IMG/VR virus record: IMGVR_UViG_3300032157_000017
Span: 1-48,305 of that record
Source of the DNA: a virus
DNA length: 48,305 nucleotides
Reading direction: 5' to 3' (one strand)
Positions within the stretch are counted from its first letter, which is position 1, and each line of letters starts with the position of its first letter. Both the position numbers and the translations under genes were made by a program. Positions 1-48,305 of the stretch are shown here, piece by piece. The notes below the pieces were generated by a model. That model was not told where the DNA came from, ran no database searches, and saw nothing but the letters and a program-made list of their open reading frames with translations.

Positions 1-127
1 ATGAGCTGCAGGAACTGGGGGTTGGCCTGCCCGAACTCGAGCGGGACGATGTCCTTCGAGAGATCCACCGAGCCTTGCACGGTGTGGATCTTCCCCGGCG
101 CGAGGCGGATGGTGTCGCCGTCCTGGA
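1..127. repeat. Terminal direct repeat, identical to 48179..48305 (circular closure or assembly overlap)
   Basis: Read directly: bases 1-127 (atgagctgcaggaactggggg...gtcgccgtcctgga) recur exactly at 48179-48305. Confidence 0.95.
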
Positions 128-1595
128 ACTTGAGTCCGCCCTTGGCGAGGAAGTTCTTGAAGTTGCCGAGCGTCGCCTGATCGATGAAGGCCGAGAGCGA
201 GATGTTGGCGGCCTTGTTCTGGCTCGCGTGAATCATCCCCGTGCCGAGGCCGATGATGCCTTGCAGGGGCTCGATGTTCACGCCGTGCGCGAACATCCGG
301 ATGGGGACGCTCTCGGGCGGGCGCGGCTGCGCCTGCGGATTGCCCTGCATCCAGTCCGGCATGATGGGCGCGGGTGGCGGCTGGATGTCGGCGAGCGAGC
401 GCCCCATGATGATGGCCTGCGCGGGGCCGTCGCCCCCGGCGGGCAGCTCGTGCGCGAGTCCGAGCGCGGCCTGCTGCGCTGCCTGAAGCTCCTGCTGAAA
501 CAGCTGCTGTTCCTGCACGCCCGCCTGATAGCGCTGCAGCTCCTGCTGCTGGAACTCGAACCGGCGCTTCTCGTACGGGTCGACGCGCTCGTGGATGGTG
601 AGCGACAGCACGGTCTGCGTCTGGTAGTCGATGATGACCTTGCAGTAGCGGTCCTTGTCCTCGTTCGGCTCCCCATCGGGGCCCGTCGCGGTCGACGGCG
701 GCAGGTTCGCCCATCCCTCGTACTGGATGATGCGGTACTGACCCTTCTGGTAGGCGGAGGAGTCGACGCCGATGCTCTTGTCGACCTGCTGGCGCAGCTC
801 CTGCGTAATGGTCGCGTCGTCCCAGTCGGGAGGGAGGTTCTTGAGCGCGGTGTCGAGATCTTCCCACGTGCCCCCCATCTTCCGGAGCTCGTGCCCGTCC
901 ATGTAGATGACCTTTGCCACCCAGGAGACGTCGGAGAAGTCCGGCATGGTCGAGACGTGCGCGTTCGCACACACGAACTCGTTCGCCGACAGAACCTCAT
1001 GCCGGTTGCACCGGTGCTGCGGATCCCAGTAGCTGTGACAGACGACGTCGCCGAACAAGTCGAACATCAGGAGACCCCGGTGCCCGATCTGCCGCTTGAA
1101 GTCCTTGATGCGTTTTCGGATCTGCCAGTTGCCGTGTAGCGAGAGCAGCTTCGCTGTCTTCTCGTCATCGGGCCCGATGGGCGTGACGCCGAAGACGTTC
1201 GTCCAGTTGCCGAAGAGCTCGTACGCCTGACGCGTCGTCATCCGGATGGTGTTCTCCATGAGGATCGGCACGTGGGCGTTCGCCATCTTCTGCATCGGAG
1301 GGTCCTTCGGGTCGAGCAGACCCGAGAAGAGCTTCCAGACGTCGGCGTTGTTCTTGCGGAACTTCTCGGTCGCGGTCCAGGCGTTCTCGAAGTCCGTGAG
1401 ACACTTGTGCCCGATGCGCTTGAGCGCGGCGCGTCCCTCCGGGTGCGCCTTGAACTCGGTGACGAGGTTCATCGCGTCGGGGTCGTACTCGAAGGGCTCC
1501 TCGGCGCGCGTCTCCTGCCCGAGCTCCTGCAGGTTCACCTGCTCCGAAGGGCCCGCTGCGTCGAGCCCCTCGCGCGTCTCTTCTTCACGCGGCAT
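1..1595 (-). CDS. Portal protein, N-terminal part. The ORF runs off the left edge and continues at 48305..47512 (about 753 aa in total)
   Basis: ATG at 1595 with GGAG 7 nt upstream and an in-frame stop at 1605-1607. I checked every triplet of this minus frame down to base 1 and found no stop. The frame is continuous with track ORF 47512..48258 through the 127-bp overlap. It lies directly downstream of terL and is the right size for a portal. It is absent from the track because it has no stop before the window edge. Confidence 0.8.
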   Translation of the reverse strand, partial: MPREEETREGLDAAGPSEQVNLQELGQETRAEEPFEYDPDAMNLVTEFKAHPEGRAALKRIGHKCLTDFENAWTATEKFRKNNADVWKLFSGLLDPKDPPMQKMANAHVPILMENTIRMTTRQAYELFGNWTNVFGVTPIGPDDEKTAKLLSLHGNWQIRKRIKDFKRQIGHRGLLMFDLFGDVVCHSYWDPQHRCNRHEVLSANEFVCANAHVSTMPDFSDVSWVAKVIYMDGHELRKMGGTWEDLDTALKNLPPDWDDATITQELRQQVDKSIGVDSSAYQKGQYRIIQYEGWANLPPSTATGPDGEPNEDKDRYCKVIIDYQTQTVLSLTIHERVDPYEKRRFEFQQQELQRYQAGVQEQQLFQQELQAAQQAALGLAHELPAGGDGPAQAIIMGRSLADIQPPPAPIMPDWMQGNPQAQPRPPESVPIRMFAHGVNIEPLQGIIGLGTGMIHASQNKAANISLSAFIDQATLGNFKNFLAKGGLKFQDGDTIRLAPGKIHTVQGSVDLSKDIVPLEFGQANPQFLQL

Positions 1596-1818
1596 CGTCG
1601 GGCTCCGTCACCCAAGAACCTTCGAGGTGCTTGCGGTATGTCGATGGGTCGACCCTCAGCAACTCGACCGCCTCGGCGAGGCGAGGGGCTGGCGACAGCG
1701 GCGGTGTCTCGCCCGTCTCGGGGTCGACGAGACTGTGCATGGCGGCTTCGTGTGCCTCGTAGCGAGCCGCCTCTTCCTCGGTGAGGGGACCCTCGGACGG
1801 TGTGACAGATTCTGTCAT
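1585..1818 (-). CDS. Hypothetical small acidic protein (77 aa) between terminase and portal
   Basis: Track ORF with protein-like composition (MTESVTPSEGPLTEEEAARYEAHEAAMH...). It overlaps the portal start by 11 nt. Confidence 0.65.
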   Translation of the reverse strand: MTESVTPSEGPLTEEEAARYEAHEAAMHSLVDPETGETPPLSPAPRLAEAVELLRVDPSTYRKHLEGSWVTEPDDAA

Positions 1819-1822
1819 AGCG

Positions 1823-3334
1823 CTAGCTCCCGTATCCGAATCCGCCCTCTTTGGGCAGAGGCTCGTCGCTGTTGTCGTTGTCGGGGCGGTCGAACTCGTG
1901 CAGTTCCATGACGATGCTGCCTCGGCCTCGGCTCGCGCGGGCCGCGCCGTAGGCGACGACGTCGAACCAATGCTTGAGCGGACTCGTCTTGTCGGGGATG
2001 AGCGAGTCCTTCTCGTCCACCTTGATCGACGAGAACATCTCCGCGGTCTTCTTGCAGTTCTCGAAGATCATGAGCGCCGGCGGGCGCTTGTCGTCGTAGT
2101 CGCGCAGCCGCTCGGCGACGCGCTCGGCGTTGCGCTGGATCGAGGCCTTGTCGGCGGGCTCCCAGAACACGCCGTGATCGGCAAAAACAGCCGCCTTGCT
2201 CTTGCCCGAGTCGCCGCGCTCCTCCCAGAGCTGTGTGTCGGCGACCGAGCTCATGAGGCGGCTCCGCCCCTCGCGCTTGTCCCAGAACCCGAAGCTCTGC
2301 TCGATCTCGACGATGCGCTTGGCGACTTCGGCGTCCTTCATCAGCCGGAAGTTGAACTCGTAGAACACATACATGTTCTCGTCGGGGTCGAGCGCGACCC
2401 AGATGCACGTCCCGTGCGTCTTGAAGCCCCAGTCCATGATCCGGAACTTGGGCCAGTCGCGCGGGATCTTGAACGGCGCGATGACGTGCACGCCCGGGTT
2501 GTAGTCGTCCTCGAAGTAGCCGCCCTCGACGCTATCCCAGTCGCCATAGAGGTAGCGCGCCCGCATGTGCGCGGGCTTCGAGAGCAGCTTGAACTTGTAG
2601 TCGCGGACGAAGCCCTTGTCGGGGTTATCGTCGAGCGTCGCGGGCAGGAAGAGCATCGTCTTCCATTCGAACTCACCCGTGAGCGGGTCGAGCACCTTCT
2701 TCTTCAGGATCGTGTTGCCCTTGCGCTCGGGGACGACGAAGGTCTCCTTTAGCCAGCCCGGCGCGGGGTTACTCATCAGCCGCGTGCGCTTCAGATGCTT
2801 GAGCACGGGGTCGGCGGTGCGCACGCGACCGTCGAGCTCTTCGTACTGCTTCTCTTCGAACTGGTAGGCCTCATCGAGGTCGAGGGCGGTGTACTGCTTC
2901 GAGAGGTAGTCCTCGTGGCTGTTGCTCTCGCGGCAGTGCCCGAACGTGTACTTGTAGCCGCTCGCGAACTCCCAGCGGTGAAGCTCCTTCGAGTAGTTCG
3001 CGTCCGGGTCGAACTTCTTGAACATCCGCATCGAGCGGTCGATGGTCTCCTGCAGCTGCGGCATGGTGCGGCGCATGTGCAAGCAGTGCCCCTCGCTCTC
3101 GCCCTGACGGATGGGGTGTTTGCGGCAGAGATCGGCGAGCCACTCGGGGAACTGGTCGAGAAACTGCCCCGTCATGCGCGCGTGCTCGACGACGGCCTGC
3201 GTGACGATGCTGTCCCAGAGCAGGGTCAGGCTCTTGCCGGGGCCTGCTGCTCCTCCGCCGAGCACCACGTCACACGTGGTTTCATGATACTTCGCGCTCC
3301 ACGGACTCGGCTGGTAGAGGGAGCGGTCGAGCAC
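1823..3334 (-). CDS. terL: Terminase large subunit
   Basis: 503 aa. Walker A GGGAAGPGKS, Walker B-like ALDLDEA, downstream SNP coupling-like motif, and C-terminal nuclease-type acidic motifs (RIMDWGF, HWFDVVAYG). Confidence 0.9.
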   Translation of the reverse strand: MLDRSLYQPSPWSAKYHETTCDVVLGGGAAGPGKSLTLLWDSIVTQAVVEHARMTGQFLDQFPEWLADLCRKHPIRQGESEGHCLHMRRTMPQLQETIDRSMRMFKKFDPDANYSKELHRWEFASGYKYTFGHCRESNSHEDYLSKQYTALDLDEAYQFEEKQYEELDGRVRTADPVLKHLKRTRLMSNPAPGWLKETFVVPERKGNTILKKKVLDPLTGEFEWKTMLFLPATLDDNPDKGFVRDYKFKLLSKPAHMRARYLYGDWDSVEGGYFEDDYNPGVHVIAPFKIPRDWPKFRIMDWGFKTHGTCIWVALDPDENMYVFYEFNFRLMKDAEVAKRIVEIEQSFGFWDKREGRSRLMSSVADTQLWEERGDSGKSKAAVFADHGVFWEPADKASIQRNAERVAERLRDYDDKRPPALMIFENCKKTAEMFSSIKVDEKDSLIPDKTSPLKHWFDVVAYGAARASRGRGSIVMELHEFDRPDNDNSDEPLPKEGGFGYGS

Positions 3335-3335
3335 G

Positions 3336-3686
3336 TCACCCTCGTTTCTGCAGATACTCGGTGACCGCGCGGATGAGCGAGGGATCGTGGGGCACGAGGG
3401 AGGCGCTCATCTCCCACCAGCGGAAGGCGGAGTGCGAGTCGAGGGCGCGCAGCTGCTGGTCGGCGGCGAGCGCGACGAGCGCGATCTCTTCCTCGCGGAG
3501 CTTGCGCGGCGGCGCCTGTTCGGGCTCCCACACCTCGCGTTTGCCGGCGAGGCGCCTCTCGCCGCGATCGGTGTAGACGATGCGCAGCTCTTCGTACTGC
3601 TCGAACCCCGGCATCGCGACGAGCTCGACGACGCCCCGCATGCCGTCGTCCGCGCGCACCATGCGCGCTCCGGCGACGAGGCTCAC
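3336..3686 (-). CDS. Hypothetical protein (116 aa) immediately upstream of terL; small-terminase candidate by position only
   Basis: Track ORF with natural composition. Its start overlaps the stop of the upstream gene, and it ends 2 nt before terL. Confidence 0.6.
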   Translation of the reverse strand: MSLVAGARMVRADDGMRGVVELVAMPGFEQYEELRIVYTDRGERRLAGKREVWEPEQAPPRKLREEEIALVALAADQQLRALDSHSAFRWWEMSASLVPHDPSLIRAVTEYLQKRG

Positions 3687-3949
3687 GGGGCCCCCTGCAG
3701 CGAGACGGCGGCGACGACCTGGGCGGCGAGCTCGGGCGTGTCCATCACGCCGATGAGCTGGTCGTTCGCGTCGTAGAGGGTGCGCCCGACGCGCCTGCCA
3801 ACGCGCCAGGGGTGCCCTCCCTTGATCTGGGGCTTCAGCGCGCGCCCGAGCGCGGTGCGGGCCTGCTGGAGCTGCGTCTGGAGCTGCTCGACTTGCTCGA
3901 GCAGCCTATCGACGTCGCGCTCGGCCTCGGTGAGGAGGGCGTTCGTCAC
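3683..3949 (-). CDS. Hypothetical coiled-coil protein (88 aa)
   Basis: Real-looking C-terminal part of the over-extended track ORF 3683..4489 (VTNALLTEAERDVDRLLEQVEQLQTQLQQ...). GTG at 3949 forms a GTGA overlap with the stop at 3946-3948 (read in sequence). Confidence 0.65.
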   Translation of the reverse strand: MTNALLTEAERDVDRLLEQVEQLQTQLQQARTALGRALKPQIKGGHPWRVGRRVGRTLYDANDQLIGVMDTPELAAQVVAAVSLQGAP

Positions 3950-4389
3950 TCGACCTCCTTCGAGGGGTACTCGGGGGCGCCCGGCATGCCGGCGGCGGTG
4001 GGCGCGGGCAGCACGAGCTTCGCGTTCACTTCGCGGGGGCCCTGGTGGGGCTGCTGGCGGCGAGCGCGCGCGATGCCGGTGTAGATCTGACCGGCGACGG
4101 CGATGAAGTTGGGCGCCAGGGAGCGGGGCGCCCAGCCAGCTTTCGCGACCTCGAGCCGCCGGCGAGCTGCCGCCTCGCCGAGGCGCTCGACCCATTCGGC
4201 GGGGGGTTCTTCCTGACCCGGGGAGACGTGGCACGCGTCGAGGGTCGCTTCGAGGATGCCCGCGGCGGTCTGGAAGACCTCGTCCTCGATTTCGAGCATG
4301 CGGGCGAGGCGAGCGGCCTTGGCGTCCTCGCCGTGAACCTCGCGGAGCAATGGCGTCGGGTAGAACGTCATGCGGAGGCAATATGGCAC
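3946..4389 (-). CDS. Hypothetical protein (147 aa, or 141 aa from ATG 4371); first gene of the late operon and a small-terminase candidate by position only
   Basis: Track ORF. I translated it codon by codon and third positions are almost all G/C. The track start at 4389 is a GTG. Confidence 0.7.
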   Translation of the reverse strand: MPYCLRMTFYPTPLLREVHGEDAKAARLARMLEIEDEVFQTAAGILEATLDACHVSPGQEEPPAEWVERLGEAAARRRLEVAKAGWAPRSLAPNFIAVAGQIYTGIARARRQQPHQGPREVNAKLVLPAPTAAGMPGAPEYPSKEVE

Positions 4390-4697
4390 GCCATCCGGCC
4401 AGTGACGAACGTTCAGTATTGGGTCCGATCGCCAAGCATCGGAGAGGAGAGCGTTTTTTTCTCGCAGAGGTCGCGCTGTTCCTGCGCACGAGCCGCCCGA
4501 AGCTGGCGCTGTTCCTGCGCGATCAGGGGATGTTGCAGCGGCTGCGCCTGACGGGGGGCTGGGGGTCGCGGCTGTTCACGACGGCGCGGGGGTTCGCGCT
4601 CGCGTGCGCGCACTTCCGGGCGATCCAGGGTGAGCGCGAGCAGCTCGGGGTCAAGCGGGCGCTCCGCGCGCGCAGGGCGCGGCGGGCGAAGCGGTGA
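4350..4697 (+). CDS. Hypothetical basic protein, possibly HTH/excisionase-like; start uncertain (ATG 4350, 4383 or 4527)
   Basis: From about 4460 to 4697 this frame has nearly uniform G/C third positions. Codons 4350-4460 are GC3-poor, so the true start is probably later. The opposite-strand frame sharing that third position is not open across this span. It contains the duplicated ALFLR-coding 15-mer. Confidence 0.4.
   Translation: MASGRTSCGGNMARHPASDERSVLGPIAKHRRGERFFLAEVALFLRTSRPKLALFLRDQGMLQRLRLTGGWGSRLFTTARGFALACAHFRAIQGEREQLGVKRALRARRARRAKR
4473..4520. repeat. 15-bp direct repeat GCGCTGTTCCTGCGC x2 (4473-4487, 4506-4520)
   Basis: Read directly. Each copy has GCGC...GCGC palindromic ends, and the copies are 33 bp apart. 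Confidence 0.85.
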
Positions 4698-4746
4698 GCG
4701 CGCGTTCAGCTTGCGGCCGATCGGGGCGGGCGTGTAGGGAGGCCTG

Positions 4747-5016
4747 ATGGGGAAGCATCAGCTCAGCGGGACACCGTCCCGATACGACGCGATCTGCACG
4801 CAGCTCTGCCGGGACCTGAAGGCGAAAGCCTGCATTCTGATCGTCGCCGAGGGGCGGGAGGGCAACGGCTTTGCCGTCGCGGGGCGCGAGGACTACGCGA
4901 CGATCGGGCATCCGAAGGTGCTGGCGGCATACCTCCGACACATCGCCGATCACGTCGAAAGGGGCGGCCCCGCGGGCATCGGCGTCGATACGACCGACGA
5001 AGGACCCGCGTCGTGA
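4747..5016 (+). CDS. Hypothetical protein (89 aa)
   Basis: Track ORF with GGGAGG 4 nt upstream of the ATG and natural composition (MGKHQLSGTPSRYDAICTQLCRDLKAKACILIVAEG...). Confidence 0.7.
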   Translation: MGKHQLSGTPSRYDAICTQLCRDLKAKACILIVAEGREGNGFAVAGREDYATIGHPKVLAAYLRHIADHVERGGPAGIGVDTTDEGPAS

Positions 5017-5077
5017 ACGAGCGGCGAACGGTGCGCGAGGTGCTGATCGTGGACCTCGTGGACTGGAAGTCGTGAAT

Positions 5078-5275
5078 ATGACCCCGACGGTGCACGTTCT
5101 CGCCTACGGGAGGGCGCTGTGCGGCTCGGTGCACGGGGTTCCGAGCGGATGGGGTCGGAACATGCGCTGGGTGAGCGCCTTCGGCAAGGAGTGGCGCACG
5201 GATGCGACGTGCTGCGCGTGCATCGAGATGGCGTTGCTGTTCGAAGAGCAGGAGCGGCGGCGTGGCGGGCACTGA
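5078..5275 (+). CDS. Hypothetical Cys-containing protein (65 aa)
   Basis: Internal ATG of track ORF 4871..5275 (MTPTVHVLAYGRALCGSVHG...). The upstream part of the track ORF is R/G/S-rich off-frame-type sequence. Confidence 0.6.
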   Translation: MTPTVHVLAYGRALCGSVHGVPSGWGRNMRWVSAFGKEWRTDATCCACIEMALLFEEQERRRGGH

Positions 5276-5462
5276 AGAGCCCCGCTGCTCCGTCTGTGGG
5301 TCGCGCGAGGTGACCTACGGCTACGGTTTTGCGGGCGGCGGAGGCATCGGGGCCTACATGATCTGCCTCGGGTGCGACCGGGTCATCGCGAAGCACGTCG
5401 AGGTGCCCGGCGAGAGCCTGATTCTGTCCCCTCCGGGGGTCGACGACGGGGAGACGGAGTGA
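5262..5462 (+). CDS. Hypothetical zinc-ribbon-like protein (66 aa)
   Basis: GTG at 5262 with AGGAG 7 nt upstream. CSVCGS ... CLGC pairs. Confidence 0.55.
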   Translation: MAGTEEPRCSVCGSREVTYGYGFAGGGGIGAYMICLGCDRVIAKHVEVPGESLILSPPGVDDGETE

Positions 5463-5632
5463 GTCTAGTCACGACGAAGCGGGGAGCGCAGTGCGCGCTC
5501 GCGACGCTGGTGAGCTTCCATGGCGGGATTCTGGCGGTGTTCGTCGGCGCGCCGGGACGCATCAGCATGGGGCTGTTCGCGCTGTTCCTGTTTTGGCTGA
5601 TGGCGTGGATCGTAGTGGAGAGCCAGCAGTGA
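5459..5632 (+). CDS. Small membrane protein (57 aa, two hydrophobic helices)
   Basis: GTG 5459 in a GTGA overlap with stop 5460-5462 (read). Hydrophobic segments ...ALATLVSFHGGILAVFVGAPGRISMGLFALFLFWLMAWIVV. Confidence 0.6.
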   Translation: MSLVTTKRGAQCALATLVSFHGGILAVFVGAPGRISMGLFALFLFWLMAWIVVESQQ

Positions 5633-5943
5633 AATACGAGCCGAAAGAGGGGACGGGATGGCAGGAGGGGACGACCCTGTATGCGGGGATCCGGCGCTGG
5701 CAGCTCCAGATCGACGGGGACACGTGGCTGCGGGTGACGGTGACGGAGAAGGCGGGGTTCGTGGTGAGCCGGGGGATGGGGGACGCGCACACGGTGCCGC
5801 ATCCCGAGGATCTCGGGCGCATCGAGCGCGACTTTGGGGTGCACGGGTGGCGCATCGAGGGGGTGATGCCGGTATTCGTGCCCTCGGTGGGGCAGGCCCT
5901 GCTCGCGCGGGCGGTCCAGCCCGGCGAGGAGAGGCTGGAGTGA
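5629..5943 (+). CDS. Hypothetical protein (104 aa)
   Basis: GTG 5629 in a GTGA overlap (read). Natural composition (KYEPKEGTGWQEGTTLYAGIRRWQLQIDGDTW...). Confidence 0.65.
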   Translation: MKYEPKEGTGWQEGTTLYAGIRRWQLQIDGDTWLRVTVTEKAGFVVSRGMGDAHTVPHPEDLGRIERDFGVHGWRIEGVMPVFVPSVGQALLARAVQPGEERLE

Positions 5944-6137
5944 ACAACCTGCCGCTCGAGATCGAGCGCCTGCAGCTGATTTGGGTGCTCTGCCGGCGCG
6001 CGGTGCGGGTGCATCTGCGGGAGTCGCTCCGGGAGACGCACAAGGACCCGTTCGTACCGCGGGCGCTGTGGGATGCAGCGGCCCGGGCGTACGTGCTGAT
6101 GTTCCCGGAGCCGGACGAGACGGATAGGCACCCCTGA
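5940..6137 (+). CDS. Hypothetical protein (65 aa)
   Basis: GTG 5940 in a GTGA overlap (read). NNLPLEIERLQLIWVLCRRAVRVHLRESLRETHKDPF... Confidence 0.6.
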   Translation: MNNLPLEIERLQLIWVLCRRAVRVHLRESLRETHKDPFVPRALWDAAARAYVLMFPEPDETDRHP

Positions 6138-6449
6138 ATGCCCGACACTGAACACTTGACATCCCACGGGCCGGCACAGAAGATGAGTCCCGGCGGACGA
6201 GAGCCGCTCGGAGGGAGCCAGGACGAGACGGAATCGCCGAAACCGCGGCGGTGTCCGGGTTTTCTCGTCCCGTTGGGGGCGATCTTGAAGGCTGCGGACT
6301 GGCTGTCGGCAGGGGTCGGTGTCTTCAGCCTCGGGCTGCTGCTCTGGATCCGGCACTGGTGGGCTGCGGGAGCCGTCGCGCTGGTGCTCGGGATGCAGCT
6401 GAGCGTGTTCTGGCGGCGTTTGCCCAGGCCTCCTGGGTCCGATTCGTAA
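6138..6449 (+). CDS. Putative membrane protein (103 aa; alternative start ATG 6183)
   Basis: Track ORF with two or three hydrophobic helices (FLVPLGAILKAADWLSAGVGVFSLGLLLWIRHWWAAGAVALVLGMQLSVFW). GC3 is moderate to high in the hydrophobic part. Confidence 0.5.
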   Translation: MPDTEHLTSHGPAQKMSPGGREPLGGSQDETESPKPRRCPGFLVPLGAILKAADWLSAGVGVFSLGLLLWIRHWWAAGAVALVLGMQLSVFWRRLPRPPGSDS

Positions 6450-6522
6450 ATTTAAGCTCGATGGGGTGGAGGGGTTCGCCCCGGCGTTGCCGGGGGGTGG
6501 GGCCCAGGGGGTACCCGGCACC

Positions 6523-6666
6523 TGTTCAGTGCCGCCCGTTCAGCGCCAAAGCGGAGCACTGAACACGCGTAGCTGCGCAGAAACCACTGAACAGCTGAGG
6601 AGTTGCACCAAGTGTTCAGTGGCAGGTGACACTGAACACACGAGGAGCTGCACAGGGCGTTCAGTG
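6523..6666. promoter_or_regulatory. Array of seven 9-mer sites (CACTGAACA / TGTTCAGTG) in the largest non-coding gap; protein-binding array of unknown role (operators, iterons or arm sites)
   Basis: Copies read at 6523-6531, 6537-6545 (variant), 6557-6565, 6585-6593, 6613-6621, 6630-6638 and 6658-6666 (variant). Positions 6613-6638 are a perfect 9-bp inverted repeat with an 8-bp spacer. Confidence 0.8.
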
Positions 6667-6901
6667 TCAGGGGCGCAGTGGTGGTGTGCCATCGGGGGAA
6701 TCGGCGGGGGTCAAGCAGAAAAGCACTGCCCCACTTCGGCGAGCAGAATGCACCCCCACCCCCGATACTGGGTGCGCTGCACCCATTGGCGTGGCAGGAT
6801 GAATGGGTCGGGAGCTCGGGACGCGGTAATTCCAGCCCGTCCCCACTCCCGATAGGCCCGGCTTCAGCCCAGCCTAACAGCCAACCGAAAGAGCCCGAAC
6901 C

Positions 6902-7255
6902 ATGCCCACCTACCTCGCCACGACCCGTCATCCCATCTCGAGCACCCTGCAACCGGGCGACGTCCGAGAGGTCATCCTGCCCGAGTTCCAGGATGCCAAG
7001 TCGCTCGGCGCGGCGCTGCGTGCCGCACGCCTGCTCCCGAGCGGCGTGCGCGTGAAGGAGTGGCGCCGTGAGGGCGGGCAGATCCACGTGTTCCCAACAC
7101 GCTGCGTTGGCATCCACTGCGTCTCTCTCGAGCCGCTGGCACCCATCGAGGTGAGCCCCGACGGTCGGACGCTTACCATCCTGTCGAGCGAGCCGGGTCA
7201 GACGATCGATGCGGGAGACGTCGTTATCGAGACGACCTTGCACCGGCTCGGCTGA
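6902..7255 (+). CDS. Hypothetical protein (117 aa)
   Basis: Track ORF. Translated by hand, it has good G/C third positions. It is preceded by the conserved leader GAAAGAGCCCGAACC-ATG. Confidence 0.7.
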   Translation: MPTYLATTRHPISSTLQPGDVREVILPEFQDAKSLGAALRAARLLPSGVRVKEWRREGGQIHVFPTRCVGIHCVSLEPLAPIEVSPDGRTLTILSSEPGQTIDAGDVVIETTLHRLG

Positions 7256-7359
7256 TAGCGACCGGCACAGAGGCGCTCGCTCACGCAAGCGCCTCGATGC
7301 TGGCCACTCTCGGCCAGGCATACCGGGCAATTCAGCCCGCCACAGAAGAGAGACCGAAC

Positions 7360-7848
7360 ATGGCACGCAACGAACACGGCCCGTTGGGCAAGGCTTGGAC
7401 GGATATCGGCTCGGACGTCAATTGGTCCGAGTATGGCGGCCGCTGGGCGCGGCACATCGAGGGAACGCGCTACCACGTCATTCGATTCGAGAACTGCCGC
7501 GAGTGGGGTGACGGCGCAACCGGTTACCATTGCGACCTGCAAGAGATCACGCTCGACAATCCGCAGTTGGAACGCGCTCTAGAATCGTGCGGCGGCTCGG
7601 ACCTCGATGGGGAGAGCAAGGTCGAATGGGTCAAGGTCGACGCTCTATCGAGCTACGGGGCTTACGCGCCTCTGTGGCAACAGGCGGGGACCAACGCTCG
7701 CGAGCTACTGCGCGCCGCAAAACGGGAGTCCCGCACGCTCGAGCGTGATGCCGACGCGCATGAAGAGCGCATGAATCGCCCGGTCAACGCGATCGGCACG
7801 TCCGCCCGCAATTACGGCCTCGGACGCATCCTCGGCTCGGACGCCTGA
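7360..7848 (+). CDS. Hypothetical acidic protein (162 aa)
   Basis: Internal ATG (aa 22) of track ORF 7297..7848, preceded by the leader AGAAGAGAGACCGAAC-ATG. Confidence 0.7.
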   Translation: MARNEHGPLGKAWTDIGSDVNWSEYGGRWARHIEGTRYHVIRFENCREWGDGATGYHCDLQEITLDNPQLERALESCGGSDLDGESKVEWVKVDALSSYGAYAPLWQQAGTNARELLRAAKRESRTLERDADAHEERMNRPVNAIGTSARNYGLGRILGSDA

Positions 7849-7920
7849 TACCGGCCCGGCTCGCCACCGATGGTAGCAAGCCGCACCGGCAATCACGCCG
7901 CACAGAAGAGAGACCCGAAC

Positions 7921-8100
7921 ATGAGAGCAATCGACTTGGAACACGGCATGCGTGTGCATGCAGAGGCTGGCGCCGACAGTGAAAGCGGCGCCGTCCTGCA
8001 GATCGACCTCGATGAGGGACGCGCGCTCATTGGCTGGGACCAGGGTACCCAATCGTGGACCGACGCTAGCGCGCTCGAGCCAGAGGAGACTGAGTCATGA
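7921..8100 (+). CDS. Hypothetical protein (59 aa)
   Basis: Internal ATG of track ORF 7870..8100, preceded by the near-identical leader AGAAGAGAGACCCGAAC-ATG. Confidence 0.6.
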   Translation: MRAIDLEHGMRVHAEAGADSESGAVLQIDLDEGRALIGWDQGTQSWTDASALEPEETES

Positions 8101-8294
8101 ACTTTTTCACGATTCGCGGTCGTAAGCACCCGGTCACCGTATCCACCGTGTATGGCCATTGCCACTCAGCGAGTGTCACGGTTGCAGGCAAGGAATACAC
8201 GAGCAGAGACGTCCCGTTCGGCATGCGACACGTCGCGGTCGAGAACTTGCTCGACCGCGTGCAGAAAGACCACCCGACCGCCGCGTGGGATTGA
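8097..8294 (+). CDS. Hypothetical protein (65 aa)
   Basis: Track ORF with an ATGA overlap with the previous stop and natural composition. Confidence 0.6.
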   Translation: MNFFTIRGRKHPVTVSTVYGHCHSASVTVAGKEYTSRDVPFGMRHVAVENLLDRVQKDHPTAAWD

Positions 8295-8337
8295 CCCCCA
8301 CGCGCGCCCACGTCAACCCCTCACAGAAAGAAGACCC

Positions 8338-8493
8338 ATGACCCGTTTCATCGCAGGCATCGCCGTTACCATCGCCGTCCAGCTCATTGGGTGGCCCCGC
8401 ATCGAGTCCGCCATCCGCGCCGCTGGCACTGGTGCCCAGCGCGCCTACCACACCGCTGAGTCCGAGCTGCGTGCAAGCGAGGTGGGCAAGTGA
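8338..8493 (+). CDS. Small membrane-anchored protein (51 aa)
   Basis: Internal ATG of track ORF 8152..8493 preceded by AGAAAGAAGACCC-ATG. N-terminal helix FIAGIAVTIAVQLIGW. Confidence 0.55.
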   Translation: MTRFIAGIAVTIAVQLIGWPRIESAIRAAGTGAQRAYHTAESELRASEVGK

Positions 8494-8729
8494 CTGAGTG
8501 CGAGATCCGGGACTGCGGGAAAGCCGCATACCACACCGTCAACGGTGTGGCGTGTTGCAACCGTTGCGCGCGCGACTTCGAGTCGGTGGGCATGGGCGCC
8601 GTCCGTTTCGACGGGCGTTGGCACGGGGTAAAGGGCGCTCGGTACACTGCCGAGCAGTGCGCCCTATTCCCGGGCGTGGATGCCGGTCGCGGCCCGTCCG
8701 CCGATGATGGGGGCGAGGTGGACAAGTGA
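8490..8729 (+). CDS. Cys-rich (zinc-binding-like) protein (79 aa)
   Basis: Track ORF with GTG in a GTGA overlap (read). CEIRDCGKAAYHTVNGVACCNRCARDF. Confidence 0.6.
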   Translation: MTECEIRDCGKAAYHTVNGVACCNRCARDFESVGMGAVRFDGRWHGVKGARYTAEQCALFPGVDAGRGPSADDGGEVDK

Positions 8730-8932
8730 AGCGCGCGGTTCGGCTGATAGAGGGCGTGCCGTACACGCGCTTCACGGTCCGTTACACGTTGGTCACCGGC
8801 CAACGTCGCCGCATGACGCGCTGGTCTCCTGGTTATCCGTGGGTCCGAGAAGAGGTCGCTCGCGAGCTATGCGCGCGCTTCGACCTCGATGGTATCAAGC
8901 CAGGCTCTGTCACGATCAACCCCGCGCCTTGA
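8726..8932 (+). CDS. Hypothetical protein (68 aa)
   Basis: Track ORF with GTG in a GTGA overlap (read). Confidence 0.6.
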   Translation: MKRAVRLIEGVPYTRFTVRYTLVTGQRRRMTRWSPGYPWVREEVARELCARFDLDGIKPGSVTINPAP

Positions 8933-9009
8933 CCATCACTCCGCGCCGCACTCTCACGGGGTACGGCGCGGGGATGACGGCCAATGGCCACAACCAAGGA
9001 ACCGAACAC

Positions 9010-9168
9010 ATGGGCACTTCCAAGACACGTCAGACGATCGCCACCGCTTACGCCGCTCTCGAGCGGGCCGCCGACGAGAACGGCATCGATGCGTGCAACC
9101 TATTGCGCAAGGCCACCGACGCGGCCGCGTCGCTAGACTACCTGAACGATATCGTGGGCGGCGCGTGA
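9010..9168 (+). CDS. Hypothetical protein (52 aa; alternative start ATG 8974)
   Basis: Real-looking tail of track ORF 8680..9168 (MGTSKTRQTIATAYAALERAADENGIDACNLL...). AAGGA lies 9 nt upstream within the leader AAGGAACCGAACAC-ATG. Confidence 0.55.
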   Translation: MGTSKTRQTIATAYAALERAADENGIDACNLLRKATDAAASLDYLNDIVGGA

Positions 9169-9311
9169 CTCTGCTGGTGCTGGCGGTCCTCTGTCTGTTT
9201 GCGGCGCTCCTGGTGCCAGTCGCCTTCTGTTTGCTGGCGGCCGCGCTCGAGTTCGTCGCCCGCTTCTGGCCGCTGCTGCTCGCCCTGTGGCTGCTCGTGA
9301 GGTGCATGTGA
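9165..9311 (+). CDS. Small double-pass membrane protein (48 aa)
   Basis: GTG 9165 in a GTGA overlap (read). TLLVLAVLCLFAALLVPVAFCLLAAALEFVARFWPLLLALWLLV. Confidence 0.55.
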   Translation: MTLLVLAVLCLFAALLVPVAFCLLAAALEFVARFWPLLLALWLLVRCM

Positions 9312-9700
9312 GCCGCTGCCCCTGGTGTCAGGCTGGGGTCGCGCCCGGGGCGACGGCACCCCGCCCTGCTGGGCAGTACTGCGCCGCCCACGCAGCGCCG
9401 CCACGCAACCCCGAGCCCTCGCCTCGGCAGGCGGACGTCGTCGCGGCCGTGCGAGAGCTGACGGCCGCTGGTGAGCCTGCGAGCGCCTCTGCGATCGCGC
9501 GCCGCCTCGGTATCAGTCGCCAGCTGGCCAGTCGCCAGCTCGGGGCTCTGGAGCGCAAGGGCATCCTTGCAGACGTCCCCAAGGTCGTCCGTTCGGGCAC
9601 GTGGGCAGAGGTCAAGCGCTCGAATGAGACGCCCGAGCGGGCGGCGCGCGTTGCGGCGCGCGTCGCCGCCGCTCTCGAGTCACCCGACGAGCCGCTGTAG
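9308..9700 (+). CDS. DNA-binding protein with an N-terminal Cys/His cluster and a winged-helix (MarR-like) domain (130 aa)
   Basis: GTG 9308 in a GTGA overlap (read; the track start 9287 is also a GTG). CPWC...C..H, then VVAAVRELTAAGEPASASAIARRLGISRQLASRQLGALERKGIL. Confidence 0.6.
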   Translation: MSRCPWCQAGVAPGATAPRPAGQYCAAHAAPPRNPEPSPRQADVVAAVRELTAAGEPASASAIARRLGISRQLASRQLGALERKGILADVPKVVRSGTWAEVKRSNETPERAARVAARVAAALESPDEPL

Positions 9701-9701
9701 C

Positions 9702-10130
9702 TCAGAACGGAATGTCGTCACCGTCGAACGACTCGGCGGGCCCATCCTCGGGCTCGCCGCGGCCGTTTCTGGAGCTGCGTGCGCTGCCCTTGCCGCCGCC
9801 AGCGCTGCCGTTCACGATGACATCGTTCGCGACGACCTCGGTCTTGTAGCGCTTGACCCCCTCGCGGTCTTCATAGCTCGAGGTGCGTAGGCCCCCCTCG
9901 ATGAAGACCCGATCGCCCTTGCGCACGAGCTTGCCGAGCGCCTCCGCGCGCTTGCCCCAGACGACCACCGTGTGCCACTCGGTGCGCTCCTTACGCTCCT
10001 TGCCCTTATCCAGATAGGTCTCTGTCGTGGCCAGGCGCATGTTGAGCACGGCCTGCCCGCCCGCCGTCATGCGTAGCTCCGGATCGGCGCCGAGGTTTCC
10101 GAGTAGCATCACACGGTTGAGTCCGTTCAT
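9702..10130 (-). CDS. ssb: Single-stranded DNA-binding protein
   Basis: 142 aa from the internal ATG 10130 (AAGGAG upstream). OB-fold signature NRVMLLGNLGADPELR...TEWHTVVVWGKRAE, a Gly-rich linker and an acidic tail DGDDIPF. Confidence 0.9.
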   Translation of the reverse strand: MNGLNRVMLLGNLGADPELRMTAGGQAVLNMRLATTETYLDKGKERKERTEWHTVVVWGKRAEALGKLVRKGDRVFIEGGLRTSSYEDREGVKRYKTEVVANDVIVNGSAGGGKGSARSSRNGRGEPEDGPAESFDGDDIPF

Positions 10131-10143
10131 CGGTGGTATCTCC

Positions 10144-10347
10144 TTACGCAGCTTTGGGTGGCTCGGGCGTTGGCTCGTGCCACATGCGCATGTAGATACC
10201 AGGAACCGCGTCGCATGGGCTCTGGCAGAGGTAGCAGGGCTGCCAGCGCTCACCCGGGGCGAGCGCCGTCACGCGCACCGGCTCTCGCTCGGGACCGTTC
10301 AGCTTGCGAAAGCAGCCGATACAACACGTGCTGTTTTGCCAGCTCAC
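10144..10347 (-). CDS. Cys-rich small protein (67 aa)
   Basis: GTG 10347 in a GTGA overlap (read). STCCIGCFRK...CYLCQSPC. Confidence 0.55.
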   Translation of the reverse strand: MSWQNSTCCIGCFRKLNGPEREPVRVTALAPGERWQPCYLCQSPCDAVPGIYMRMWHEPTPEPPKAA

Positions 10348-10787
10348 TCGCTCTCCTGGGGCATGGGCATGAGCCCCAGTTTCCGCAGCGCCCAGCCTGC
10401 TTGGTTCAACGAGAGCCTGCGGTCCGTTGCCGAGTCGAGCCACGCCAGGAGCGAGCGGGCGTCGTCGCTGTCCGCGAGATAGCCCGCCCCGGTGTCGAGC
10501 CCCGCGGCAATGAACGTACGCCCCGCGTCCCACTCGAGCCACTTCAGATCGGGCGGGCTCACACACGATGCGATCCATCGCTGGATGTGCCTCGCCGCGT
10601 CCTCTATTGCCTCGATGTAGGCAGGCGGGAAGCCCTCACCACTCGCGGCTCTGCGCTCGCCTTCCTTGTAGAGGGGATGTTCGGTGATGCTAGCGGGTAG
10701 TGCGCTACCGAACGAATAGCTCTGTCCCATCGTGTCCTGCCCGCGTCGCGCCTGGCTCGCTGCCTTGCGCCGGTCGTGGCGGTTCAT
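10344..10787 (-). CDS. Hypothetical protein (147 aa)
   Basis: Internal ATG (aa 53) of track ORF 10344..10943 in an ATGA overlap with the upstream stop. Natural composition after this ATG, R-rich off-frame-type sequence before it. Confidence 0.65.
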   Translation of the reverse strand: MNRHDRRKAASQARRGQDTMGQSYSFGSALPASITEHPLYKEGERRAASGEGFPPAYIEAIEDAARHIQRWIASCVSPPDLKWLEWDAGRTFIAAGLDTGAGYLADSDDARSLLAWLDSATDRRLSLNQAGWALRKLGLMPMPQESE

Positions 10788-11242
10788 GAGTCCGCCTCCG
10801 CGGAGAACCGATACTCGTCGCCGCGCGCGTCGCCGATGGGATTGGGGAATCCGAACTCGAGAGCGACGGCCTTGAATCGTGGCAAGCCGTATTGGGCATA
10901 GGTGCGATCGTCCGCGAGAGGCGACTCCAGAACCCAGAGCCACATGCCGACGACATGAAACATGAGGTCGGCAGAGATGCCGCGCTTATTCAGCGCTTTC
11001 TCGAACCCGAATGCGACGTCGCGCCCGAGTTGCTCGATGAGAGCTTCCCGCGTCCATGGATCGGGCTCGCGCGTAATGCGCATGCCGTCTGACGACCCGA
11101 CGCCGATGCGGGGCCACTCCTCTGTCGGCACCCACGCGGCGAGCCGCATGACCTCGCGCCCATCGAGGCAGGGGTAGCCCCATGGGTATTCCGCCCCGCC
11201 GGCAGCCTCGATCGCCGCTACGACATCAGCGAGCGCTTTCAT
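10784..11242 (-). CDS. Hypothetical protein (152 aa)
   Basis: Internal ATG (aa 55) of track ORF 10784..11404 in an ATGA overlap. MKALADVVAAIEAAGGAEYPWGYPCLDGREVMRL... Confidence 0.65.
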   Translation of the reverse strand: MKALADVVAAIEAAGGAEYPWGYPCLDGREVMRLAAWVPTEEWPRIGVGSSDGMRITREPDPWTREALIEQLGRDVAFGFEKALNKRGISADLMFHVVGMWLWVLESPLADDRTYAQYGLPRFKAVALEFGFPNPIGDARGDEYRFSAEADS

Positions 11243-11640
11243 TCGGGTTCCTCCGTGCTCGGATGCTCGATGACGGCGTCCGGCGTGAAGCCGTCGGGGA
11301 AGAGCTCGACCATCTTCAACGCGAGGTCTGCGTTGTCGTCGCCGACGAATAAGCAGATGTGCGGGTAGTGCACGCCGCTGCGGTCGATGAAGCCCGGCAG
11401 GCACACGCGCTCGCCAGCATTGAGCCTGTCGAGTATCGACTCCGCGCTTCGCTTCTTCTTCGCTGCCATCGGTTCAGGCCTCGGCTCGGGCAGCGGTTGT
11501 GGGTTCAGGTCGACGTGAGAGCGATCGGGCTCTGGCTCGGCGGGCTTGTTGCGCCGGACGACGCCGGGGTGGATGCGGACTAGCTTCGGAGGCTGCTCGC
11601 GCAGCGCATTGAGCGGGATGAAGTTCCCTGCGGTGGTCAT
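11239..11640 (-). CDS. Hypothetical protein (133 aa)
   Basis: Track ORF with natural composition. Confidence 0.65.
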   Translation of the reverse strand: MTTAGNFIPLNALREQPPKLVRIHPGVVRRNKPAEPEPDRSHVDLNPQPLPEPRPEPMAAKKKRSAESILDRLNAGERVCLPGFIDRSGVHYPHICLFVGDDNADLALKMVELFPDGFTPDAVIEHPSTEEPE

Positions 11641-11663
11641 TCACGGTGTTCCTTCGATTCGGG

Positions 11664-11861
11664 TTAGGAGTCTGGGTCTGGGATGGTGACGCTCGGCACC
11701 GAGCGCGTGATGATGAGCTGGTCGCCCTCGACGCGGAAGTACCAGCTCGCCCCCGCGAGGATGTGTCGCGCGGGCAAGAGCTGCGCGAGCGCGGTCGAGA
11801 GCGCGATGTCGAAGTCGTCGTCGTCCGTGCGCTGCGTGCGCCGGCGGCGTGCGTTGGCCAT
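11664..11861 (-). CDS. Hypothetical protein (65 aa), weakly AbrB/SpoVT-like
   Basis: Track ORF. The ...WYFRVEGDQLIITRSVP... segment resembles the swapped-hairpin pattern. This is an impression only. Confidence 0.5.
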   Translation of the reverse strand: MANARRRRTQRTDDDDFDIALSTALAQLLPARHILAGASWYFRVEGDQLIITRSVPSVTIPDPDS

Positions 11862-12002
11862 TCAGCTACCTCCGAAGAGAGCGCGCAGGGCTCGCGCGGT
11901 GTCCGTGCTCAGCCACTCGATGTGGCGCGAGACGAGCGTCATGGGCAGGAGCATGTGAGCCGCGTAGAGAGTGCGGAGCGCGAGTCGTTCGAGCATGTTC
12001 AT
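11862..12002 (-). CDS. Hypothetical small protein (46 aa)
   Basis: Tail of track ORF 11862..12386 from the internal ATG 12002 (ATGA overlap). MNMLERLALRTLYAAHMLLPMTLVSRHIEW... Confidence 0.45.
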   Translation of the reverse strand: MNMLERLALRTLYAAHMLLPMTLVSRHIEWLSTDTARALRALFGGS

Positions 12003-12235
12003 GTGGAGTCCTCCGGCTCCCGAGTGTCGGGGAGCGCGCCGTCGTTGGCAATCTCGACGGCGAGCTTCTGTGTGATGAGCTCTTCGGCGAGCGCCGTCAT
12101 GAGCCGATTGATGCCCTCTTGGCTGAGTGCGAGCCGGCAGCCGAGCGCGTCGAGCCGCTCGCACACGGCGACGAGATCGGGGTAGTTGTCCGCGCCGACG
12201 GCCGAGCGCAGCAGAGCCCGGTCGGCGGCGCTCAT
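11999..12235 (-). CDS. Hypothetical protein (78 aa)
   Basis: Tail of track ORF 11999..12523 from the internal ATG 12235 (ATGA overlap). MSAADRALLRSAVGADNYPDLVAVCERLDALG... Confidence 0.6.
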   Translation of the reverse strand: MSAADRALLRSAVGADNYPDLVAVCERLDALGCRLALSQEGINRLMTALAEELITQKLAVEIANDGALPDTREPEDST

Positions 12236-12564
12236 TCGTCCACCTTCTGGGTGTAGCCGCCGAGCACGTCGGGCACGGCGTTGTCCTTGCAGTACTGCTC
12301 GAGCTCGGCCGCGACGCGGCGCAAGTCCTCTGCCTCCTTGCGCAGCACGGGTCCGAGCGCGGGGTTGAACCGGTGAGCGATGGCACCGGGTGAGAACGTG
12401 ATACCCCTCGAGGTGCGGATACGCTGTCGCACGCTGACGAGCGCGAAGTCGTAGCCCATCTCGTTCAGCGTCGTCACGAACGCGGAGACGAGCTCGCTCG
12501 CGGCCGCTTGTATCCCCGCGCACTCGGGCGGCTCGGCGGGGTCTTCATCATGCTTGAACATCAC
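12232..12564 (-). CDS. Hypothetical protein (110 aa), possible paralog of 12561..12929
   Basis: Track ORF. Shares DP.EPP ... F..L...G.D ... PGA ... GPV ... L.EQ spacing with the upstream neighbour. Confidence 0.65.
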   Translation of the reverse strand: MMFKHDEDPAEPPECAGIQAAASELVSAFVTTLNEMGYDFALVSVRQRIRTSRGITFSPGAIAHRFNPALGPVLRKEAEDLRRVAAELEQYCKDNAVPDVLGGYTQKVDE

Positions 12565-12929
12565 TGTCCCCCGTCACTACCTGGCCATCGGCTACCGCCC
12601 GAAGCGTGGTCGGTCTGGTCTTGGATGTAGCCGCTCGAGTACTCTCCGACCTGCTGCTCGTCGAGCATGTCGGCTTGCTTGCGCATCACGTCCGCGAGCT
12701 GCGCGGCGACCGGGCCGCAGCGCGTGCGGTCGATGAGGGTGGCGGTCGCGCCCGGGGCTCGCCAGTCGCCGGGGGCGACTTCGATTGCGCGCGTGAGGGA
12801 GATGATGATCGCATCCCAGCCGCGAGACTGCAGAAAGGTCGAGACGCGCTGCACCTCGCGCTGCGCCTCGCCGAGCACGGCTCTGACGGCGGGGGGTTCG
12901 GGGTCGTTTTCGCTATCGGGTGTTGTCAT
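12561..12929 (-). CDS. Hypothetical protein (122 aa)
   Basis: Track ORF with an ATGA-type overlap with the downstream gene. Confidence 0.65.
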   Translation of the reverse strand: MTTPDSENDPEPPAVRAVLGEAQREVQRVSTFLQSRGWDAIIISLTRAIEVAPGDWRAPGATATLIDRTRCGPVAAQLADVMRKQADMLDEQQVGEYSSGYIQDQTDHASGGSRWPGSDGGQ

Positions 12930-13326
12930 CGTTCGGTCCTTTCGGTGGCTCGCCGGCGGGGTATCTCCCCGTCTGACGTTTCTGGAGCTCTTCGGTCGCG
13001 GCGTCGTCGTCGCGCCAGTCGGTGGCGTTCAGCGTGGGGGCGCGCGGAGGCAGCGGCGGGGGCACGAGAGGCGGAGGCTCGACGGGCTCGGTCGCCCCGA
13101 ACTGCAGCTCCCTCGCCCACGTGGCCTTGCGGTCCTTGTGGAGGTTGCCGAGCTTGAGATCGAGCCGAGCGAGCCAGTGGTCGTGCTTTTCGAGGTGGCG
13201 TCCGAGCCGGTTGATCGACAGCACGATCGCGGCGAGGAGCAGGGCGAGGGCGAGAAATGGGGCGAAATGTCGGAGCCAGGAGAGGAGCTGTTCCACCGCT
13301 TCATTATACAGCCCCCCCCGAGCCAT
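12913..13326 (-). CDS. Single-pass membrane protein with a Pro-rich C-terminal part (137 aa)
   Basis: Track ORF with helix FAPFLALALLLAAIVLSI. Confidence 0.65.
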   Translation of the reverse strand: MARGGLYNEAVEQLLSWLRHFAPFLALALLLAAIVLSINRLGRHLEKHDHWLARLDLKLGNLHKDRKATWARELQFGATEPVEPPPLVPPPLPPRAPTLNATDWRDDDAATEELQKRQTGRYPAGEPPKGPNDDNTR

Positions 13327-13490
13327 CAGATACCGACGGCCCCGGTGATGGGGTCCCTGTGACGGAAGTCGGGCAGCGGCTCACCCGACAGGCACGTGAT
13401 GGCGCGGAGTAGCTCGCTCATCGCGAGCTCGATGGCGGCCTCGCGAGGCGGCAGCTCGCCGAAGGCGAGCGGGGCGACCTGTGTCTTCAC
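13326..13490 (-). CDS. Hypothetical small protein (54 aa), not in the ORF track
   Basis: I translated the minus strand from GTG 13490 (GTGA overlap with stop 13487-13489): MKTQVAPLAFGELPPREAAIELAMSELLRAITCLSGEPLPDFRHRDPITGAVGI*. Its stop overlaps the ATG at 13326 (TGATG). It fills an otherwise empty 160-nt gap. Confidence 0.5.
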   Translation of the reverse strand: MKTQVAPLAFGELPPREAAIELAMSELLRAITCLSGEPLPDFRHRDPITGAVGI

Positions 13491-13852
13491 GCTCCGCCCC
13501 CTCTCTTCTGGCGCTCGCGCTGCTGGCGGATGAGACGAGCGTGGAGCTGTAGCCGGTGAGCTTCCATCTCACGGTTGAGGCAGACCATGAGCCGCTCGTC
13601 GTCGGGGGTCATCTCGTTCTCGTCACTGACTTCGTGCATGAGCGTCTCGAGGACGGCGAAGGCGCCGGCGAAGAAGGCGTCGCGGGTCTCGCGGCGCTGG
13701 TCGGGGCCAGCGCCTGCCGGCACGCAGAGCCGCTCGAATTGCTGGTAGTTCTCCTCGATGTAGAGGCGGCCCTTGGGGGGCTCGTCGCTGCAGATGAGCA
13801 GGCCCTGGAAGCCCTGGCCGCCGCAGCGGGGGCAGTTGTTCCAGCCCTTCAC
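13487..13852 (-). CDS. Hypothetical protein with an N-terminal CxxC motif (121 aa)
   Basis: GTG 13852 in a GTGA overlap (read). KGWNNCPRCGGQGFQGLLICSD... Confidence 0.6.
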   Translation of the reverse strand: MKGWNNCPRCGGQGFQGLLICSDEPPKGRLYIEENYQQFERLCVPAGAGPDQRRETRDAFFAGAFAVLETLMHEVSDENEMTPDDERLMVCLNREMEAHRLQLHARLIRQQRERQKRGGGA

Positions 13853-14067
13853 GAGAGGGCTCCTCTCGACTTGCAGCACTCGCACTCGGGCGGGTGCGCC
13901 ATGAAGCGGGCGAGATCGGCGGGGGTGAGACGCATGAGCCTGTCGTGGGTCTTGCACCAGATAGTCAGCCCGCGGCTATCGAGATAGACCTCGAGGCGAG
14001 GGGCCACGCGGGCCGTGGCGCAGCAGCGCCCGCTCGGGATGAGCGCGTTCGGTTCGGCGTCGTTCAT
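13849..14067 (-). CDS. Cys-rich small protein (72 aa)
   Basis: Internal ATG 14067 (ATGA overlap). ...GRCCATARV...WCKTHD...HPPECECC. Confidence 0.55.
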   Translation of the reverse strand: MNDAEPNALIPSGRCCATARVAPRLEVYLDSRGLTIWCKTHDRLMRLTPADLARFMAHPPECECCKSRGALS

Positions 14068-14405
14068 GCGTTCCCCGAGGGCAGCGCGGCCATGAGTTCG
14101 AGATCGCGAGCGACCTCGCGAAGCCTCTCGGCGAGCTTGGGCCAAGTGGTTTTCGAGTAGCCGTTACCGTCACCGTTGAGGACGGCCATGGCGAGGGGCA
14201 CGAGCTTGCCGTCGGGGCCTATCCCGAGGGCGCCGCCGACGATGACGACGGAGCGAAAGGGGGTGAGGATGCCGGGCTCGTTCTCGTCGCCGCGTTCGGG
14301 GCGACCGAAGATGATAATGTTGCTCTGCCGGTTGAGCAGAGCGAGCATGTCGTCTAGGGTGACGTCGGGGCGGGGTTCGAGGTCGTCGGGTATGGGCAGG
14401 GTCAC
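14064..14405 (-). CDS. Hypothetical protein (113 aa), tandem paralog of 14402..14722
   Basis: Track ORF, alignable with its neighbour: VT..D...LL ... R.VV.VG ... G.DG.L.P.A ... KLA.RLR..A..LE. Confidence 0.7.
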   Translation of the reverse strand: MTLPIPDDLEPRPDVTLDDMLALLNRQSNIIIFGRPERGDENEPGILTPFRSVVIVGGALGIGPDGKLVPLAMAVLNGDGNGYSKTTWPKLAERLREVARDLELMAALPSGNA

Positions 14406-14722
14406 GGCGCCTCCTTTTCGAGGCCATCGGCGATCATGCGCAGGCGCTGGGCGAGCTTGCGGAGGCAGCCGCGCGAGATTTCGTTGCCATCGGTGAGCGA
14501 GGCGCCGAAGGCGACCGGCAGCGGGCCATCGTCACCGACCACGAACGAGGCCCCGACCAGCACGACGGCGCGGAGGGCGGAGGCCTGTCTGGATTCGCCG
14601 GGGATGGTGACGCCGATGAGCTGCCGGGCGTGTTCGGAGAGCAGCTCGACCAGGTCGGATTGCGTGACGCCGGGCGCGACGGAGACGCCGGGAGGGAGGA
14701 CGGGGCCCATGGTGTCGTTCAT
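14402..14722 (-). CDS. Hypothetical protein (106 aa), tandem paralog of 14064..14405
   Basis: Track ORF with an ATGA overlap. See the paralog alignment for 14064..14405. Confidence 0.7.
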   Translation of the reverse strand: MNDTMGPVLPPGVSVAPGVTQSDLVELLSEHARQLIGVTIPGESRQASALRAVVLVGASFVVGDDGPLPVAFGASLTDGNEISRGCLRKLAQRLRMIADGLEKEAP

Positions 14723-14970
14723 TTCGAGGCCCTGCCTTTTGCGGTGAGTCTCGGGCGGATGATGGTGACGGGTTTCATCGATAGGTGACCTTTGGCTTGG
14801 AACTGACGGATGAATTGATGGGCGGAGGAGTGGCTCTTGCCGAGGGCTTCGGCGAACTCTCTCACCGTGGGGCTCTCGCCGCCGTTTTTCTCACAGAGCT
14901 TGCGATAGATGTCGAGGGCGTGTTGTTGCGCGCTCGTGAGGTTCATGTTCGGGAGGGGTTCATTGGGCAT
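14719..14970 (-). CDS. LexA N-terminal-domain-like winged-helix repressor with no peptidase domain (83 aa); first gene of the leftward early operon
   Basis: LTSAQQHALDIYRKLCEKNGGESPTVREFAEALGKSHSSAHQFIRQFQAKGHL matches the LexA DNA-binding-domain pattern (LT.RQ..vl.fi....G.pPt.rEia..lG..S......hl..L..kG.i). AAGGA lies 7 nt upstream of the ATG. Confidence 0.7.
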   Translation of the reverse strand: MPNEPLPNMNLTSAQQHALDIYRKLCEKNGGESPTVREFAEALGKSHSSAHQFIRQFQAKGHLSMKPVTIIRPRLTAKGRASK

Positions 14971-14980
14971 GCAGGTATCC

Positions 14981-15028
14981 TTACTGATGTGGACAAGTCA
15001 TGCTAGAGTGAGACAAGTCAATATGCAA
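14981..15028. promoter_or_regulatory. Overlapping divergent sigma70-like promoters with two GACAAGTCA repeats (candidate lysis/lysogeny switch)
   Basis: Plus strand: TTACTG (14981-86)-N17-TAGAGT (15004-09). Minus strand: TTGCAT (15028-23)-N17-TAGCAT (15005-00). GACAAGTCA at 14992-15000 and 15012-15020. The region is locally AT-richer. Confidence 0.55.
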
Positions 15029-15229
15029 TGTCCCTCTGCGTCACCCACACCCGCCGCCCGTCCCCGTCCATCCCCTCCTTCCCGCCCCGAGCCACGTACC
15101 GAAATGTGGCGGGGCGCGACACGCACCCTATACACTTTCGACACGGGGTGTCTACATGTCGACGCGGTTGGACGTCTGGGGACGCAGACGGACGCTATCG
15201 GCGCCAGGACGGCGTCAGAGGAGGCCAGG

Positions 15230-15586
15230 ATGGGCGGAGAGAGACCAGAGGGTCGGGCGAAGTACCTGCGGGTGCGGCCGGGGGAAGGTGTGGGCAATGG
15301 TGCGGCAGAGAACGACACGACGCCTGCGTTCACGGTGACGCGGGGGGAGCTCCGGGCGTTGGTGGCCGAGGCCGTCGCCGAGGCGCTCGAAGCAGAGCGG
15401 CCGGGGCCGCCGGCGCTGCTCACGCGCCAGCAGCTGGCGAGCGTGTTCGGCTGCAGCCCGAGCCTCATCGACAAGTTCTTGCGGCAGGGGCTGCCGTGCA
15501 TTCGGCTCGGCGACAGCCCGAGGTTTCAGGTCGAGGCTGCGCTCGAGTGGCTGCGCTCGGGCGAGCGCAAGGCAGGTGGGGCGTGA
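15230..15586 (+). CDS. Excisionase/MerR-type HTH protein (118 aa), Xis-like by position
   Basis: Internal ATG 15230 with GAGGAGG 5-6 nt upstream. C-terminal LLTRQQLASVFGCSPSLIDKFLRQGLPCIRLGDSPRFQVEAALEWL fits the excisionase-family HTH pattern. Confidence 0.65.
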   Translation: MGGERPEGRAKYLRVRPGEGVGNGAAENDTTPAFTVTRGELRALVAEAVAEALEAERPGPPALLTRQQLASVFGCSPSLIDKFLRQGLPCIRLGDSPRFQVEAALEWLRSGERKAGGA

Positions 15587-15765
15587 GCCCCGAGCAGGCG
15601 CGCGCGGTGCTGAAGCGCGAGGGCTGGAACTTCCTCGACCTGTTCGGACTGGTCGAGGCCTTCGCCGAGCTGACGGACGGCGGGCTCGACGCGAGGAGTC
15701 CTCGCGTGCGCGTGGTCATCAAACGGCTACCGCTGCGCAAGCGGACGAAGAAGGTGAAGCCGTGA
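15583..15765 (+). CDS. Hypothetical small basic-tailed protein (60 aa) directly upstream of int
   Basis: GTG 15583 in a GTGA overlap (read). SPEQARAVLKREGWNFLDLFGLVEAFAELTDGG...KRTKKVKP. Confidence 0.55.
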   Translation: MSPEQARAVLKREGWNFLDLFGLVEAFAELTDGGLDARSPRVRVVIKRLPLRKRTKKVKP

Positions 15766-17423
15766 CCGAGAAGCGTGGACCCGGTCGGCCCCGCACGGCC
15801 ACGCCGAAGCGCACGAAGGAGGGCCACTCGGCGCGCGTGTGGGTCGAGTGCGAGGGCGAGAAGGTGCGCACGACGGTGAAGCTCGGCACGAAGAGCCGAA
15901 TCGTGGCGCGGGCGCGCTCCAAACGCGTGCTCGCGGGGGAGGCGCCGGAGCTCGTGGCGGAGAAGAGCGAGAGCTTCGAGAGCGCGGCGCGCCGGTGGCT
16001 CGAGGCGAGCGCGGTGAAGGATCGGAAGCGGATGCTCGGGCGCCTGTCGAACCACGCCTTCCCGGTGATTGGGCAGATCCCGGTGAGTGAGCTGACGAGC
16101 GTGCACATCTTCGACGTGCTCGAGGACGTGGCGGGCAAGGTCGGGGGCTGGACGGGCAGCGTGCGCAACGTGCGCGACGCGATCAGCAAGGTGCTCGGGC
16201 TCCTCGTCGCGCGCCGGGTGCTGGACGTGAACGAGGCGCTGCGGATCAAGCTCAAGGGCAAGGACTCGCTCGGGGGCAAGCGCCTGCGCAAGGTCCGCCC
16301 GCCCCGAGCGGTGCTCACGGATGGGGAGTTCGAGCCGTTCCTCGCGTGGCTGGTGGTGGAGACGGAGCATGCGCACCCGGGCCGGGCGCGCCGGGCGCTC
16401 GAGGATGTGACGCTCTACTTTTCGGCGCGCGTGTTCGGGATGCGGTCGAGCGATGCGTTCTCGTGGCGGTGGGAGATGATCGAGCTCGGCGCGTTTGGCG
16501 ACGCGTACGTGCCGCGGCAGAAGACGGAGGGGCACCTGCTCGACGACGAGGACGAGGCCGAGGACGAGGCGTTGGTGCTCGAGCGGTGGCGGGACGAGCC
16601 GCGTGCGGCGATCCCCGAGGGGCTCGCGGGGTGGCTTCGGCTGTGGTGGGAGGCGAGCGGGCGACCCGAGGAGGGGTTCGTGTGGCCGGTGAGGCAGGGG
16701 GCGCGGGCTGGGGGGAAGAGGACGGCGGGGGCCCATGCCTTGCGGCTGCGGCGCCGGCTGTGGCAGGCGGGGGTGAGCCGAGCGCGCCCTGGGGTCACGG
16801 AGGTGAAGAGCCCCGCCGACTGCGTGCTGCAGACGGGCATCGCGCGGCGCATGAGCCCGGTCGACTTCCATTCGTTCCGGCGGGCGGCGGCGACGGCGGC
16901 GGGCAAGGCGGCGGCGGCGGGGCAGCTGAGCCTGCGGGAGGCGATGCTACTGACGCACCACAGCGATCCGGCGGTGTTTGCGCGGTATCAGGCGAGGGAG
17001 GAGCGCATCGTGGTTCCGGAAAGTTCCGTCCCGGCAATAGTGGCAGCGCCGGAGGCATTATCCCGAGTGGTTAAACACAGTCGGCAGCCAAAAACGGCTG
17101 TCAGTGAAGGCAAGGAGGCCGAAGTGAGGAGTGGTCCACCAACTTCTGAGGGCATCGATACCCCTGTTTTTAAGCCGTTTTCGCCTACGGCGAGTACCCC
17201 CGTAGGCGTCGTACAACCCCATAAAACGACCGACTGCCATTATTCGCTGCCAGTATTCGAGAGCCTCGCCGAGGTGCTCGAGTTCGCCGTGCAGCTCGCC
17301 ATGCGCGAAGGCGACATGAGCAGCGCGAAGGCGCTCCTCGACGTCGCTGAACGTCGCCGCGCTACCTTGCCCGACAACGTCCGACCCCTCGCACCGTCAG
17401 CGCGCAAGGGAGGCAAGCCGTGA
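15762..17423 (+). CDS. int: Tyrosine recombinase / phage integrase (553 aa)
   Basis: GTG 15762 in a GTGA overlap (read); the track ORF starts earlier at 15576. Catalytic-type motifs ARVFGMRSSD (Arg), HSFRR (H-x-x-R) and THHSDPAVFARY (His...Tyr). About 140 aa follow the Tyr. Confidence 0.85.
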   Translation: MTEKRGPGRPRTATPKRTKEGHSARVWVECEGEKVRTTVKLGTKSRIVARARSKRVLAGEAPELVAEKSESFESAARRWLEASAVKDRKRMLGRLSNHAFPVIGQIPVSELTSVHIFDVLEDVAGKVGGWTGSVRNVRDAISKVLGLLVARRVLDVNEALRIKLKGKDSLGGKRLRKVRPPRAVLTDGEFEPFLAWLVVETEHAHPGRARRALEDVTLYFSARVFGMRSSDAFSWRWEMIELGAFGDAYVPRQKTEGHLLDDEDEAEDEALVLERWRDEPRAAIPEGLAGWLRLWWEASGRPEEGFVWPVRQGARAGGKRTAGAHALRLRRRLWQAGVSRARPGVTEVKSPADCVLQTGIARRMSPVDFHSFRRAAATAAGKAAAAGQLSLREAMLLTHHSDPAVFARYQAREERIVVPESSVPAIVAAPEALSRVVKHSRQPKTAVSEGKEAEVRSGPPTSEGIDTPVFKPFSPTASTPVGVVQPHKTTDCHYSLPVFESLAEVLEFAVQLAMREGDMSSAKALLDVAERRRATLPDNVRPLAPSARKGGKP

Positions 17424-17683
17424 GCTGCGACCACAAGTTCGTCGACTCGAACGTCTGCCTGAAGTGCGGCGTCAGCATCGGCGCCCTGCTCGACCAAGAC
17501 CGCGGCGAGCTCGTCGGTATCGTCCAGAAGCAGAAGCTCGAGCTCGCCAAGCTCCGCGACGCGTTCGACGACGCCGTCGCGCTGCTGCGGGACTGGGAGG
17601 ACTACGACCCCGACGACGAACAGTGCGGCTGGGAGAAGCGGCGCGACGAGTTCCTCGCCGAGCACGAGGAGGCGGGGCGATGA
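17420..17683 (+). CDS. Hypothetical protein with an N-terminal zinc-ribbon-like motif (87 aa)
   Basis: Track ORF whose start overlaps the int stop. CDHKFVDSNVCLKCG followed by an acidic coiled-coil region. Confidence 0.65.
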   Translation: MSCDHKFVDSNVCLKCGVSIGALLDQDRGELVGIVQKQKLELAKLRDAFDDAVALLRDWEDYDPDDEQCGWEKRRDEFLAEHEEAGR

Positions 17684-17841
17684 GTTCAGCCTCCGAAGCG
17701 AACGCCGTCGGCATCTGCATCACCGGATGCAGCGTCGCCGTCGCGCTGCTCGCGGAAAGCCTATGGGTCGGCCTCGCCTCGCTCTTCGGCTTGGCGCTCG
17801 TCGACTTCTGGATCGAGTCCTTGCAGCGGAGGCAGCGGTGA
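17680..17841 (+). CDS. Small membrane protein (53 aa)
   Basis: Internal ATG 17680 (ATGA overlap). VGICITGCSVAVALLAESLWVGLASLFGLALVDFWI. Confidence 0.55.
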   Translation: MSSASEANAVGICITGCSVAVALLAESLWVGLASLFGLALVDFWIESLQRRQR

Positions 17842-18044
17842 GCACCGCGCACGACTGGCTCCGGCGCGACGGGATGACCGTGCGCGAGATCGCCAAGGCC
17901 CTGAAGATTTCAACCAACCGCGTCAAGCAGCTCGAGCACCGCGCCATCGCGAAGGTGCGGCAGAACCCCCGCCTGCTCCGGCGCCTGTTCGAGTTCGTCG
18001 ACTTCGATTGCGACGTCCAGCCACCCCAGAGGTCCCCTCGATGA
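17838..18044 (+). CDS. Stand-alone sigma-70 region-4 / LuxR-type HTH protein (68 aa)
   Basis: GTG 17838 in a GTGA overlap (read). MTVREIAKALKISTNRVKQLEHRAIAKVRQ matches the region 4.2 pattern (..EIA..lgiS...VrQi..RAl.KLR). Confidence 0.6.
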   Translation: MSTAHDWLRRDGMTVREIAKALKISTNRVKQLEHRAIAKVRQNPRLLRRLFEFVDFDCDVQPPQRSPR

Positions 18045-19117
18045 GGCACCAGTACACCCCCGTCTTCCGAGAGTTCACCACCAGCAGCATGTGGGCCGAG
18101 ACGCCCGCCACGCGCTGCGTCTGGCTGTACCTGCTCTTGCACGCCGACCCCGAGGGCTTCGTCCCCGGCACCGTGCCGGGCCTCGCCGTCGCCGCCAACG
18201 TCGCGCTCGACGACACCCGCTCCGCCGTCGAGAAGTTCATGGCGCCCGACCCCGACTCGAACAGCCAGAGCCACGAGGGGCGCCGCCTCCAGAAGGTCCC
18301 CCACGGCTGGCGCATCCTGAACTTCGAATACTGGCGCGAGCTCGCCCGACGCGAGGCCGAGAAGGCGCGCAAGCGGCGCTACATCAACGCGCGGCGTCGC
18401 GCCGAGAACGACACCGCCCCTCTCGAACCCGAAGATGTAGACGCACTGTCGACGGACGTAGACGCGAGTAGCGAAAGGCTAGACGCACCCAAACCGAAAC
18501 CCAAACCGGATCTTTCTTCATCTTCATCATCAACGGGCAGCGACGCACAGGTCGAACCTGTGGAGAGCCGCTCGCTCGTGCTCAAGGAACTGCCCGCCGA
18601 CATGGTGCTGCCCGAGCACCTCGCCGACGAAGCGCGCCAGGCGGGCGTCGCCGACCCGCACCGCTGGTTCGGTAAGCTCAAGGAGGGTCCGATCGGCGGC
18701 GAGCGCGGCGTGCTCGCTCACCAGCTCGAGAGCTACCTGCGGCGCCTGTTCGGTAGCTGGCGAACCTGGGAAGAGACGGAGCGGGCGAAGGATGCCCAAC
18801 GCTCCGCCGCTGCGGCCTCTCCCAGGCGCTTCGGAGACAAGCCCGTCCCCACCGACCCCTTCGACCCCGAGCCCCGCCACGAGGCGTTTGCGCGCCAGCA
18901 CGGACTCGACCTCGAAGCTCTGCTGAAGGGTGTGCTCGCTGACCACCCGCAACCACTCGTTGCCCCGCTCTCGAGACGCGCGGTGCTCGGCGAGCGGCTC
19001 ACGGTCGCCGCCAAGCAGAAGAAGATGGGGCAGCCCGTGACCGGCAAGCTCACCGCCGCGCAGACCGCCGCCTGGGGCCCCGTGCCTCCCGGCGGCGCCA
19101 TCCCGGAGGTCGCGTGA
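18041..19117 (+). CDS. Putative replication initiator/organiser (358 aa); function tentative
   Basis: ATG 18041 in an ATGA overlap (read). N-terminal domain MRHQYTPVFREFTTSSMWAE...VWLYLLLHADPEGFV, then an acidic/Ser-rich linker. It lies next to the J-domain and recombination genes. Confidence 0.45.
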   Translation: MRHQYTPVFREFTTSSMWAETPATRCVWLYLLLHADPEGFVPGTVPGLAVAANVALDDTRSAVEKFMAPDPDSNSQSHEGRRLQKVPHGWRILNFEYWRELARREAEKARKRRYINARRRAENDTAPLEPEDVDALSTDVDASSERLDAPKPKPKPDLSSSSSSTGSDAQVEPVESRSLVLKELPADMVLPEHLADEARQAGVADPHRWFGKLKEGPIGGERGVLAHQLESYLRRLFGSWRTWEETERAKDAQRSAAAASPRRFGDKPVPTDPFDPEPRHEAFARQHGLDLEALLKGVLADHPQPLVAPLSRRAVLGERLTVAAKQKKMGQPVTGKLTAAQTAAWGPVPPGGAIPEVA

Positions 19118-19698
19118 CCACGCCCATCGAAGCCTGCCCCCTCACGTGGCCCGAAGGGTGGCCGCGTCGCCCCGACCATCGGCGGGAGTCGTCTCGGTAC
19201 GAGGTCACCTTCCTGAAAGCTCGAGACCATCTCGTCCGGCAGATCGAACTCGCTGGAGGCAGGCATGTCGTCATCAGTACGAACGTCCCGCTGCGGCGCG
19301 ACGGCCTGCCGCTCGCGAACATGAGCGAGCCGAAGGACCCCGGCGTCGCCGCGTACTGGACGGACCGCAAGAACAAGCCGCGCGTCATCGCCTGCGATCA
19401 CTGGCGCAAGGTGCGCGACAACCTCCGGGCCGTGGGGCTCACCGTCGAGGCGCTCCGGAGCATCGAGCGCGCCGGGGCGACGGAACTGCTCGAGCGGGCC
19501 TTCAGCGGGTTCGCGGCGCTGCCGCCGCCGGCTGACCATTGGGGCATACTCGGGCTCGAGCGAGGAGCGAGTCGCTCGGCGGTTACCCAGCGCTACCACG
19601 AACTCGCCGGGCGCAATCACCCAGACAAGGGCGGATCCAACGAGCAGATGGCGCGCATCAATGCCGCTTACCGCCAAGCCATTCAGGAGGTCGCGTGA
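19114..19698 (+). CDS. J-domain (DnaJ-like) protein with an unknown N-terminal domain (194 aa)
   Basis: Track ORF with GTG in a GTGA overlap (read). C-terminal HWGILGLERGASRSAVTQRYHELAGRNHPDKGGSNEQMARINAAYRQA contains the HPD tripeptide. Confidence 0.8.
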   Translation: MTTPIEACPLTWPEGWPRRPDHRRESSRYEVTFLKARDHLVRQIELAGGRHVVISTNVPLRRDGLPLANMSEPKDPGVAAYWTDRKNKPRVIACDHWRKVRDNLRAVGLTVEALRSIERAGATELLERAFSGFAALPPPADHWGILGLERGASRSAVTQRYHELAGRNHPDKGGSNEQMARINAAYRQAIQEVA

Positions 19699-19949
19699 GC
19701 GGGCCGACGCCGCCGCAGAAACGGGTGCTGAAGTTCATCGCGCAGTCGGTGCGCGACCGGGGGTTCCCCCCGACGCTGCGCGAGATATGCGACCACATCG
19801 GCGCGACCAGCACCCACGCCGCCTATCAACACGTCCTCGGCCTCGTCCGGCGAGGGCTCATCACGAAGTCAGCAACGAAGAGCCGCGGGCTCGCGCTCAC
19901 CGAAGCGGGGCGCGACGAGCTCGTCTACCTCAAAGCGGAGGGCGCATGA
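19695..19949 (+). CDS. Second LexA N-terminal-domain-like winged-helix protein with no peptidase domain (84 aa)
   Basis: GTG 19695 in a GTGA overlap (read). PPQKRVLKFIAQSVRDRGFPPTLREICDHIGATSTHAAYQHVLGLVRRGLITKSATKSRGLAL aligns by eye with E. coli LexA residues about 5-70. Confidence 0.7.
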   Translation: MSGPTPPQKRVLKFIAQSVRDRGFPPTLREICDHIGATSTHAAYQHVLGLVRRGLITKSATKSRGLALTEAGRDELVYLKAEGA

Positions 19950-20245
19950 TGCCCACGATCCGAGTCCACCCGATCCACACGAGCTACTCGTTCCAGAACG
20001 CGAAGAAGGGCGAGGTCTTCACCATCGAACTCGACGGGCTGCGTTGGCCGCTCGAGCTGCGGCAGCGGCCGCCGCGCGTGCGCCTGCTCGAAGACGGCAA
20101 GCGCTGCTCGGCGCCGGTGCTCTGCGAGATACTCGACCCCTGGCCGAACGCCCCCTCCTACTACCCGCCCGAATGGGCCCCCGGCGCCGGGCCCGCCCCA
20201 TTCGGGAGCCTCTACGAGCAGTGCCCCTATTGGGGGCGGCGTTAG
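19946..20245 (+). CDS. Hypothetical protein (99 aa)
   Basis: Internal ATG 19946 (ATGA overlap). MMPTIRVHPIHTSYSFQNAKKGEVFTIELDGLRWPLEL... Confidence 0.6.
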   Translation: MMPTIRVHPIHTSYSFQNAKKGEVFTIELDGLRWPLELRQRPPRVRLLEDGKRCSAPVLCEILDPWPNAPSYYPPEWAPGAGPAPFGSLYEQCPYWGRR

Positions 20246-20276
20246 TGCGTCTCTACATTGACAAGGTCAATCACTC

Positions 20277-20546
20277 ATGGGACAAGACAGGAAAGCCGTG
20301 AACCAGTTCCGCGAGCACAAGGTGAGAGCGCAGTTCCAGCGGAAGCTCGAACAGCTGCACTTCGAGCTCAGCGTCGAGAGCCCCCGCCGCGTGCTCGACT
20401 ACCTCATCGACCACCTCGAAGACCTCCACGCTCAGCTCACCCCCACGGTGCTGAGCGAGTCGTTCAAGGACCAGCTCGAACGCGCCAAGACGCGCGTCTC
20501 CAAACGCCACAACCTCCGCCTCATCCAAGGACCCCGCCATGTATGA
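20277..20546 (+). CDS. Hypothetical helical protein (89 aa; more likely 82 aa from GTG 20298)
   Basis: Track ORF. No SD precedes ATG 20277, whereas AGGAA lies about 5 nt before GTG 20298. Confidence 0.65.
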   Translation: MGQDRKAVNQFREHKVRAQFQRKLEQLHFELSVESPRRVLDYLIDHLEDLHAQLTPTVLSESFKDQLERAKTRVSKRHNLRLIQGPRHV

Positions 20547-22266
20547 ATCCATCGCCCTCGTCGATGTCTCGTGTCTCTTCAAGCGCACGTTCGAAGCGAA
20601 CCCGAACGCGGGCGCGCGCAACACCCTCGACCAGATCGTCTCTATCGAGGGGCGCGTCGGCCACGTCATCCTCTGCCTCGACGCCCCACCCTACTCGCGC
20701 AAGGACATCTTCCCCGACTACAAGGCGCACCGCGAGGAGCCGACGACCACCGAGGTCTACCAGAAGCGCGAACTCTACCAGATGCTCAAGGACCGCGACT
20801 ACCCGATGGCGCGCCTGAAGGGCGCCGAGGCCGACGACGTCATCGCGACGCTCGCGCGCATCTACGGCGAGACCACGGCCACGGTCTGGCTCGTCGGCGC
20901 CGACAAGGATCTCGCCCAGTGCGTGACCGAGAACGTGCTGCAGCTCGTCCCCTCCCAGGGCTCGAGGGTGGAGCACTTCCGCGGCCCCGTGCAGGTGAAG
21001 GAGAAGTTCGAGGTCACGCCCGACCAGATGCCGCTCTATCTCGCATTGGTCGGTGACAAGAGCGACAACATCCCCGGCGTCAAGGGCATCGGTCCGGTGA
21101 AAGCCGCCGGGCTCATTGGCGAGTTCAAGACGCTGGTCGGCATCGCCGAGAACCTGAACCGCATCGGCGGCCAGGTGGGCAAGGCGCTCGCCGAGGGCTG
21201 GGAGCAGCTCGTCCTGTCGCTCAAGCTCACGACGCTCGACGCGCGGCTGCCGCTCGATCACCAGGCGCTGCTCGCGAAGGGAGAGCCCAAGGCGCCCGAG
21301 CCGCCGGCGCCGAAGGAGGAAGAGTTCGAGGGCTTCACGGGCAACGAGACTCCGATGCCGGCAAGCATGCCCGATCACGATTACCCCGAGGTTACCGGGT
21401 ACGAGCCCGGTGAGCGCGAGCGGAGCGTCGCCGCCGAGCGCGCGAAGCTCGACGTGCTGACGAAGCCCGAGCCCATCATCGGCAAGGACCCTCGCGCCGA
21501 CGAGTTCCTGCGCCAGGAGGCCGCTGCCCGCGAGCAGATGCGGCAGTCGAGCACGCGCGCCGCCGAGGACCTGCACGAGCACGAGCACAAGCGCGGGCGC
21601 AACGCCGAGCGCGTCGCCGAGGAGGCGCACGAGCGCGAGCAGCAGCAGGAGGAGCAGTGGCGCCGCGAGCAGCGCGCCGAGCAGGCGGCGACGAGCAACG
21701 CCGCCCAGCCGCCGCTCGCTCCCGCGCCTCGCCCCACCGTCGTGGCGATGCCTGGCCCCGCCAAGGCCACCCTGCGCGGGCTCGCGCTTCTTCGTGCCCC
21801 GTTCGAGAGCCGCCAGATCAGCAAGCTCCCGAAGGGCTCGAAGGAGCAGAACAATTGCCCCTACAACGAGAAGCGGAGCTGCAACGTGTGCGGCGGCTTC
21901 CATCACCCGAAGATGATTCACCTCGACTACGTCGGGCACGCCGCGCTCACCGACCGCCTGCTCGAGGCCGACCCGCTCTGGTCGTGGGAGCCGATGTGCT
22001 TCGCCCCCAATGGCCTGCCGCTCTTCGACCAGACCGGCGGGCTCTGGATTCGTCTCACGGTCTGCGGCGTCACGCGCCTCGGCTACGGGCACGCGCCGAG
22101 CAAGCAGTTTCAAGAGCCGGGCGCGCGCGAGAAAGAGATCATTGGAGACGCCTTGCGCAACGCCGCCATGCGCTTCGGCGCCGCGCTCGACCTTTGGCAC
22201 AAGGGCGACGACCTGCATGACGAGGACTGGGACGCGGCCGCCGCCTGGCAGGGGGTGGGCGCGTGA
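20539..22266 (+). CDS. Fusion protein: N-terminal FEN-type 5'-3' exonuclease (PIN + H3TH) plus a C-terminal Rad52/Sak-like single-strand annealing domain (575 aa)
   Basis: N-terminal: GAEADDVIATLA, GADKDLAQC, LVGDKSDNIPGVKGIGPVKAAGLI (Pol I 5'-exo/FEN signatures). A charged linker of about 180 aa follows. C-terminal: LRAPFESRQISKLPK...IHLDYVGHAALTDRLLEADPLWSWEP...GLWIRLTVCGVTRLGYGH...KEIIGDALRNAAMRFGAALDLW (Rad52-like SSAP pattern, by recollection). It is a single uninterrupted ORF. Confidence 0.75.
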   Translation: MYESIALVDVSCLFKRTFEANPNAGARNTLDQIVSIEGRVGHVILCLDAPPYSRKDIFPDYKAHREEPTTTEVYQKRELYQMLKDRDYPMARLKGAEADDVIATLARIYGETTATVWLVGADKDLAQCVTENVLQLVPSQGSRVEHFRGPVQVKEKFEVTPDQMPLYLALVGDKSDNIPGVKGIGPVKAAGLIGEFKTLVGIAENLNRIGGQVGKALAEGWEQLVLSLKLTTLDARLPLDHQALLAKGEPKAPEPPAPKEEEFEGFTGNETPMPASMPDHDYPEVTGYEPGERERSVAAERAKLDVLTKPEPIIGKDPRADEFLRQEAAAREQMRQSSTRAAEDLHEHEHKRGRNAERVAEEAHEREQQQEEQWRREQRAEQAATSNAAQPPLAPAPRPTVVAMPGPAKATLRGLALLRAPFESRQISKLPKGSKEQNNCPYNEKRSCNVCGGFHHPKMIHLDYVGHAALTDRLLEADPLWSWEPMCFAPNGLPLFDQTGGLWIRLTVCGVTRLGYGHAPSKQFQEPGAREKEIIGDALRNAAMRFGAALDLWHKGDDLHDEDWDAAAAWQGVGA

Positions 22267-22469
22267 AGGCTTCGTCGGTCACGAGCACGAAGGTCAGCGT
22301 GCACATATCGGAGAAGGAACTCGTCGAACTCGTGCGCGCGGGGGGGATTCACGTCCCCGCCGACATGTCCGTCGACTGCTATGCGGCGCCGTTCGATACG
22401 GAGTTCGACCCCGACGGCGGGGGCATCATCGTGGAGTGGTCCGAAGAGCATGCCCCGAAGCAAGGCTGA
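22263..22469 (+). CDS. Hypothetical acidic protein (68 aa)
   Basis: Track ORF with GTG in a GTGA overlap (read). Confidence 0.6.
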   Translation: MKASSVTSTKVSVHISEKELVELVRAGGIHVPADMSVDCYAAPFDTEFDPDGGGIIVEWSEEHAPKQG

Positions 22470-22797
22470 AGAATGTCTCGCGGCCGGGCTCGAAGCAAAC
22501 GCTCTACCGGGCTGGGATCTGACGAGGGACTACTCTTTCGACAGATCCCGGCGCTGGACGTTCGACTTTGCGTTCCCGAGCCAGAAGCTGGCGCTCGAAG
22601 TCGACGGCCGCTACCACCGGACGTTCAAGGGGCAGAGGAACGACAGCGAGAAGTTCAACGAAGCGACACGGCAGGGGTGGCGGATGCTCCGGCTCCCCGC
22701 CGACCGGGTCTCGCCAAAACGAGCGGAGGAGTTCGTGGGGCTGGTGCTCGAGGTCTTGTGCTGTCCCCCGAGCTCAGCGCGCGAATCGAACGAATAG
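22450..22797 (+). CDS. PD-(D/E)XK nuclease of the Vsr/DUF559 type (115 aa)
   Basis: Internal ATG 22450. FDFAFPSQKLALEVDGRYH...ATRQGWRMLRLPA fits the aDF..p...lviEvDG..H ... GW.vlR pattern. Confidence 0.6.
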   Translation: MPRSKAEECLAAGLEANALPGWDLTRDYSFDRSRRWTFDFAFPSQKLALEVDGRYHRTFKGQRNDSEKFNEATRQGWRMLRLPADRVSPKRAEEFVGLVLEVLCCPPSSARESNE

Positions 22798-22901
22798 CGC
22801 GCGCCGAAAAGCTCTCGGTCGAGAGCGTGCTCGCTGATGCCGTCCAGCTCTTCTGGGTGCAGTGGGCAGCGCGGCGCCGCTTGCCGCCAGGCGAGTGGTA
22901 G
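22758..22901 (+). CDS. Possible ribbon-helix-helix-like small protein (47 aa)
   Basis: GTG 22758 (read) within track ORF 22473..22901. LSPELSARIERIARAEKLSVESVLADAVQLF. It overlaps the nuclease 3' end by 40 nt. Confidence 0.35.
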   Translation: MLSPELSARIERIARAEKLSVESVLADAVQLFWVQWAARRRLPPGEW

Positions 22902-23093
22902 TTACGAAGAGGGCGGGCGCCGCAGCGCGACGGTCGGCGCCCGCGAGCGCGCCGCCCTCTCGTCCTTCCGCATGGCGGCGCTGAGCAGCTCGAGCCGCCG
23001 CTTTGCCTTGCGCCGATCGTTGAGCTCGTCGGCGCGGATGGCGACGCCGAGCAGCGCGTCGACCACGCTCCAGATGGCTTTCAGCACGCTCAC
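22902..23093 (-). CDS. Small lysis-associated membrane protein (63 aa); holin or spanin candidate
   Basis: GTG 23093 in a GTGA overlap with the endolysin stop (read). Hydrophobic N-terminus VLKAIWSVVDALLGVAI followed by a highly charged tail. Confidence 0.45.
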   Translation of the reverse strand: MSVLKAIWSVVDALLGVAIRADELNDRRKAKRRLELLSAAMRKDERAARSRAPTVALRRPPSS

Positions 23094-23557
23094 GACTTGA
23101 CCCTCTGGAAGTGCGGTCCGTCGTCGAGCGGCCACTGCTTCTTCCCCCGGATGCGCTGGTAGCGCTCGACGTAGAGCGCGCGCTCGCCCTCGAAGTCGCG
23201 CGGATCGAGCTCGACGAGCTCCATGTCCCAGACCCGACCCCACACGAGACGGACCCCGAGCTGCCCGCTCGCTTCCAGCATCGCGGCGGCGACCTCGTTA
23301 CAGAGCGCGTGCTCCCAGCGCAAGACGCCGTCGACGTACGGCACGAGGTCGACCGCGTCGCCCGTCAGGTGGTAGCTGTCGAGCGTGCGGCTCGCGCCGG
23401 TGGCGAAGAGCTTTCGCTGCCGCTCAAACGAGCGCAGCCCCTCGTGCACCGCGAAGTCGATGTCGGTGAGCAGGATCGCCCGGCGCACGACCGCGACGAG
23501 CGACTCGTGCACCCCCACGAGCGCCGCCTCGCTCTTCTGTCCCAGCCGGAAGCTCAC
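23090..23557 (-). CDS. Endolysin, peptidase M15 (VanY / L-Ala-D-Glu peptidase-like) (155 aa)
   Basis: GTG 23557 in a GTGA overlap (read). SYHLTGDAVDL matches S.H..G.A.D, with downstream His residues (WEH, GPHF). The rest of track ORF 23090..24100 is off-frame-type sequence. Confidence 0.75.
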   Translation of the reverse strand: MSFRLGQKSEAALVGVHESLVAVVRRAILLTDIDFAVHEGLRSFERQRKLFATGASRTLDSYHLTGDAVDLVPYVDGVLRWEHALCNEVAAAMLEASGQLGVRLVWGRVWDMELVELDPRDFEGERALYVERYQRIRGKKQWPLDDGPHFQRVKS

Positions 23558-24036
23558 GGCAGCGCCCCGATGATCGCCTCGACGAGCGCTCGGTACTTCG
23601 GGAACGCCTCGACAACGAGAGGCGCGGCGACGAGGACGAGGCCGAGCAAGCCTCCCCCTCGCGCCACTTTCTGGCCGAGCGACGCCTCGACCTTGTCGAG
23701 CCGCGGCGCGTGGTCGCTCTTCACGAGCGCGAGCAGCGAGTCGAGCCGCGCGTTCGTCTCGTCGCCGGTCGCGCGCTGAAGCGCGAGCTCCTGGTGGAAG
23801 AGCTCGAAGCGGCGGTTCATGGTCTGACCGAAGCCGTCGAGCTGGAGCGCCATCTTTCTCTGCAGGTCGAGGATGTCTCTCGTCGTCTCCGCCGGCGTGC
23901 GCACGAGCTTGCTGAATGGCTCGCGCGGGATTCGCCGCGTCAGCTCCACCGGAGCCACCGGCACCTCCACCACCTCGTGGTCGTCGAGCTCCGACGGGCG
24001 TCGGAAGCGCGGCGGGGGCTTCTGCTCGTCCGTCAT
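23554..24036 (-). CDS. Tail-anchored coiled-coil membrane protein (160 aa); lysis-cassette member (holin or spanin-like)
   Basis: Track ORF with C-terminal helix GGGLLGLVLVAAPLVVEAF. It is the first gene of the endolysin cluster. Confidence 0.55.
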   Translation of the reverse strand: MTDEQKPPPRFRRPSELDDHEVVEVPVAPVELTRRIPREPFSKLVRTPAETTRDILDLQRKMALQLDGFGQTMNRRFELFHQELALQRATGDETNARLDSLLALVKSDHAPRLDKVEASLGQKVARGGGLLGLVLVAAPLVVEAFPKYRALVEAIIGALP

Positions 24037-24355
24037 GCGGCAGATTACCGCACAGGTGAGCAGTGGTCAAAGTTGACGCCGTCACCCCGCGGGCACACAC
24101 TGCTCGGTGTTCGGGTCATCCTTCGATTGGGAACCACCCGCCCGGGGGCAGCCGGGCCCGAGGGCGACGATCGGGTAATCGTTGTCAGGCTGGCGCCTCT
24201 TTTACGCCACATGCGCTGGCCCCCGGCGCGGCCGACGGGGGGTGATCTTCTAACGCCGCGGGACGTCTTGGGATGCTCTCCGCGGCGTGCCTATGTGGGG
24301 CGGTGTCCCGAATGGGGCGTGTTGCACCGACGTGTTGCACGTGGAATCCTAAAGG

Positions 24356-24928
24356 ATGGCGTGGCGTTGGCCGTCCGATCCGATTGTGCTTCTCGAGCGC
24401 GCGTCCGCTCTGGTATTGAGCCTTCCGCTCGCTCTGGCGTGCAACCCCGACGAGGTCCCCCCCCTCCCCGTCGTGCCGCCAGAGCGAGCGATCTATTCCG
24501 AGGGCAACGCCAGCTCCGGGGAATGCTCCGTGGCATTCAGCCCCGACGAGGCACTCCTGCTCTACGTCGAGCAGGCCGCCGAACGCTGGAGCCTCGCCAC
24601 CGGCTGCGATGTGTTCGTCGGCGCAGGCATCCCCGTCGAGCTCGCGCCGAGCATTCTCCGCCCCGACGGCACCGAAGCGCCCGGCATGACGAGCGAAGCT
24701 CGCGACCTCGTCCTCATCAACGCCCAGTCGCGCGAGCTACAGCGCGCCCGCACCGTGCTGCACGAACTCGGGCACGCGCTCGGCGGCGACCACACGCTCA
24801 CGAACGGCGTGCTCAGCGGGCAGAAGGGGCACGGCTACCTCATCGACGCGGCCGCGCTCGACACCGTCTGCTCACGTCTGGCGTGTCGCCTGCTCAGTCC
24901 CGAGGTTCCCGATCACGGAGCGCCGTGA
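24356..24928 (+). CDS. Secreted zinc metalloprotease with a metzincin-type motif; probable lipoprotein (190 aa)
   Basis: HELGHALGGDH matches HExxHxxGxxH. N-terminal signal ...ASALVLSLPLALAC-N is lipobox-like. An alternative GTG start lies about 30 nt in. It is a lone plus-strand gene among minus-strand late genes. Confidence 0.65.
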   Translation: MAWRWPSDPIVLLERASALVLSLPLALACNPDEVPPLPVVPPERAIYSEGNASSGECSVAFSPDEALLLYVEQAAERWSLATGCDVFVGAGIPVELAPSILRPDGTEAPGMTSEARDLVLINAQSRELQRARTVLHELGHALGGDHTLTNGVLSGQKGHGYLIDAAALDTVCSRLACRLLSPEVPDHGAP

Positions 24929-25547
24929 GCACCGAGCGCACGACGTGCCCCGCGCGCAGGCGCGGATCGCACCAGAGCGCGGTCCCTGTGTCGTAGAGAC
25001 GAACGCAGAGCGAGGCGTCGTCGGGGTAGTACTCGGCAGGTTCGAGCGGGGCCCCCCCGAGCTGCCGCAAGAACGGCACGCAGAACGGGCGCCAGCTGAG
25101 CTCGCTCTCTTCGACCACCGTCGGCAGCGTCGCGCCGACGCGCTCGAGGCTCTCGCGGTGGATCGCGCAGAGCCCGAGCCCCCCCGAACGGATCGGGAAG
25201 CTCTGCCCCTCTCGCAGCGCCCGGTCCGCATCGACCGGGTCGATGGGGTTGACGCTCCAGCGGTCGCCCTGCTTGAGTGGGTACATGCCCCACACGGCCT
25301 GATAGGGCGTCACCCCTTCCGCCTCGGCGAGCGCCCGGAGCACTCCGGCGGTCGGCACCACATCCGAGTCGATGAGGATGACGCGCTCGGCCTGGGTGAG
25401 CAAAGCCTGCTCGATGAGCAGGCTCCTCGCGCGTGGCAAGTCGCTGTGCTCGTGGAGCGGTAGCCACGACAGGCCCGCCTCGAGCAGGGCTCTCTCGAGG
25501 CGGTGGTCCACGTGGCTGTAAGCGGGGATGACGACGGCAGCTTTCAT
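24894..25547 (-). CDS. GT-A fold (family-2-like) glycosyltransferase (217 aa; alternative start 25568)
   Basis: MKAAVVIPAY..., DxD-like ILIDSDV, GGLGLCAIHRESLERVG, DDASLCVRLYDTGTALWCDPRLRAGH. Confidence 0.6.
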   Translation of the reverse strand: MKAAVVIPAYSHVDHRLERALLEAGLSWLPLHEHSDLPRARSLLIEQALLTQAERVILIDSDVVPTAGVLRALAEAEGVTPYQAVWGMYPLKQGDRWSVNPIDPVDADRALREGQSFPIRSGGLGLCAIHRESLERVGATLPTVVEESELSWRPFCVPFLRQLGGAPLEPAEYYPDDASLCVRLYDTGTALWCDPRLRAGHVVRSVLTALRDREPRD

Positions 25548-25554
25548 GGCCCCA

Positions 25555-28500
25555 TCATAGATCGACATCGTCCCGGCAGAGCAGGCGCCATCGCGTGCTG
25601 GTCCCGTCGTACCAAGCGAGCGCCATTTCGCCCGGCTTGATGTGGCGGTCGGTGACGAGCCCCGCGAAGCAGTTCGCAGCGCTGGAGCTGCCCGTGGCCT
25701 CGAGCAGAATGACGACGTCGCTCGAGGCGTGCGCGTTCACGAGCAGCACGACCTGCCCGGTCGCAGCCGCGATCATGCCCGTCAGCGGATTGACCGGGCC
25801 AGTGAAGCGCACGACGTTCACAGTGCCGATGTTGAGGTTGTTCGCCGCCGTCGCCGCGCTGGTGAGAACGCTCGTGAACCCGACGCTGCTCTGCAGCCGC
25901 GTCGGGCTGTTCGCGTCGATGGTCGTGCCGGCGGCGAGAACGGTGGAGGTGTTCGCCGTGAGCGTGACCGAGCTGCCGCTGCTCGTTATCCCCACCGCTC
26001 CGCTCACGTTCACCGTGTGGGCCGAGCCCGTGAACGAGTGCGCCCCCGTCCAGGTCACGGCCTCACCGTCGATGATGGCCACGACCTCCGTCGGCGTGAG
26101 CGCCGTCGGCACGCCCGTGCCCGCCCCCTCCGCTCGCCCGAGAACGCGCGATTGGGCAATCGTCGCGAAGTCCGTGAGCGGCACCGGCGCCGTCGCGAGC
26201 TTGCGGTCGACGTTGGTGTCGTCGCGAAAGTACGGGTTCGTCGGCGCGTCGTCCTTGGCAAAGTACTCGGACTGACCCGTCGCCATCGACGTACCCGCCG
26301 CGCGCTCCATCACGCTCAGCGTGTCGCGCACGGGCGTATCGCGCAGCGCCCACGCCGAGACCGGCGTGCTGTAGCCGAGGTCCACGCTGCTATTGGGCGC
26401 GTATAGGGTGAAGTCGAGCGCGCGGGGGTTGATGATCTCGCTGCCCGCCGGAGCCCCCGCGTCGGCGTGCGTGAGCACGACGTGCCGGAGAAAACTCACC
26501 CCGCGCTTGACGAGACGGATGAACCCCCCGGCGTTGCCGCCCGTCTGCGTAATGCTCCGGATGATCACGTTGCCGGTCGCGTTCGGGGTGATCTCCACCC
26601 AGTGCGTGCGCGAATCGAGCGTGAGATCGTAGGTGCCCGGCGCGAGCGTGAACGTCTCGGCGAACTCGAGACGGAGGTTCTCGCCGACCTCCGCGCCCGT
26701 GAGATCGACGGGGTCACCCGTGCCGGCGTCGATCTGCCGCCCCTTCACCGTGCCGGCGGCCATGTTCGCGAGCTTCGCGTTCGAGACCTGGTCGTCGCCG
26801 ATGCCCGCGGTCGCGATGCTCCCGAACCCGAGCGCCGTGCCCGAGCGCCGGAGCACGTCCCCGTCTGAGCCCGCGCCAATGTCGGCGACGTCGCCCGTCG
26901 AGTTCGCGGCGCGACCAATCACCGTGAGCGCCGCGCTCTGGCGGATCTTCGTGTTCGTGACGGCATTGTTCGCGATGCCGCCCGTCGCCACGGTGCCGAA
27001 GCCGAGCACGCTGCCGCTCTCGCGCAGCACCGCATCGCTCGCGGCCGACGCCGAGATGTCTGCCGGATCGCCCGTCGAGTTCGCGCTCCGGCCGATGACC
27101 GACAGCGCCCCGCTGTTGCGCAGCAGCGTGTTCGAGATGCTGTCGGCGATGACGTTCGGGGTCACCGTGACTTCGTCGTTCGCCGAGACATCCGCGTTCG
27201 TCCACGCGACGCTCGTGCCGTCGACGAAGTTGATGCGGCTACGGGAAGCGCCGAGCCCGGAGGAGTTCGTCCGGTAGTACGCCTTCGTCCCGCCATCGGT
27301 GAACCAGAAGTTGCCCGTCACCCCGTGGACCAGGATGACGCCATCACCCGGGTAGAGCCGCAGCGTCGCGCCCTTCGGGGTCACGATGCGGTTACCGCCC
27401 GTCGAGACGCTGAAGTGTATGATGTCGACGACGATGCCCGAACCGATAGCTGCGCCGTTGGCCACGAACACCCGCCGTCCCGTACTCGCGCTGAGCTGCA
27501 CCATGCCGCTCAAGGTGGCGTTCGCCGTAATGCTCAAGCTGTCGGCGAGCGGATCGAGCGCGTAGTCGGTGAGCGTGCCGCCCGTCGCTTCGACCTGTCG
27601 GTTGGAGAAGCGGATGATCTCGGCAATCTCCGCGCCCGTGAGATCCACCGGCACCCCCGTGCCGGCGTCGATCTGCCGGCCCTTCACCGTGCCCGCCGCC
27701 ATGTTCGCGAGCCCCGCGTTCGCCACGGTGCCGAAGCCGAGCACGCTGCCGCTCTCACGCAGCACGGCGCCCGACGCGGCCACGGCGCTGATGTCCGCCG
27801 GATCGCCCGTCGAGTTCGCGCTCCGGCCGATGACCGACAGCGCCCCGCTGTTGCGCAGCAGCGTGTTCGAGATGCTGTCGGCGATGACGTTCGACGTGAT
27901 GGTCACCTCGTCGGAGGCGGCCACGTCGGCGTTGCTCCACGCAACACTCGTCCCGTCGACGAAGTTCACCCGCGAGCGCGACACGCCGAGCCCGGAAGAG
28001 TTCGTGCGATAGAGCGACTTGGTCGCCTCGAGCGAGCACCACGTCGTGCCCACCGTCCCGTACAAGAACTCGATAGAGTCGCCCGGGTAGAGGCGCAGCG
28101 CGGTCGCCTTCGGCAGGAGGAACCGGTTGATGCTGCTGCTCAGCGCCGAGAACTGGAGCAGGTCGACCGTGACGCCTGACCCCGCCGCCGCGCCGTTGCT
28201 GATGACGAGCCGCCGCCCCGAGCTCCCGTTCGTAATGCCGCTGATGACGGTCGTCGCCGTGAAGTTCAGGACGTCTACCAGGGAGCTCAATACATAGTTG
28301 TTGAGCGTGCCCCCGACCGCGTCGGTCGAGACGTTGCTGAAGCGGATGATCTCGGCGACCTCGCTGCCGATGAGATCGACGGGGTCACCGGTGCCGGCGT
28401 CGATCTGCCGGCCTTTCACGGTGCCCGCAGGCATGTCGGCGAGCTGCGCGTTCGTCACCGCGTTGAGGACGATGCTCGTGACGTTGCTGTTCTGCGCCGC

Positions 28501-29499
28501 CTGGACGTCGCCCGTCAGCGCCTCACGGATGAAGGTCTTGCCCGTGTTCTCGAAGATGACCGAGTTGCTGCTCAGCAGCCCGAACGACGTATAGATGGGG
28601 CGCGCCGTCGCCCCCGACACGTTCCCGACGAAACGCCCGTCGGAGATCTCCGGCATGTCGACGAGCGTCCAGTTACGCCATTGGATGGCGAGGCGCGTGC
28701 TCGCGACCCGCAGGAACACGCTCTCGCCCGGGAACGTCCCGGTCCCCGGCACGTTGATGCCGGCGACGTTCGTGCCGAGCACGCCCGCTCGCCCGAGCAC
28801 CGAGAGGTCATTGAGCGCGATCGCGACCGGCGCGGCCGTCGAGCTCGTCGGGTTACCGAGCACGCTCTGCGCAGTGATGGGCGTGAGGCTACCGGGCGGC
28901 ACCGTCGTGCCCGTGCTCGCGACCCCCGGGATGAACCCCATCACGATGCCGCCGCCGTCGACGAACGGGTCGTCGGTGCTCGACTCGATGGGCGTCACAC
29001 CAAGGTCCCAGTAGGTGCCCTGGTCGGTCATCGAATTGAGGTCGAATCGGATGAAGCGCGCAGGGTTCACCGCGTCGGAGAGCGTCACGACACCGAGCGG
29101 CGTCGTCGACCCGCCCGACATCACCTCGAGCCACGGGCGCGCATCCCCGAGTCGCGCGTTCGTCTCGCTCACGCGCACCGTCGTCGCCGTGTTCTGCGGC
29201 GTCGCGTCGAGTCGCACGAACCCCGTCGTCGGATCGGCGTTCGCCGTGTTCGTCGAGAAGTAGTACTGGAGCGGGTTCGCGCTCGGCGCGTTGTCGACGA
29301 CCGGCAGGTAGACGTCATTGAGCCGATCGCGGGTGCTCCGCACCGCCGGCACGAGCTCCCGATTGATGTAGTCGAGCAGGTTCGGCAGCGTCGGGTTGCC
29401 GCTGAACGGCCGCAGCGCACGGGCCACTCCCGTGCGCTGGTTCTGGTAGCCCGCCTGGCGCTGCTCCTCGGTGAGCTGCCGGTCGTCGCAATCCGCCAT
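25555..29499 (-). CDS. Tail fibre / receptor-binding protein with internal tandem duplications (1314 aa)
   Basis: Track ORF and the largest gene, at the end of the virion module. Repeated modules GTVKGRQIDAGTG.PVDL.G.E (x3) and ALSVIGRSANSTGDPADIS...VLRESGSVLGFG (x3). Confidence 0.75.
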   Translation of the reverse strand: MADCDDRQLTEEQRQAGYQNQRTGVARALRPFSGNPTLPNLLDYINRELVPAVRSTRDRLNDVYLPVVDNAPSANPLQYYFSTNTANADPTTGFVRLDATPQNTATTVRVSETNARLGDARPWLEVMSGGSTTPLGVVTLSDAVNPARFIRFDLNSMTDQGTYWDLGVTPIESSTDDPFVDGGGIVMGFIPGVASTGTTVPPGSLTPITAQSVLGNPTSSTAAPVAIALNDLSVLGRAGVLGTNVAGINVPGTGTFPGESVFLRVASTRLAIQWRNWTLVDMPEISDGRFVGNVSGATARPIYTSFGLLSSNSVIFENTGKTFIREALTGDVQAAQNSNVTSIVLNAVTNAQLADMPAGTVKGRQIDAGTGDPVDLIGSEVAEIIRFSNVSTDAVGGTLNNYVLSSLVDVLNFTATTVISGITNGSSGRRLVISNGAAAGSGVTVDLLQFSALSSSINRFLLPKATALRLYPGDSIEFLYGTVGTTWCSLEATKSLYRTNSSGLGVSRSRVNFVDGTSVAWSNADVAASDEVTITSNVIADSISNTLLRNSGALSVIGRSANSTGDPADISAVAASGAVLRESGSVLGFGTVANAGLANMAAGTVKGRQIDAGTGVPVDLTGAEIAEIIRFSNRQVEATGGTLTDYALDPLADSLSITANATLSGMVQLSASTGRRVFVANGAAIGSGIVVDIIHFSVSTGGNRIVTPKGATLRLYPGDGVILVHGVTGNFWFTDGGTKAYYRTNSSGLGASRSRINFVDGTSVAWTNADVSANDEVTVTPNVIADSISNTLLRNSGALSVIGRSANSTGDPADISASAASDAVLRESGSVLGFGTVATGGIANNAVTNTKIRQSAALTVIGRAANSTGDVADIGAGSDGDVLRRSGTALGFGSIATAGIGDDQVSNAKLANMAAGTVKGRQIDAGTGDPVDLTGAEVGENLRLEFAETFTLAPGTYDLTLDSRTHWVEITPNATGNVIIRSITQTGGNAGGFIRLVKRGVSFLRHVVLTHADAGAPAGSEIINPRALDFTLYAPNSSVDLGYSTPVSAWALRDTPVRDTLSVMERAAGTSMATGQSEYFAKDDAPTNPYFRDDTNVDRKLATAPVPLTDFATIAQSRVLGRAEGAGTGVPTALTPTEVVAIIDGEAVTWTGAHSFTGSAHTVNVSGAVGITSSGSSVTLTANTSTVLAAGTTIDANSPTRLQSSVGFTSVLTSAATAANNLNIGTVNVVRFTGPVNPLTGMIAAATGQVVLLVNAHASSDVVILLEATGSSSAANCFAGLVTDRHIKPGEMALAWYDGTSTRWRLLCRDDVDL

Positions 29500-29846
29500 C
29501 AGCTACTCGGCGGATCTACCGTCGCGCTCTCCGCATGCCGCACGAAGAGCGTCTGCTGGACGGAGTCGAAGATGGTCCCCGTCCCGAGCCAGAACCCCGT
29601 CACGCGCTCGGGCTTGCGCGCGACGTAGTCGAGGTCGTAATTGCCCGCGCTATTCCTCACGATGGGGTTCATCCCCACCGGGTAGTGGGTGCCCGCGACG
29701 GGCGAGACGTTGTACGTCCATTCGAGCTCCGTCCCGTCGACGTGCTCGCGCGCGTAGAACTTCACGACGCCGGGGTCGGCGGCGACGCCCAAGTCATTGG
29801 GGAAGACATGGGCGAACGTGTAGAGCGTACCGAGTGCGATGCTCAT
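29499..29846 (-). CDS. Virion-module protein (115 aa), function unknown
   Basis: Track ORF with natural composition. Its stop overlaps the fibre start. Confidence 0.65.
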   Translation of the reverse strand: MSIALGTLYTFAHVFPNDLGVAADPGVVKFYAREHVDGTELEWTYNVSPVAGTHYPVGMNPIVRNSAGNYDLDYVARKPERVTGFWLGTGTIFDSVQQTLFVRHAESATVDPPSS

Positions 29847-30256
29847 TGTAGCGTGAGGCTCGCCTCCACCGAGAGCTCGCCACCGGCGGCCATCCGGAGC
29901 ACGAGCGAGTTCAGAGTCTGCGTCGCCGCCGCCGTCACCGTGAGACTCGGTGTCTCGATGTCGGCGCCGCTCCCGATGGCGCCAACCGAGCCGCTCGCCG
30001 CGACGTCGCCGTTCTGGTTCGTGATGACGAAGCGGTTGGCTGCGCCGGCGACTTCCGTCCCTGTCGAGCCGATGGGGGTGGACGCCGCAACGATGCTGTC
30101 GAGGTTGGCCGCGCCGAACGGAGTCGCGGCGAGCGGAAAGACAGCGAGCGAAGTGTTCGTCTGGTAGAGCGTGAAGTTCGCCGTGCCCGAGCCGATCTCC
30201 AGGTAGTCCTCGAACCCGTCGAGCATCGCCGCGCGTGCGCCGAGTGAGAGCGTCAT
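29843..30256 (-). CDS. Virion-module protein (137 aa), function unknown
   Basis: Internal ATG 30256 (ATGA overlap) of track ORF 29843..30586. MTLSLGARAAMLDGFEDYLEIGSGTANFTLYQTN... Confidence 0.6.
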   Translation of the reverse strand: MTLSLGARAAMLDGFEDYLEIGSGTANFTLYQTNTSLAVFPLAATPFGAANLDSIVAASTPIGSTGTEVAGAANRFVITNQNGDVAASGSVGAIGSGADIETPSLTVTAAATQTLNSLVLRMAAGGELSVEASLTLQ

Positions 30257-30705
30257 GGCGCGTCTACCGCTACCTCGGCCGCGATGGCGGTGTCGTTGTG
30301 GAGGGTGTCGGCGTTCGAGACCTTGCTCGTTGGCTTGCAGTCGTGCAGCGCCATGTTGATGCTGAACACGGTGGCGACCTCGGTAGCGGCGGTGACCGTG
30401 AAAATGAACCGCACATCCTTGTACATCCCGACGTAGACCTCGTCGTCGTAGACGACGTCGTCGTCGAGCGTGCCGGACGTGTAGAACGTGGTCCACGTCG
30501 AGCCCTTGTTGTCGGAGTATTGGCCGAGGATCGTGCCCGTGATGCTGCCGGCGGCGCCGTCGAAGAGCAGCGAGTATTGGAACCACTGCTGGTCGAGCAG
30601 GTGGAAGCTGCCGCCCGGAGGGAACGACAGCGCCGAATTGAAGAGCGTGACTGGCGTGTTCACCAGCGGCAACGCCGTGTCCATGTACTTGATGACGGTC
30701 TGCAT
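30253..30705 (-). CDS. Virion-module protein (150 aa), beta-rich
   Basis: Track ORF with natural composition. Confidence 0.65.
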   Translation of the reverse strand: MQTVIKYMDTALPLVNTPVTLFNSALSFPPGGSFHLLDQQWFQYSLLFDGAAGSITGTILGQYSDNKGSTWTTFYTSGTLDDDVVYDDEVYVGMYKDVRFIFTVTAATEVATVFSINMALHDCKPTSKVSNADTLHNDTAIAAEVAVDAP

Positions 30706-30707
30706 CG

Positions 30708-33413
30708 TTATCTCCCTGCCGCGCGGCGCATCCGCCGCCGGTCGCGTCTTTCCTTCTCGTCGTCGCGCTCGACCGCGAGCTCCTTCAGGCGCCGATCGCG
30801 CGCTGCTTCGTAGCGACTGCGCGCCGAAGCCTCGCCGGGCGGCGCCGCGCTGTCCTGCCCGAGCAGCGCCGGGCCCCCGCCGCGCAGCGCGCCGAGCGGA
30901 CCCTCGAGCGACTTCAGCACGGGCAGCGCACGCAGCATCCCGACGTCGACCTGGTTCTGCATGTTCCAGATCTCACGGTTCTGCCCCGCACGCCCGCGGA
31001 ACCTCGACCGGTTGACGATCTCCTGCGTGTCCTGCAGCCCCCGAAGCTTGTCGAGCTGCTGGCGAACGCCGGCCTGGTCGGCGAGCGCGCGCGTGTCGTC
31101 GAGCAGCTGCTTCTCTCCCATCCTCGACTCGCCGAGGCTCGCGACCGGGCTGAAAGCGTCGCCCCCCGGCGCGACCCGCTTCTCGACGCCCTTCGCCTTG
31201 TCGATGGCTGCGTCGCTCTTCTTCAGCTCCTCGGCGTACCCGCCCTTCTTGCCGCCCATCGGGCGGCGGCGCCGATCGAGCTCGGCCGCCTTTGCGAGGT
31301 CGCTGTCGCCGAGCCCCTCGATGAGCGTGTCCGCCCGGCGCGCGTCGTAGGCGCGGGGCGAGACGTAGACCGCATCGATGCCGCGCTGCCGGAGGTAGTC
31401 GCCGAGCGGCCCGTTCGCCTCCGCGAAGCTCGCCTCTTCGACCAGCTCTCGCAGCACCGTCTGCTCCGCCTTCGCGCGAGCCGCCGCCGTCGGGGTTCGG
31501 TCTCCGACGATGTCCTCGATGGCTGCCTCGATCTCCTCGTCGGCAGCCGACCGCGCCCGGCTGTCCTTGATCGTCTTCAGGTACGCGGCTCGATCGATAT
31601 CGACCTTGGGCGCATCCGCCGCCCGCGCGCCGGCGGCCTCGATGTCGTCCTTGACGAGCTTGTGCCGCAGGCGCGGCCCGAGGAACTCCGCCGCCTCCTC
31701 GGGCGACAGCTTCAACGCGCCGTCCACGGGCGACGTCGACACGTCCTGCACCAGGCTGTTGAAGACCTTCTGAGCGGGGCGCCCCTTGTCGTCGATCGCC
31801 CGGAGCGTACCGCCCGGCTCGGGCTGGTAATGGTCGCGGAGCGACTCGAGGCTCTGCTGCTGCAGGTGCGTCATCCCCTCGGGCGCTGAGCCCTCGGGCG
31901 TCTGGTAGTAGTTCGACCGGCTCGCGCGAGCGGCGCCCTCGGCGCGCCGGGTGTTCTCTGCGGCCTTGTCGCGGATGGGCGGCGCGATCTCGCTCGCGAT
32001 GATGTCCGTCGGCGACTTGAGCCCCTCCTGCCGCGCCTGCCGCTGGAGCCCCTTCGCCTCGCCCCCGAGCCGGAGCCCGGTTGCGGTCGTCGTGAGCCCC
32101 GTGTCGAGGTTCGGCTCCGCCCGGCGCACCTTGCCCTCGAACCGCTCCGAATCCCGGATCGCCTCCGCCCCACCACGCGCGCCCTGCTGGAGCAGGCTCC
32201 CGCCGGCGGCGTAGGCCGCGCCCGACCCGAGCGTGTCGACAGCGCTCTGCCCCGCCGCCGCGAGCCGGTCGAGCGACGGCGCCTGTCCCGTCTGCGCAGC
32301 GTCGGCGCCCATGTCGACCGCCTGCTGCCCCGCCTCCTCGAGGCCCGTGGCAACCCCGCCGGCGGCCGCGTCCCCCGCGGTGCGCCCCGCCACCTTCAGC
32401 GCCGTTGGCGCCTTGCTCGCGAGCGCGCCGAGCCGCGTCTTGGCGATCGCGTCGACGATGAACTTTCCCCCCGCGCTCACGCCCTGGAAGAGCTTCTCGG
32501 CGGCGCCCCACGGCGCGAGCATCCCGAGCACCTGCCCCCCGCCGTACTCGAGCGGGTTCTGCTCCGCGGTCCAGCGGTTCAGATCCTTCGTGCTCTGCTC
32601 GGCGTCTTCGTTGATGCCCATGTAGTCGGTCCCCGCGCCGACGTTCATGTGGGTCTTGGGGGTCGCCGTCTCCATCGCCGAGCGCCCAGCGCCGAGCGCG
32701 GCCGTGTCGTCGACGCCCATCACGAGCGCATGGCTCGCGTCGAGCAGCGGCTGCCCCGCGCCCCCGAGCTTGAGCGCCAGCTGGTCGACAACGCCCTTGC
32801 CCTGATCGCCCCAGAGCCAGGGCGTTTGCGAGTAGCGGTAGACGGTGCGCCCGCTCTGAGCTGCGGCCTCGGCGGTCTTGCGCCACAAGTAGTTGGCCGC
32901 GTCCTGGTAGAGCGGGCTCGTCTCGTTCAGGGCCCCGATCTCGTCGAGCCCGGGCGGCGTGCTCGGGCGGATCGCCCGGAGGAAGGCCGGGTTCTCGATG
33001 AGCTGCTTCTGCACGACCGACACGGGCGGCTCGTACGCGTAGGCGACATCGCCCGCCTGCCCGCTCTTCGCCTTCTGCTCGGCGGCGGCGTCCCCGTCGG
33101 GATCGGTCGTCGCCGGCTGGAGCGCGAGCACCTGGGGCATCAGGTCGAAGCGCGGGTCGAGCTGTGCGGCGAGCGCTTCCGCCTCGTCGGGGGGCTGCTC
33201 CTGCCCGATGATGCCCTTGACCCCGAGCGCTCCGGGCGCCGGCGCCGCGCTGTCGGCGCGCGTGCCTCCGGCGCCCGCCCAGCCCGACAGCTGCGTGTCC
33301 TCGGCGCCCTGTACCTGCTCGAGCGCCCACGTCCGGTAGGCCTCGTCCTTGATGGCCCCCGGGGTGTCGAGCGCCTTCTTCAGCTCGAGCAGCTCCTCTG
33401 CCGACAGCGCCAT
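30708..33413 (-). CDS. Large internal virion / ejection-type protein (901 aa)
   Basis: Track ORF. Its position corresponds to the T7 gp15/gp16 slot. The alternative-frame ORF 30973..33444 is R/G/A-rich and was rejected. Confidence 0.65.
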   Translation of the reverse strand: MALSAEELLELKKALDTPGAIKDEAYRTWALEQVQGAEDTQLSGWAGAGGTRADSAAPAPGALGVKGIIGQEQPPDEAEALAAQLDPRFDLMPQVLALQPATTDPDGDAAAEQKAKSGQAGDVAYAYEPPVSVVQKQLIENPAFLRAIRPSTPPGLDEIGALNETSPLYQDAANYLWRKTAEAAAQSGRTVYRYSQTPWLWGDQGKGVVDQLALKLGGAGQPLLDASHALVMGVDDTAALGAGRSAMETATPKTHMNVGAGTDYMGINEDAEQSTKDLNRWTAEQNPLEYGGGQVLGMLAPWGAAEKLFQGVSAGGKFIVDAIAKTRLGALASKAPTALKVAGRTAGDAAAGGVATGLEEAGQQAVDMGADAAQTGQAPSLDRLAAAGQSAVDTLGSGAAYAAGGSLLQQGARGGAEAIRDSERFEGKVRRAEPNLDTGLTTTATGLRLGGEAKGLQRQARQEGLKSPTDIIASEIAPPIRDKAAENTRRAEGAARASRSNYYQTPEGSAPEGMTHLQQQSLESLRDHYQPEPGGTLRAIDDKGRPAQKVFNSLVQDVSTSPVDGALKLSPEEAAEFLGPRLRHKLVKDDIEAAGARAADAPKVDIDRAAYLKTIKDSRARSAADEEIEAAIEDIVGDRTPTAAARAKAEQTVLRELVEEASFAEANGPLGDYLRQRGIDAVYVSPRAYDARRADTLIEGLGDSDLAKAAELDRRRRPMGGKKGGYAEELKKSDAAIDKAKGVEKRVAPGGDAFSPVASLGESRMGEKQLLDDTRALADQAGVRQQLDKLRGLQDTQEIVNRSRFRGRAGQNREIWNMQNQVDVGMLRALPVLKSLEGPLGALRGGGPALLGQDSAAPPGEASARSRYEAARDRRLKELAVERDDEKERRDRRRMRRAAGR

Positions 33414-35293
33414 CAGCGGCCTCCTTCCCGTTCCATGAGCTCACGCATGCGGCGCTCCGCTGCCGTCGTCGGCTCGGGCAGCGCCGCCTTCGGCGCGGCC
33501 GCGCTCTTGCCCTTGCCGCGGTCGTAGTAGGCCTGGATGCTCCCGACCGTGATGTCGCCGCCGCCCGGCGGGCGCCACGCGGGGTTCTGCTCCCAGGCCT
33601 TCGAGCCCTTCGGGTAGACGACAGTCTCCGCCGGCTTGCCGATGAAGGCCGGCGCCGCGACGGCCATCGCGTAGTCTTCGGGCGGGCTCTCGCTCGTGAT
33701 GCCGCGGTCCGAGAGGTACTTCATCACGAAGGGCAGCTGCTCGGCGGCGGTCATCTTCCCGATCTCCTCGGTGCTCGTGCCGAGCTCCTCCGCGATGCTC
33801 GGCAGGAACTGGATGAGCCCCGTCGCGCCGCTGTCGGCGTTGCGTGCGCTCGCCTTGCCGCCGCTCTCGGAACCGATGATGCGCCGGATCTTCTCGGGGT
33901 CGAGATCGCTCTCGAGCGCGAGCCCTTCGAGGTCCCGCTCGAAGTCGCCCTCGACCGGGCTCGGCTCGTACTGCGCGCCCTTGCCCGAGGCTGCGCCCTT
34001 CTTGCTGCCCTTGCGGTCCTCCTCGTACTCCTGCCGCAGCCAGCCCGGCACCGCGCGCTCGACGCCGCCGAGGTAGCCTCGGCGCTCGTTGTCGTCGAGA
34101 TCGCCCGCGCGCGAGGTCGAGTCGAGGTAGTCGTAGGCCTTCTGCCGCTGCGTCTCGGTGACCCGCTTGACGAAAGACTTGATGGCCTCGCGCTGCTCGG
34201 GTTGGAACCCGCCCTTCACCTTCGTCCCGATGAAGTCGAGGATCTGGGTGATGGTGCTCGCCTTGTCCATGCCGAAGGCCATGGCGAGATCCTTGTCGCT
34301 CGGGATGCCCTTGATGTCCTGGAGGCTCAGGAGCGAGCCCGCGATCATCGTGTCGTTCTCGGGGACCCCGTCCTCGATGAGGTCGAGCACCTCGTCGGAG
34401 ACCGTGATCGCGCGAGCCGCGTCCGCAACGCCCATCTCCTTCGCGAGCGCCTGCGCCGAGTTCTCGCCGCGCGAGCGGAGCGTGCTCACCTCCATCGGCG
34501 TGAGGACCTTCTTGTCGTCGTACTGCTCCTTCTGAGCGTCCGCCTCGAGCTGCGCCTTGATGAGCTCGATGGGACCGCCGAGCTGCATGCGGAGCTCGGT
34601 GAGCGCCTTGTCGGCGGGGAGGTTCATCGTCTTGACGCCCTCGGCTGCCTTCGCGGCCGCGCCCTGGTAGTCGAGCGGGTGCGCCTCGACGATGCTCTGG
34701 AAGGCCGGGCCGAGGCGCGAGAGCCGGTCGGCGGCGAGCGCCTGCATGTCGGTGCGCGTGCCCGTCGCCCCCGGCGTCGGCGCCGGCGCGAGCGGGGGCG
34801 GCGTCTCGTCGTACGCGCCCTGATCGATCGGGCGCGACGCCGTCTCCCAGCCCTTGTCGCGGTCGGCTGCCGCGTCCATGTGGAACCGGTAGGACGGCAG
34901 CCCCGCGCCCCGCGCGATGTCAACGCCCGAGCCGAGCGACTCGAGGTACGGGATGAGCGCCTCGACCTGGTCGGGCTGCCCCGACTGGATCGCCTCCGAA
35001 TACTTGAGCGCGCCCTTCTGCCGCTCCTCGAGCAGCGTCGCCCCTGCCGCTGCCTCTCGGTCGAGCCGCTCGCGCTCGGCGAGAGCAGCGCGCTGCGCCT
35101 CCTGCCCCGCGGCGCGCAGCTTGTCGAGCTCGGCCTGCTCCTTCGCCTGACGCTTCTCTTCCTCGAACTTCTCGCGCGCGAGCGCGAGCTGCTGGCGGGC
35201 GATCCCCTGCTGCCCGCCGCCGAACATGCCCGAGAGATCCATGCCCACGGCAGGCGAGAGCTGCGCGAGCAGGCTCTGAGGGTTCAGCGCCAT
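33413..35293 (-). CDS. Internal virion protein with a C-terminal lytic transglycosylase (SLT) domain (626 aa)
   Basis: IIGSESGGKASARNADSGATGLIQFLPSIAEELG contains the ES...GL(M/I)Q SLT signature. The N-terminal half is coiled-coil. Confidence 0.75.
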   Translation of the reverse strand: MALNPQSLLAQLSPAVGMDLSGMFGGGQQGIARQQLALAREKFEEEKRQAKEQAELDKLRAAGQEAQRAALAERERLDREAAAGATLLEERQKGALKYSEAIQSGQPDQVEALIPYLESLGSGVDIARGAGLPSYRFHMDAAADRDKGWETASRPIDQGAYDETPPPLAPAPTPGATGTRTDMQALAADRLSRLGPAFQSIVEAHPLDYQGAAAKAAEGVKTMNLPADKALTELRMQLGGPIELIKAQLEADAQKEQYDDKKVLTPMEVSTLRSRGENSAQALAKEMGVADAARAITVSDEVLDLIEDGVPENDTMIAGSLLSLQDIKGIPSDKDLAMAFGMDKASTITQILDFIGTKVKGGFQPEQREAIKSFVKRVTETQRQKAYDYLDSTSRAGDLDDNERRGYLGGVERAVPGWLRQEYEEDRKGSKKGAASGKGAQYEPSPVEGDFERDLEGLALESDLDPEKIRRIIGSESGGKASARNADSGATGLIQFLPSIAEELGTSTEEIGKMTAAEQLPFVMKYLSDRGITSESPPEDYAMAVAAPAFIGKPAETVVYPKGSKAWEQNPAWRPPGGGDITVGSIQAYYDRGKGKSAAAPKAALPEPTTAAERRMRELMEREGGR

Positions 35294-35296
35294 GGC

Positions 35297-37495
35297 TCAG
35301 CCTCCCCCCATGATGGCCGGCAGCACCGAGCCGAGGGTCTTGGTGAGCTCGTCGATCTGCTTCTGCTCCATGCCCATCGCCTGCAGCGCCGGGGCGAGCT
35401 GGGTCGTCGCGAAGTTCTCCCAGTCGCCTTGCCCGCCCTGGATGAAGTTCTGCATCGCGCTCGAGATGGCGTTCTGCACCTGCCCCGAGTAGCCCGCCGC
35501 TGCGTTGAGCGCCGAGTTCTGCCGACCCTGCCGGCTGTTCTCCGCCTGGCCCGCTGCGTTCATCGTGGAATTCAAGCGGTTCAGATCGTTGGCGCTCATC
35601 TGGTTGGCGATGTCGGCGGCCTGGCGGTTGCGGTCCATGCCGAGGTTCGCCACGTCGCGCGCCGCGCCCATGCTCGACTGGTAGTCCGCGCGCCGGCTGT
35701 CGTCGCCGCGGAACGCGACATCGGCGCCGGAGTTCATCCGGTTGAGCTGCATCTGATCGGCGGCGAGCATCGCGTCGTTGCGCGAATTGAACCGGTTGAG
35801 CTCGCTCGAATCCGCCTGCCCCGCGAGGTTACCGAACGCCTGCATCCCGGCGAGGTTCGTGTTCTGCGCGGCGAGCGCCTGGGAGTCCGCTTGGTTGGCG
35901 AGGTTACCGAGCAGCTGGTTACGGTCGAGCGCCTGACTCGCGAGCTGGTCGTTGATGTTCGCGTACGTCTGGGCGCCTTCGAGGTTCGCGCGGAAGGCGT
36001 CCGTGCCCGAGATGTCGGCGTTGCGCGCCATGCTCGCGAGCGAGTTGTTGCGGTCGATCTCGAGGCCGCCCATCGCCTGGTTCACGTTGGCGAAGGTGTT
36101 GACGCCGGCGAGGTTCGAATTGAACGCGTCGAGCGCGGTCTGATCGGCGCTACGGGCTTGGTTACCGAGCATCGTCTGCTGCGCGAGCGTCTGGTTGCCC
36201 GCGTTGTTGGCGAGCCCCCCGAAGGTTTCGAGCCCCGACAGGTTCGCCCCGAACGCGGCGAGCGAGGAGAGATCGCCCATGCGCGCCTGGTTACCGAGCA
36301 GCTCCTGCCGCGCGCGCTGCTCCTGCGCTCGCTGCATCTCCGCGTCGAAGGAGCGATTCGCCCGCTGCGCTTCGATGTCGGTGATCACGTTGCCGACGCC
36401 CGAGAGGGCCTCGCTCGATCCGTAGACGCCGCGCCCGGCGGCTTGCCGGTTGTAGTCCTGCACGCCGAGCTGCCGCGCCCGGTCGTAGAACGGGTCGAAG
36501 TTCGCGATGGGCAGATCGCCGAAGGCCTGCTGCGTCTGGGCGTACTGCCCAGCGGCGAGGTTCGGATCGCTATACTGACCCATCGAGCCGTAGCTGCCGG
36601 CGACCTGGTCGTAGAACTGCTGCGCTGCCATCGGTCCGCTCGCGGCGTTCTGCTGGTACTGCCCCATGGCTTGGTTGCCGCCCTGGTACTGGCCGATGTT
36701 GCCGTACTGGGAGGCGAGCTGCCCGAGCCCGCGCTCGCCCTGCGTGCCGCCCGCCATGCTCGCCGAGCTCTGGGCGTACTGCCCAGCCGCGTTGTTCGCG
36801 CCGTTGTAGGTGCCGTTCTGCGCGTAGCCGCCGGCGATCTGTCCGAGGCCACGCTCACCCGCGCTGCCCCCGGCGAGCTCGCCCTGCGTCGCGCCATACT
36901 GGTTCTGTGTGTTCTGGGGCCCCGAGTAGTTCGTGAACTGGTCGTACTGCCCCATCGCCTGGTTGTAGAAGGCGCTCGCGGGGCCACTCGCCCCGAACTG
37001 CTGCGCCTGCTGGCGCGCGAACTGCTCGCCGGCGAACGGATCCATGTACTGGCCTTGAACCTGGTTCCAGTACTGCTCGCCCATCCCCGGCCCATCGAGG
37101 GAGCCGAGGTTCTGGTTCATGTAGCGCTCACCCGTGCTCGGGTTCTGCAGGTTATTGTATTGGGTCTGCAGCATCCCCGCCGACGGGTCCTCGAGCAGAC
37201 GGTTCTGCATGTAGAGGAACGCCTGCTCGTCGTAGCCCGGATTCGTGAGGTTGTTGCCCGGGTTCTGGAACGGGGGGCGAGGCGCGAACGCCGCTTCTGC
37301 GCCGCCCCAATTCTGCTGGTTGAGCTGCGGCGTGTAGCCCGTCCCCATCGCGCTCATCGCCGTCTGTGACGAGAGGTTCGGGTTGTAGCTGCTCGTCGTG
37401 GATGCGTTCGGGCGCTGCGCGCTGCGGTTCGGTAGCCCGTCCTTGTCGATGCCCGTGAGGCCCGAGTTCGGATCGTTGAGGTGGTAGGTCGGCAT
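35297..37495 (-). CDS. Q/N/G-rich repeat-containing internal virion protein (732 aa)
   Basis: Track ORF. The N-terminal half is rich in GQY/NQ repeats. The C-terminal half carries about six repeats of roughly 30 aa (GNQAR..D...L.AF..NL.G..TF). Confidence 0.7.
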   Translation of the reverse strand: MPTYHLNDPNSGLTGIDKDGLPNRSAQRPNASTTSSYNPNLSSQTAMSAMGTGYTPQLNQQNWGGAEAAFAPRPPFQNPGNNLTNPGYDEQAFLYMQNRLLEDPSAGMLQTQYNNLQNPSTGERYMNQNLGSLDGPGMGEQYWNQVQGQYMDPFAGEQFARQQAQQFGASGPASAFYNQAMGQYDQFTNYSGPQNTQNQYGATQGELAGGSAGERGLGQIAGGYAQNGTYNGANNAAGQYAQSSASMAGGTQGERGLGQLASQYGNIGQYQGGNQAMGQYQQNAASGPMAAQQFYDQVAGSYGSMGQYSDPNLAAGQYAQTQQAFGDLPIANFDPFYDRARQLGVQDYNRQAAGRGVYGSSEALSGVGNVITDIEAQRANRSFDAEMQRAQEQRARQELLGNQARMGDLSSLAAFGANLSGLETFGGLANNAGNQTLAQQTMLGNQARSADQTALDAFNSNLAGVNTFANVNQAMGGLEIDRNNSLASMARNADISGTDAFRANLEGAQTYANINDQLASQALDRNQLLGNLANQADSQALAAQNTNLAGMQAFGNLAGQADSSELNRFNSRNDAMLAADQMQLNRMNSGADVAFRGDDSRRADYQSSMGAARDVANLGMDRNRQAADIANQMSANDLNRLNSTMNAAGQAENSRQGRQNSALNAAAGYSGQVQNAISSAMQNFIQGGQGDWENFATTQLAPALQAMGMEQKQIDELTKTLGSVLPAIMGGG

Positions 37496-38049
37496 TAGAA
37501 CCTCCTGCTCTGCTGCGGCGCCGGCAGACGAAGCGGCGCGGGGCCTGGCCCGAGCGGCGTCATCTGTTGCGCGATCTGACGTTTGCGCGCCTCGTTCTCA
37601 CGCATGCGCTGCATGTCTTGCTGGCTCACACCCATGGGCTGCCCCGTGCGCAGGCTCTGCTCACGCGCGTTCGAGAACGCCTCCGCGCTCATCGCGCCCG
37701 GATCGCTCGCCATCTGTCCGAACTGCTGCGGGCTAAACGCCGCCTGCGGCCCGAACATCTGGGCCATCATCTGGTTCTGCGGATTGAAGGCGAGCATGCT
37801 CTGCCCGAGCGCCTGCATCCGCATCTTCGCGTTGCGCTCTTGCTGCTGCTTCGCCTCGGCCGCGAGCTGCTCCTGCTTCTTGAGCAGCGCCTTCTGCGTG
37901 TCCGACTGCGCGCCGGTGAGCGCGTTGACGACCGGGATCTTGGCCATCAAGTTCTCTTCGGCGTCGCCCATCCCGAGCAGCGATCCGAGACCACCCGTTG
38001 GCCCGAGCATCGTCTTGTTGAAGTCGTTGAAAAAGTCACCGAGGCCCAT
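37495..38049 (-). CDS. Q/M-rich internal virion protein (184 aa)
   Basis: Track ORF. KKQEQLAAEAKQQQERNAKMRMQALGQSMLAFNPQNQMMAQMFGPQ... Confidence 0.65.
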   Translation of the reverse strand: MGLGDFFNDFNKTMLGPTGGLGSLLGMGDAEENLMAKIPVVNALTGAQSDTQKALLKKQEQLAAEAKQQQERNAKMRMQALGQSMLAFNPQNQMMAQMFGPQAAFSPQQFGQMASDPGAMSAEAFSNAREQSLRTGQPMGVSQQDMQRMRENEARKRQIAQQMTPLGPGPAPLRLPAPQQSRRF

Positions 38050-38060
38050 GCGCCACTCCT

Positions 38061-39659
38061 TCAGCTGCCGAGGTCATCGAACGTCTCCGTCGCGCGCACG
38101 AGAAAGAGGCCCTTCTCGTCGGGGAACCGGAACCGCCACTGCCGCCGGCGGTAGACGCCGAGCGAGTAGAGCGGGATGACGGGGTCGAGGTTGCCGTCCT
38201 CGACCGAGAGCTCGATGGCGACCTCGTTCCACTCGTCCGATAGGTCGTCGCGCCACTCGAGGTAGCAGACGACATTGCGCGACAGCTCTGCTTCCCGCTT
38301 GAGCGTGAGATGCACGGCCGTCGTGCGCTTGCGGTTCGGGCTCTCCCGGTCGAGGAATCCCGAGCGCACGTAGGCGACGATGGCCTCGCCGAGGTCCGTG
38401 CCCGCGTCGAGCGACAGGATCCGGATGGTGCCATCCGCGAGCCCGACGACATTGAGGCCTCCGTCTTGCCGGAGGTGATGGCTCACCACCGGGAACATCG
38501 AGAACTCGTCGGTGAGCGCGTCGTGCAGCGCCCAGCGCCCCCAGCCGATGCCGGGCTGCAAGACGAGCGTCTCCTCGTCCGTCTCGAAGCGGAAGACGAC
38601 GCAGTCGGCGAAGCTCTCGGTGTAGCGGTAGCCGTAGCATTCGCTCGGCGCCGACAGCGCATCGAGCGTCGCCTGCACGGGCTTGCCCACGTCCTCCCAT
38701 TCGCGCCCGTCGCTGATGACGATGCGCGTGAGGTGGTCGAGCCACACGTAGCGGTCGTCGACCTTCACCGGCGAGTACGCCGCGAGGCAGCCGACCTCGC
38801 GCGTGATGCTGGGGGCGAAGGTGACGGCCGTGTCGGGCGAGAAGAGCTGGAGGCTCGTCCGCCCGAAGACGAAGATGTCGTTCGTGTTCTCGGCGCACGC
38901 GACGATCGAGTCGGGTCGCGCCTCCGCCGTGAAGAACCCCGCGCTGCCGGGGGAGGGCGACCACGTCTCGTGCCCGACGAAGTCGACGATGCCCTGGCTG
39001 ATGTCGGAGTAGCGGAGCTTGGTCTGATCGAGCTGCGTGTCGTTGGCGAGGATGCGGGAGCTGTTGCCGAGCACGTGGCTCGCCAGCGGCGGGCAGCCGC
39101 CGAGAAAGCTCATCTCGTGGTAATCGGCGTTCGAAGAGAAGTTCGGCGCGGAGAAGAGCTCGGGGCGGATGTCGACCTTGCCAACCTCGGCGCCGCCGGC
39201 GATGACGAGCAATGCTTCGGTTTCGGCGAACACAGGCCTGGGGAACCGCGTTGTGGCGATGGCTGCAGGCGTTGCCAGGCGATCCTCGTCCGCCGCGCCC
39301 GTGCCCACTAAGGTGGCCACACCGCCGGCGATCCGATAGACGTTGCGCCCCGCGTTGTGCCCGCCACCGGAGGCGTTCACCGTGGCTCCCACCGCATAGA
39401 GCACGCCAGGGTGCGTGCCGCTCACGGTGGGCGTGCCGCTCGTGTGGGCTACCTTGCTTTCCGTGAGGTACAGCCCGAGCACCCCCGCCGCGTCGACGGA
39501 AGTAGCGGGAGCGACACCCGTGTAGGCAGCGAGACCAGGTCGCTTGCGGAGGACACCCCGGGCGTCGAGGATGACGTTGAAGGCCTCGCTGCTGGCGCCG
39601 CTAATGGGCTCGCTGCTCGTCTCGAGCGACGGGGCAAAGGGGATCGGGGCAGTGGGCAC
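38061..39659 (-). CDS. Tail tubular / nozzle-like protein (532 aa); function inferred from position and beta-rich sequence
   Basis: Track ORF between the adaptor-like gene and the internal-protein genes. Confidence 0.5.
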   Translation of the reverse strand: MPTAPIPFAPSLETSSEPISGASSEAFNVILDARGVLRKRPGLAAYTGVAPATSVDAAGVLGLYLTESKVAHTSGTPTVSGTHPGVLYAVGATVNASGGGHNAGRNVYRIAGGVATLVGTGAADEDRLATPAAIATTRFPRPVFAETEALLVIAGGAEVGKVDIRPELFSAPNFSSNADYHEMSFLGGCPPLASHVLGNSSRILANDTQLDQTKLRYSDISQGIVDFVGHETWSPSPGSAGFFTAEARPDSIVACAENTNDIFVFGRTSLQLFSPDTAVTFAPSITREVGCLAAYSPVKVDDRYVWLDHLTRIVISDGREWEDVGKPVQATLDALSAPSECYGYRYTESFADCVVFRFETDEETLVLQPGIGWGRWALHDALTDEFSMFPVVSHHLRQDGGLNVVGLADGTIRILSLDAGTDLGEAIVAYVRSGFLDRESPNRKRTTAVHLTLKREAELSRNVVCYLEWRDDLSDEWNEVAIELSVEDGNLDPVIPLYSLGVYRRRQWRFRFPDEKGLFLVRATETFDDLGS

Positions 39660-39721
39660 GTTACGAGCCCCCTTTCCCGCAGGCAGCTACCGCAGCGGTC
39701 GGTTCCGAAGCGCGCCACATC

Positions 39722-40453
39722 TCACGCGCTCCATTGCGTGTCGTACTCGACGACCGCCTGGGGCCCGCCCGTGTGCTCGAAGGAGAAGTTTACGCACTGC
39801 CTCTTCTTCGACTCGGCGATGCCGGCGAGGAGCGAGACGCGGTCCGGCGGCATCGAGGTGTCGACCGCGATGTAGTAGGCGAGCTGCCAGACGAGGCAGT
39901 CGTACCAGAAGCGCTCGAGATCGGCGCTCTTCGTGCCCGTCTGAGCGCCGCCGAGGAGCCGCGTGATGGCGAGCCGCATCACCCCGGCCTCGCTCGGCAC
40001 GGGCCAGAAACGGAGGTTCACGAGCGCCCCGTGGCGAAAGACACAGTAGAGCTGCGGGCGGGTCGAGATAGACCCCTTCACCGTGAGCGTGCTCCACTTG
40101 AACAGATCGATCTGTTTGCAGACGAGCTCGCCGCTCGTGAACTTCGTGTCGGGGTTATCCGCCGGCACCATCATCGCGTCGCCGTGCACGTCGAGCACGT
40201 CGTTCGGCAGCGTGTAGTAGGGCTCGCCGGCGACGAGCTGCAAGTCGTGGAACGTGCTCGTGCGTGCGATGAAGCCCTCGGTCGCCAGGGCATCGAGGAT
40301 GAGCGAGAGCGTTTGGCGGCCGTGCTCGAGCTTCGGTGTCATGTTCGCGCCCGACAGGCGCGCCTCGACGGGCAGCACCCCCGCGCGCTTGTAGGCGAGC
40401 AGGATGAGCTCGTTGATGCTCACCGCGGGCGAGGGAGTCGTCGCGACGGTCAC
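39722..40453 (-). CDS. Head-tail adaptor / tail tubular A-like protein (243 aa); inferred from position
   Basis: Track ORF with natural composition (INELILLAYKRAGVLPVEARLSGANMTPKLEHGRQTLSLILDAL...). Confidence 0.45.
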   Translation of the reverse strand: MTVATTPSPAVSINELILLAYKRAGVLPVEARLSGANMTPKLEHGRQTLSLILDALATEGFIARTSTFHDLQLVAGEPYYTLPNDVLDVHGDAMMVPADNPDTKFTSGELVCKQIDLFKWSTLTVKGSISTRPQLYCVFRHGALVNLRFWPVPSEAGVMRLAITRLLGGAQTGTKSADLERFWYDCLVWQLAYYIAVDTSMPPDRVSLLAGIAESKKRQCVNFSFEHTGGPQAVVEYDTQWSA

Positions 40454-40677
40454 TCGTACCCCGCGAGTAGGCGCCGCTTGATGAGCTCCATGCTGAACAC
40501 GATCTGGTTATCGGGCAGGCCGTCGCGGCGGTGCTCGAACTCACCCTTGTCGTCCTCGTGCAAGACGAGGATGCCCGTGACCCTGCCCTCTTTCGCCTTC
40601 GCGAGCAGCTCCTCGAGCAGCTCGACGATGCGCGGTCGAGCGTCGACCGGGAGCGATAGCACCTTGAGCGCGCTCAT
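40450..40677 (-). CDS. Hypothetical virion-module protein (75 aa)
   Basis: Internal ATG 40677 (TGATG overlap, read). MSALKVLSLPVDARPRIVELLEELLAKAKEGRVTGILVLHEDDKGEF... Confidence 0.6.
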   Translation of the reverse strand: MSALKVLSLPVDARPRIVELLEELLAKAKEGRVTGILVLHEDDKGEFEHRRDGLPDNQIVFSMELIKRRLLAGYE

Positions 40678-41021
40678 CAGAACCCCGTCGGCACGTCGCC
40701 GTTGTAGACGTCGTCCGCCGTGTAGCGGCGCGCCGGGCCGGTGTAGGAGGAGCTCGACGAGGGCCGCCCCTGACTGTCGACGTCGGGGACGGCGCCGTCG
40801 GCGGGCGCCGTCATCCCGAGGCGCTGGCTGAGCGCTGCGGCGCGGTTGCTCGTCAGCTCCGCGAGCGTGAGCTCGTCGCGCCCCGGGCGGTCGTCCTCGC
40901 AACGGAGCAGGCCGTCACGCCCCCGCCGCAGCGCGCTGCGCAGGAATGGCGTGCCGCACACGTCGCAACGCGACAGGTGCTCGCCCTTCCGATCGATGTT
41001 GCGCGGTACGCTGCGGCCCAT
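40677..41021 (-). CDS. Hypothetical virion-module protein with a CxxC...C motif (114 aa)
   Basis: Internal ATG 41021 (read) with GGGAG 4 nt upstream. RCDVCGTPFLRSALRRGRDGLLRCEDD. Confidence 0.6.
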   Translation of the reverse strand: MGRSVPRNIDRKGEHLSRCDVCGTPFLRSALRRGRDGLLRCEDDRPGRDELTLAELTSNRAAALSQRLGMTAPADGAVPDVDSQGRPSSSSSYTGPARRYTADDVYNGDVPTGF

Positions 41022-41031
41022 TCGTCTCCCA

Positions 41032-41991
41032 TCAAGAACTCGCTGCGGGGCGGATCGCGCCCTGCGTGTTCGTCGCGTCGCAGGCGTAGTTTTCGAACTG
41101 TGCGACCGCGACGAGCCCCGCCGTGCCAACCTGTGAAGCGAACGCGGTCGTCAGCGTGACGTCCGAGCCTACCTTGAGCAGGTTGTAGGCGATGACGCCA
41201 CTCGCCGCGACGTCGCCGACCGTGACCCCGAAGAGCGCGGTGCCCGCCGTCTCGAGCTGGATGAGGATGTTGCGCAGGATGCGGAGGTTCGTCGCCGCCG
41301 CCGTGACCGCGATGAGCCCGAGGACACTCGTCCCTGGGTTCGCCGCCGAGATGTAGTTGTCGGCAACCAGGACGTTGTCGGCCGCGCCCGAGATCAGCAC
41401 CGGGGCGCTGGTCATGGGCTGTGCCTCGCCGAGCGCAAGGAACGTGTTACTCACGACCTTGGCGCCCGAACCACCGGCGGTGATCTCGATGCCCTTGAGC
41501 GCGCCGAGCGAAGCGGTCTCCGTCGAGATGTTGCAGCCGTTCACCACGCAGCCTGCGGCGCTGATGGTGAGTGGCGCGGCGACGTTGTCGACGCCGGCGA
41601 AGTTCAGAGTCAGGCCATGCAGCCCTACGTTCGCGACGTTCAGCAGCAGCGAGGCCGCCGTCGCCGTCCACGTCAGCGTCGGGTTATTCGTCGAGCCCGG
41701 CTGCCCGCAGCTCACGATCTGCGTGCCCGCGACGAGGTCCGGGATCGCGTCCGCCACCGCCAAGCTCTCGGTGTGGCCCGGCAGGACGTAGACGATGTCG
41801 TTCATCCCCGAACGGCAGCGCTTGCAGCCTTCGTTGATGCTCGCGACGAGGTTGCCGCTCATCGCAAACAGGTCGTCGCCCTCCTGGAGCCCCGTGCTCC
41901 GCACGTAGGCAGCGACGCGCCCGCCCGGCTTGATCCACGTGCCCGTGGGCACCTGGATCGAATCGACGCTCGAGTAGAACGGGGTGGTCAC
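41032..41991 (-). CDS. Right-handed parallel beta-helix (pectate-lyase-fold-like) protein (319 aa)
   Basis: Track ORF with GTG in a GTGA overlap. Periodic G/N/V/I rungs (...NVANVGLHGLTLNFAGVDNVAAPLTISAAGCVVNGCNIS...VSNTFLALG...VLVADNYISAAN...LRILRNILIQ). Confidence 0.6.
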   Translation of the reverse strand: MTTPFYSSVDSIQVPTGTWIKPGGRVAAYVRSTGLQEGDDLFAMSGNLVASINEGCKRCRSGMNDIVYVLPGHTESLAVADAIPDLVAGTQIVSCGQPGSTNNPTLTWTATAASLLLNVANVGLHGLTLNFAGVDNVAAPLTISAAGCVVNGCNISTETASLGALKGIEITAGGSGAKVVSNTFLALGEAQPMTSAPVLISGAADNVLVADNYISAANPGTSVLGLIAVTAAATNLRILRNILIQLETAGTALFGVTVGDVAASGVIAYNLLKVGSDVTLTTAFASQVGTAGLVAVAQFENYACDATNTQGAIRPAASS

Positions 41992-42092
41992 TTCTTACCG
42001 CCTTTCGGGGCCTTGGGCGGCTTCGGCATCGGAGCCTCCTTGCCGCCCTTCTTCGAGGACTTCGTCCCCGGGGGACAATACTTGCCAGCCAT
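41988..42092 (-). CDS. Lys/Pro-rich microprotein (34 aa), not in the ORF track
   Basis: ATG 42092 (read) with GAGG 6 nt upstream. MAGKYCPPGTKSSKKGGKEAPMPKPPKAPKGGKK*. Third positions are mostly G/C. Its stop overlaps the GTG of the next gene. Confidence 0.45.
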   Translation of the reverse strand: MAGKYCPPGTKSSKKGGKEAPMPKPPKAPKGGKK

Positions 42093-42100
42093 CGGAGACC

Positions 42101-43015
42101 TCAGGCGTTCGAGAAGAAGAAGCCGCGGGGGTTCACCCAGCCGCGGGACCACCGAGCGGTGATGCCGTAGTTCATCATCGTCTTGTCCTCGGTCACCCAG
42201 GTGTTGCTCTTGGGCTTGCGCCGCCAGAACCACATGATGCCGAGCTCGGCGTCGGTGATGAGGCCCCAGTTGGTCGTGGTCGTGTTCCAGTACTTGACTG
42301 GCACCGGGGTGAGGTTCAGGTCGCGATTGACGACGTTGATCGCGTTGAACGCGCCCGGCGTCGGGTCGTAGCTCGAGCCGAGCAGCTCGCGCCAGAGCCC
42401 CCATTGCTGCACGGGGAACACGGCCTTCTTCGCCTCGACGCCGTCGATGAGCCCGTCGTGGCCGACCTGCTGCATGAGCTGCGCCGTCGCGATGACGAGC
42501 GCGGCCTTGCTCGGCGAGAACTGCGCCGAGGGGAACATGTTCGCGTAGGTGCCGCCGCCGGGCAGCACGTGCGCCGTGCTCGCGAGGGGCTGCCCATCGC
42601 CGCCGACGAAGGCCGCGTTCGCGGCGCGCACCAGGATGAGGGTCGCGTCGAAGTCGACGAGCTTCCAGAGCGAGCGGTTGTTGCGCTTCGCGGCCTGGAT
42701 GACCTTGTCGTACTTCATGTCCTCCAGCGCCTCTTCGCTCACGATCATGCGCTGACCGTAGGTGCGGGCGTTGAAGCGAGTGAGCGGGCCTTCGACGATG
42801 GTCCCGACCGGGATGCTCTCGCCTTCGGGCTTCTCGCCTGCGAGACCGCCGCCGGCGATCTCGTAGTACTCGATGTAGTTGTCCGTCATGTTCTTGACGG
42901 TCATCCACTTGTTGAAGACAGCCTTGCTGCCTTCGGATCCGTGCTCGTCGGTGTCGATGTCCTCGAGCGTGTCCTTGAGGGCGAGCGCCGCGGTACTGGT
43001 AAAAATCTCACTCAT
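42101..43015 (-). CDS. Major capsid protein (HK97-fold type) (304 aa)
   Basis: Track ORF with capsid-like size, position and sequence character (...YYEIAGGGLAGEKPEGESIPVGTIVEGPLTRFNARTYGQRMIVSEEALEDMKYD...). It follows the scaffold and decoration-like genes. Confidence 0.7.
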   Translation of the reverse strand: MSEIFTSTAALALKDTLEDIDTDEHGSEGSKAVFNKWMTVKNMTDNYIEYYEIAGGGLAGEKPEGESIPVGTIVEGPLTRFNARTYGQRMIVSEEALEDMKYDKVIQAAKRNNRSLWKLVDFDATLILVRAANAAFVGGDGQPLASTAHVLPGGGTYANMFPSAQFSPSKAALVIATAQLMQQVGHDGLIDGVEAKKAVFPVQQWGLWRELLGSSYDPTPGAFNAINVVNRDLNLTPVPVKYWNTTTTNWGLITDAELGIMWFWRRKPKSNTWVTEDKTMMNYGITARWSRGWVNPRGFFFSNA

Positions 43016-43024
43016 GGCATTCTC

Positions 43025-43459
43025 TCAATCGAACAGGCTCTTGTTGAAGCCCGAGCATTCAGTGTCCAAGTCCACACTATGTGTCACGGTGTAGACCTGT
43101 GGTGGGCCGCCGGTGCAGTCGATGAACTCAAGGCTCCCGCTGTTGATCTCGATGACCGTCGCGGGGCCCGCGCAATCTGTGGCGTACCCCGCGGGGGCGA
43201 CTTGCGCATGCGCCCTCGCTACGTTGCTTCTCTCGTAGAAGCGAGAGTCCCTATGTCCGTGCGTCACGCTCACGAGCACGCTCCCATCCAAGAACATCAG
43301 AGCGTCGTACACGTACGACCGCCCATTCGTCGGTGCAGCGTCGACGCCCTCCGAACACGTGACTCGCGCCAAGAGGGCGCCGTGTTGCGAGACGAAGTTC
43401 TCGTCGATATTCTGTCCCGTACACGCCGCCAACAGCGCCGCCAACAGCAGGCGCTTCAT
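43025..43459 (-). CDS. Lipoprotein (144 aa) inserted in the capsid module (moron)
   Basis: MKRLLLAALLAAC-TGQ is a canonical signal peptide plus lipobox (LAAC). There are five further Cys residues. G+C is visibly lower than in the flanking genes. Confidence 0.75.
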   Translation of the reverse strand: MKRLLLAALLAACTGQNIDENFVSQHGALLARVTCSEGVDAAPTNGRSYVYDALMFLDGSVLVSVTHGHRDSRFYERSNVARAHAQVAPAGYATDCAGPATVIEINSGSLEFIDCTGGPPQVYTVTHSVDLDTECSGFNKSLFD

Positions 43460-44181
43460 GGGGCTTCCAGGTTGCCGACGGCGGGCTGGATGGCGAGCAC
43501 GTTGTCGTCTGCGGCGATGTCACCGATAACGACCGGGAAGATCTGCTGCGCATTGAAGACGACCTCTAGGGCCACGAACTCGCTCGTTGGGTCCTGAGCG
43601 TCGAACCGCTTGCTGAGCCCCACGACACGCAGCTGGTTGGTCTCGGTCGTCTCGTTGTGGTCGCTGATGTCGAACAGCGGGTTCGCCTTGGGCGCGCCGA
43701 TGCCGCTCGTGAGCACGCTGTAGATGAAGTTCGCGGTGCCCACCAGCGACTGCCACGCCGCCTTCGTCGTCGGCTGCCCCGTCGTGTCGCAGTCGATCTC
43801 GAAGATGTTGTTGTGCACGGGAATGATGGTGCAGAGCGTTTGCTGGTCGTCGCCCGTGTAGGCGGTGCCGCTCGGGTAAAACCCGTTCGGGCGCGGCGCT
43901 CCGCCGATCATCACGCGCGGGAAGCCCGCGACGATGCCATACACCCGGTCGTCGATGTCGCTACCGTCCGCCGCCTGCCCCGGCTGCACGAGGCGCACCG
44001 TGCCGTCGTTGAGCAGCTGAACGGGGTCGCCGATGTTGAGGTTTACCGCCGTGCCGCCCGCGCCGTCCGCTCCCGTATTCGGCGCGTAGGCGGTCGCGAT
44101 CGGCTTCGTGATCGTCGTCGGCGTTTCGTTGCCGTCGAAGCTCCGCGCGAAGCGGAAGCCGTACCTGTGTGTATTCGCCAT
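43456..44181 (-). CDS. Capsid-module protein (241 aa), possibly a head decoration protein
   Basis: Track ORF. IGDPVQLLNDGTVRLVQPGQAADGSDIDDRVYGIVAG resembles the decoration-protein (DUF2190-like) pattern. It lies immediately upstream of the capsid gene. Confidence 0.5.
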   Translation of the reverse strand: MANTHRYGFRFARSFDGNETPTTITKPIATAYAPNTGADGAGGTAVNLNIGDPVQLLNDGTVRLVQPGQAADGSDIDDRVYGIVAGFPRVMIGGAPRPNGFYPSGTAYTGDDQQTLCTIIPVHNNIFEIDCDTTGQPTTKAAWQSLVGTANFIYSVLTSGIGAPKANPLFDISDHNETTETNQLRVVGLSKRFDAQDPTSEFVALEVVFNAQQIFPVVIGDIAADDNVLAIQPAVGNLEAP

Positions 44182-44192
44182 CTATGCCTCGC

Positions 44193-44663
44193 TCAGAACT
44201 GCCACTTGCGCCGGTCGTCGCCTTCGGCGCGCACGCTCTTGATCCCCCGGAAGCCCGCCTGCTCCTGCGCGGAGAGCGGGTCGATGTCGCGCTGACGGAT
44301 GGTCTCTTGGATCGCGTCGGCACGCTTCCAGCCCTGCTCATCGAGCGCGCGCTTGCGCTCGACCGGGATCTCCATCAGCACCATCCCCATCGCCTTGATG
44401 GGATCCCCCTGCTTGTACTCGTTGTAGCCGACGGTCGGCTTCGCTTCGTCGGGGTCGTACTGGGAGACCTTGTAGCCCTGCGCCAGATACGAGCCGACGT
44501 TGAGCGTCGGGTCGTTGACCTCGCTCACCCACACGAAGTGCTTCGTGCCGTCGGAGTCGGCGAGAAAGCCGCGGTTGGCGACCTGCTCTACGGGCCGCGG
44601 CGGAGGATCCTCACGCCGAACGCCCTTCCCCTTGCCCGTCGCCTGCTCCGTCGCTTCCGCCAA
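44193..44663 (-). CDS. Capsid-module protein (156 aa), function unknown
   Basis: Track ORF. The start codon is TTG (read) with GGAG 5 nt upstream. Natural composition. Confidence 0.6.
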   Translation of the reverse strand: MAEATEQATGKGKGVRREDPPPRPVEQVANRGFLADSDGTKHFVWVSEVNDPTLNVGSYLAQGYKVSQYDPDEAKPTVGYNEYKQGDPIKAMGMVLMEIPVERKRALDEQGWKRADAIQETIRQRDIDPLSAQEQAGFRGIKSVRAEGDDRRKWQF

Positions 44664-44764
44664 GACTGCTCCGTCTGAAGCCCACTGGGTTCAGACGGGC
44701 GCGTCGTGGGTGACGAGCCGCCGGGTGTTGTCGCGCTACAGGGAAGCAGACGGCCGGCTGTCAG

Positions 44765-45019
44765 TCAAGTGTCAGGATCTGGTCCGGCGAAGATGCGCCT
44801 GCCAACGACGACGCCATCCCCGAAGGATTCCGGGATGATGGCGTCCCATCTCGTCCGTGCCCACTGGTCGCGTTCCTCGCGACACGCCTCGCGATCCTTG
44901 CAGCGCCGGCGCGCACACACGCAGCAGCGATGCAGCCGAGCGCGGGCAGCCGCGAAGCGCGGCTCGCGTAGCAGCTCGTTCTGCAAGAGGATCGCCTCGC
45001 GTTCGAGGTTGCTCGTCAC
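44765..45019 (-). CDS. Cys-rich small protein (84 aa; the track start 45064 gives 99 aa)
   Basis: GTG 45019 in a GTGA overlap with the scaffold stop (read). Codons checked: mostly G/C third positions. HRCCVCARRRCKDREAC. Confidence 0.5.
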   Translation of the reverse strand: MTSNLEREAILLQNELLREPRFAAARARLHRCCVCARRRCKDREACREERDQWARTRWDAIIPESFGDGVVVGRRIFAGPDPDT

Positions 45020-45912
45020 ACGACCTTCTTCTCTCGCAGTCTTCTGCCGGTCTTGTTCGTCCACGCCTTGATCGCTTCCGCCTCCGGCAGGTGGTCGTAG
45101 GCGGCGATGGCCATCTGCCGCATCGCCGGCGTGAGCGTCACGCCGGCAGGCGCGCCGCCTCCGCCGCTGCCGCTCGCCGGCATGCCGCTGAGCTTCGCCC
45201 GATCGCTCTGCGAGGGCGCGGGCTTCGCGCCGATTTTGAACGTCGTCATCGTCTCGGTCATGATCTCGTCCACCGTCTGCGCGGTAATCTGCTCGCCGAG
45301 CGCGGCCCGCTGCTGCGCCTTGCCCTGCGCGTACTGGAAGGCTCGCGGGTTCTGGTAGACCTCGGGGTACTTCTGCACCCAGACCTGCTGCGCCTGGTTC
45401 TGCTGGCGAATGGGCTCGGATCGCGCGATGGCTCGCCGCGTGTGCACGTCCGCCTTGCGCGCCTCGATGTCGCGCGCGACGCGCTCATAGTGCGCCTGCG
45501 TCTTGTCGTCGAAGGTGCCGGCCTTCACCGCGTCCTTGACCGCCTGGTACGCGGTCGTCTGCTCGGCGTAGATGCCGTCGAGCTCGCGCTCGAACTCGTC
45601 CTTGCCGTCGGCAGGCGCGGGCGGCGGGCGCTGCTGACCAGCCACGACAGCGCCCTCGAGGCGCGCGAGCCGCTCGCGCAGCTCGGCGCTGTTCTTGCGC
45701 TCCGCCTCGAGCTCCTCGGCGTTCTTCTTCCCCTGCTGAATGATGCCCTGAAGACGCTCCTGCCGGCGTGCCTTCCGGCTCTTGCGCTCCTCGACGGAGT
45801 CGGTGGGCTTGTCCTCCTCGGTGATGAGCTGGTCGTCGCTCACGCTCTCGTCATCCGAGAACGGAACGGTGACGCTCTGCCTATCGGGGTCGCCTTGCAT
45901 GAAGCCGCTCAT
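45016..45912 (-). CDS. Scaffolding protein (298 aa)
   Basis: Track ORF with an acidic N-terminus and long charged helical regions (EERKSRKARRQERLQGIIQQGKKNAEELEAERKNSAELRERLARLEG). It lies between the portal and capsid genes. GAGG precedes the ATG. Confidence 0.6.
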   Translation of the reverse strand: MSGFMQGDPDRQSVTVPFSDDESVSDDQLITEEDKPTDSVEERKSRKARRQERLQGIIQQGKKNAEELEAERKNSAELRERLARLEGAVVAGQQRPPPAPADGKDEFERELDGIYAEQTTAYQAVKDAVKAGTFDDKTQAHYERVARDIEARKADVHTRRAIARSEPIRQQNQAQQVWVQKYPEVYQNPRAFQYAQGKAQQRAALGEQITAQTVDEIMTETMTTFKIGAKPAPSQSDRAKLSGMPASGSGGGGAPAGVTLTPAMRQMAIAAYDHLPEAEAIKAWTNKTGRRLREKKVV

Positions 45913-45920
45913 CGTTCACC

Positions 45921-46607
45921 TCACCAGGTATCGTTCACGTAGACCGACTGTTTTTTGCGCGCCGTCCACTCGCCGTCGCGAGGCTCGGCGAGCTGGTGGC
46001 TGTAGGCGCCGTCGCCGCCCACGTCGACCACGCGGCGACGGCCGGCGCGGATGTCGTCTTGCAGCGTCTCGTTGCCGGCGAGGTCGCCGTCGCGCATGAC
46101 GAGAACGAACATGGGCTCACTACCGCCGAGCAGTTCCATGCGGCGAGCGAAGGGGACGTTCTTGTTCGTCATCACGATATCGCCGAGCTCATACCCGTGG
46201 CTCATCAAGCGGTCCATCGCCGAGAGCCCTGCGCTGAGCAGCACGCCCCGGAATCCCTCCTGCATGTCCTTCTGCTTCGTGAGCTGCGGACGAAACAGGC
46301 TCGTGCCCGGGATCTTCTCATCCGCGTCGAAAGGGTCGAGCGGAAAGACGAAGATGCGGTCGAAGCCGGCGGCATAGCGGAAAAACCCGTCCGGGATCCC
46401 GTGTTTGAAGCGAGCGGCTTCGAGCTTCTCCGGTAGACCGAGCACGCCCGGCCCGCTCATCCGTTCCTTGATGAGCTTCGTTCTCGCGATGGCCTTTTCG
46501 TACTCGGCATCACGGAACTCGATGGGCTGCTCGCCGCGCTCTTCCGGGCGCCAGGCGCTCGTCTTCTCGGGTTCGGGAAACGAGTAGATGGGTCGTGCCG
46601 ATGTCAC
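45921..46607 (-). CDS. Head-module protein (228 aa) with a possible GroES/Cpn10-like C-terminal domain
   Basis: Track ORF. FDRIFVFPLD...EKIPGTSLF...GFRGVLLSAG...YELGDIVMTN...MFVLVMRDGDL aligns by eye with GroES (DRVIVK...GGIVL...GEVLAVG...VKVGDIVIF...VLIMSESDIL). Confidence 0.6.
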   Translation of the reverse strand: MTSARPIYSFPEPEKTSAWRPEERGEQPIEFRDAEYEKAIARTKLIKERMSGPGVLGLPEKLEAARFKHGIPDGFFRYAAGFDRIFVFPLDPFDADEKIPGTSLFRPQLTKQKDMQEGFRGVLLSAGLSAMDRLMSHGYELGDIVMTNKNVPFARRMELLGGSEPMFVLVMRDGDLAGNETLQDDIRAGRRRVVDVGGDGAYSHQLAEPRDGEWTARKKQSVYVNDTW

Positions 46608-47071
46608 AGAGCCTCCATGCCGATGAGGAAGGATTCGAGTTCATCGGCGACGCGCCGGTGCTCGGCGATGGCCTGGGTGATCGCCGGCCGCGCGATGGCG
46701 ACCGCCTGGCGGGCGTCCTCCCCGAGGTGAGCGCTCGGGTACCAGCGGGGACCTTCATCGAACTCCGCCGAGGCGGTAAGCGTGTTGGCGTCGCCTCGTT
46801 CGAGCACGTCGAGCTTGAACAGCTCCGCGCCCACGACCACGAACTGACAGCGCTGGTGCACGACGAACGCGCGCGGGGGCGAGTTCTGCGCCTGGTGCTT
46901 GTCCTTGTCGATCTCGACGAGGCAGAGCGCATCGCGATCCTCGCGTGGCAAGAGAGTCCAGCCGGCGCCGACGTGCGCCGCGAGCGATTCGCCCTCGGCG
47001 CGGCGGTAACCCTTCCCTTCGTACTCTTCGAGGTCAGTCTTGCTGATGACCACGCGATGCATGTCTGTCAT
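46604..47071 (-). CDS. Hypothetical head-module protein (155 aa)
   Basis: Track ORF with ATGA overlaps on both sides. Confidence 0.65.
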   Translation of the reverse strand: MTDMHRVVISKTDLEEYEGKGYRRAEGESLAAHVGAGWTLLPREDRDALCLVEIDKDKHQAQNSPPRAFVVHQRCQFVVVGAELFKLDVLERGDANTLTASAEFDEGPRWYPSAHLGEDARQAVAIARPAITQAIAEHRRVADELESFLIGMEAL

Positions 47072-47277
47072 GTGAGATAGCTCCTGATGAATTGCCCCGA
47101 GTCTGTCTCCAGCTCCTTCAGGGCGCCCCTAATGCGCTCGATGAGTTCTGCCTCATGAGCGAGGACGACAATCTGTGTGAGGTCGGGCTCCGCCTTCAGC
47201 GCGTGCCCGTGGCCGAGCTGCAGGCACTCCTGCCGCAGGCGCAGCAGGTACTGCTCGAACAGGTCGAGGTCACGCAC
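47068..47277 (-). CDS. Hypothetical protein (69 aa)
   Basis: Track ORF, helical, natural composition. Confidence 0.6.
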   Translation of the reverse strand: MRDLDLFEQYLLRLRQECLQLGHGHALKAEPDLTQIVVLAHEAELIERIRGALKELETDSGQFIRSYLT

Positions 47278-47515
47278 GCCCCGGCCATGCCCAGTGCCCC
47301 CGAGCCTCGTCGGTCCCTGGCGTCGCCGGCGAGTAGGGGACGGCTGGCATGTCGAAGAGCCCCTCGGGGAGGAACACCTTCAGTGATATGCCGAAGTCCT
47401 CCTCGTCGACGGGGTACTCGCCAGCCTTTGGGGTAACCTCCGTCACGATCGCGGCGTAGACCTTCAGCGTGCTGCGGTCGGTGTAGTGGACGATGCGTCC
47501 GACGGTGGGGGTCAC
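47270..47515 (-). CDS. Hypothetical small beta-barrel-like protein (81 aa)
   Basis: Track ORF. GRIVHYTD...VYAAIVTEV...ISLKVF... Its start overlaps the portal stop. Confidence 0.65.
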   Translation of the reverse strand: MTPTVGRIVHYTDRSTLKVYAAIVTEVTPKAGEYPVDEEDFGISLKVFLPEGLFDMPAVPYSPATPGTDEARGHWAWPGRA

Positions 47516-48305
47516 GCGGCTCCTCTCTGTTGCTGGTTGGCGGGCGGCGCGGGGCGCGGCTGCGCCGGCGCGGCAGGTCCCGGGGGCGGGCCTCCTGCGC
47601 CGGGAGGTGCTCCGGGCGGAGCCATGCCGGGGGGCGGCATGGGCGGGCTCGTCGGCACGCCGAATTGCTGCGGGGGCGGGGGCGGCGCGCCGAGGAGCCC
47701 GATGAGGTCGTAGCGATTACGCGCCTCGAGGCTCTTCGAGATGACCGCGTACTTGAAGGCGAAGTTCTGCGCGAGCTCGGGCACGGCGTTCGGCATCTGG
47801 ACGAGCGCATCGGCCTCGCTGATGCGTTGGGAGGTGCTCGTGAACTTCAGGTCGGCGGAGAACTCGACGTCGTAGGGGCGGTCGTACATGTCACGCCCGA
47901 CGGAGAACGTCTGCTGCCCCATGGCGCCGACGGCGGGGTCGTGATTGTTCACGCTGAACCACTCGACGTCCTCGAGGAAGATCGCGTTCAGAAGGGCGTT
48001 GTTGATGAGCACCTGCGTGACGAAGTCGGCGTACTTCTGGGTGGGGACGCTGAGCATCTTCGTCGCCTGCTCGATGCGGGCGCTGATGCCCTGCGCGGTC
48101 TCGCCGCTCTTGCCGCTCTCGCCCGAGAGCACCTCCGGCGTGTTGCTCACCGTGTTGCCGAAGCGGACGAGCATCTCGATGAGCTGCAGGAACTGGGGGT
48201 TGGCCTGCCCGAACTCGAGCGGGACGATGTCCTTCGAGAGATCCACCGAGCCTTGCACGGTGTGGATCTTCCCCGGCGCGAGGCGGATGGTGTCGCCGTC
48301 CTGGA
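47512..48305 (-). CDS. Portal protein, C-terminal part (continues from 1..1595 through the terminal overlap), ending in a Pro-rich tail of about 58 aa
   Basis: Track ORF 47512..48258 is the same frame. The frame stays open to 48305 and is continuous with the minus frame of bases 128-1595. Confidence 0.8.
   Translation of the reverse strand, partial: QDGDTIRLAPGKIHTVQGSVDLSKDIVPLEFGQANPQFLQLIEMLVRFGNTVSNTPEVLSGESGKSGETAQGISARIEQATKMLSVPTQKYADFVTQVLINNALLNAIFLEDVEWFSVNNHDPAVGAMGQQTFSVGRDMYDRPYDVEFSADLKFTSTSQRISEADALVQMPNAVPELAQNFAFKYAVISKSLEARNRYDLIGLLGAPPPPPQQFGVPTSPPMPPPGMAPPGAPPGAGGPPPGPAAPAQPRPAPPANQQQRGAA
48179..48305. repeat. Terminal direct repeat, identical to 1..127
   Basis: Read directly. 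Confidence 0.95.

Follow-up and report, generated by a model that had tools for sequence, protein, structure and literature searches.

The analysed stretch of DNA (48,305 nucleotides, hereafter the window) represents a complete genome from a lineage of temperate phages that is uncultivated and high in G+C, and it contains a conserved non-coding module organized around a dense array of a repeated 9-mer, CACTGAACA. The repeated sites are real, non-random and conserved, and the array is anchored at a fixed distance to an AT-rich patch and a GC-rich block; the module is the most conspicuous conserved cis element of this lineage. We infer that the 9-mers are double-stranded DNA sites on which one sequence-specific protein would nucleate a complex, and that this complex serves to initiate replication and does not merely control transcription. 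Of the roles considered, iterons of a replication origin appear the most likely, but we put this forward tentatively.

With 452 nt, positions 6450-6901 form the longest stretch of the window without a called gene (the second longest measures 319 nt), and it shows none of the GC3 signal (G+C at third codon positions) seen in the genes on either side. A previous inspection of the letters alone (the sequence-only reading) had named this interval as the largest gap, and its length and the lack of a coding signal bear this out. From 5' to 3', the module is composed of an AT-rich 14-mer, a GC-rich block, the 9-mer array and a GGTGC-N3-GCACC palindrome (Table 1). The AT patch lies ~68 bp upstream of the first 9-mer, with ~65 bp of very GC-rich DNA in between, and in four relatives (L014, L015, L032 and L033) the corresponding patch ranks first among the 20-mers and lies 65-70 bp ahead of the array anchor. 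The first 9-mer follows the invariant CCAGGGGGTACCCGG by 1-5 nt, and GGGGTACCCGG was found in every family member. Based on the alignments, the distance from the array to the 5' block is fixed, and the 3' side of the array carries variable insertions. The stem bases of the palindrome are invariant in 10/10 sequences, while its 3-nt centre varies.

Table 1. Features of the non-coding module, outlying motif copies and candidate binding proteins, in window coordinates
Feature	Position	Strand	Remark
Conserved non-coding module, from GGGTCCGAT to the start codon at 6902	6433-6901		No codon-phase GC3 signal; aligns with 16 contigs
AT-rich patch ATTCGTAAATTTAA	6442-6455		12/14 A+T; AT-richest 14-mer of the 48-kb window
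GC-rich 5' block: GGGGTTCGCCCC (6471-6482), G- or C-run, invariant CCAGGGGGTACCCGG (6504-6518)	6471-6518	+	Alignments
9-mer, exact (TGTTCAGTG on + strand)	6523-6531	-	
9-mer, two mismatches (CGTTCAGCG)	6537-6545	-	14 bp after the 6523 copy
9-mer CACTGAACA (6557-6565), then degenerate second element (cgcgtAGCTGCgCAG)	6557-6580	+	
Composite 24-bp unit CACTGAACA-gct-GAGGAGTTGCAC	6585-6608	+	9-mer at 6585-6593
9-mer, exact (TGTTCAGTG on + strand)	6613-6621	-	28 bp after the 6585 forward copy
Composite 24-bp unit CACTGAACA-cac-GAGGAGCTGCAC	6630-6653	+	9-mer at 6630-6638
9-mer, one mismatch (CGTTCAGTG)	6658-6666	-	28 bp after the 6630 forward copy
3' block: GGCGAGC (6738-6744), C-run, palindrome GGTGC-gct-GCACC (6771-6783)	6738-6783		Alignment
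Exact 9-mer (6146-6154) with promoter-like TTGACA (6156-6161)-N17-GAAGAT (6179-6184)	6146-6184	+	
Motif core GTTCAGT in the g6/g7 junction (~4345-4420)	4411-4417	-	Same offset in 11 relatives
Candidate reader: winged-helix protein (LexA_DNA_bind / MarR_2 / HTH_20)	9302-9700	+	Pfam matches
Second candidate reader: g7, winged helix and long C-terminal helix, first operon gene	4383-4697	+	AlphaFold2

Exact matches to CACTGAACA on both strands of the window number six, compared to 0.17 expected from 100 dinucleotide-preserving shuffles, none of which (0/100) attained this count; when up to one mismatch is allowed, nine matches stand against 4.4 expected. The excess over chance postulated from the letters alone is thus confirmed, and every coordinate listed there for copies of the 9-mer and of GTTCAG(T) was correct on re-check. 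Positions 6523-6666 hold five exact and two degenerate 9-mers, i.e. seven copies in 145 bp, and in the whole-window tandem scan this array is the strongest of the window. The top-scoring tandem repeat spans 6585-6671 (period 45, 1.9 copies, score 111), and an inverted repeat of 13 nt with 92% complementarity is formed by 6612-6624 and 6627-6639. Start-to-start distances of 14, 17, 28, 33 and 44 bp recur between 9-mers, the main ones being 14 bp for copies in the same orientation and 28 bp for convergent copies. The shared element that had been noticed behind the forward copies is likewise real; in the relatives it reads GAGGAGCTGCAC.

The module is common to at least 16 related uncultivated phage contigs (L004, L006, L013-L017, L023, L024, L028, L030-L033, L036 and L037). 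The scan of related phages for the 9-mer, a check proposed along with the sequence-only reading, found both the motif and the whole gap conserved in 16 contigs. The module forms an island of DNA conservation: its flanks (6300-6432, g15 and g16) show little or no DNA match, and the genes on either side are unrelated between phages. Each of the 16 relatives carries 5-10 copies of the 9-mer per array. The 9-mer itself is invariant, whereas copy number, orientation, order and spacing differ between phages, and the array architecture is not kept even among close relatives. This combination of a constant 9-mer with variable copy number, orientation and order fits binding sites. The 24-bp composite unit is kept in the relatives as well and is inverted within the same flanks in L030 and L031, and the indels in the module alignment are not multiples of three.

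Copies of the motif are also found outside the module. The exact 9-mer at 6146-6154 ends one base before TTGACA, and the element to which it belongs opens a conserved leader module (~6129-6290) that is kept in the window and in L006, L013, L014, L015, L017, L030, L032 and L033. The junction at ~4345-4420 is located between the packaging-side operon (g6, ATG 4371, minus strand) and g7 (ATG 4383, plus strand), and its DNA is nearly invariant, with 89-100% identity across relatives. GTTCAG occurs in addition at 4704-4709. The junction of L030 and L039 has two motif copies, 14 bp apart, inside g7 codons, and the g7 peptide of both phages is changed where the codons carry this pair. At both sites of the window, the motif was read by eye 1-3 nt upstream of a -35-like hexamer and in the same orientation: CACTGAACA-c-TTGACA at 6146, and ACTGAAC-gt-TCGTCA-N17-CATATT on the bottom strand before the g6 ATG. 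In the relatives, the distance from the motif to the -35-like hexamer ranges from adjacent to 17-18 nt. The promoter-like elements, including the one at 6146-6184, fall below the threshold of a consensus promoter scanner.

The sequence-only reading had cautioned that the plus-strand ORF 6466..6855 might be translated, with the repeats encoding a peptide repeat. This concern could be set aside: the array-spanning frame is open in 2/15 sequences and closed in 13/15 relatives, the per-phase G+C of the ORF is unlike that of the flanking genes, and it has no PHROG match. Minus-strand frames are open in 9/15 sequences and were considered spurious due to 1-nt indels between close relatives and codon-position G+C that is not gene-like. 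Several other element types were rejected. For an intrinsic terminator at the 5' end of the module, no consistent combination of hairpin and U-tract was found, and for a sigma-54 promoter in the 3' block, inspection by eye showed that the -24 GG is not conserved and the -12 GC is absent. A type III toxin-antitoxin RNA (ToxI/CptI-like) was rejected because relatives do not in general have the 45-bp tandem repeat (1.9 copies), and the downstream genes are unrelated between phages and provide no partner gene; partner genes are also absent for CRISPR-like and retron readings.

Three small proteins encoded by the phage have a LexA-type DNA-binding domain, and the proposal of the sequence-only reading that such proteins bind the array is still plausible. 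The LexA-DBD-like winged-helix protein 9302-9700 is our best guess for the protein that reads the 9-mer; it is encoded by the last gene of the array-containing operon and is present in 8/8 array-bearing loci reaching that far, with the recognition helix (S/T/A)RQxAx(R/K)(Q/H)L conserved. Otherwise, g7 or a host factor might take this role. The AlphaFold2 model of g7 has a mean pLDDT of 85, and Foldseek relates it to MarR folds, RacA-DNA (5i44, probability 0.99) and BldC (6amk, 0.97), all with E-values of at least 0.009. No Pfam family was assigned to g7, and stray MerR and HTH_17 matches were obtained in 1/77 relatives each; distant relatives with the motif do not share the recognition helix of g7. 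In L037 the motif is retained although g7 is only 35% identical, and in the 16 kb examined of L035 both the array and the g22-like gene are absent. As single cases, these co-variations are suggestive and would speak against g7 and for g22 as the reader.

The module might be transcribed into a non-coding RNA or long leader in which CACUGAACA pairs with YGUUCAGUG and the hairpin loops display GAGGAG (Shine-Dalgarno- or GGA-like). Such an RNA could capture a host RNA-binding factor or small RNA in the manner of a sponge or decoy, or it could function in antitermination or processing. Strong strand asymmetry speaks for such a transcript: GAGGAG occurs 28 times on the plus strand and 0 times on the minus strand of 11 arrays, and CTGAACA outnumbers TGTTCAG by 28 to 6, a strand bias of the last base of the 9-mer. 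Moreover, forward and reverse 9-mers are usually convergent at 28 bp, the loop that such a pair would form holds a conserved 12-mer, the folds of both strands are better than those of shuffled sequences (z -2.5 and -3.1), and a genuine tRNA lies directly upstream of the module in L017 and L024, where the same AT-rich motif precedes the tRNA. The 9-mers as RNA stems are, however, not supported. Covariation in the 21 hairpin units is 0.059 against a shuffled mean of 0.078 (476/500 shuffles are as high), the same two mismatches recur in 9/21 units, and alifold returned zero compensatory pairs in the 5' block and no covariation in the 3' block, only an invariant 5-bp stem. The array architecture varies among close relatives, the inverted composite unit of L030 and L031 would show CUCCUC, no consensus promoter or terminator was found, and Rfam searches of the window and four relatives (gathering threshold and E-value <=10) gave only chance miRNA-level matches and the tRNA. 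We consider an RNA role unlikely. Much the same applies to the idea that the module is a phage decoy for a host factor, either as an array of GTTCAG half-site DNA that titrates or re-targets a regulator or as a GAGGAG sponge RNA; this improbable reading would explain the fixed motif beside diverging phage regulators by the constraint that a host factor imposes. Host LexA was considered as such a factor, with the array representing SOS operators or titrating the protein. The statement of the sequence-only reading that the Myxococcus xanthus LexA box ends in GTTCAG was correct: this is the conserved arm of CTRHAMRYBYGTTCAGS, and 3/4 tested boxes contain TGTTCAGG (PMC9705874). The constancy of the motif while phage regulators diverge is also as expected of a host factor. 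Nevertheless, the earlier proposal of host LexA on a canonical box is not supported, as none of the 15 modules contains a full box. At up to two mismatches, the consensus is matched in 1/15 modules (a single isolated match in L006); in the M. xanthus work, a box deviating at two positions was not bound (PMC9705874). CTGAAC-N4-GTTCAG never occurs in the 15 modules, the actual gaps being 21-22 and 35-37. Across the whole window, matches to the M. xanthus-type box are at or below chance, with near-matches below it, and the best near-box (4693-4710, two mismatches) lies outside the array. While the phage arrays share the (T/C)GTTCAG arm, and the phage encodes proteins with a LexA-type DNA-binding domain, the M. 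xanthus box is a 17-bp imperfect palindrome and the arrays consist of isolated 9-mers with 14/28-bp spacing. Host LexA is a very improbable ligand.

A further set of proposals places the array in attP, as an excisionase/RDF or integrase-arm region, or regards it as a small-terminase site (pac or cosB-like). Small MerR/Xis-like winged helices of the g7 type are typically excisionases or small-terminase DNA-binding domains that act on arrays of short repeats (PMC3936717, PMC7498355, PMC11963761), and the integrase gene (15762-17423) has no flanking non-coding DNA. Five metagenome contigs end in or near the module, but these ends are scattered over differing positions, the pattern to be expected when a shared repeat breaks assemblies; in all spanning contigs, the module is intact between phage genes, and a host flank was never seen. 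The packaging-site and integrase-arm options, both raised in the earlier reading, lose ground because of the position of the array: the terminase genes are over 2 kb away, across the divergent junction, and the integrase gene is at a distance of 9 kb. The invariant junction beside the terminase operon is a better candidate for the packaging element. We regard an attP or terminase role as quite unlikely, and the earlier suggestion of a partition site finds no ParA- or ParM-like gene to go with it (no ParA, ParM or ParB domains were found among the scanned early-region proteins). A close rival of the origin reading, and distinctly more plausible than these, is that a phage transcription regulator uses the array as operator or architectural sites, be it as a roadblock, to anchor a DNA loop or from upstream of an internal promoter. 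The regulator would bind the single copies near the junction and in 6146-6184 and also coat the array; from there it would set how the operon's downstream half is expressed, or form a loop with the junction ~2.1 kb away, comparable to the P2 Cox and 186 Apl box arrays or to lambda CI bridging OL and OR. This possibility draws on the conservation of the motif core at two promoter-proximal places, on its position and orientation relative to the -35-like hexamers at both, and on the 3' end of the module, which is a conserved leader with a ribosome-binding site before unrelated genes. The first operon gene encodes a predicted winged-helix protein that carries a coiled-coil-like helix and is similar to RacA and BldC, and P2 Cox uses 9-bp boxes, at least six per target and in mixed orientation (PMC3936717). 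On the other hand, the promoter-like elements do not reach the scanner threshold, the motif-to--35 distance varies in the relatives, as does that from the array to a putative downstream promoter, and the 14/28-bp spacing is not one helical turn. The downstream genes are non-conserved small ORFs, and it is odd that 450 bp should be so strongly conserved to regulate them.

The general idea of a cis-acting array of protein sites, operator or iterons, has held up, as the array is conserved, non-coding and free of RNA covariation. For the origin reading that we prefer, the protein would load on the iteron array beside the AT-richest patch and help to open the DNA, and through the single or paired copies at the g6/g7 junction and at 6146-6184 the same protein might tune early and packaging transcription. 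No other iteron-like array was detected in the whole-window tandem scan or in a repeat scan of 14500-23000. For immunity, the divergent region 14971-15103 with its GACAAGTCA repeats is a better candidate cis element than the array, and we counted the better placement of both the packaging and the immunity elements elsewhere in favour of an origin role of the array. Several observations weigh against it. The AT patch is only ~14 bp long and followed by the GC-rich DNA before the first site; the array is located within a co-directional operon and not at a switch of gene orientation; the motif at promoter-like sites fits a pure transcription factor equally well; and the strand biases seen for GAGGAG and for the final base of the 9-mer leave some room for a strand-specific RNA or ssDNA role. 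Among the scanned early-region proteins, no replication initiator (Rep, O), helicase or primase was recognised (Pfam, PHROGs and PDB sequences); several uncharacterised winged-helix proteins are encoded. DnaA-box and IHF consensus sites are absent from the 15 modules. The GC skew is featureless at the array and uninformative as an origin marker.

No close relative of the lineage was found among isolated phages and its integrase has no match there; almost none of its early genes are annotated. A scan of a genome collection for the host, with the exact pattern, gave only a chance match to a low-GC Clostridia-type MAG, and the DnaJ-domain protein of the phage matches phages of many phyla. Although the element type itself is familiar, settling whether the module is an origin or a control hub, and which protein reads the 9-mer, would anchor a functional map of the whole early region. 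The module could further provide a handle for vectors or reporters in the host, either as an ori fragment or as an operator/regulator pair.

Iteron-type origins include the ori/crr of phage P4 with its TGTTCACC octamers, lambda ori and P1 oriR, and non-coding ori regions are found in lactococcal and streptococcal phages. In common with these, the array is a dense, invariant short repeat in both orientations within a non-coding stretch of the early region, with an AT-rich patch nearby, a copy number that varies between relatives and extra copies near promoters, as with autoregulating initiators. It differs in its 14/28-bp spacing, where classical iterons are spaced by ~21-22 bp (about two helical turns), in the ~14-bp AT patch placed beyond a GC block, and in having no DnaA or IHF sites. 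The box arrays of P2 Cox and 186 Apl (PMC3936717, PMC7498355) also consist of 9-bp boxes, at least five for each target and in both orientations, and a phage has them at more than one locus; here as there, the first gene of the early operon encodes a small winged-helix protein. Their boxes, however, are one helical turn (10-11 bp) apart, in contrast to the 14, 17, 28, 33 and 44 bp observed here; one of their targets is attP beside int, whereas here the integrase-like gene is 9 kb from the array; and conservation of the motif is not matched by conservation of the recognition helix of g7. In mycobacteriophage D29, the MerR-like repressor Gp36 binds direct repeats that are GC-rich (PMC12266134). 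Unlike this protein, BldC and RacA, g7 belongs to no sequence family, and the repeats described here occur in both orientations. The predicted fold of g7 nonetheless resembles that of BldC and RacA (PDB 6amk, 5i44), if with weak Foldseek E-values (>=0.009), and these are MerR-like winged-helix proteins that bind cooperatively to variable numbers of short repeats (PMC5859096).

At 48.3 kb and 67.8% G+C, the window represents a complete phage-like genome. It derives from metagenome assemblies, and no close relative was found among isolated phages; its portal and structural genes are encoded on the minus strand and continue around the ends of the window. All copies of the repeated 9-mer CACTGAACA listed by a sequence-only reading were present, at the positions given there, when the sequence from 6000 to 7100 was read, and the gap at 6450-6901, described there as the largest, is indeed the longest stretch without a gene in the window. 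The six exact copies compare with 0.17 expected, and none of the dinucleotide-preserving shuffles reached six. Including the degenerate copies at 6537-6545 and 6658-6666, seven copies fall within 145 bp (the array), and the top-scoring tandem repeat of the entire window spans 6585-6671 (period 45, score 111). Across 6500-6750, G+C per codon phase was ~0.48, 0.61 and 0.72, a pattern unlike that of real genes (GC3 of the flanking genes, 0.8-0.95). The array falls within a rightward operon (4383-9700) whose small genes lack annotation; this operon stands back-to-back with the leftward g6-g5-g4-terminase operon at its start and is convergent with the SSB gene at its end.

Features of the window and of the conserved gap ("module", 6433-6901); window coordinates unless a related contig (L number) is named
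Feature	Position	Strand	Remarks
Terminase large subunit	1823-3334	-	
GTTCAGT	4411-4417		Inside the ~75-bp g6/g7 junction (4345-4420)
CACTGAACA, exact copies (n=6)	6146, 6523(-), 6557, 6585, 6613(-), 6630	both	
Leader-module homologues	L013 ~4400-4620; L017 ~4450-4670; L006 ~10990-11210; L032 ~7290-7500		
Module part 1 (5′): AT-rich patch	6442-6455		
Module part 2: GGGGTTCGCCCC, G- or C-run, invariant CCAGGGGGTACCCGG	6504-6518 (CCAGGGGGTACCCGG)		
Module part 3: 9-mer array	6523-6666		Begins 1-5 nt past CCAGGGGGTACCCGG
Module part 4: block with GGCGAGC and palindrome GGTGC-N3-GCACC	6771-6783 (palindrome)		
Module part 5 (3′): leader and ribosome-binding site			Conserved in most relatives, immediately 5′ of unrelated genes
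Direct repeat CCCCAC(C/T)CCCGATA	6754-6767, 6841-6854		87 bp apart, either side of the palindrome; looser pair CCCCCGA...GATAG / CCCTCCGAT at matching positions in relatives
Small proteins made up almost entirely of a LexA-type DNA-binding domain	9302-9700; 14719-14970(-); 19695-19949		Paralogous winged-helix proteins, peptidase domain absent; extra N-terminal CxxC...CxxH segment in 9302-9700
SSB	9702-10130	-	
Integrase-like gene	15762-17423		
Exonuclease/annealing-protein fusion	20539-22266		575 aa; 5′-3′ exonuclease (Pfam 5_3_exonuc_N, 5_3_exonuc), C-terminal single-strand annealing domain (phrog_3290, E-value 3e-49)
tRNA-Gly(CCC) call by ARAGORN, 97 nt	29935-30031		Within high-GC3 structural gene 29843-30256 (-); no tRNA in the window by Rfam at gathering threshold; probably a false positive

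Relatives were gathered by exact-pattern scans of IMG/VR and JGI metagenomes and by look-ups of homologues of g7, the first gene of the rightward operon (4383-4697). Conservation of the motif, proposed as a check by the sequence-only reading, was borne out: the gap was recovered with the same synteny in 16 related contigs (L004, L006, L013-L017, L023, L024, L028, L030-L033, L036, L037), whose terminases share 73% to 93% identity with that of the window. The gap aligns along its full length, and the identity table gives 72-100% DNA identity over the aligned parts of the 5′ block and array in all relatives. Directly upstream, 6300-6432 showed no DNA match in relatives, and matches of the flanking genes g15 and g16 were absent or short and partial. 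By this table, the module is an island of DNA conservation. Five contigs end inside or close to it, each at another position, which we attribute to assembly breaks at sequence common to co-occurring phages and not to genome ends.

Two of these contigs carry a tRNA-Ala(GGC)-like gene of 90-91 nt with a long extra arm directly upstream of the module (L017, 5654-5744; L024, 797-887; Rfam tRNA, 55-57 bits); in both, the AT-rich 5′ motif of the module is duplicated ahead of this gene. The distant relative L035 has no 9-mer array, yet contains the module's invariant anchor CCTGGGGGTACCCGG, including the palindrome GGGTACCC, between two leftward genes (~9165-9195); because it is kept there without the array, this anchor may act independently.

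Motif copies also occur elsewhere. The g6/g7 junction shows 89-100% DNA identity in 11 relatives, while the g7 proteins are only ~45-65% identical overall. It covers the start of g6 (ATG 4371, minus strand) and codons 1-13 of g7 (ATG 4383, plus strand; GGAGG Shine-Dalgarno). Within it are GAACGTTC and the palindrome ATGGC-ac-GCCAT. The terminase operon follows immediately downstream, and the junction may be a pac/cos site or a region of late promoters. In L030 and L039, two motif copies 14 bp apart, a spacing found in the array, fall within g7 codons that specify a different peptide, which points to selection on the nucleic acid itself; the L037 junction has no motif copy. As previously noted, the exact copy at 6146-6154 abuts a TTGACA, here read as TTGACA-N17-GAAGAT (6156-6184); these promoter elements are our own reading and lie under the threshold of the consensus scanner. 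Copy and promoter-like element open a leader module (6129-6290) conserved in nine phages, which directly follows g7 in most relatives and is found just upstream of the array module in the window and L014. The distance from motif to -35 is inconstant among relatives. This second conserved non-coding module comprises a hairpin/inverted repeat with CTGAAC, a hexamer resembling a -35, GGCCGGGACAGAAGATGAGT and a leader. Substitutions in the first hairpin of this leader are apparently compensatory (CGGC/GCCG, CAGCG/CGCTG, CTGCGG/CCGCAG), and the 3′ end of the module is AATCGCCGAAACCGCGGYGGTGTC, often also GTTCAGCTACC. The annotated start of ORF 6138-6449 falls within the module, and given this position, the N-terminal part of this ORF is probably non-coding. 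Overall, the window contains 36 copies of the CTGAAC/GTTCAG hexamer, where base composition predicts ~14, and 11 of them are in intergenic or regulatory stretches; the copy at 10297 probably lies inside a small unannotated coding region, a zinc-ribbon ORF upstream of SSB.

Across phages, the 9-mer is almost invariant (core ACTGAAC; CACTG invariant), and the 5-10 copies per phage vary in number, order and orientation. Recurrent start-to-start distances are 14 bp for two copies in the same orientation, 28 bp for a forward copy followed by a reverse one, and 17, 33 and 44 bp. After most forward copies comes NNN-GAGGAGCTGCAC, so that the two make up a 24-bp composite unit (6585-6608 and 6630-6653 in the window). 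The last base of the 9-mer is strand-biased: forward copies end in A, and reverse copies mostly correspond to ...AACG. One composite unit has the opposite orientation in L030 and L031 (GTGCAGCTCCTC-gag-TGTTCAGT); it sits beside a forward unit, and the flanks are otherwise co-linear.

Opposed copies could pair as RNA, and we examined hairpins with forward and reverse 9-mers as stem and a 19-nt loop (21 distinct units). Five stem pairs did not vary across these units, two positions were mismatched identically in 9/21 (TGAGCAGTG opposite CACTGAACA), and the covariation score of 0.059 stayed below the shuffled mean of 0.078 (476/500 shuffles at least as high). With RNAalifold, the 5′ block yielded no compensatory pair and the 3′ block nothing beyond the invariant GGTGC/GCACC stem. 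Rfam matched nothing in the window and four relatives except the genuine tRNA that precedes the module in L017 and L024. Compared with shuffles, folding is somewhat better for both strands, as it would be for any DNA rich in inverted repeats. The paired-stem reading was therefore rejected, as was a peptide-encoding one, the plus-strand frame across the array being open in only 2/15 sequences. Since covariation is absent and the frame mostly closed, the constraint lies on the 9-mer sequence and not on pairing or peptide, which is the signature of protein recognition of DNA. We consider it likely that the array consists of double-stranded DNA sites for a sequence-specific protein, and a non-coding RNA improbable; the strand bias (GAGGAG 28 vs 0 across 11 arrays) still leaves some room for a strand-specific role.

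Judged by sequence and predicted fold, g7 and the 9302-9700 protein are candidate readers of the 9-mers. The g7 model (pLDDT 85) combines a winged helix with a long helix after it, with Foldseek matches to MarR-type folds, a RacA-DNA complex and BldC, all at weak E-values. Its family (101 representatives) has no Pfam model, the predicted recognition helix is poorly conserved, and L037 retains the array motif though its g7 is only 35% identical. The 9302-9700 protein, with LexA_DNA_bind, MarR_2 and HTH_20 matches, was found in 8/8 array-bearing loci extending far enough, where it retains the helix (S/T/A)RQxAx(R/K)(Q/H)L; the 16 kb fetched of L035 contained no homologue. Motif constancy is also compatible with a host factor as putative reader. 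Host LexA, one of the earlier suggestions, is very improbable: the Myxococcus xanthus box CTRHAMRYBYGTTCAGS (PMC9705874) is present in no array, and CTGAAC-N4-GTTCAG never occurs. The best near-match in the window, with two mismatches on both strands, is the imperfect palindrome GTGAGC-GCGC-GTTCAG at 4693-4710, which runs across the g7 stop codon into the first part of the g7-g8 gap; its 13-mer CGTTCAGCTTGCG repeats at 10296-10308.

As to function, we tentatively rank an iteron-type origin first, because the array is the sole iteron-like cluster found in the repeat scans (tandem, whole window; dispersed, 6100-6950 and 14500-23000), stands at a fixed distance, conserved in relatives, to the most AT-rich 14-mer of the genome, and is retained by every family member. 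The weaknesses of the origin are a short AT patch separated from the array by GC-rich DNA, the lack of DnaA and IHF sites, and a position within an operon and a spacing that are both atypical; no replication initiator was identified. That the array serves as attP or pac is slightly less probable than an RNA. Of the cis elements required by a temperate phage, two have better candidates at other places. For packaging, this is the invariant junction beside the terminase operon. For immunity operators, the better candidate is 14971-15103, the divergent gap between the LexA-DBD-like gene 14719-14970 (-) and the HTH/integrase operon, which carries two copies of GACAAGTCA (tgGACAAGTCAtgctagagtgaGACAAGTCAat). 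At 20252-20271 there is a related TTGACAAGGTCAA, and 14971-15103 and 20246-20276 probably form an immunity operator set distinct from the 9-mer.

Nearly as likely as the origin would be an array with a transcriptional or architectural role, comparable to those of P2 Cox or 186 Apl, proteins that use 9-bp boxes, at least six per target, in mixed orientation and at several loci (PMC3936717; PMC7498355). This analogy would naturally explain the promoter-proximal copies; however, Cox and Apl boxes are spaced by one helical turn and located at attP, and the array shows neither feature. Our literature search turned up no paper that places the motif in a phage, and no member of the lineage has been cultured. 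The element, real and conserved, has not been described before; in kind it is one of the familiar phage cis elements, and it is chiefly of value as a starting point for studying the biology of this lineage.

Follow-up and report, generated by a model that had tools for sequence, protein, structure and literature searches.

The question raised by this locus is why a phage with a 68% G+C genome should carry, inside the 3' part of its own integrase gene, a comparatively A/T-rich stretch dense in rare codons, and whether that stretch might be the phage attachment site. The window analysed here is the whole 48,305-nt viral genome (IMG/VR record IMGVR_UViG_3300032157_000017), which is circularly assembled with a 127-nt terminal overlap, so that a full-length int is the expected, phage-state form of the gene. 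Counted from its GTG start the int ORF (15762-17423) encodes 553 aa, with the codon for the catalytic Tyr409 at 16986-16988; an earlier, sequence-only reading had the frame running some 140 codons past the catalytic region, and 144 codons do follow the tyrosine. That reading had also described a lower-G+C, codon-atypical patch at 17050-17265 and proposed an attP within int. The dip is borne out: 100-nt windows between 17000 and 17299 have a G+C of 0.55-0.60 against 0.65-0.81 in the flanks, and third-position G+C in the int frame, at 0.85-1.00 up to 16961, falls to 0.50-0.55 at 17022-17261 and is again 0.95 from 17262 (overall over 17022-17261, G+C drops from ~0.70 to 0.55, and third-position G+C from ~0.95 to 0.50-0.55). 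The patch, with a G+C of 0.551, falls in the bottom 0.12% of all 216-nt windows across the 48 kb, and 27 of its 80 codons are rare (genome frequency < 0.3%), as compared to 3.1% in reference ORFs (binomial P = 7e-21). Only the proposed extent needs revision, as the anomalous stretch is slightly wider, from about 17019 to 17261.

The same dip is present in relatives, where its absence would have spoken against the proposal. An A/T third position shared by at least 80% of nine clade int genes occurs at 25 of 546 codon columns, and all 25 lie within 17019-17253. Ten of 11 relatives have a patch of exactly 240 nt in spite of the poor conservation of the encoded peptide, and across relatives the patch contains no stop codon in the int frame, as compared to 30 and 23 in the other two frames. 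Within a conserved block on its left side, TGGCAGCGCCG is invariant in 11 sequences, synonymous positions included (alignment A2). Such conserved A/T third positions and synonymously invariant blocks support the suggestion that something beyond the coding bias of this genome constrains the DNA. What emerges is a constrained 240-nt element, 33-275 nt past the Tyr codon (16986), in an open int frame; we consider it very probable, largely from the comparison with relatives, that 17019-17261 is the attP of a lambda-type tyrosine integrase, placed inside the integrase's own frame in codons for a disordered linker.

The predicted protein is compatible with this role. In the AlphaFold2 model an arm-binding beta domain (aa 15-40, three-stranded and followed by a helix) precedes a core-binding domain and a catalytic domain that extends to ~aa 410; beyond these are a disordered linker (aa 413-495, pLDDT ~29) that coincides with the patch, and a helical hairpin (aa 502-532, with helices at 502-515 and 519-532, pLDDT ~80). 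Pfam returns Phage_int_M (E = 4e-9) and no match to its catalytic-domain model; the best PDB match of the modelled structure is full-length lambda Int (1z1b, E = 3.5e-8, alignment over 427 columns), the top Foldseek matches being lambda Int, Cre, Tn1549 Int and XerA/XerH. The HxxR and H...Y motifs (DFHSFRR, LTHH...Y) are kept across 27 Int homologues, in line with the catalytic fold of tyrosine recombinases with its conserved Arg, His-x-x-Arg and His...Tyr. The C-terminal segment is likewise conserved as protein in 27 homologues, with a linker peptide that is poorly conserved, and in one phage (L099) the same C-terminal module is fused to a different Int lineage. The ORF immediately upstream of int matches PHROG families of HTH DNA-binding proteins (3e-7) and phrog_66, 'excisionase and transcriptional regulator' (2.5e-4), a weak indication that it may encode an excisionase or directionality factor.

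Table 1. Features of the int locus and of the proposed attP, in coordinates of the 48,305-nt window
Feature	Position	Strand	Basis or remark
HTH gene, candidate excisionase/directionality factor (3' part of ORF 14909-15586)	15338-15586	+	PHROG matches
int, lambda-type tyrosine integrase, 553 aa	15762-17423	+	ORF, Pfam Phage_int_M, AlphaFold2, PDB matches, conserved motifs
P-arm block, conserved at the DNA level, consensus GCCGGAAAGTGCCGTTCCGACAATAATGGCAGCGCCGnCGGCATTATTCC	17014-17064		alignment A2 columns 29-79
Proposed attP, ~240 bp, wholly in disordered-linker codons	17019-17261		third-position G+C, rare codons, open frame, fixed length
Candidate arm-type Int site CTGCCACTATT, P arm, inverted	17036-17046	-	CTGCCATTATT match; conserved in relatives
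Weaker arm-type-like site GGCATTATCC, P arm, direct	17054-17063	+	conserved GGCATTATTCC, alignment A2 columns 69-79
IR1, dyad GGCAGCC-AAAAAC-GGCTGTC	17083-17102		AGCC-N6-GGCT invariant; 34-54 bp left of predicted core
Predicted core/crossover GAGTG-GTCCAC-CAAC, centre ~17136, Int residue ~459	17129-17143		conservation and geometry of relatives
T-rich box TGTTTTTAAGCCGTTTT, clade consensus GTTTCTCC..GTTTTC	17166-17182		alignment A2 columns 179-197
IR2, perfect repeat CGCCTACGG-N9-CCGTAGGCG	17182-17208		seen in this phage only
Two tandem candidate arm-type sites, P' arm: CTGCCATTATT 17234-17244, CTGCCAGTATT 17247-17257	17234-17257	+	
Codons for conserved C-terminal helical module, aa 501-553	17262-17423	+	third-position G+C 0.95, protein-level conservation, AlphaFold2 helices

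The patch appears to contain more than a core (Table 1). Allowing up to two mismatches, CTGCCATTATT has three matches in the 48 kb, and the patch contains them all: an inverted copy to the left of the centre and a tandem pair to the right. Together with the modelled N-terminal arm-binding domain, these flanking repeats point to a heterobivalent integrase, with the repeats as its putative arm sites. The block containing the right-hand pair, ACGACAGAACGGCAAAACTCGCTGCCATTATTCGAG, is conserved in the clade (alignment A2 columns 241-275) and recognisable in two relatives, L010 and L012, whose sites contain part of a tRNA gene. Those two also have the T-rich box, which is therefore phage-specific and not derived from the host; its position on the P' side makes it a possible site for a DNA-bending protein. 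The suggestion that the patch as a whole is host-identical core sequence is thus not supported, as it consists mostly of phage-specific conserved blocks and arm-type repeats. What lies between these elements is a cassette with no more than ~60-70% likeness between subclades, as estimated by eye in the alignments, so that an identity with the host would have to be short, unless the target evolves quickly. In our reading the patch represents a whole attP, arms plus core, rather than a core alone. A scan of the viral DNA collection with the P-arm pattern returned a known relative and three chance matches only.

Further indications come from relatives with a recognisable target. Five sister phages, all in the phage state (L010, L012, L013, L019 and L099), have part of a tRNA-Arg(CCG) gene in the same Int linker, in antisense orientation. 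The part is the 3' half, ~48 nt that start at the anticodon loop and include the 3' end, and none of the five has the complete tRNA gene. The Int proteins of four are 39-45% identical to that of the present phage, and the fifth, L099, is the one with a different Int lineage. Among more distant relatives, 32 integrated loci have a complete antisense tRNA gene directly after the catalytic domain, and the int stop codon falls inside the adjoining tRNA in 29 of them and beyond it in the other 3. In two matched pairs at 90-92% Int identity (L057/L058 and L037/L036), collinearity extends over the P arm and the 3' half of the tRNA and ends at the anticodon loop, where the partners diverge. Prophage junctions had been proposed as a check, and in integrated distant relatives the switch occurs exactly at the linker position and not in an intergenic gap. 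The compositional dip in relatives, the tRNA-Arg halves of the sister phages and the junctions of distant relatives all favour the arrangement originally suggested on the model of Myxococcus phage Mx8, with attP inside int and towards its 3' end.

Given this family geometry, a crossover point can be predicted for the present phage. Relative to the anticodon-loop crossover of L010 and L012, the arm sites of these two phages are at -102, -84, +98 to +101 and +111 to +114. From the arm-site geometry of these tRNA-type relatives alone we infer a crossover near 17136, at GAGTG-N6-CAAC; measured from this point the arm sites of the present phage are at -100, +100 and +113, with the weaker P-arm site (17054-17063) at about -82. 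A near-palindrome, TGGTCCACCA, lies inside the predicted core at 17132-17141, and GAGTG and CAAC are kept in 12 of 13 clade sequences, the rare codon AGT included, L102 being the sequence without the motif. The 19-mer of the predicted core has no match in the viral DNA collection.

Both inverted repeats that had been described within the patch, IR1 and IR2, are where they were said to be, and the perfect one, IR2, had been put forward as the core-type sites. This now appears unlikely on sequence grounds: IR2 is missing from 10 of 10 aligned relatives, and its position relative to the arm sites, -159/+41, is off the geometry of the tRNA-type crossover (about -102/+100). It outdoes all of 300 local shuffles; even so, inverted repeats of this kind (perfect, 9 bp, spacers of 3-20 nt) give 29 seed matches at ~19 distinct sites in the 48 kb, and one such repeat in a 216-nt stretch is therefore unremarkable genome-wide (P ~0.08). 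Scanning the viral DNA collection for IR2 gave one unrelated chance match.

IR1 is a different matter. All 13 clade sequences keep the six inner pairs of its stem, and only the outermost, seventh pair is lost in four of them, with compensatory changes at two of the inner pairs (GC 7, AU 3 and GU 3 at one; CG 10 and GC 3 at the other), a level of covariation matched by 1 of 500 shuffles. IR1 probably binds an accessory protein or forms a hairpin, and we regard it as the second-choice candidate for the core. There is some, rather low, likelihood that attP is indeed intragenic and that strand exchange takes place in the 6-bp spacer of IR1 as a C-O-C' core, with GAGTG-N6-CAAC in an accessory role. 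IR1 has the classical layout for this, with 7-bp inverted arms around the spacer; no other central element is as universally conserved, and its arms change in a compensatory manner; and the variation of the spacer between subclades (AAAAAC, AGAAAC, TAATTC, GAATTT, AAATCA) fits an overlap region matched to different attB sites. However, IR1 lies at -56/+144 from the arm sites, as compared to about -102/+100 for the crossover of L010 and L012 in an attP of the same fixed length, and L012 retains IR1's left arm together with the spacer (GAGCCAAATTC) directly beside its tRNA-Arg fragment, where they cannot be the core. We accordingly retain the crossover predicted near 17136.

The host target of this clade left no trace in the collections searched. 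In the patch, no fragment of a tRNA, a tmRNA or another RNA gene was detected by ARAGORN or by Rfam at gathering thresholds; relaxing Rfam to E values up to 10 on 16980-17300 also gave no match, and the same relaxed scan of L010 returned a weak tRNA T-arm match. A plus-strand tRNA-like reading made by eye, from a D-loop-like GAGTGGTTAA and a downstream ...CCACCA, was rejected, as it has no T-arm and the tools do not support it; it is further undercut by the occurrence of GGTTAA in L012, whose tRNA-Arg is definitely antisense. Of two scans of 185,579 species genomes, the first with the Int protein and the second with the aligned set of 27 homologues, neither detected a relative, a metagenome scan found clade members in the phage state only, and no attL, attR or attB of the clade was found in the collections searched. 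Searching the protein collection with the C-terminal module alone, for attL-side fragments, gave no junction among the hits examined: L101-L103 are cut by contig ends, L099 is a full-length Int of the other lineage, L100 is apparently like L099, and for P0030, P0031, P0034 and P0037 the judgement is based on sequence alone.

In all, none of the ~25 clade members is integrated, as compared to about half of the relatives at 30% identity. It could be argued from this, from the lack of a tRNA fragment in the patch and from the resemblance of IR1 to a symmetric recombination site, that the clade has abandoned chromosomal integration along with its tRNA core, and that Int now resolves, for example, dimers of a plasmid-like prophage at a lox- or dif-like IR1. 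We consider this improbable. The five tRNA-Arg sister phages, with a clear integration core, are likewise known in the phage state only, so that the lack of clade prophages is better explained by sampling or by poorly assembled hosts; the features of a directional attP (arm-type repeats, an arm-binding domain and a fixed 240-nt spacing) are retained; and no partition genes were seen among the ORFs tested in a non-exhaustive annotation. We therefore continue with the reading that the clade would use the site for integration.

An A/T-rich stretch in a genome of this composition could also be an internal regulatory region, with a promoter or operators for downstream early genes or a structured int mRNA; the repeats could be operators, and the G-T at one IR1 pair in three sequences would be G-U in sense-strand RNA. 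As the sole function of the patch this is still less credible, given that no sigma-70-like promoter was found in 14500-18000 (the promoter type of the host may differ), that the arm motif does not recur outside the patch in the 48-kb genome, whereas operators would, and that IR1-like sites, tested for operator-type recurrence, occur elsewhere in the genome at chance level; moreover, this is the position at which sister phages have half a tRNA gene, the 3' one, and at which relatives have their prophage junction, and the layout of motifs in the patch copies the attPs of tRNA-type relatives. A regulatory role alongside attP could exist. Least tenable is a mere linker, disordered and poorly conserved as its peptide is, with relaxed codon bias or a rare-codon translational pause and no DNA sites, since relaxed selection would not retain specific A/T third positions in nine lineages or a length of exactly 240 nt, and a mere linker leaves unexplained the patch-only repeat, the compensatory changes in the dyad and the tRNA fragments of relatives.

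We hypothesize that the attP DNA serves a dual purpose, providing open, in-frame linker codons as well as recombination elements, and that the binding sites within it override the bias for G/C-ending codons to produce the low-G+C, rare-codon stretch. Int would bind the arm-type repeats on both flanks of the core, with IR1 and the T-rich box probably bound by accessory or bending proteins, and would exchange strands with the host attB at a short core predicted near 17129-17143. Integration would then cut int at about codon 459, leaving a prophage Int with a short host-encoded tail, and the codons for the last ~95 residues, the helical module among them, would be carried to the opposite end of the prophage; the prophage form of Int would be altered on the IntP-to-IntX principle of Mx8. 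It is tempting to speculate further, as a tentative proposal that may well be wrong, that this clade has swapped the ancestral tRNA-Arg core for a short non-tRNA core with arms, spacing and C-terminal module left unchanged, that the detachable module acts as a switch between integration and excision, and that IR1 is a new, co-evolving accessory element. If so, the phage form of Int would have the C-terminal module and the prophage form would have lost it through Int's own reaction, and the module switch would tune integration versus excision across a large family of uncultured tyrosine integrases.

Taken together, the 48-kb phage, its ~25 close relatives, the five sister phages and distant relatives integrated by the dozen suggest that this design is common in a family of uncultured integrases, where the integrase would read antisense through the attachment site and lose its tail upon integration. 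Differences in int length between phage and prophage forms are to be expected, and annotation pipelines that bar att sites from coding sequence would put the ends of this family's prophages in the wrong place. At ~1.9 kb, an int-attP cassette would be compact and could become an integration vector for the hosts of these phages, like the Mx8 cassette in myxobacteria. For the present locus the gain is mainly a confident functional annotation and a prediction of the crossover point that is open to testing.

In phage lambda, attP is located outside int. The putative attP described here resembles it in size (~240 bp), in the arm-type repeats on both sides of a core and in the room left for accessory-protein sites, and Int is similarly modelled with arm-binding, core-binding and catalytic domains, with lambda Int as the best structural match; the difference is that here the whole putative attP is translated as an Int linker, with a C-terminal module after it. 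Bacterial tRNA genes as attachment sites are reviewed in PMC8371274, which cites Williams 2002. The wider family conforms in that its attP contains a tRNA 3' half with the junction at the anticodon loop, and differs in that this fragment is antisense in the int ORF; the present clade differs further in being without a recognisable tRNA fragment.

In the literature searched, the bacterial examples of attP within int, beyond the archaeal SSV type, are Mx8 and the RAP44-like Riemerella phages only. SSV-type integrases have attP within the ORF, and the gene is partitioned on integration (PMC8371274; PMC7253208); it is split in two and inactivated, an outcome reported to be exclusive to archaea (PMC8371274). 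Here, by contrast, the modelled catalytic domain ends at ~aa 410 and the crossover is predicted at about codon 459, so that the cut would fall after a complete catalytic domain and the prophage Int should stay catalytically competent, as in Mx8; the suicidal SSV-type mode therefore does not appear to apply. [quoted passage not shown] They are thus similar in being bacterial phages with attP inside int and a truncating integration, and differ in that the site lies in the terminal 25-43 nt of the gene, with a 43-bp remnant split off and no long linker or C-terminal module described.

The closest parallel in arrangement is Mx8, whose attP lies inside intP, 3' of the catalytic Tyr, and whose integration, shown by experiment, gives int a new 3' end (PMC6070905; PMC4383910); the present phage is known from sequence. 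The Mx8 record shows the T-arm and acceptor fragment of a tRNA-Asp antisense in int, flanked by GTGACAGCG repeats and accompanied by a G+C dip. Both phages would have a tyrosine integrase with attP placed within the gene itself, beyond the catalytic Tyr codon, and both have a small HTH gene just upstream (uoi in Mx8, the HTH ORF here). They differ in their arm repeats, GTGACAGCG in Mx8 and CTGCCATTATT here, and in the tRNA-Asp fragment of Mx8, for which this clade has no tRNA counterpart and the sister phages have tRNA-Arg. The phage itself is not Mx8-like: the two genomes have one small ORF in common, and the Int proteins are remote, at 31% identity over 88 aa of the N-terminal/core-binding region (pairwise E = 9e-7), with no tblastn match at 1e-5 in the phage collection. 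Any functional consequence of tail loss that we extrapolate from Mx8 would span that distance, and the arrangement is either analogous or very anciently shared rather than a mark of close family ties. The arrangement itself is already known from Mx8, and this locus adds another instance.

The first and last 127 nt of the window are identical (1-127 = 48179-48305), so that the record, with 48,178 unique bases, is a circularly closed (or terminally redundant) tailed-phage assembly and not a prophage in host DNA; its genes include those for the large subunit of terminase, for a baseplate hub and for an exonuclease-RecT fusion. Pfam recognised the central integrase domain alone in its integrase (Int), and an AlphaFold2 model from 27 homologues delimits the five parts listed in the table. 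The top structural match of this model is full-length lambda integrase (1z1b, E = 3.5e-8, 427 aligned columns), with Cre, Tn1549 Int and Xer proteins ranking below.

The compositional anomaly that the sequence-only reading noticed in the 3' part of int (given there as 17050-17265; ~17019-17261 as measured, hereafter the patch) is confirmed. G+C is 0.55-0.60 across 17000-17299 versus ~0.70 in the surroundings, just 0.12% of 216-nt windows genome-wide are as G+C-poor as the patch, and third-position G+C in the int frame passes from 0.85-1.00 up to 16961 to 0.50-0.55 in codons 17022-17261 and 0.95 from 17262. Of the patch's codons, 34% are rare ones such as TTA, ATA, AGT, AAA and CCA, versus 3.1% elsewhere (P = 7e-21). 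Both inverted repeats it described are also present, the imperfect GGCAGCC-N6-GGCTGTC (IR1, 17083-17102) and a perfect 9-bp repeat with an N9 spacer (IR2, 17182-17208). Equally G+C-poor stretches occur elsewhere in the window only at 14801-14850, within a LexA-like repressor ORF (14719-14970) just ahead of the divergent junction with the early operon, and at 42831-42900, inside a minus-strand ORF of the structural region; the sole terminator-like hairpin detected in 14500-18000 is at 14867-14879.

We gathered 24 Int relatives at 55-71% protein identity, along with more distant ones, and retrieved DNA sequence from another 12 members of the clade of close relatives. The G+C dip was found again, in the same place, in the relative examined for it (L001). 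When nine full-length clade genes were aligned by codon, 25 of the 546 columns carried A or T as the third base in 80% or more of the sequences, and all 25 fall within 17019-17253. The patch is exactly 240 nt long in 10 of 11 aligned relatives while its encoded peptide is poorly conserved, and over 11 sequences the int frame contains no stop codon versus 30 and 23 in the other two frames. Because the A/T columns are confined to the patch, its length is fixed and the int frame stays open, these alignments indicate that the patch is both translated and constrained as DNA, in sequence and in spacing. Several blocks within it are conserved across the clade, and the motif CTGCCATTATT, with up to two mismatches allowed, has three matches genome-wide, each of them in the patch. 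Arm-type integrase sites would be expected to show just such a layout, which is also consistent with the modelled arm-binding domain.

Features of the integrase gene, its protein and the proposed attachment site, with tRNA-related features (P and P' arms, left and right flanks of attP)
Feature	Position	Strand or orientation	Detail	Source
int	15762 (GTG)-17423	+	553 aa
Int N-terminal beta domain	aa 15-40			AlphaFold2 model
Int helical core-binding domain	between beta and catalytic domains			AlphaFold2 model
Int catalytic domain	end ~aa 410			AlphaFold2 model
Int linker	aa 413-495		no confident structure, pLDDT ~29	AlphaFold2 model
Int C-terminal helical hairpin	aa 502-532		confident	AlphaFold2 model
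Conserved left block	P-arm side of patch		with invariant TGGCAGCGCCG	clade alignments
Conserved GGTTAA block	in patch			clade alignments
Conserved dyad AGCC-N6-GGCT	17083-17102		inner part of IR1, whose span is given	clade alignments
Conserved GAGTG-N6-CAAC block	17129-17143			clade alignments
Conserved T-rich box	in patch			clade alignments
Conserved right block	P'-arm side of patch		terminates in CTGCCATTATTCGAG	clade alignments
CTGCCATTATT match	17036-17046	inverted	candidate arm-type site
CTGCCATTATT matches	17234-17257	tandem	two candidate arm-type sites
tRNA-Gly(CCC) call	29935-30031		97 nt	ARAGORN
Mx8 tRNA-Asp fragment	~6443-6472	antisense	T-arm + acceptor	Mx8 record

The relatives supply the deciding evidence. 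Five phage-state relatives, L010, L012, L013 and L019 (39-45% Int identity) and L099, in which an Int of a different lineage is fused to the same C-terminal module, all have, within the same Int linker, an antisense piece of a tRNA-Arg(CCG) gene, ~48 nt long, that is read as part of the Int protein; it extends from the anticodon loop as far as the 3' end, and none of the five has a complete tRNA gene there. More distant relatives (~30% identity) are mostly integrated, and at 32 integrated loci a complete antisense tRNA gene (Arg, Asn, Met, Gly, Val, Glu, Asp or Lys) lies directly 3' of the catalytic domain, with the int frame ending inside the adjoining tRNA at 29 and past it at three. Their phage-state counterparts have int tails of ~310-670 nt instead. 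In two matched pairs the reaction is directly visible: the prophage L057 (tRNA-Arg) and the phage-state L058, with 92% identical Int, are collinear over the left arm and tRNA 3' half and diverge at the anticodon loop, as do L037 and L036 (tRNA-Asn, 90% identity). On the strength of these fragments, junctions and pairs, an intragenic attP with replacement of the Int C-terminus upon integration appears to be a trait of the family.

At the 29 loci (in the series L021-L094), int runs antisense through nearly the whole tRNA and stops 6-30 nt short of its 5' end, within ~11 nt in most; from one tRNA sequence read, we suspect that the stop triplet is a TGA or TAG from the complement of the conserved D-arm. 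The L099 gene (3880-5508; jgi 3300047144, Ga0499852_0015509) encodes a 542-aa integrase of different N-terminal and catalytic lineage with the same C-terminal helical module and intragenic tRNA-Arg(CCG) fragment, and was overlooked by the gene caller, which called its last 79 aa alone; it suggests that catalytic part and tail module are exchanged among phages at attP. A 58.8-kb contig (jgi 3300063449, Ga0610839_04075) has one and the same integrase gene at each end (L013 and L014) and so represents a phage genome of ~52 kb assembled as a circle or concatemer.

The patch is thus very probably the phage attP within int, as the sequence-only reading proposed by analogy with Myxococcus phage Mx8, although as a whole attP rather than the host-identical core it had envisaged. 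The relatives' junctions examined lie at the patch position in int, and they lend no support to an intergenic location such as the gap at 6450-6900, its stated alternative. Between 6520 and 6670 that gap contains seven copies of the 8-mer GTTCAGYG or its complement in alternating orientation (6524, 6538, 6557, 6585, 6614, 6630 and 6659), which look like an array of protein-binding sites, perhaps of an operator, origin or packaging region.

Where the crossover falls, which attB is used and what loss of the C-terminal module does are matters of inference here. No tRNA fragment was detected in the patch by ARAGORN, Rfam or a relaxed Rfam scan, and the clade likewise carries none; the tRNA-Gly(CCC) call elsewhere in the window is probably a false positive, having no Rfam tRNA at gathering threshold and looking unlike a standard tRNA by eye. 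The central cassette is ~60-70% alike between subclades, as estimated by eye from alignments, so any host identity must be short. In two further contigs, L045 (2331-2950) and L047 (5935-6554), int is identical for 480 codons and splits exactly at the 3' end of the complete tRNA-Asn of L045, whereas L047 lacks any tRNA fragment. A 3'-end crossover at a very short core could account for this, as could a secondary event; the case shows that the host-identical core in this family can be so short that it escapes recognition.

Arm-site geometry gives about an even chance to a crossover near 17136. Arm-like sites in L010 and L012 lie at -102, -84, +98 to +101 and +111 to +114 from the anticodon-loop centre, and their window counterparts at -100, +100 and +113 from 17136, with a weaker P-arm site (17054-17063) at ~-82. 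The motif GAGTG-GTCCAC-CAAC, kept in 12 of 13 clade sequences, is centred on 17136, and a crossover there would sever Int near residue 459. The second candidate, IR1 as core, is a good deal less probable. It is kept in 13/13 sequences, two of its pairs show compensatory changes (covariation matched by 1 of 500 shuffles), and it lies 34-54 bp left of the predicted core; in lambda, accessory-protein sites occupy a comparable position. In the tRNA-type L012 (4260-4400; Logan SRR33230239_10361), the left arm is like that of the window clade through the IR1 left arm and spacer (GAGCCAAATTC), directly followed by the tRNA-Arg(CCG) 3' half, which argues that this part of IR1 is phage arm and not core. 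The L012 attP looks hybrid, suggesting that the core cassette is swappable between arms. IR2, which the sequence-only reading proposed as core-type sites, is unlikely to be the core: it is missing from all 10 aligned relatives, and it sits off-geometry at -159/+41 relative to the arm sites. IR2 is unusual locally, as none of 300 shuffles equals it, but ~19 comparable repeats occur in the 48 kb.

Genome and metagenome scans found neither a prophage of the window clade nor a host sequence. The tRNA-Arg sister phages are likewise known in phage state only, which suggests that the hosts are poorly represented rather than that the clade fails to integrate. We consider it very improbable that the site serves something other than integration, for instance dimer resolution at IR1.

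In Mx8, attP lies within int and integration makes a new 3' end (PMC6070905), and both Mx8 and SSV integrases extend across attP (PMC4383910). The Mx8 record has the same anatomy: copies of GTGACAGCG lie on both sides of a tRNA-Asp fragment at G+C 0.58-0.63, and the excisionase gene uoi is just upstream. The two integrases are remote (31% identity over 88 aa) and the genomes otherwise unrelated; rather than being Mx8-like, the window phage is a new lineage that shares the design. In archaea, SSV-type integrases likewise have attP within them and are destroyed by integration (PMC8371274), whereas the catalytic domain of the window Int would stay intact; in RAP44-like Riemerella phages, a bacterial case, the site is at the very end of int (PMC12169736). 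While the design itself is already known, the main significance here is that the arrangement is widespread among uncultured relatives.

Follow-up and report, generated by a model that had tools for sequence, protein, structure and literature searches.

The window analysed here, a stretch of 48,305 nt, is the complete genome of an uncultured phage. At 20539-22266 on the plus strand it carries a gene of 575 codons plus stop in which a FEN-type 5' nuclease, a long tether and a Rad52-like annealase are joined in a single polypeptide. We put the probability that this gene encodes a single-chain, covalently coupled exonuclease-annealase recombinase at roughly 0.6, both activities being predicted. 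This reading is supported by the identities of the two domains, by the genuine nature of the ORF, by the swap of the annealase in related phages and by what appear to be independent fusions. It is further supported by the loss of the tail usual in stand-alone annealases, by a phage SSB with a DDIPF tip, and by the finding that no other recognisable recombination exonuclease is encoded among the early-region ORFs scanned.

The N-terminal domain (20539-21273, plus strand; aa 1-245) is composed of a resolvase-like N-domain and an H3TH/SAM-fold domain, as in the Pol I-type 5'-3' exonucleases and flap endonucleases. Two Pfam domains exceed the gathering score and occur in the correct order: 5_3_exonuc_N (PF02739) at aa 25-157 (1.5e-21, 77.3 bits against a cut-off of 34.3) and 5_3_exonuc (PF01367) at aa 159-242 (4.5e-22, 78.8 bits against a cut-off of 40). 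The FEN motifs from which the first-pass annotation had recognised a Pol I 5'-exonuclease are present and fall in invariant columns. In 35 homologues D9, D48, E97, D99, D100, D122, D124, D173, D176, Y61, K62, R65 and K76 are invariant, and the features that mark membership of the FEN family are all found: two acidic clusters of metal ligands, the YKxxR/Lys arch residues and the H3TH motif GDxSDNxPGVxGIG. A phmmer search of the PDB returned M. smegmatis Pol I (6vde, 2.8e-23) and Taq (1.3e-20), and also Xni and T5 FEN; with T5 FEN at about 3e-12, the domain is nearer to bacterial Pol I. The EADD, DKD and GD.SDN.PG motifs align with those of the Taq and M. smegmatis enzymes, and the AF2 model of the domain has a pLDDT of about 95. 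Together these data identify the domain as a Pol I-type 5' nuclease whose catalytic set is complete and whose activity is predicted from its sequence.

The C-terminal domain (21766-22206, plus strand; aa 410-556) matched phrog_3290, 'single strand annealing protein', over aa 413-569 (2.8e-49, 168.6 bits). An AF2 model built from a 41-sequence alignment (pLDDT 84) was compared with the PDB by Foldseek, and the best 26 matches were all Mgm101, human RAD52 or Sak of phage 80a. Their E values ranged from 8e-4 to 1.4e-1, the probability was mostly 1.00 with 0.80-0.99 at some lower ranks, and the TM scores on the query were 0.26-0.49, the best being about 0.45-0.5. Matches in BFVD included 'Rad52/59/22' and 'SAK3'. 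The predicted core, a beta-hairpin plus beta-beta-beta-alpha, agrees with the solved structures of RAD52, Mgm101 and Sak, at a sequence identity of 13-18%. By fold, then, the modelled domain is shown to be a Rad52/Sak/Mgm101 annealase, with annealing activity as a prediction. The Rad52/Sak-type C-terminus proposed at first sight is thus upheld by structure. Formally, the outcome of the test that had been set for it beforehand, a sequence-profile match to Rad52/Sak/DUF1071, was negative: Pfam gave nothing at E<=1 for aa 400-575, be it Rad52_Rad22, Sak/DUF1071, ERF or RecT. Sequence searches of the PDB with the single domain (phmmer) and with the 41-sequence profile retrieved no annealase and only chance or low-complexity matches. 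An hhalign comparison of alignment A1 with residues 28-183 of RAD52, whose sequence was checked against 1h2i, was marginal (E 0.02, probability 2.4%, 40 columns); it pairs GYG...REKExIGDALRNAxxRFGAAL with the GYG segment of RAD52, which is the signature one would expect to align. The assignment is based on the predicted structure, the name of the PHROG family and the RecT swap described below. That it lacks sequence-profile support counts against the recombinase reading.

The annealase belongs to a very large family of phages and prophages (at least 7,911 clusters at 90% identity), most members of which are stand-alone proteins. Homologues of aa 404-557 are 53-56% identical when encoded by phage genes and up to 82% identical among metagenomic stand-alone proteins. 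We considered whether FEN might be the general partner of the family. When a FEN HMM was run against 9,233 ORFs from 80 bacterial loci with the stand-alone annealase, FEN was found only in a fused locus (L001). Because 79 of the 80 loci were devoid of a FEN gene inside about 8 kb, this idea was rejected. The scarcity of FEN genes near stand-alone annealases is also an observation that counts against the recombinase reading.

Close to the N-terminal end of its core the annealase has an insertion with a Cys/His cluster, C440-x7-C448-x2-C451-x3-H455-H456 (21856-21906, plus strand). The cluster shows little or no variation within the family (alignments A1 and A2) and probably binds zinc. In gp67 of Mycobacterium phage Eish, a minimal member of the family, there are 29 residues fewer at this position and the cluster is absent; the homologue of Streptomyces phage ZL12 has a CxxC...CxxC ribbon in its place. 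The inserted cluster noticed in the first-pass annotation is therefore real, and an insertion relative to Eish gp67, but it is family-wide rather than peculiar to the fusion. RAD52, Mgm101 and Sak are not known to possess such a cluster. The protein ends in a short acidic and aromatic tail, DDLHDEDWDAAAAWQGVGA (22207-22263, plus strand; alignments A1 and A2), which is modelled at low pLDDT and stands where stand-alone members have a variable C-terminal region of 60-130 aa. In Red-beta, according to PMC6393309, the C-terminal region binds lambda Exo and SSB.

Between the two domains lies a tether (21274-21765, plus strand; aa 246-409) with a disordered acidic and Pro-rich part, a conserved motif, a long charged helix and a Pro/Ala-rich stretch. 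In the full-length AF2 model the pLDDT is below 50 at aa 252-316 and 385-409. The conserved motif, P-E-P-I-I-G-K-D-P-R-A-D-E-F-L (IIGKDPRADEFL; 21472-21516, plus strand; aa 312-326), was found by alignment, and G315, D317, P318 and A320 are invariant in alignment A2. The form G[KTAE]DPxA is common to both annealase types, occurring in 37 of 45 FEN-Rad52-like and 47 of 76 FEN-RecT proteins. The helix, of 66 residues rich in E, R and Q (21490-21687, plus strand; aa 318-383), is predicted by AF2 at a pLDDT of about 80 (range 66-84) and is possibly a single-alpha-helix spacer or a coiled coil. Among homologues the linker measures 80-217 aa (median 169). The low-complexity charged linker of about 180 aa that had been described thus exists, but it is nearer to 165 aa and holds both a conserved motif and a predicted long helix. 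The short conserved tether motifs IIGKDPRADEFL and EFDPIG..PGA.GP might recruit a host or phage factor, for example SSB or a sliding clamp.

The first-pass annotation had also proposed a survey of domain architectures. Among the top 120 database matches the fusion recurs, and it does so with two annealase families: 38 proteins are FEN plus a Rad52-like domain and 76 are FEN plus RecT. The C-termini were typed by directed BLAST; single-linkage clustering had merged all of them. Pfam RecT exceeded the gathering threshold in all four FEN-RecT proteins tested. A Rad52-like and a RecT protein (P0005 and P0052) share 76% identity over aa 1-319 and no similarity beyond, and a second such pair, P0001 and the FEN-RecT relative P0038, shares 65% over aa 1-368. 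Phages of the two types are syntenic. In blastn comparisons the window and a FEN-RecT locus (L084) are homologous at 19951-21593 (75%) and 22458-22901 (72%) with none between, whereas a locus of the Rad52-like type (L085) shows unbroken homology over 19951-24030. An exchangeable cassette is thereby delimited at 21594-22457 (plus strand; blastn), comprising the second half of the tether, the annealase domain and a small downstream ORF. In a neighbour-joining tree of 113 FEN domains the annealase types are interleaved and at least 14 changes are needed. By these sequence comparisons the fusion is shown to mark a clade of phages, all uncultured, about 42-50 kb in size and probably temperate, within which the annealase module has switched repeatedly between Rad52-like and RecT. 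The strongest argument that the C-terminal domain is functionally equivalent to an annealase is that RecT replaces it in situ.

One protein (P0058) has the reversed order, SSAP-FEN. A search with it for the same architecture gave no second cluster, so the reversed order is treated as one observation. Other fusion lineages (P0065, P0242, P0243 and P0244) have unrelated linkers. Together with P0058 they point to independent fusions, which we count as support.

The surroundings of the gene offer further clues. It is followed by an ORF of 68 aa (22263-22469, plus strand), translationally coupled through a GTGA overlap, for which no PHROG match was found. This ORF is 54% identical to a 67-aa ORF at the corresponding Rad52-like locus L085 and unrelated to the 90-aa ORF of the RecT-type locus L084; it thus co-varies with the annealase type. 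A phage SSB, already placed on the opposite strand by the first-pass annotation, is encoded at 9702-10253 on the minus strand (Pfam SSB, 4.4e-34), with the canonical acidic C-terminal tip FDGDDIPF and a likely true start at M42 (10130). From the known interplay of SSAPs and SSBs we infer that it is a probable working partner of the annealase. The neighbouring ORFs that were scanned include none recognisable as a PD-(D/E)XK exonuclease.

How might such a protein work? The FEN domain would degrade the 5'-ended strand at a double-strand end or, alternatively, trim 5' flaps or primers beside an annealed strand. The attached annealase would oligomerise on the exposed 3' single strand, where it probably displaces the phage SSB or cooperates with it, and would pair that strand with complementary single-stranded DNA. 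The covalent tether would substitute for the non-covalent contact between lambda Exo and Red-beta and so bring the annealase to the site at which the nuclease acts. Such a recombinase would probably serve the phage genome in recombination-dependent repair, in circularisation or in replication. A pairing of this kind has a precedent in T7 recombination, in which the FEN-family exonuclease gp6 is paired with the annealing protein gp2.5. Pol I-type 5' nucleases generally favour nicks and flaps over blunt duplex ends, and therefore processive resection in the manner of lambda Exo is not assured. More tentatively, the fusions might constitute an undescribed class of natural single-polypeptide recombinases. 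Their annealase core, a Rad52-like or RecT cassette that can be interchanged, would form rings or filaments and carry a set of FEN nucleases on long tethers, so that resection or flap trimming and annealing take place on one particle.

Alternatively, the protein could be an accessory of replication: FEN would clear Okazaki fragments of their RNA primers and 5' flaps, in the manner of T4 RNase H, T5 D15 and T7 gp6, and the annealase would act mainly as an ssDNA-binding anchor that keeps the nuclease at the lagging strand. The closest relatives of the FEN domain, the Pol I 5' nucleases, are chiefly removers of primers and flaps, and of the window ORFs that were scanned none was recognised as a DNA polymerase carrying a 5' nuclease of its own. 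In the P0244 lineage the fusion gene comes after a Toprim primase and a DnaB helicase, and at another locus (L086) it lies ahead of a DnaA-C-like gene. The primase and DnaB neighbours fit a role in replication equally well, which counts against the recombinase reading. We nevertheless regard a purely replicative role as rather unlikely. The phage already encodes a canonical SSB, and both C-terminal modules are annealases and not generic SSBs; their repeated swapping suggests selection for annealing rather than for binding as such. Moreover, the two roles are not mutually exclusive, and T7 gp6 serves both.

Less probable still is that the C-terminal domain is no annealase at all but a Rad52-like fold reused, for instance as a regulator that binds nucleic acid, an anti-defence decoy or a zinc-dependent binder of DNA ends, with the nuclease targeted to degradation of host DNA or evasion of defence. 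The missing Pfam and PDB sequence matches to a characterised annealase would suit this explanation, as would the hhalign probability of 2.4%, the Cys/His cluster and a family that, as far as we know, lacks a characterised member. Yet the top structural matches are annealases throughout, the signature GYG...KE..D.L+.A..FG.AL aligns in hhalign with the DNA-binding helix of RAD52, and the domain is exchanged in place for RecT in sister phages, all of which speaks against this explanation.

The structure of the gene itself leaves little room for a third explanation. The ORF begins with ATG, and a Shine-Dalgarno-like AAGGA lies about 9-13 nt 5' of it. Its 5' end overlaps the stop of the preceding ORF (ATGTATGA) and its 3' end the start of the next (GTGA), so that translational coupling with both neighbours is suggested. 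Overall GC3 is 0.92, and it does not fall below 0.80 in any 30-codon window, linker included; GC2 is about 0.44. All 35 aligned full-length homologues (49-81% identity) are one ORF, as are more than 110 independent relatives of 487-633 aa from JGI, Logan, ENA and NCBI assemblies. No Shine-Dalgarno-like sequence for an internal start was seen 5' of M404, a Met that is not conserved, and a scan of 14.5-24.5 kb for promoters and terminators gave none exceeding shuffled expectation. Since the frame is constant and the 35 homologues are unsplit, a frameshift or assembly artefact is excluded as far as the nucleotide data allow; the ORF is confirmed as a genuine, uninterrupted gene, just as the first reading had it. 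That two adjacent genes were merged by faulty assembly, a sequencing error or a recent frameshift, as a relative of 441 aa that appears truncated or frameshifted past the linker (P0057) might suggest, is effectively refuted by this in-frame GC3 across the linker, by the unsplit relatives and by conserved residues inside the linker.

A megablast search of deposited phages with the fusion gene gave no match. With tblastn, the Rad52-like and the RecT-type fusion (P0001 and P0038) found nothing covering at least 80% among 50,697 deposited phage records, and only separate FEN or SSAP genes. Full-text literature searches found no natural fusion of FEN or another exonuclease to an annealase, and term searches in Lopes 2010, the Firmicutes SSAP survey of 2021, the Rad52 structural tree of 2024, Fitschen 2023 and a myxobacterial RecET paper turned up none. 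The impression that a covalent FEN-annealase fusion is unfamiliar is thus correct for the deposited phages and the literature searched, but the arrangement is conserved and not unique to this genome.

Recombineering is built on phage exonuclease-annealase pairs, which also serve as a model for Rad52-type loading on resected DNA. To our knowledge the textbook cases all use a PD-(D/E)XK exonuclease that is a separate protein. A conserved FEN fusion would indicate that nuclease and annealase can also be coupled by a covalent link, and with a nuclease of another family. The exchange of Rad52-like for RecT in place is unusually direct evolutionary evidence of functional interchangeability, and fusion to a nuclease gives a Rosetta-stone clue to the function of a large annealase family outside Pfam. 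If the fusions do form a class of natural single-polypeptide recombinases, they would offer high-GC bacteria a compact recombineering tool encoded by one gene, and FEN nucleases, besides PD-(D/E)XK enzymes, would prove to be natural partners of Rad52-type annealases. Where lambda Red and RecET work poorly, a one-gene recombinase of high-GC phages might be tried for genome engineering.

The predicted fold of the annealase is like that of the N-terminal domain of human RAD52, yeast Mgm101 and Sak of staphylococcal phage 80a, with which it has the GYG and KE..D.L[KR].A..FG.AL signature in common by the marginal hhalign alignment. In those proteins the fold is the N-terminal core of a stand-alone protein, whereas in the fusion it is C-terminal to a nuclease and has the additional Cys/His cluster. 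Direct homologues of aa 404-557 are Eish gp67 and pZL12.29c of phage ZL12 (phrog_3290), the SSAP annotation of which appears to have been made by inference; no experimental paper on the stand-alone members was found in the literature searched. Stand-alone members have 190-420 aa, with the core N-terminal and a variable tail behind it, and possess neither FEN nor a nearby FEN gene.

With regard to the nuclease, the closest parallel is the T7 gene 6 exonuclease with gp2.5, and likewise T5 D15 and T4 RNase H, in which a 5' nuclease of the FEN family acts together with an ssDNA-binding protein that anneals strands. These nucleases have the FEN fold and the catalytic residues in common with the fusion, and T5 FEN is among its PDB matches. 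In T7, however, the proteins are separate and the annealing partner has an OB fold, in contrast to the Rad52-like or RecT domain of the fusion.

With regard to the annealase, the parallel is lambda Red (Exo and Red-beta) and RecE and RecT of Rac, which likewise combine a 5'-3' nuclease and an annealase of the Rad52 superfamily or RecT in one module of an early operon; the sister phages even carry a true RecT domain. Their nuclease is of the PD-(D/E)XK type and that of the fusion a FEN/Pol I 5' nuclease. They form a non-covalent complex through the C-terminal domain of the annealase, while the fusion is one polypeptide with a tether of about 165 aa and lacks that domain. In such pairs and in the fusion alike, the annealase presumably loads onto the 3' single strand that the nuclease produces. 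Measured against lambda Exo/Red-beta, RecE/RecT and Chu/35, which define the SynExo group, the fusion has a Rad52-like annealase (RecT in its sisters) coupled to a 5'-3' nuclease, but the nuclease is no PD-(D/E)XK exonuclease and the two are not separate polypeptides. It is therefore not a SynExo member in the strict sense, but it may function like a SynExo pair.

The fusion gene (20539..22266, + strand), whose coordinates in the first-pass annotation were exact, encodes a 575-aa protein that joins a FEN, through a covalent tether, to a domain with the Rad52 fold. This connection is conserved, and RecT has repeatedly taken the place of the Rad52-like part. The N-terminal part gave Pfam matches well above the gathering scores to 5_3_exonuc_N (aa 25-157, 1.5e-21) and 5_3_exonuc (aa 159-242, 4.5e-22). 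The closest solved structures by sequence were the 5' nuclease domains of M. smegmatis Pol I (2.8e-23) and Taq Pol I (1.3e-20), followed by Xni/ExoIX, T5 FEN and mycobacterial FenA. The acids of both metal sites (D9, D48, E97, D99, D100, D122, D124, D173 and D176) were invariant in 35 homologues, as were the YKxxR motif (Y61, K62, R65), the arch lysine K76 and the H3TH motif GDKSDNIPGVKGIG. The Pfam scores and the metal-site acids bear out the original recognition of a Pol I 5'-exo/FEN domain, which had a pLDDT of about 95 in the AlphaFold model. From sequence and model we conclude that this part is a competent-looking FEN-type nuclease with predicted catalysis.

The C-terminal domain had been likened to Rad52/Sak annealases, and this was supported by fold comparison and by a match to phrog_3290 of PHROGs, 'single strand annealing protein' (2.8e-49), whereas Pfam returned nothing for the domain. 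No solved structure was found by sequence, either with the domain alone or with a 41-sequence family profile. When a structure predicted from the family alignment (pLDDT 84, pTM 0.72) was submitted to Foldseek, the first 26 PDB matches were yeast Mgm101, the N-terminal domain of human RAD52 and Sak of staphylococcal phage 80a, with probabilities mostly of 1.00 (0.80-0.99 at some lower ranks), a best E-value of 8e-4 and, for the best matches, TM scores of about 0.45-0.5 at 13-18% identity. Predicted viral structures that matched included 'DNA repair protein Rad52/59/22' and 'SAK3'. The predicted fold places the domain in the Rad52 superfamily. An hhalign comparison of the family with RAD52 residues 28-183 (a sequence identical to 1h2i) was marginal (E 0.02, probability 2.4%) and paired GYG...REKEIIGDALRNAAMRFGAAL with a GYG-led RAD52 stretch, the signature expected. 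Read from this marginal alignment, R540 would be the counterpart of RAD52 K152 and R545 would adjoin R156; both R540 and R545 are invariant here. Published work assigns RAD52 K152 and R156 a role in ssDNA binding.

Five residues of the Cys/His cluster (C440, C448, C451, H455 and H456) were invariant or nearly so in fused proteins and stand-alone members. The cluster had fairly been called inserted, yet it is a trait of the whole family and not of the fusion protein alone. Gp67 of Mycobacterium phage Eish (L081, 4001-4585) lacks the 29-residue Cys/His segment, and pZL12.29c of Streptomyces phage ZL12 (L082, 3959-5212) has four cysteines in that loop of the annealase core, arranged as a classic CxxC...CxxC ribbon. 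The loop is therefore where a small element, probably zinc-binding, is inserted into a core that otherwise resembles Rad52, and it is a hot spot at which such metal-binding elements are gained and lost.

The tether (aa 246-409) had been described as low-complexity, but it is not so throughout. The full-length AlphaFold model predicts disorder at aa 252-316 and 385-409 and, between these stretches, a single long helix rich in E, R and Q (aa 318-383, pLDDT about 80), which may serve as a spacer. Alignment of homologues revealed a conserved peptide, P-x-P-I-I-G-K-D-P-R-A-D-E-F-L, with G315, D317, P318 and A320 invariant; the motif is also present in relatives with a different annealase. Across homologues the linker measured between 80 and 217 aa (median 169).

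The family of the annealase domain is very large, numbering 7,911 or more clusters at 90% identity. Its members are typically 210-295 aa long, have an N-terminal conserved core followed by a variable tail, and carry no Pfam annotation. A search of GTDB with one genome per bacterial species listed 80 loci from many phyla; a FEN fusion was present at one, in a Thermomicrobiales MAG, and the FEN HMM detected no separate FEN gene at the other 79 within the available flank of up to 8 kb. No nuclease partner was seen among the neighbouring genes in Eish and ZL12. The best 120 matches to the full protein comprised 38 FEN plus Rad52-like proteins, 76 FEN plus RecT-like proteins (Pfam RecT scored above gathering in all four FEN-RecT proteins tested), one apparently truncated protein and five stand-alone annealases. 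For many fusion-bearing relatives, contig sizes of 42-50 kb point to whole phage genomes. When 1.84 billion representatives at 50% identity were searched exhaustively, the result was about six clusters of FEN plus Rad52-like proteins and about 14 of FEN plus linker lacking the Rad52-like domain, among hundreds of stand-alone annealase clusters. No deposited phage genome covered at least 80% of either fusion type, and public records name the fusion proteins only '5'-3' exonuclease'. The fusion had been called an unfamiliar arrangement. A full-text search that included the main phage-annealase surveys turned up no account of a nuclease and an annealase fused in nature, an absence that is not proof. 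With 38 and 76 fusions among the best 120 matches, the arrangement is not a one-off.

The FEN-RecT phages (L083 and L084) and the carriers of the FEN-Rad52-like type (L085 and the window) have a common gene order: an integrase-like gene, a small ORF, a sigma-70 region-4 protein, a protein of about 360 aa, a LexA-type wHTH, two small ORFs, the fusion, a small ORF and a DUF559 endonuclease. DNA homology of the window to L085 is unbroken from 19951 to 24030 (74.6% identity), whereas that to L084 covers 19951-21593 (75%) and 22458-22901 (72%) and vanishes over 21594-22457. The swapped cassette therefore comprises the latter half of the tether together with the annealase domain and a translationally coupled 68-aa ORF (22263-22469, + strand). 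This ORF had no family match; a 54% identical homologue follows the Rad52-like fusion in L085, and an unrelated 90-aa ORF replaces it after the RecT fusion in L084. The 68-aa product is possibly an accessory specific to the annealase. The DUF559 gene (Vsr-like endonuclease fold; 22381-22797, + strand), which overlaps the end of the small ORF, is kept downstream of the fusion in relatives of both types. At the protein level, Rad52-like-bearing P0005 and RecT-bearing P0052 share 76% identity over aa 1-319 but are unrelated beyond this point, and the FEN of the window is nearer to RecT-bearing P0038 (65%) than to Rad52-like-bearing P0034 (about 50%). In a neighbour-joining tree built from 113 FEN domains, the annealase types were interleaved, and Fitch parsimony required at least 14 changes of type, a rough number because the tree is without bootstrap.

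Independent fusions are joined differently. P0065, P0242, P0243 and P0244 connect FEN and Rad52-like domain via unrelated linkers; that of P0244 (L087/L088, 7001-8464) is short. The P0244 gene belongs to another phage lineage, with genomes of about 45 kb, and closely follows genes for a Toprim primase, a DnaB-type helicase and a sigma-70 region-4 protein. P0058 (L086, 701-2020) has the reversed order, a Rad52-like annealase followed by about 30 acidic residues and the FEN, and is a complete ORF in a 2.3-kb metagenomic contig, with a DnaA-C-like gene downstream of it. A dedicated search returned this one cluster and no second reverse-order example, so it stays a single observation.

The window represents a complete genome, assembled as a circle, with a G+C content of about 68%. 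Its bases 1-127 and 48179-48305 form a perfect 127-nt direct repeat, and the unique length is therefore 48,178 bp. Phage hallmarks were a large terminase (1823-3334, - strand; below 30% identity to any deposited phage), tail genes, an SSB and an integrase-like gene (15576-17423, + strand, 615 aa), and the phage is probably temperate. Since the 615-aa protein matched only the central 'Phage_int_M' domain (5e-9) and no catalytic-domain match was returned, it is uncertain whether the protein is a functional integrase. The SSB gene (9702-10253, - strand) ends in a canonical FDGDDIPF tip; the first 41 codons of its longest ORF form an extension that does not resemble SSB, and translation probably begins at M42 (10130). 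Two small LexA-N-terminal-type winged-helix proteins (14719-14970, - strand, and about 19700-19949, + strand; phrog_3502/phrog_362 'transcriptional repressor') may jointly constitute the lysis-lysogeny switch. The first faces the divergent intergenic region 14970-15576. A 194-aa protein of phrog_9210 (19114-19698, + strand) has a C-terminal DnaJ (J) domain, which is unusual for a phage early operon. Two genes contain repeats, one of 1,314 aa (25555-29499, - strand; diverged, period about 735 nt, families D1-D3) and one of 732 aa (35297-37495, - strand; three of about 73 nt at 114-120 nt spacing); their products are probably tail-fibre or receptor-binding proteins.

Strand annealing would be the simplest explanation of what is selected in the C-terminal module, and for this reason we favour, with a probability of about 0.62, the interpretation of the fusion as a covalent version of exonuclease-annealase recombinases. 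Nuclease and annealase would act on the same DNA intermediate, the FEN either resecting duplex ends or trimming 5' flaps or primers beside the annealed strand at the replication fork. The chief competing interpretation, a mainly replicative role, seems unlikely. The recombinase interpretation fits the phage's own SSB with its DDIPF tip, and also the absence from fused proteins of the variable C-terminal region that stand-alone members have; in Red-beta it is through the C-terminal region that lambda Exo and SSB are bound (PMC6393309). Still less probable is a Rad52-like fold in a non-annealase role, which is weakened by the exchange for RecT. That the single ORF is an artefact is virtually excluded: GC3 is 0.92 overall and at least 0.80 in every 30-codon window, linker included, second-position G+C is about 0.44 throughout, an AAGGA motif precedes the start, which overlaps the preceding stop as the fusion stop overlaps the next GTG start, and one ORF is kept in 35 full-length homologues (49-81% identity), so that a split by stop or frameshift, proposed as a check, is not supported.

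For the recombination specialist the natural single-chain design, the FEN partner and the documented Rad52-like/RecT cassette exchange are notable and directly testable; the underlying biology of nuclease plus annealase is already familiar. The fusion protein probably works like lambda Exo/Red-beta and RecE/RecT, but it differs from both in two defining features, their PD-(D/E)XK exonuclease and their separate subunits. With T7 gp6 and gp2.5 it has in common the use of a FEN-family nuclease, although these are separate proteins and the T7 annealing protein, unlike that of the fusion, has an OB fold.
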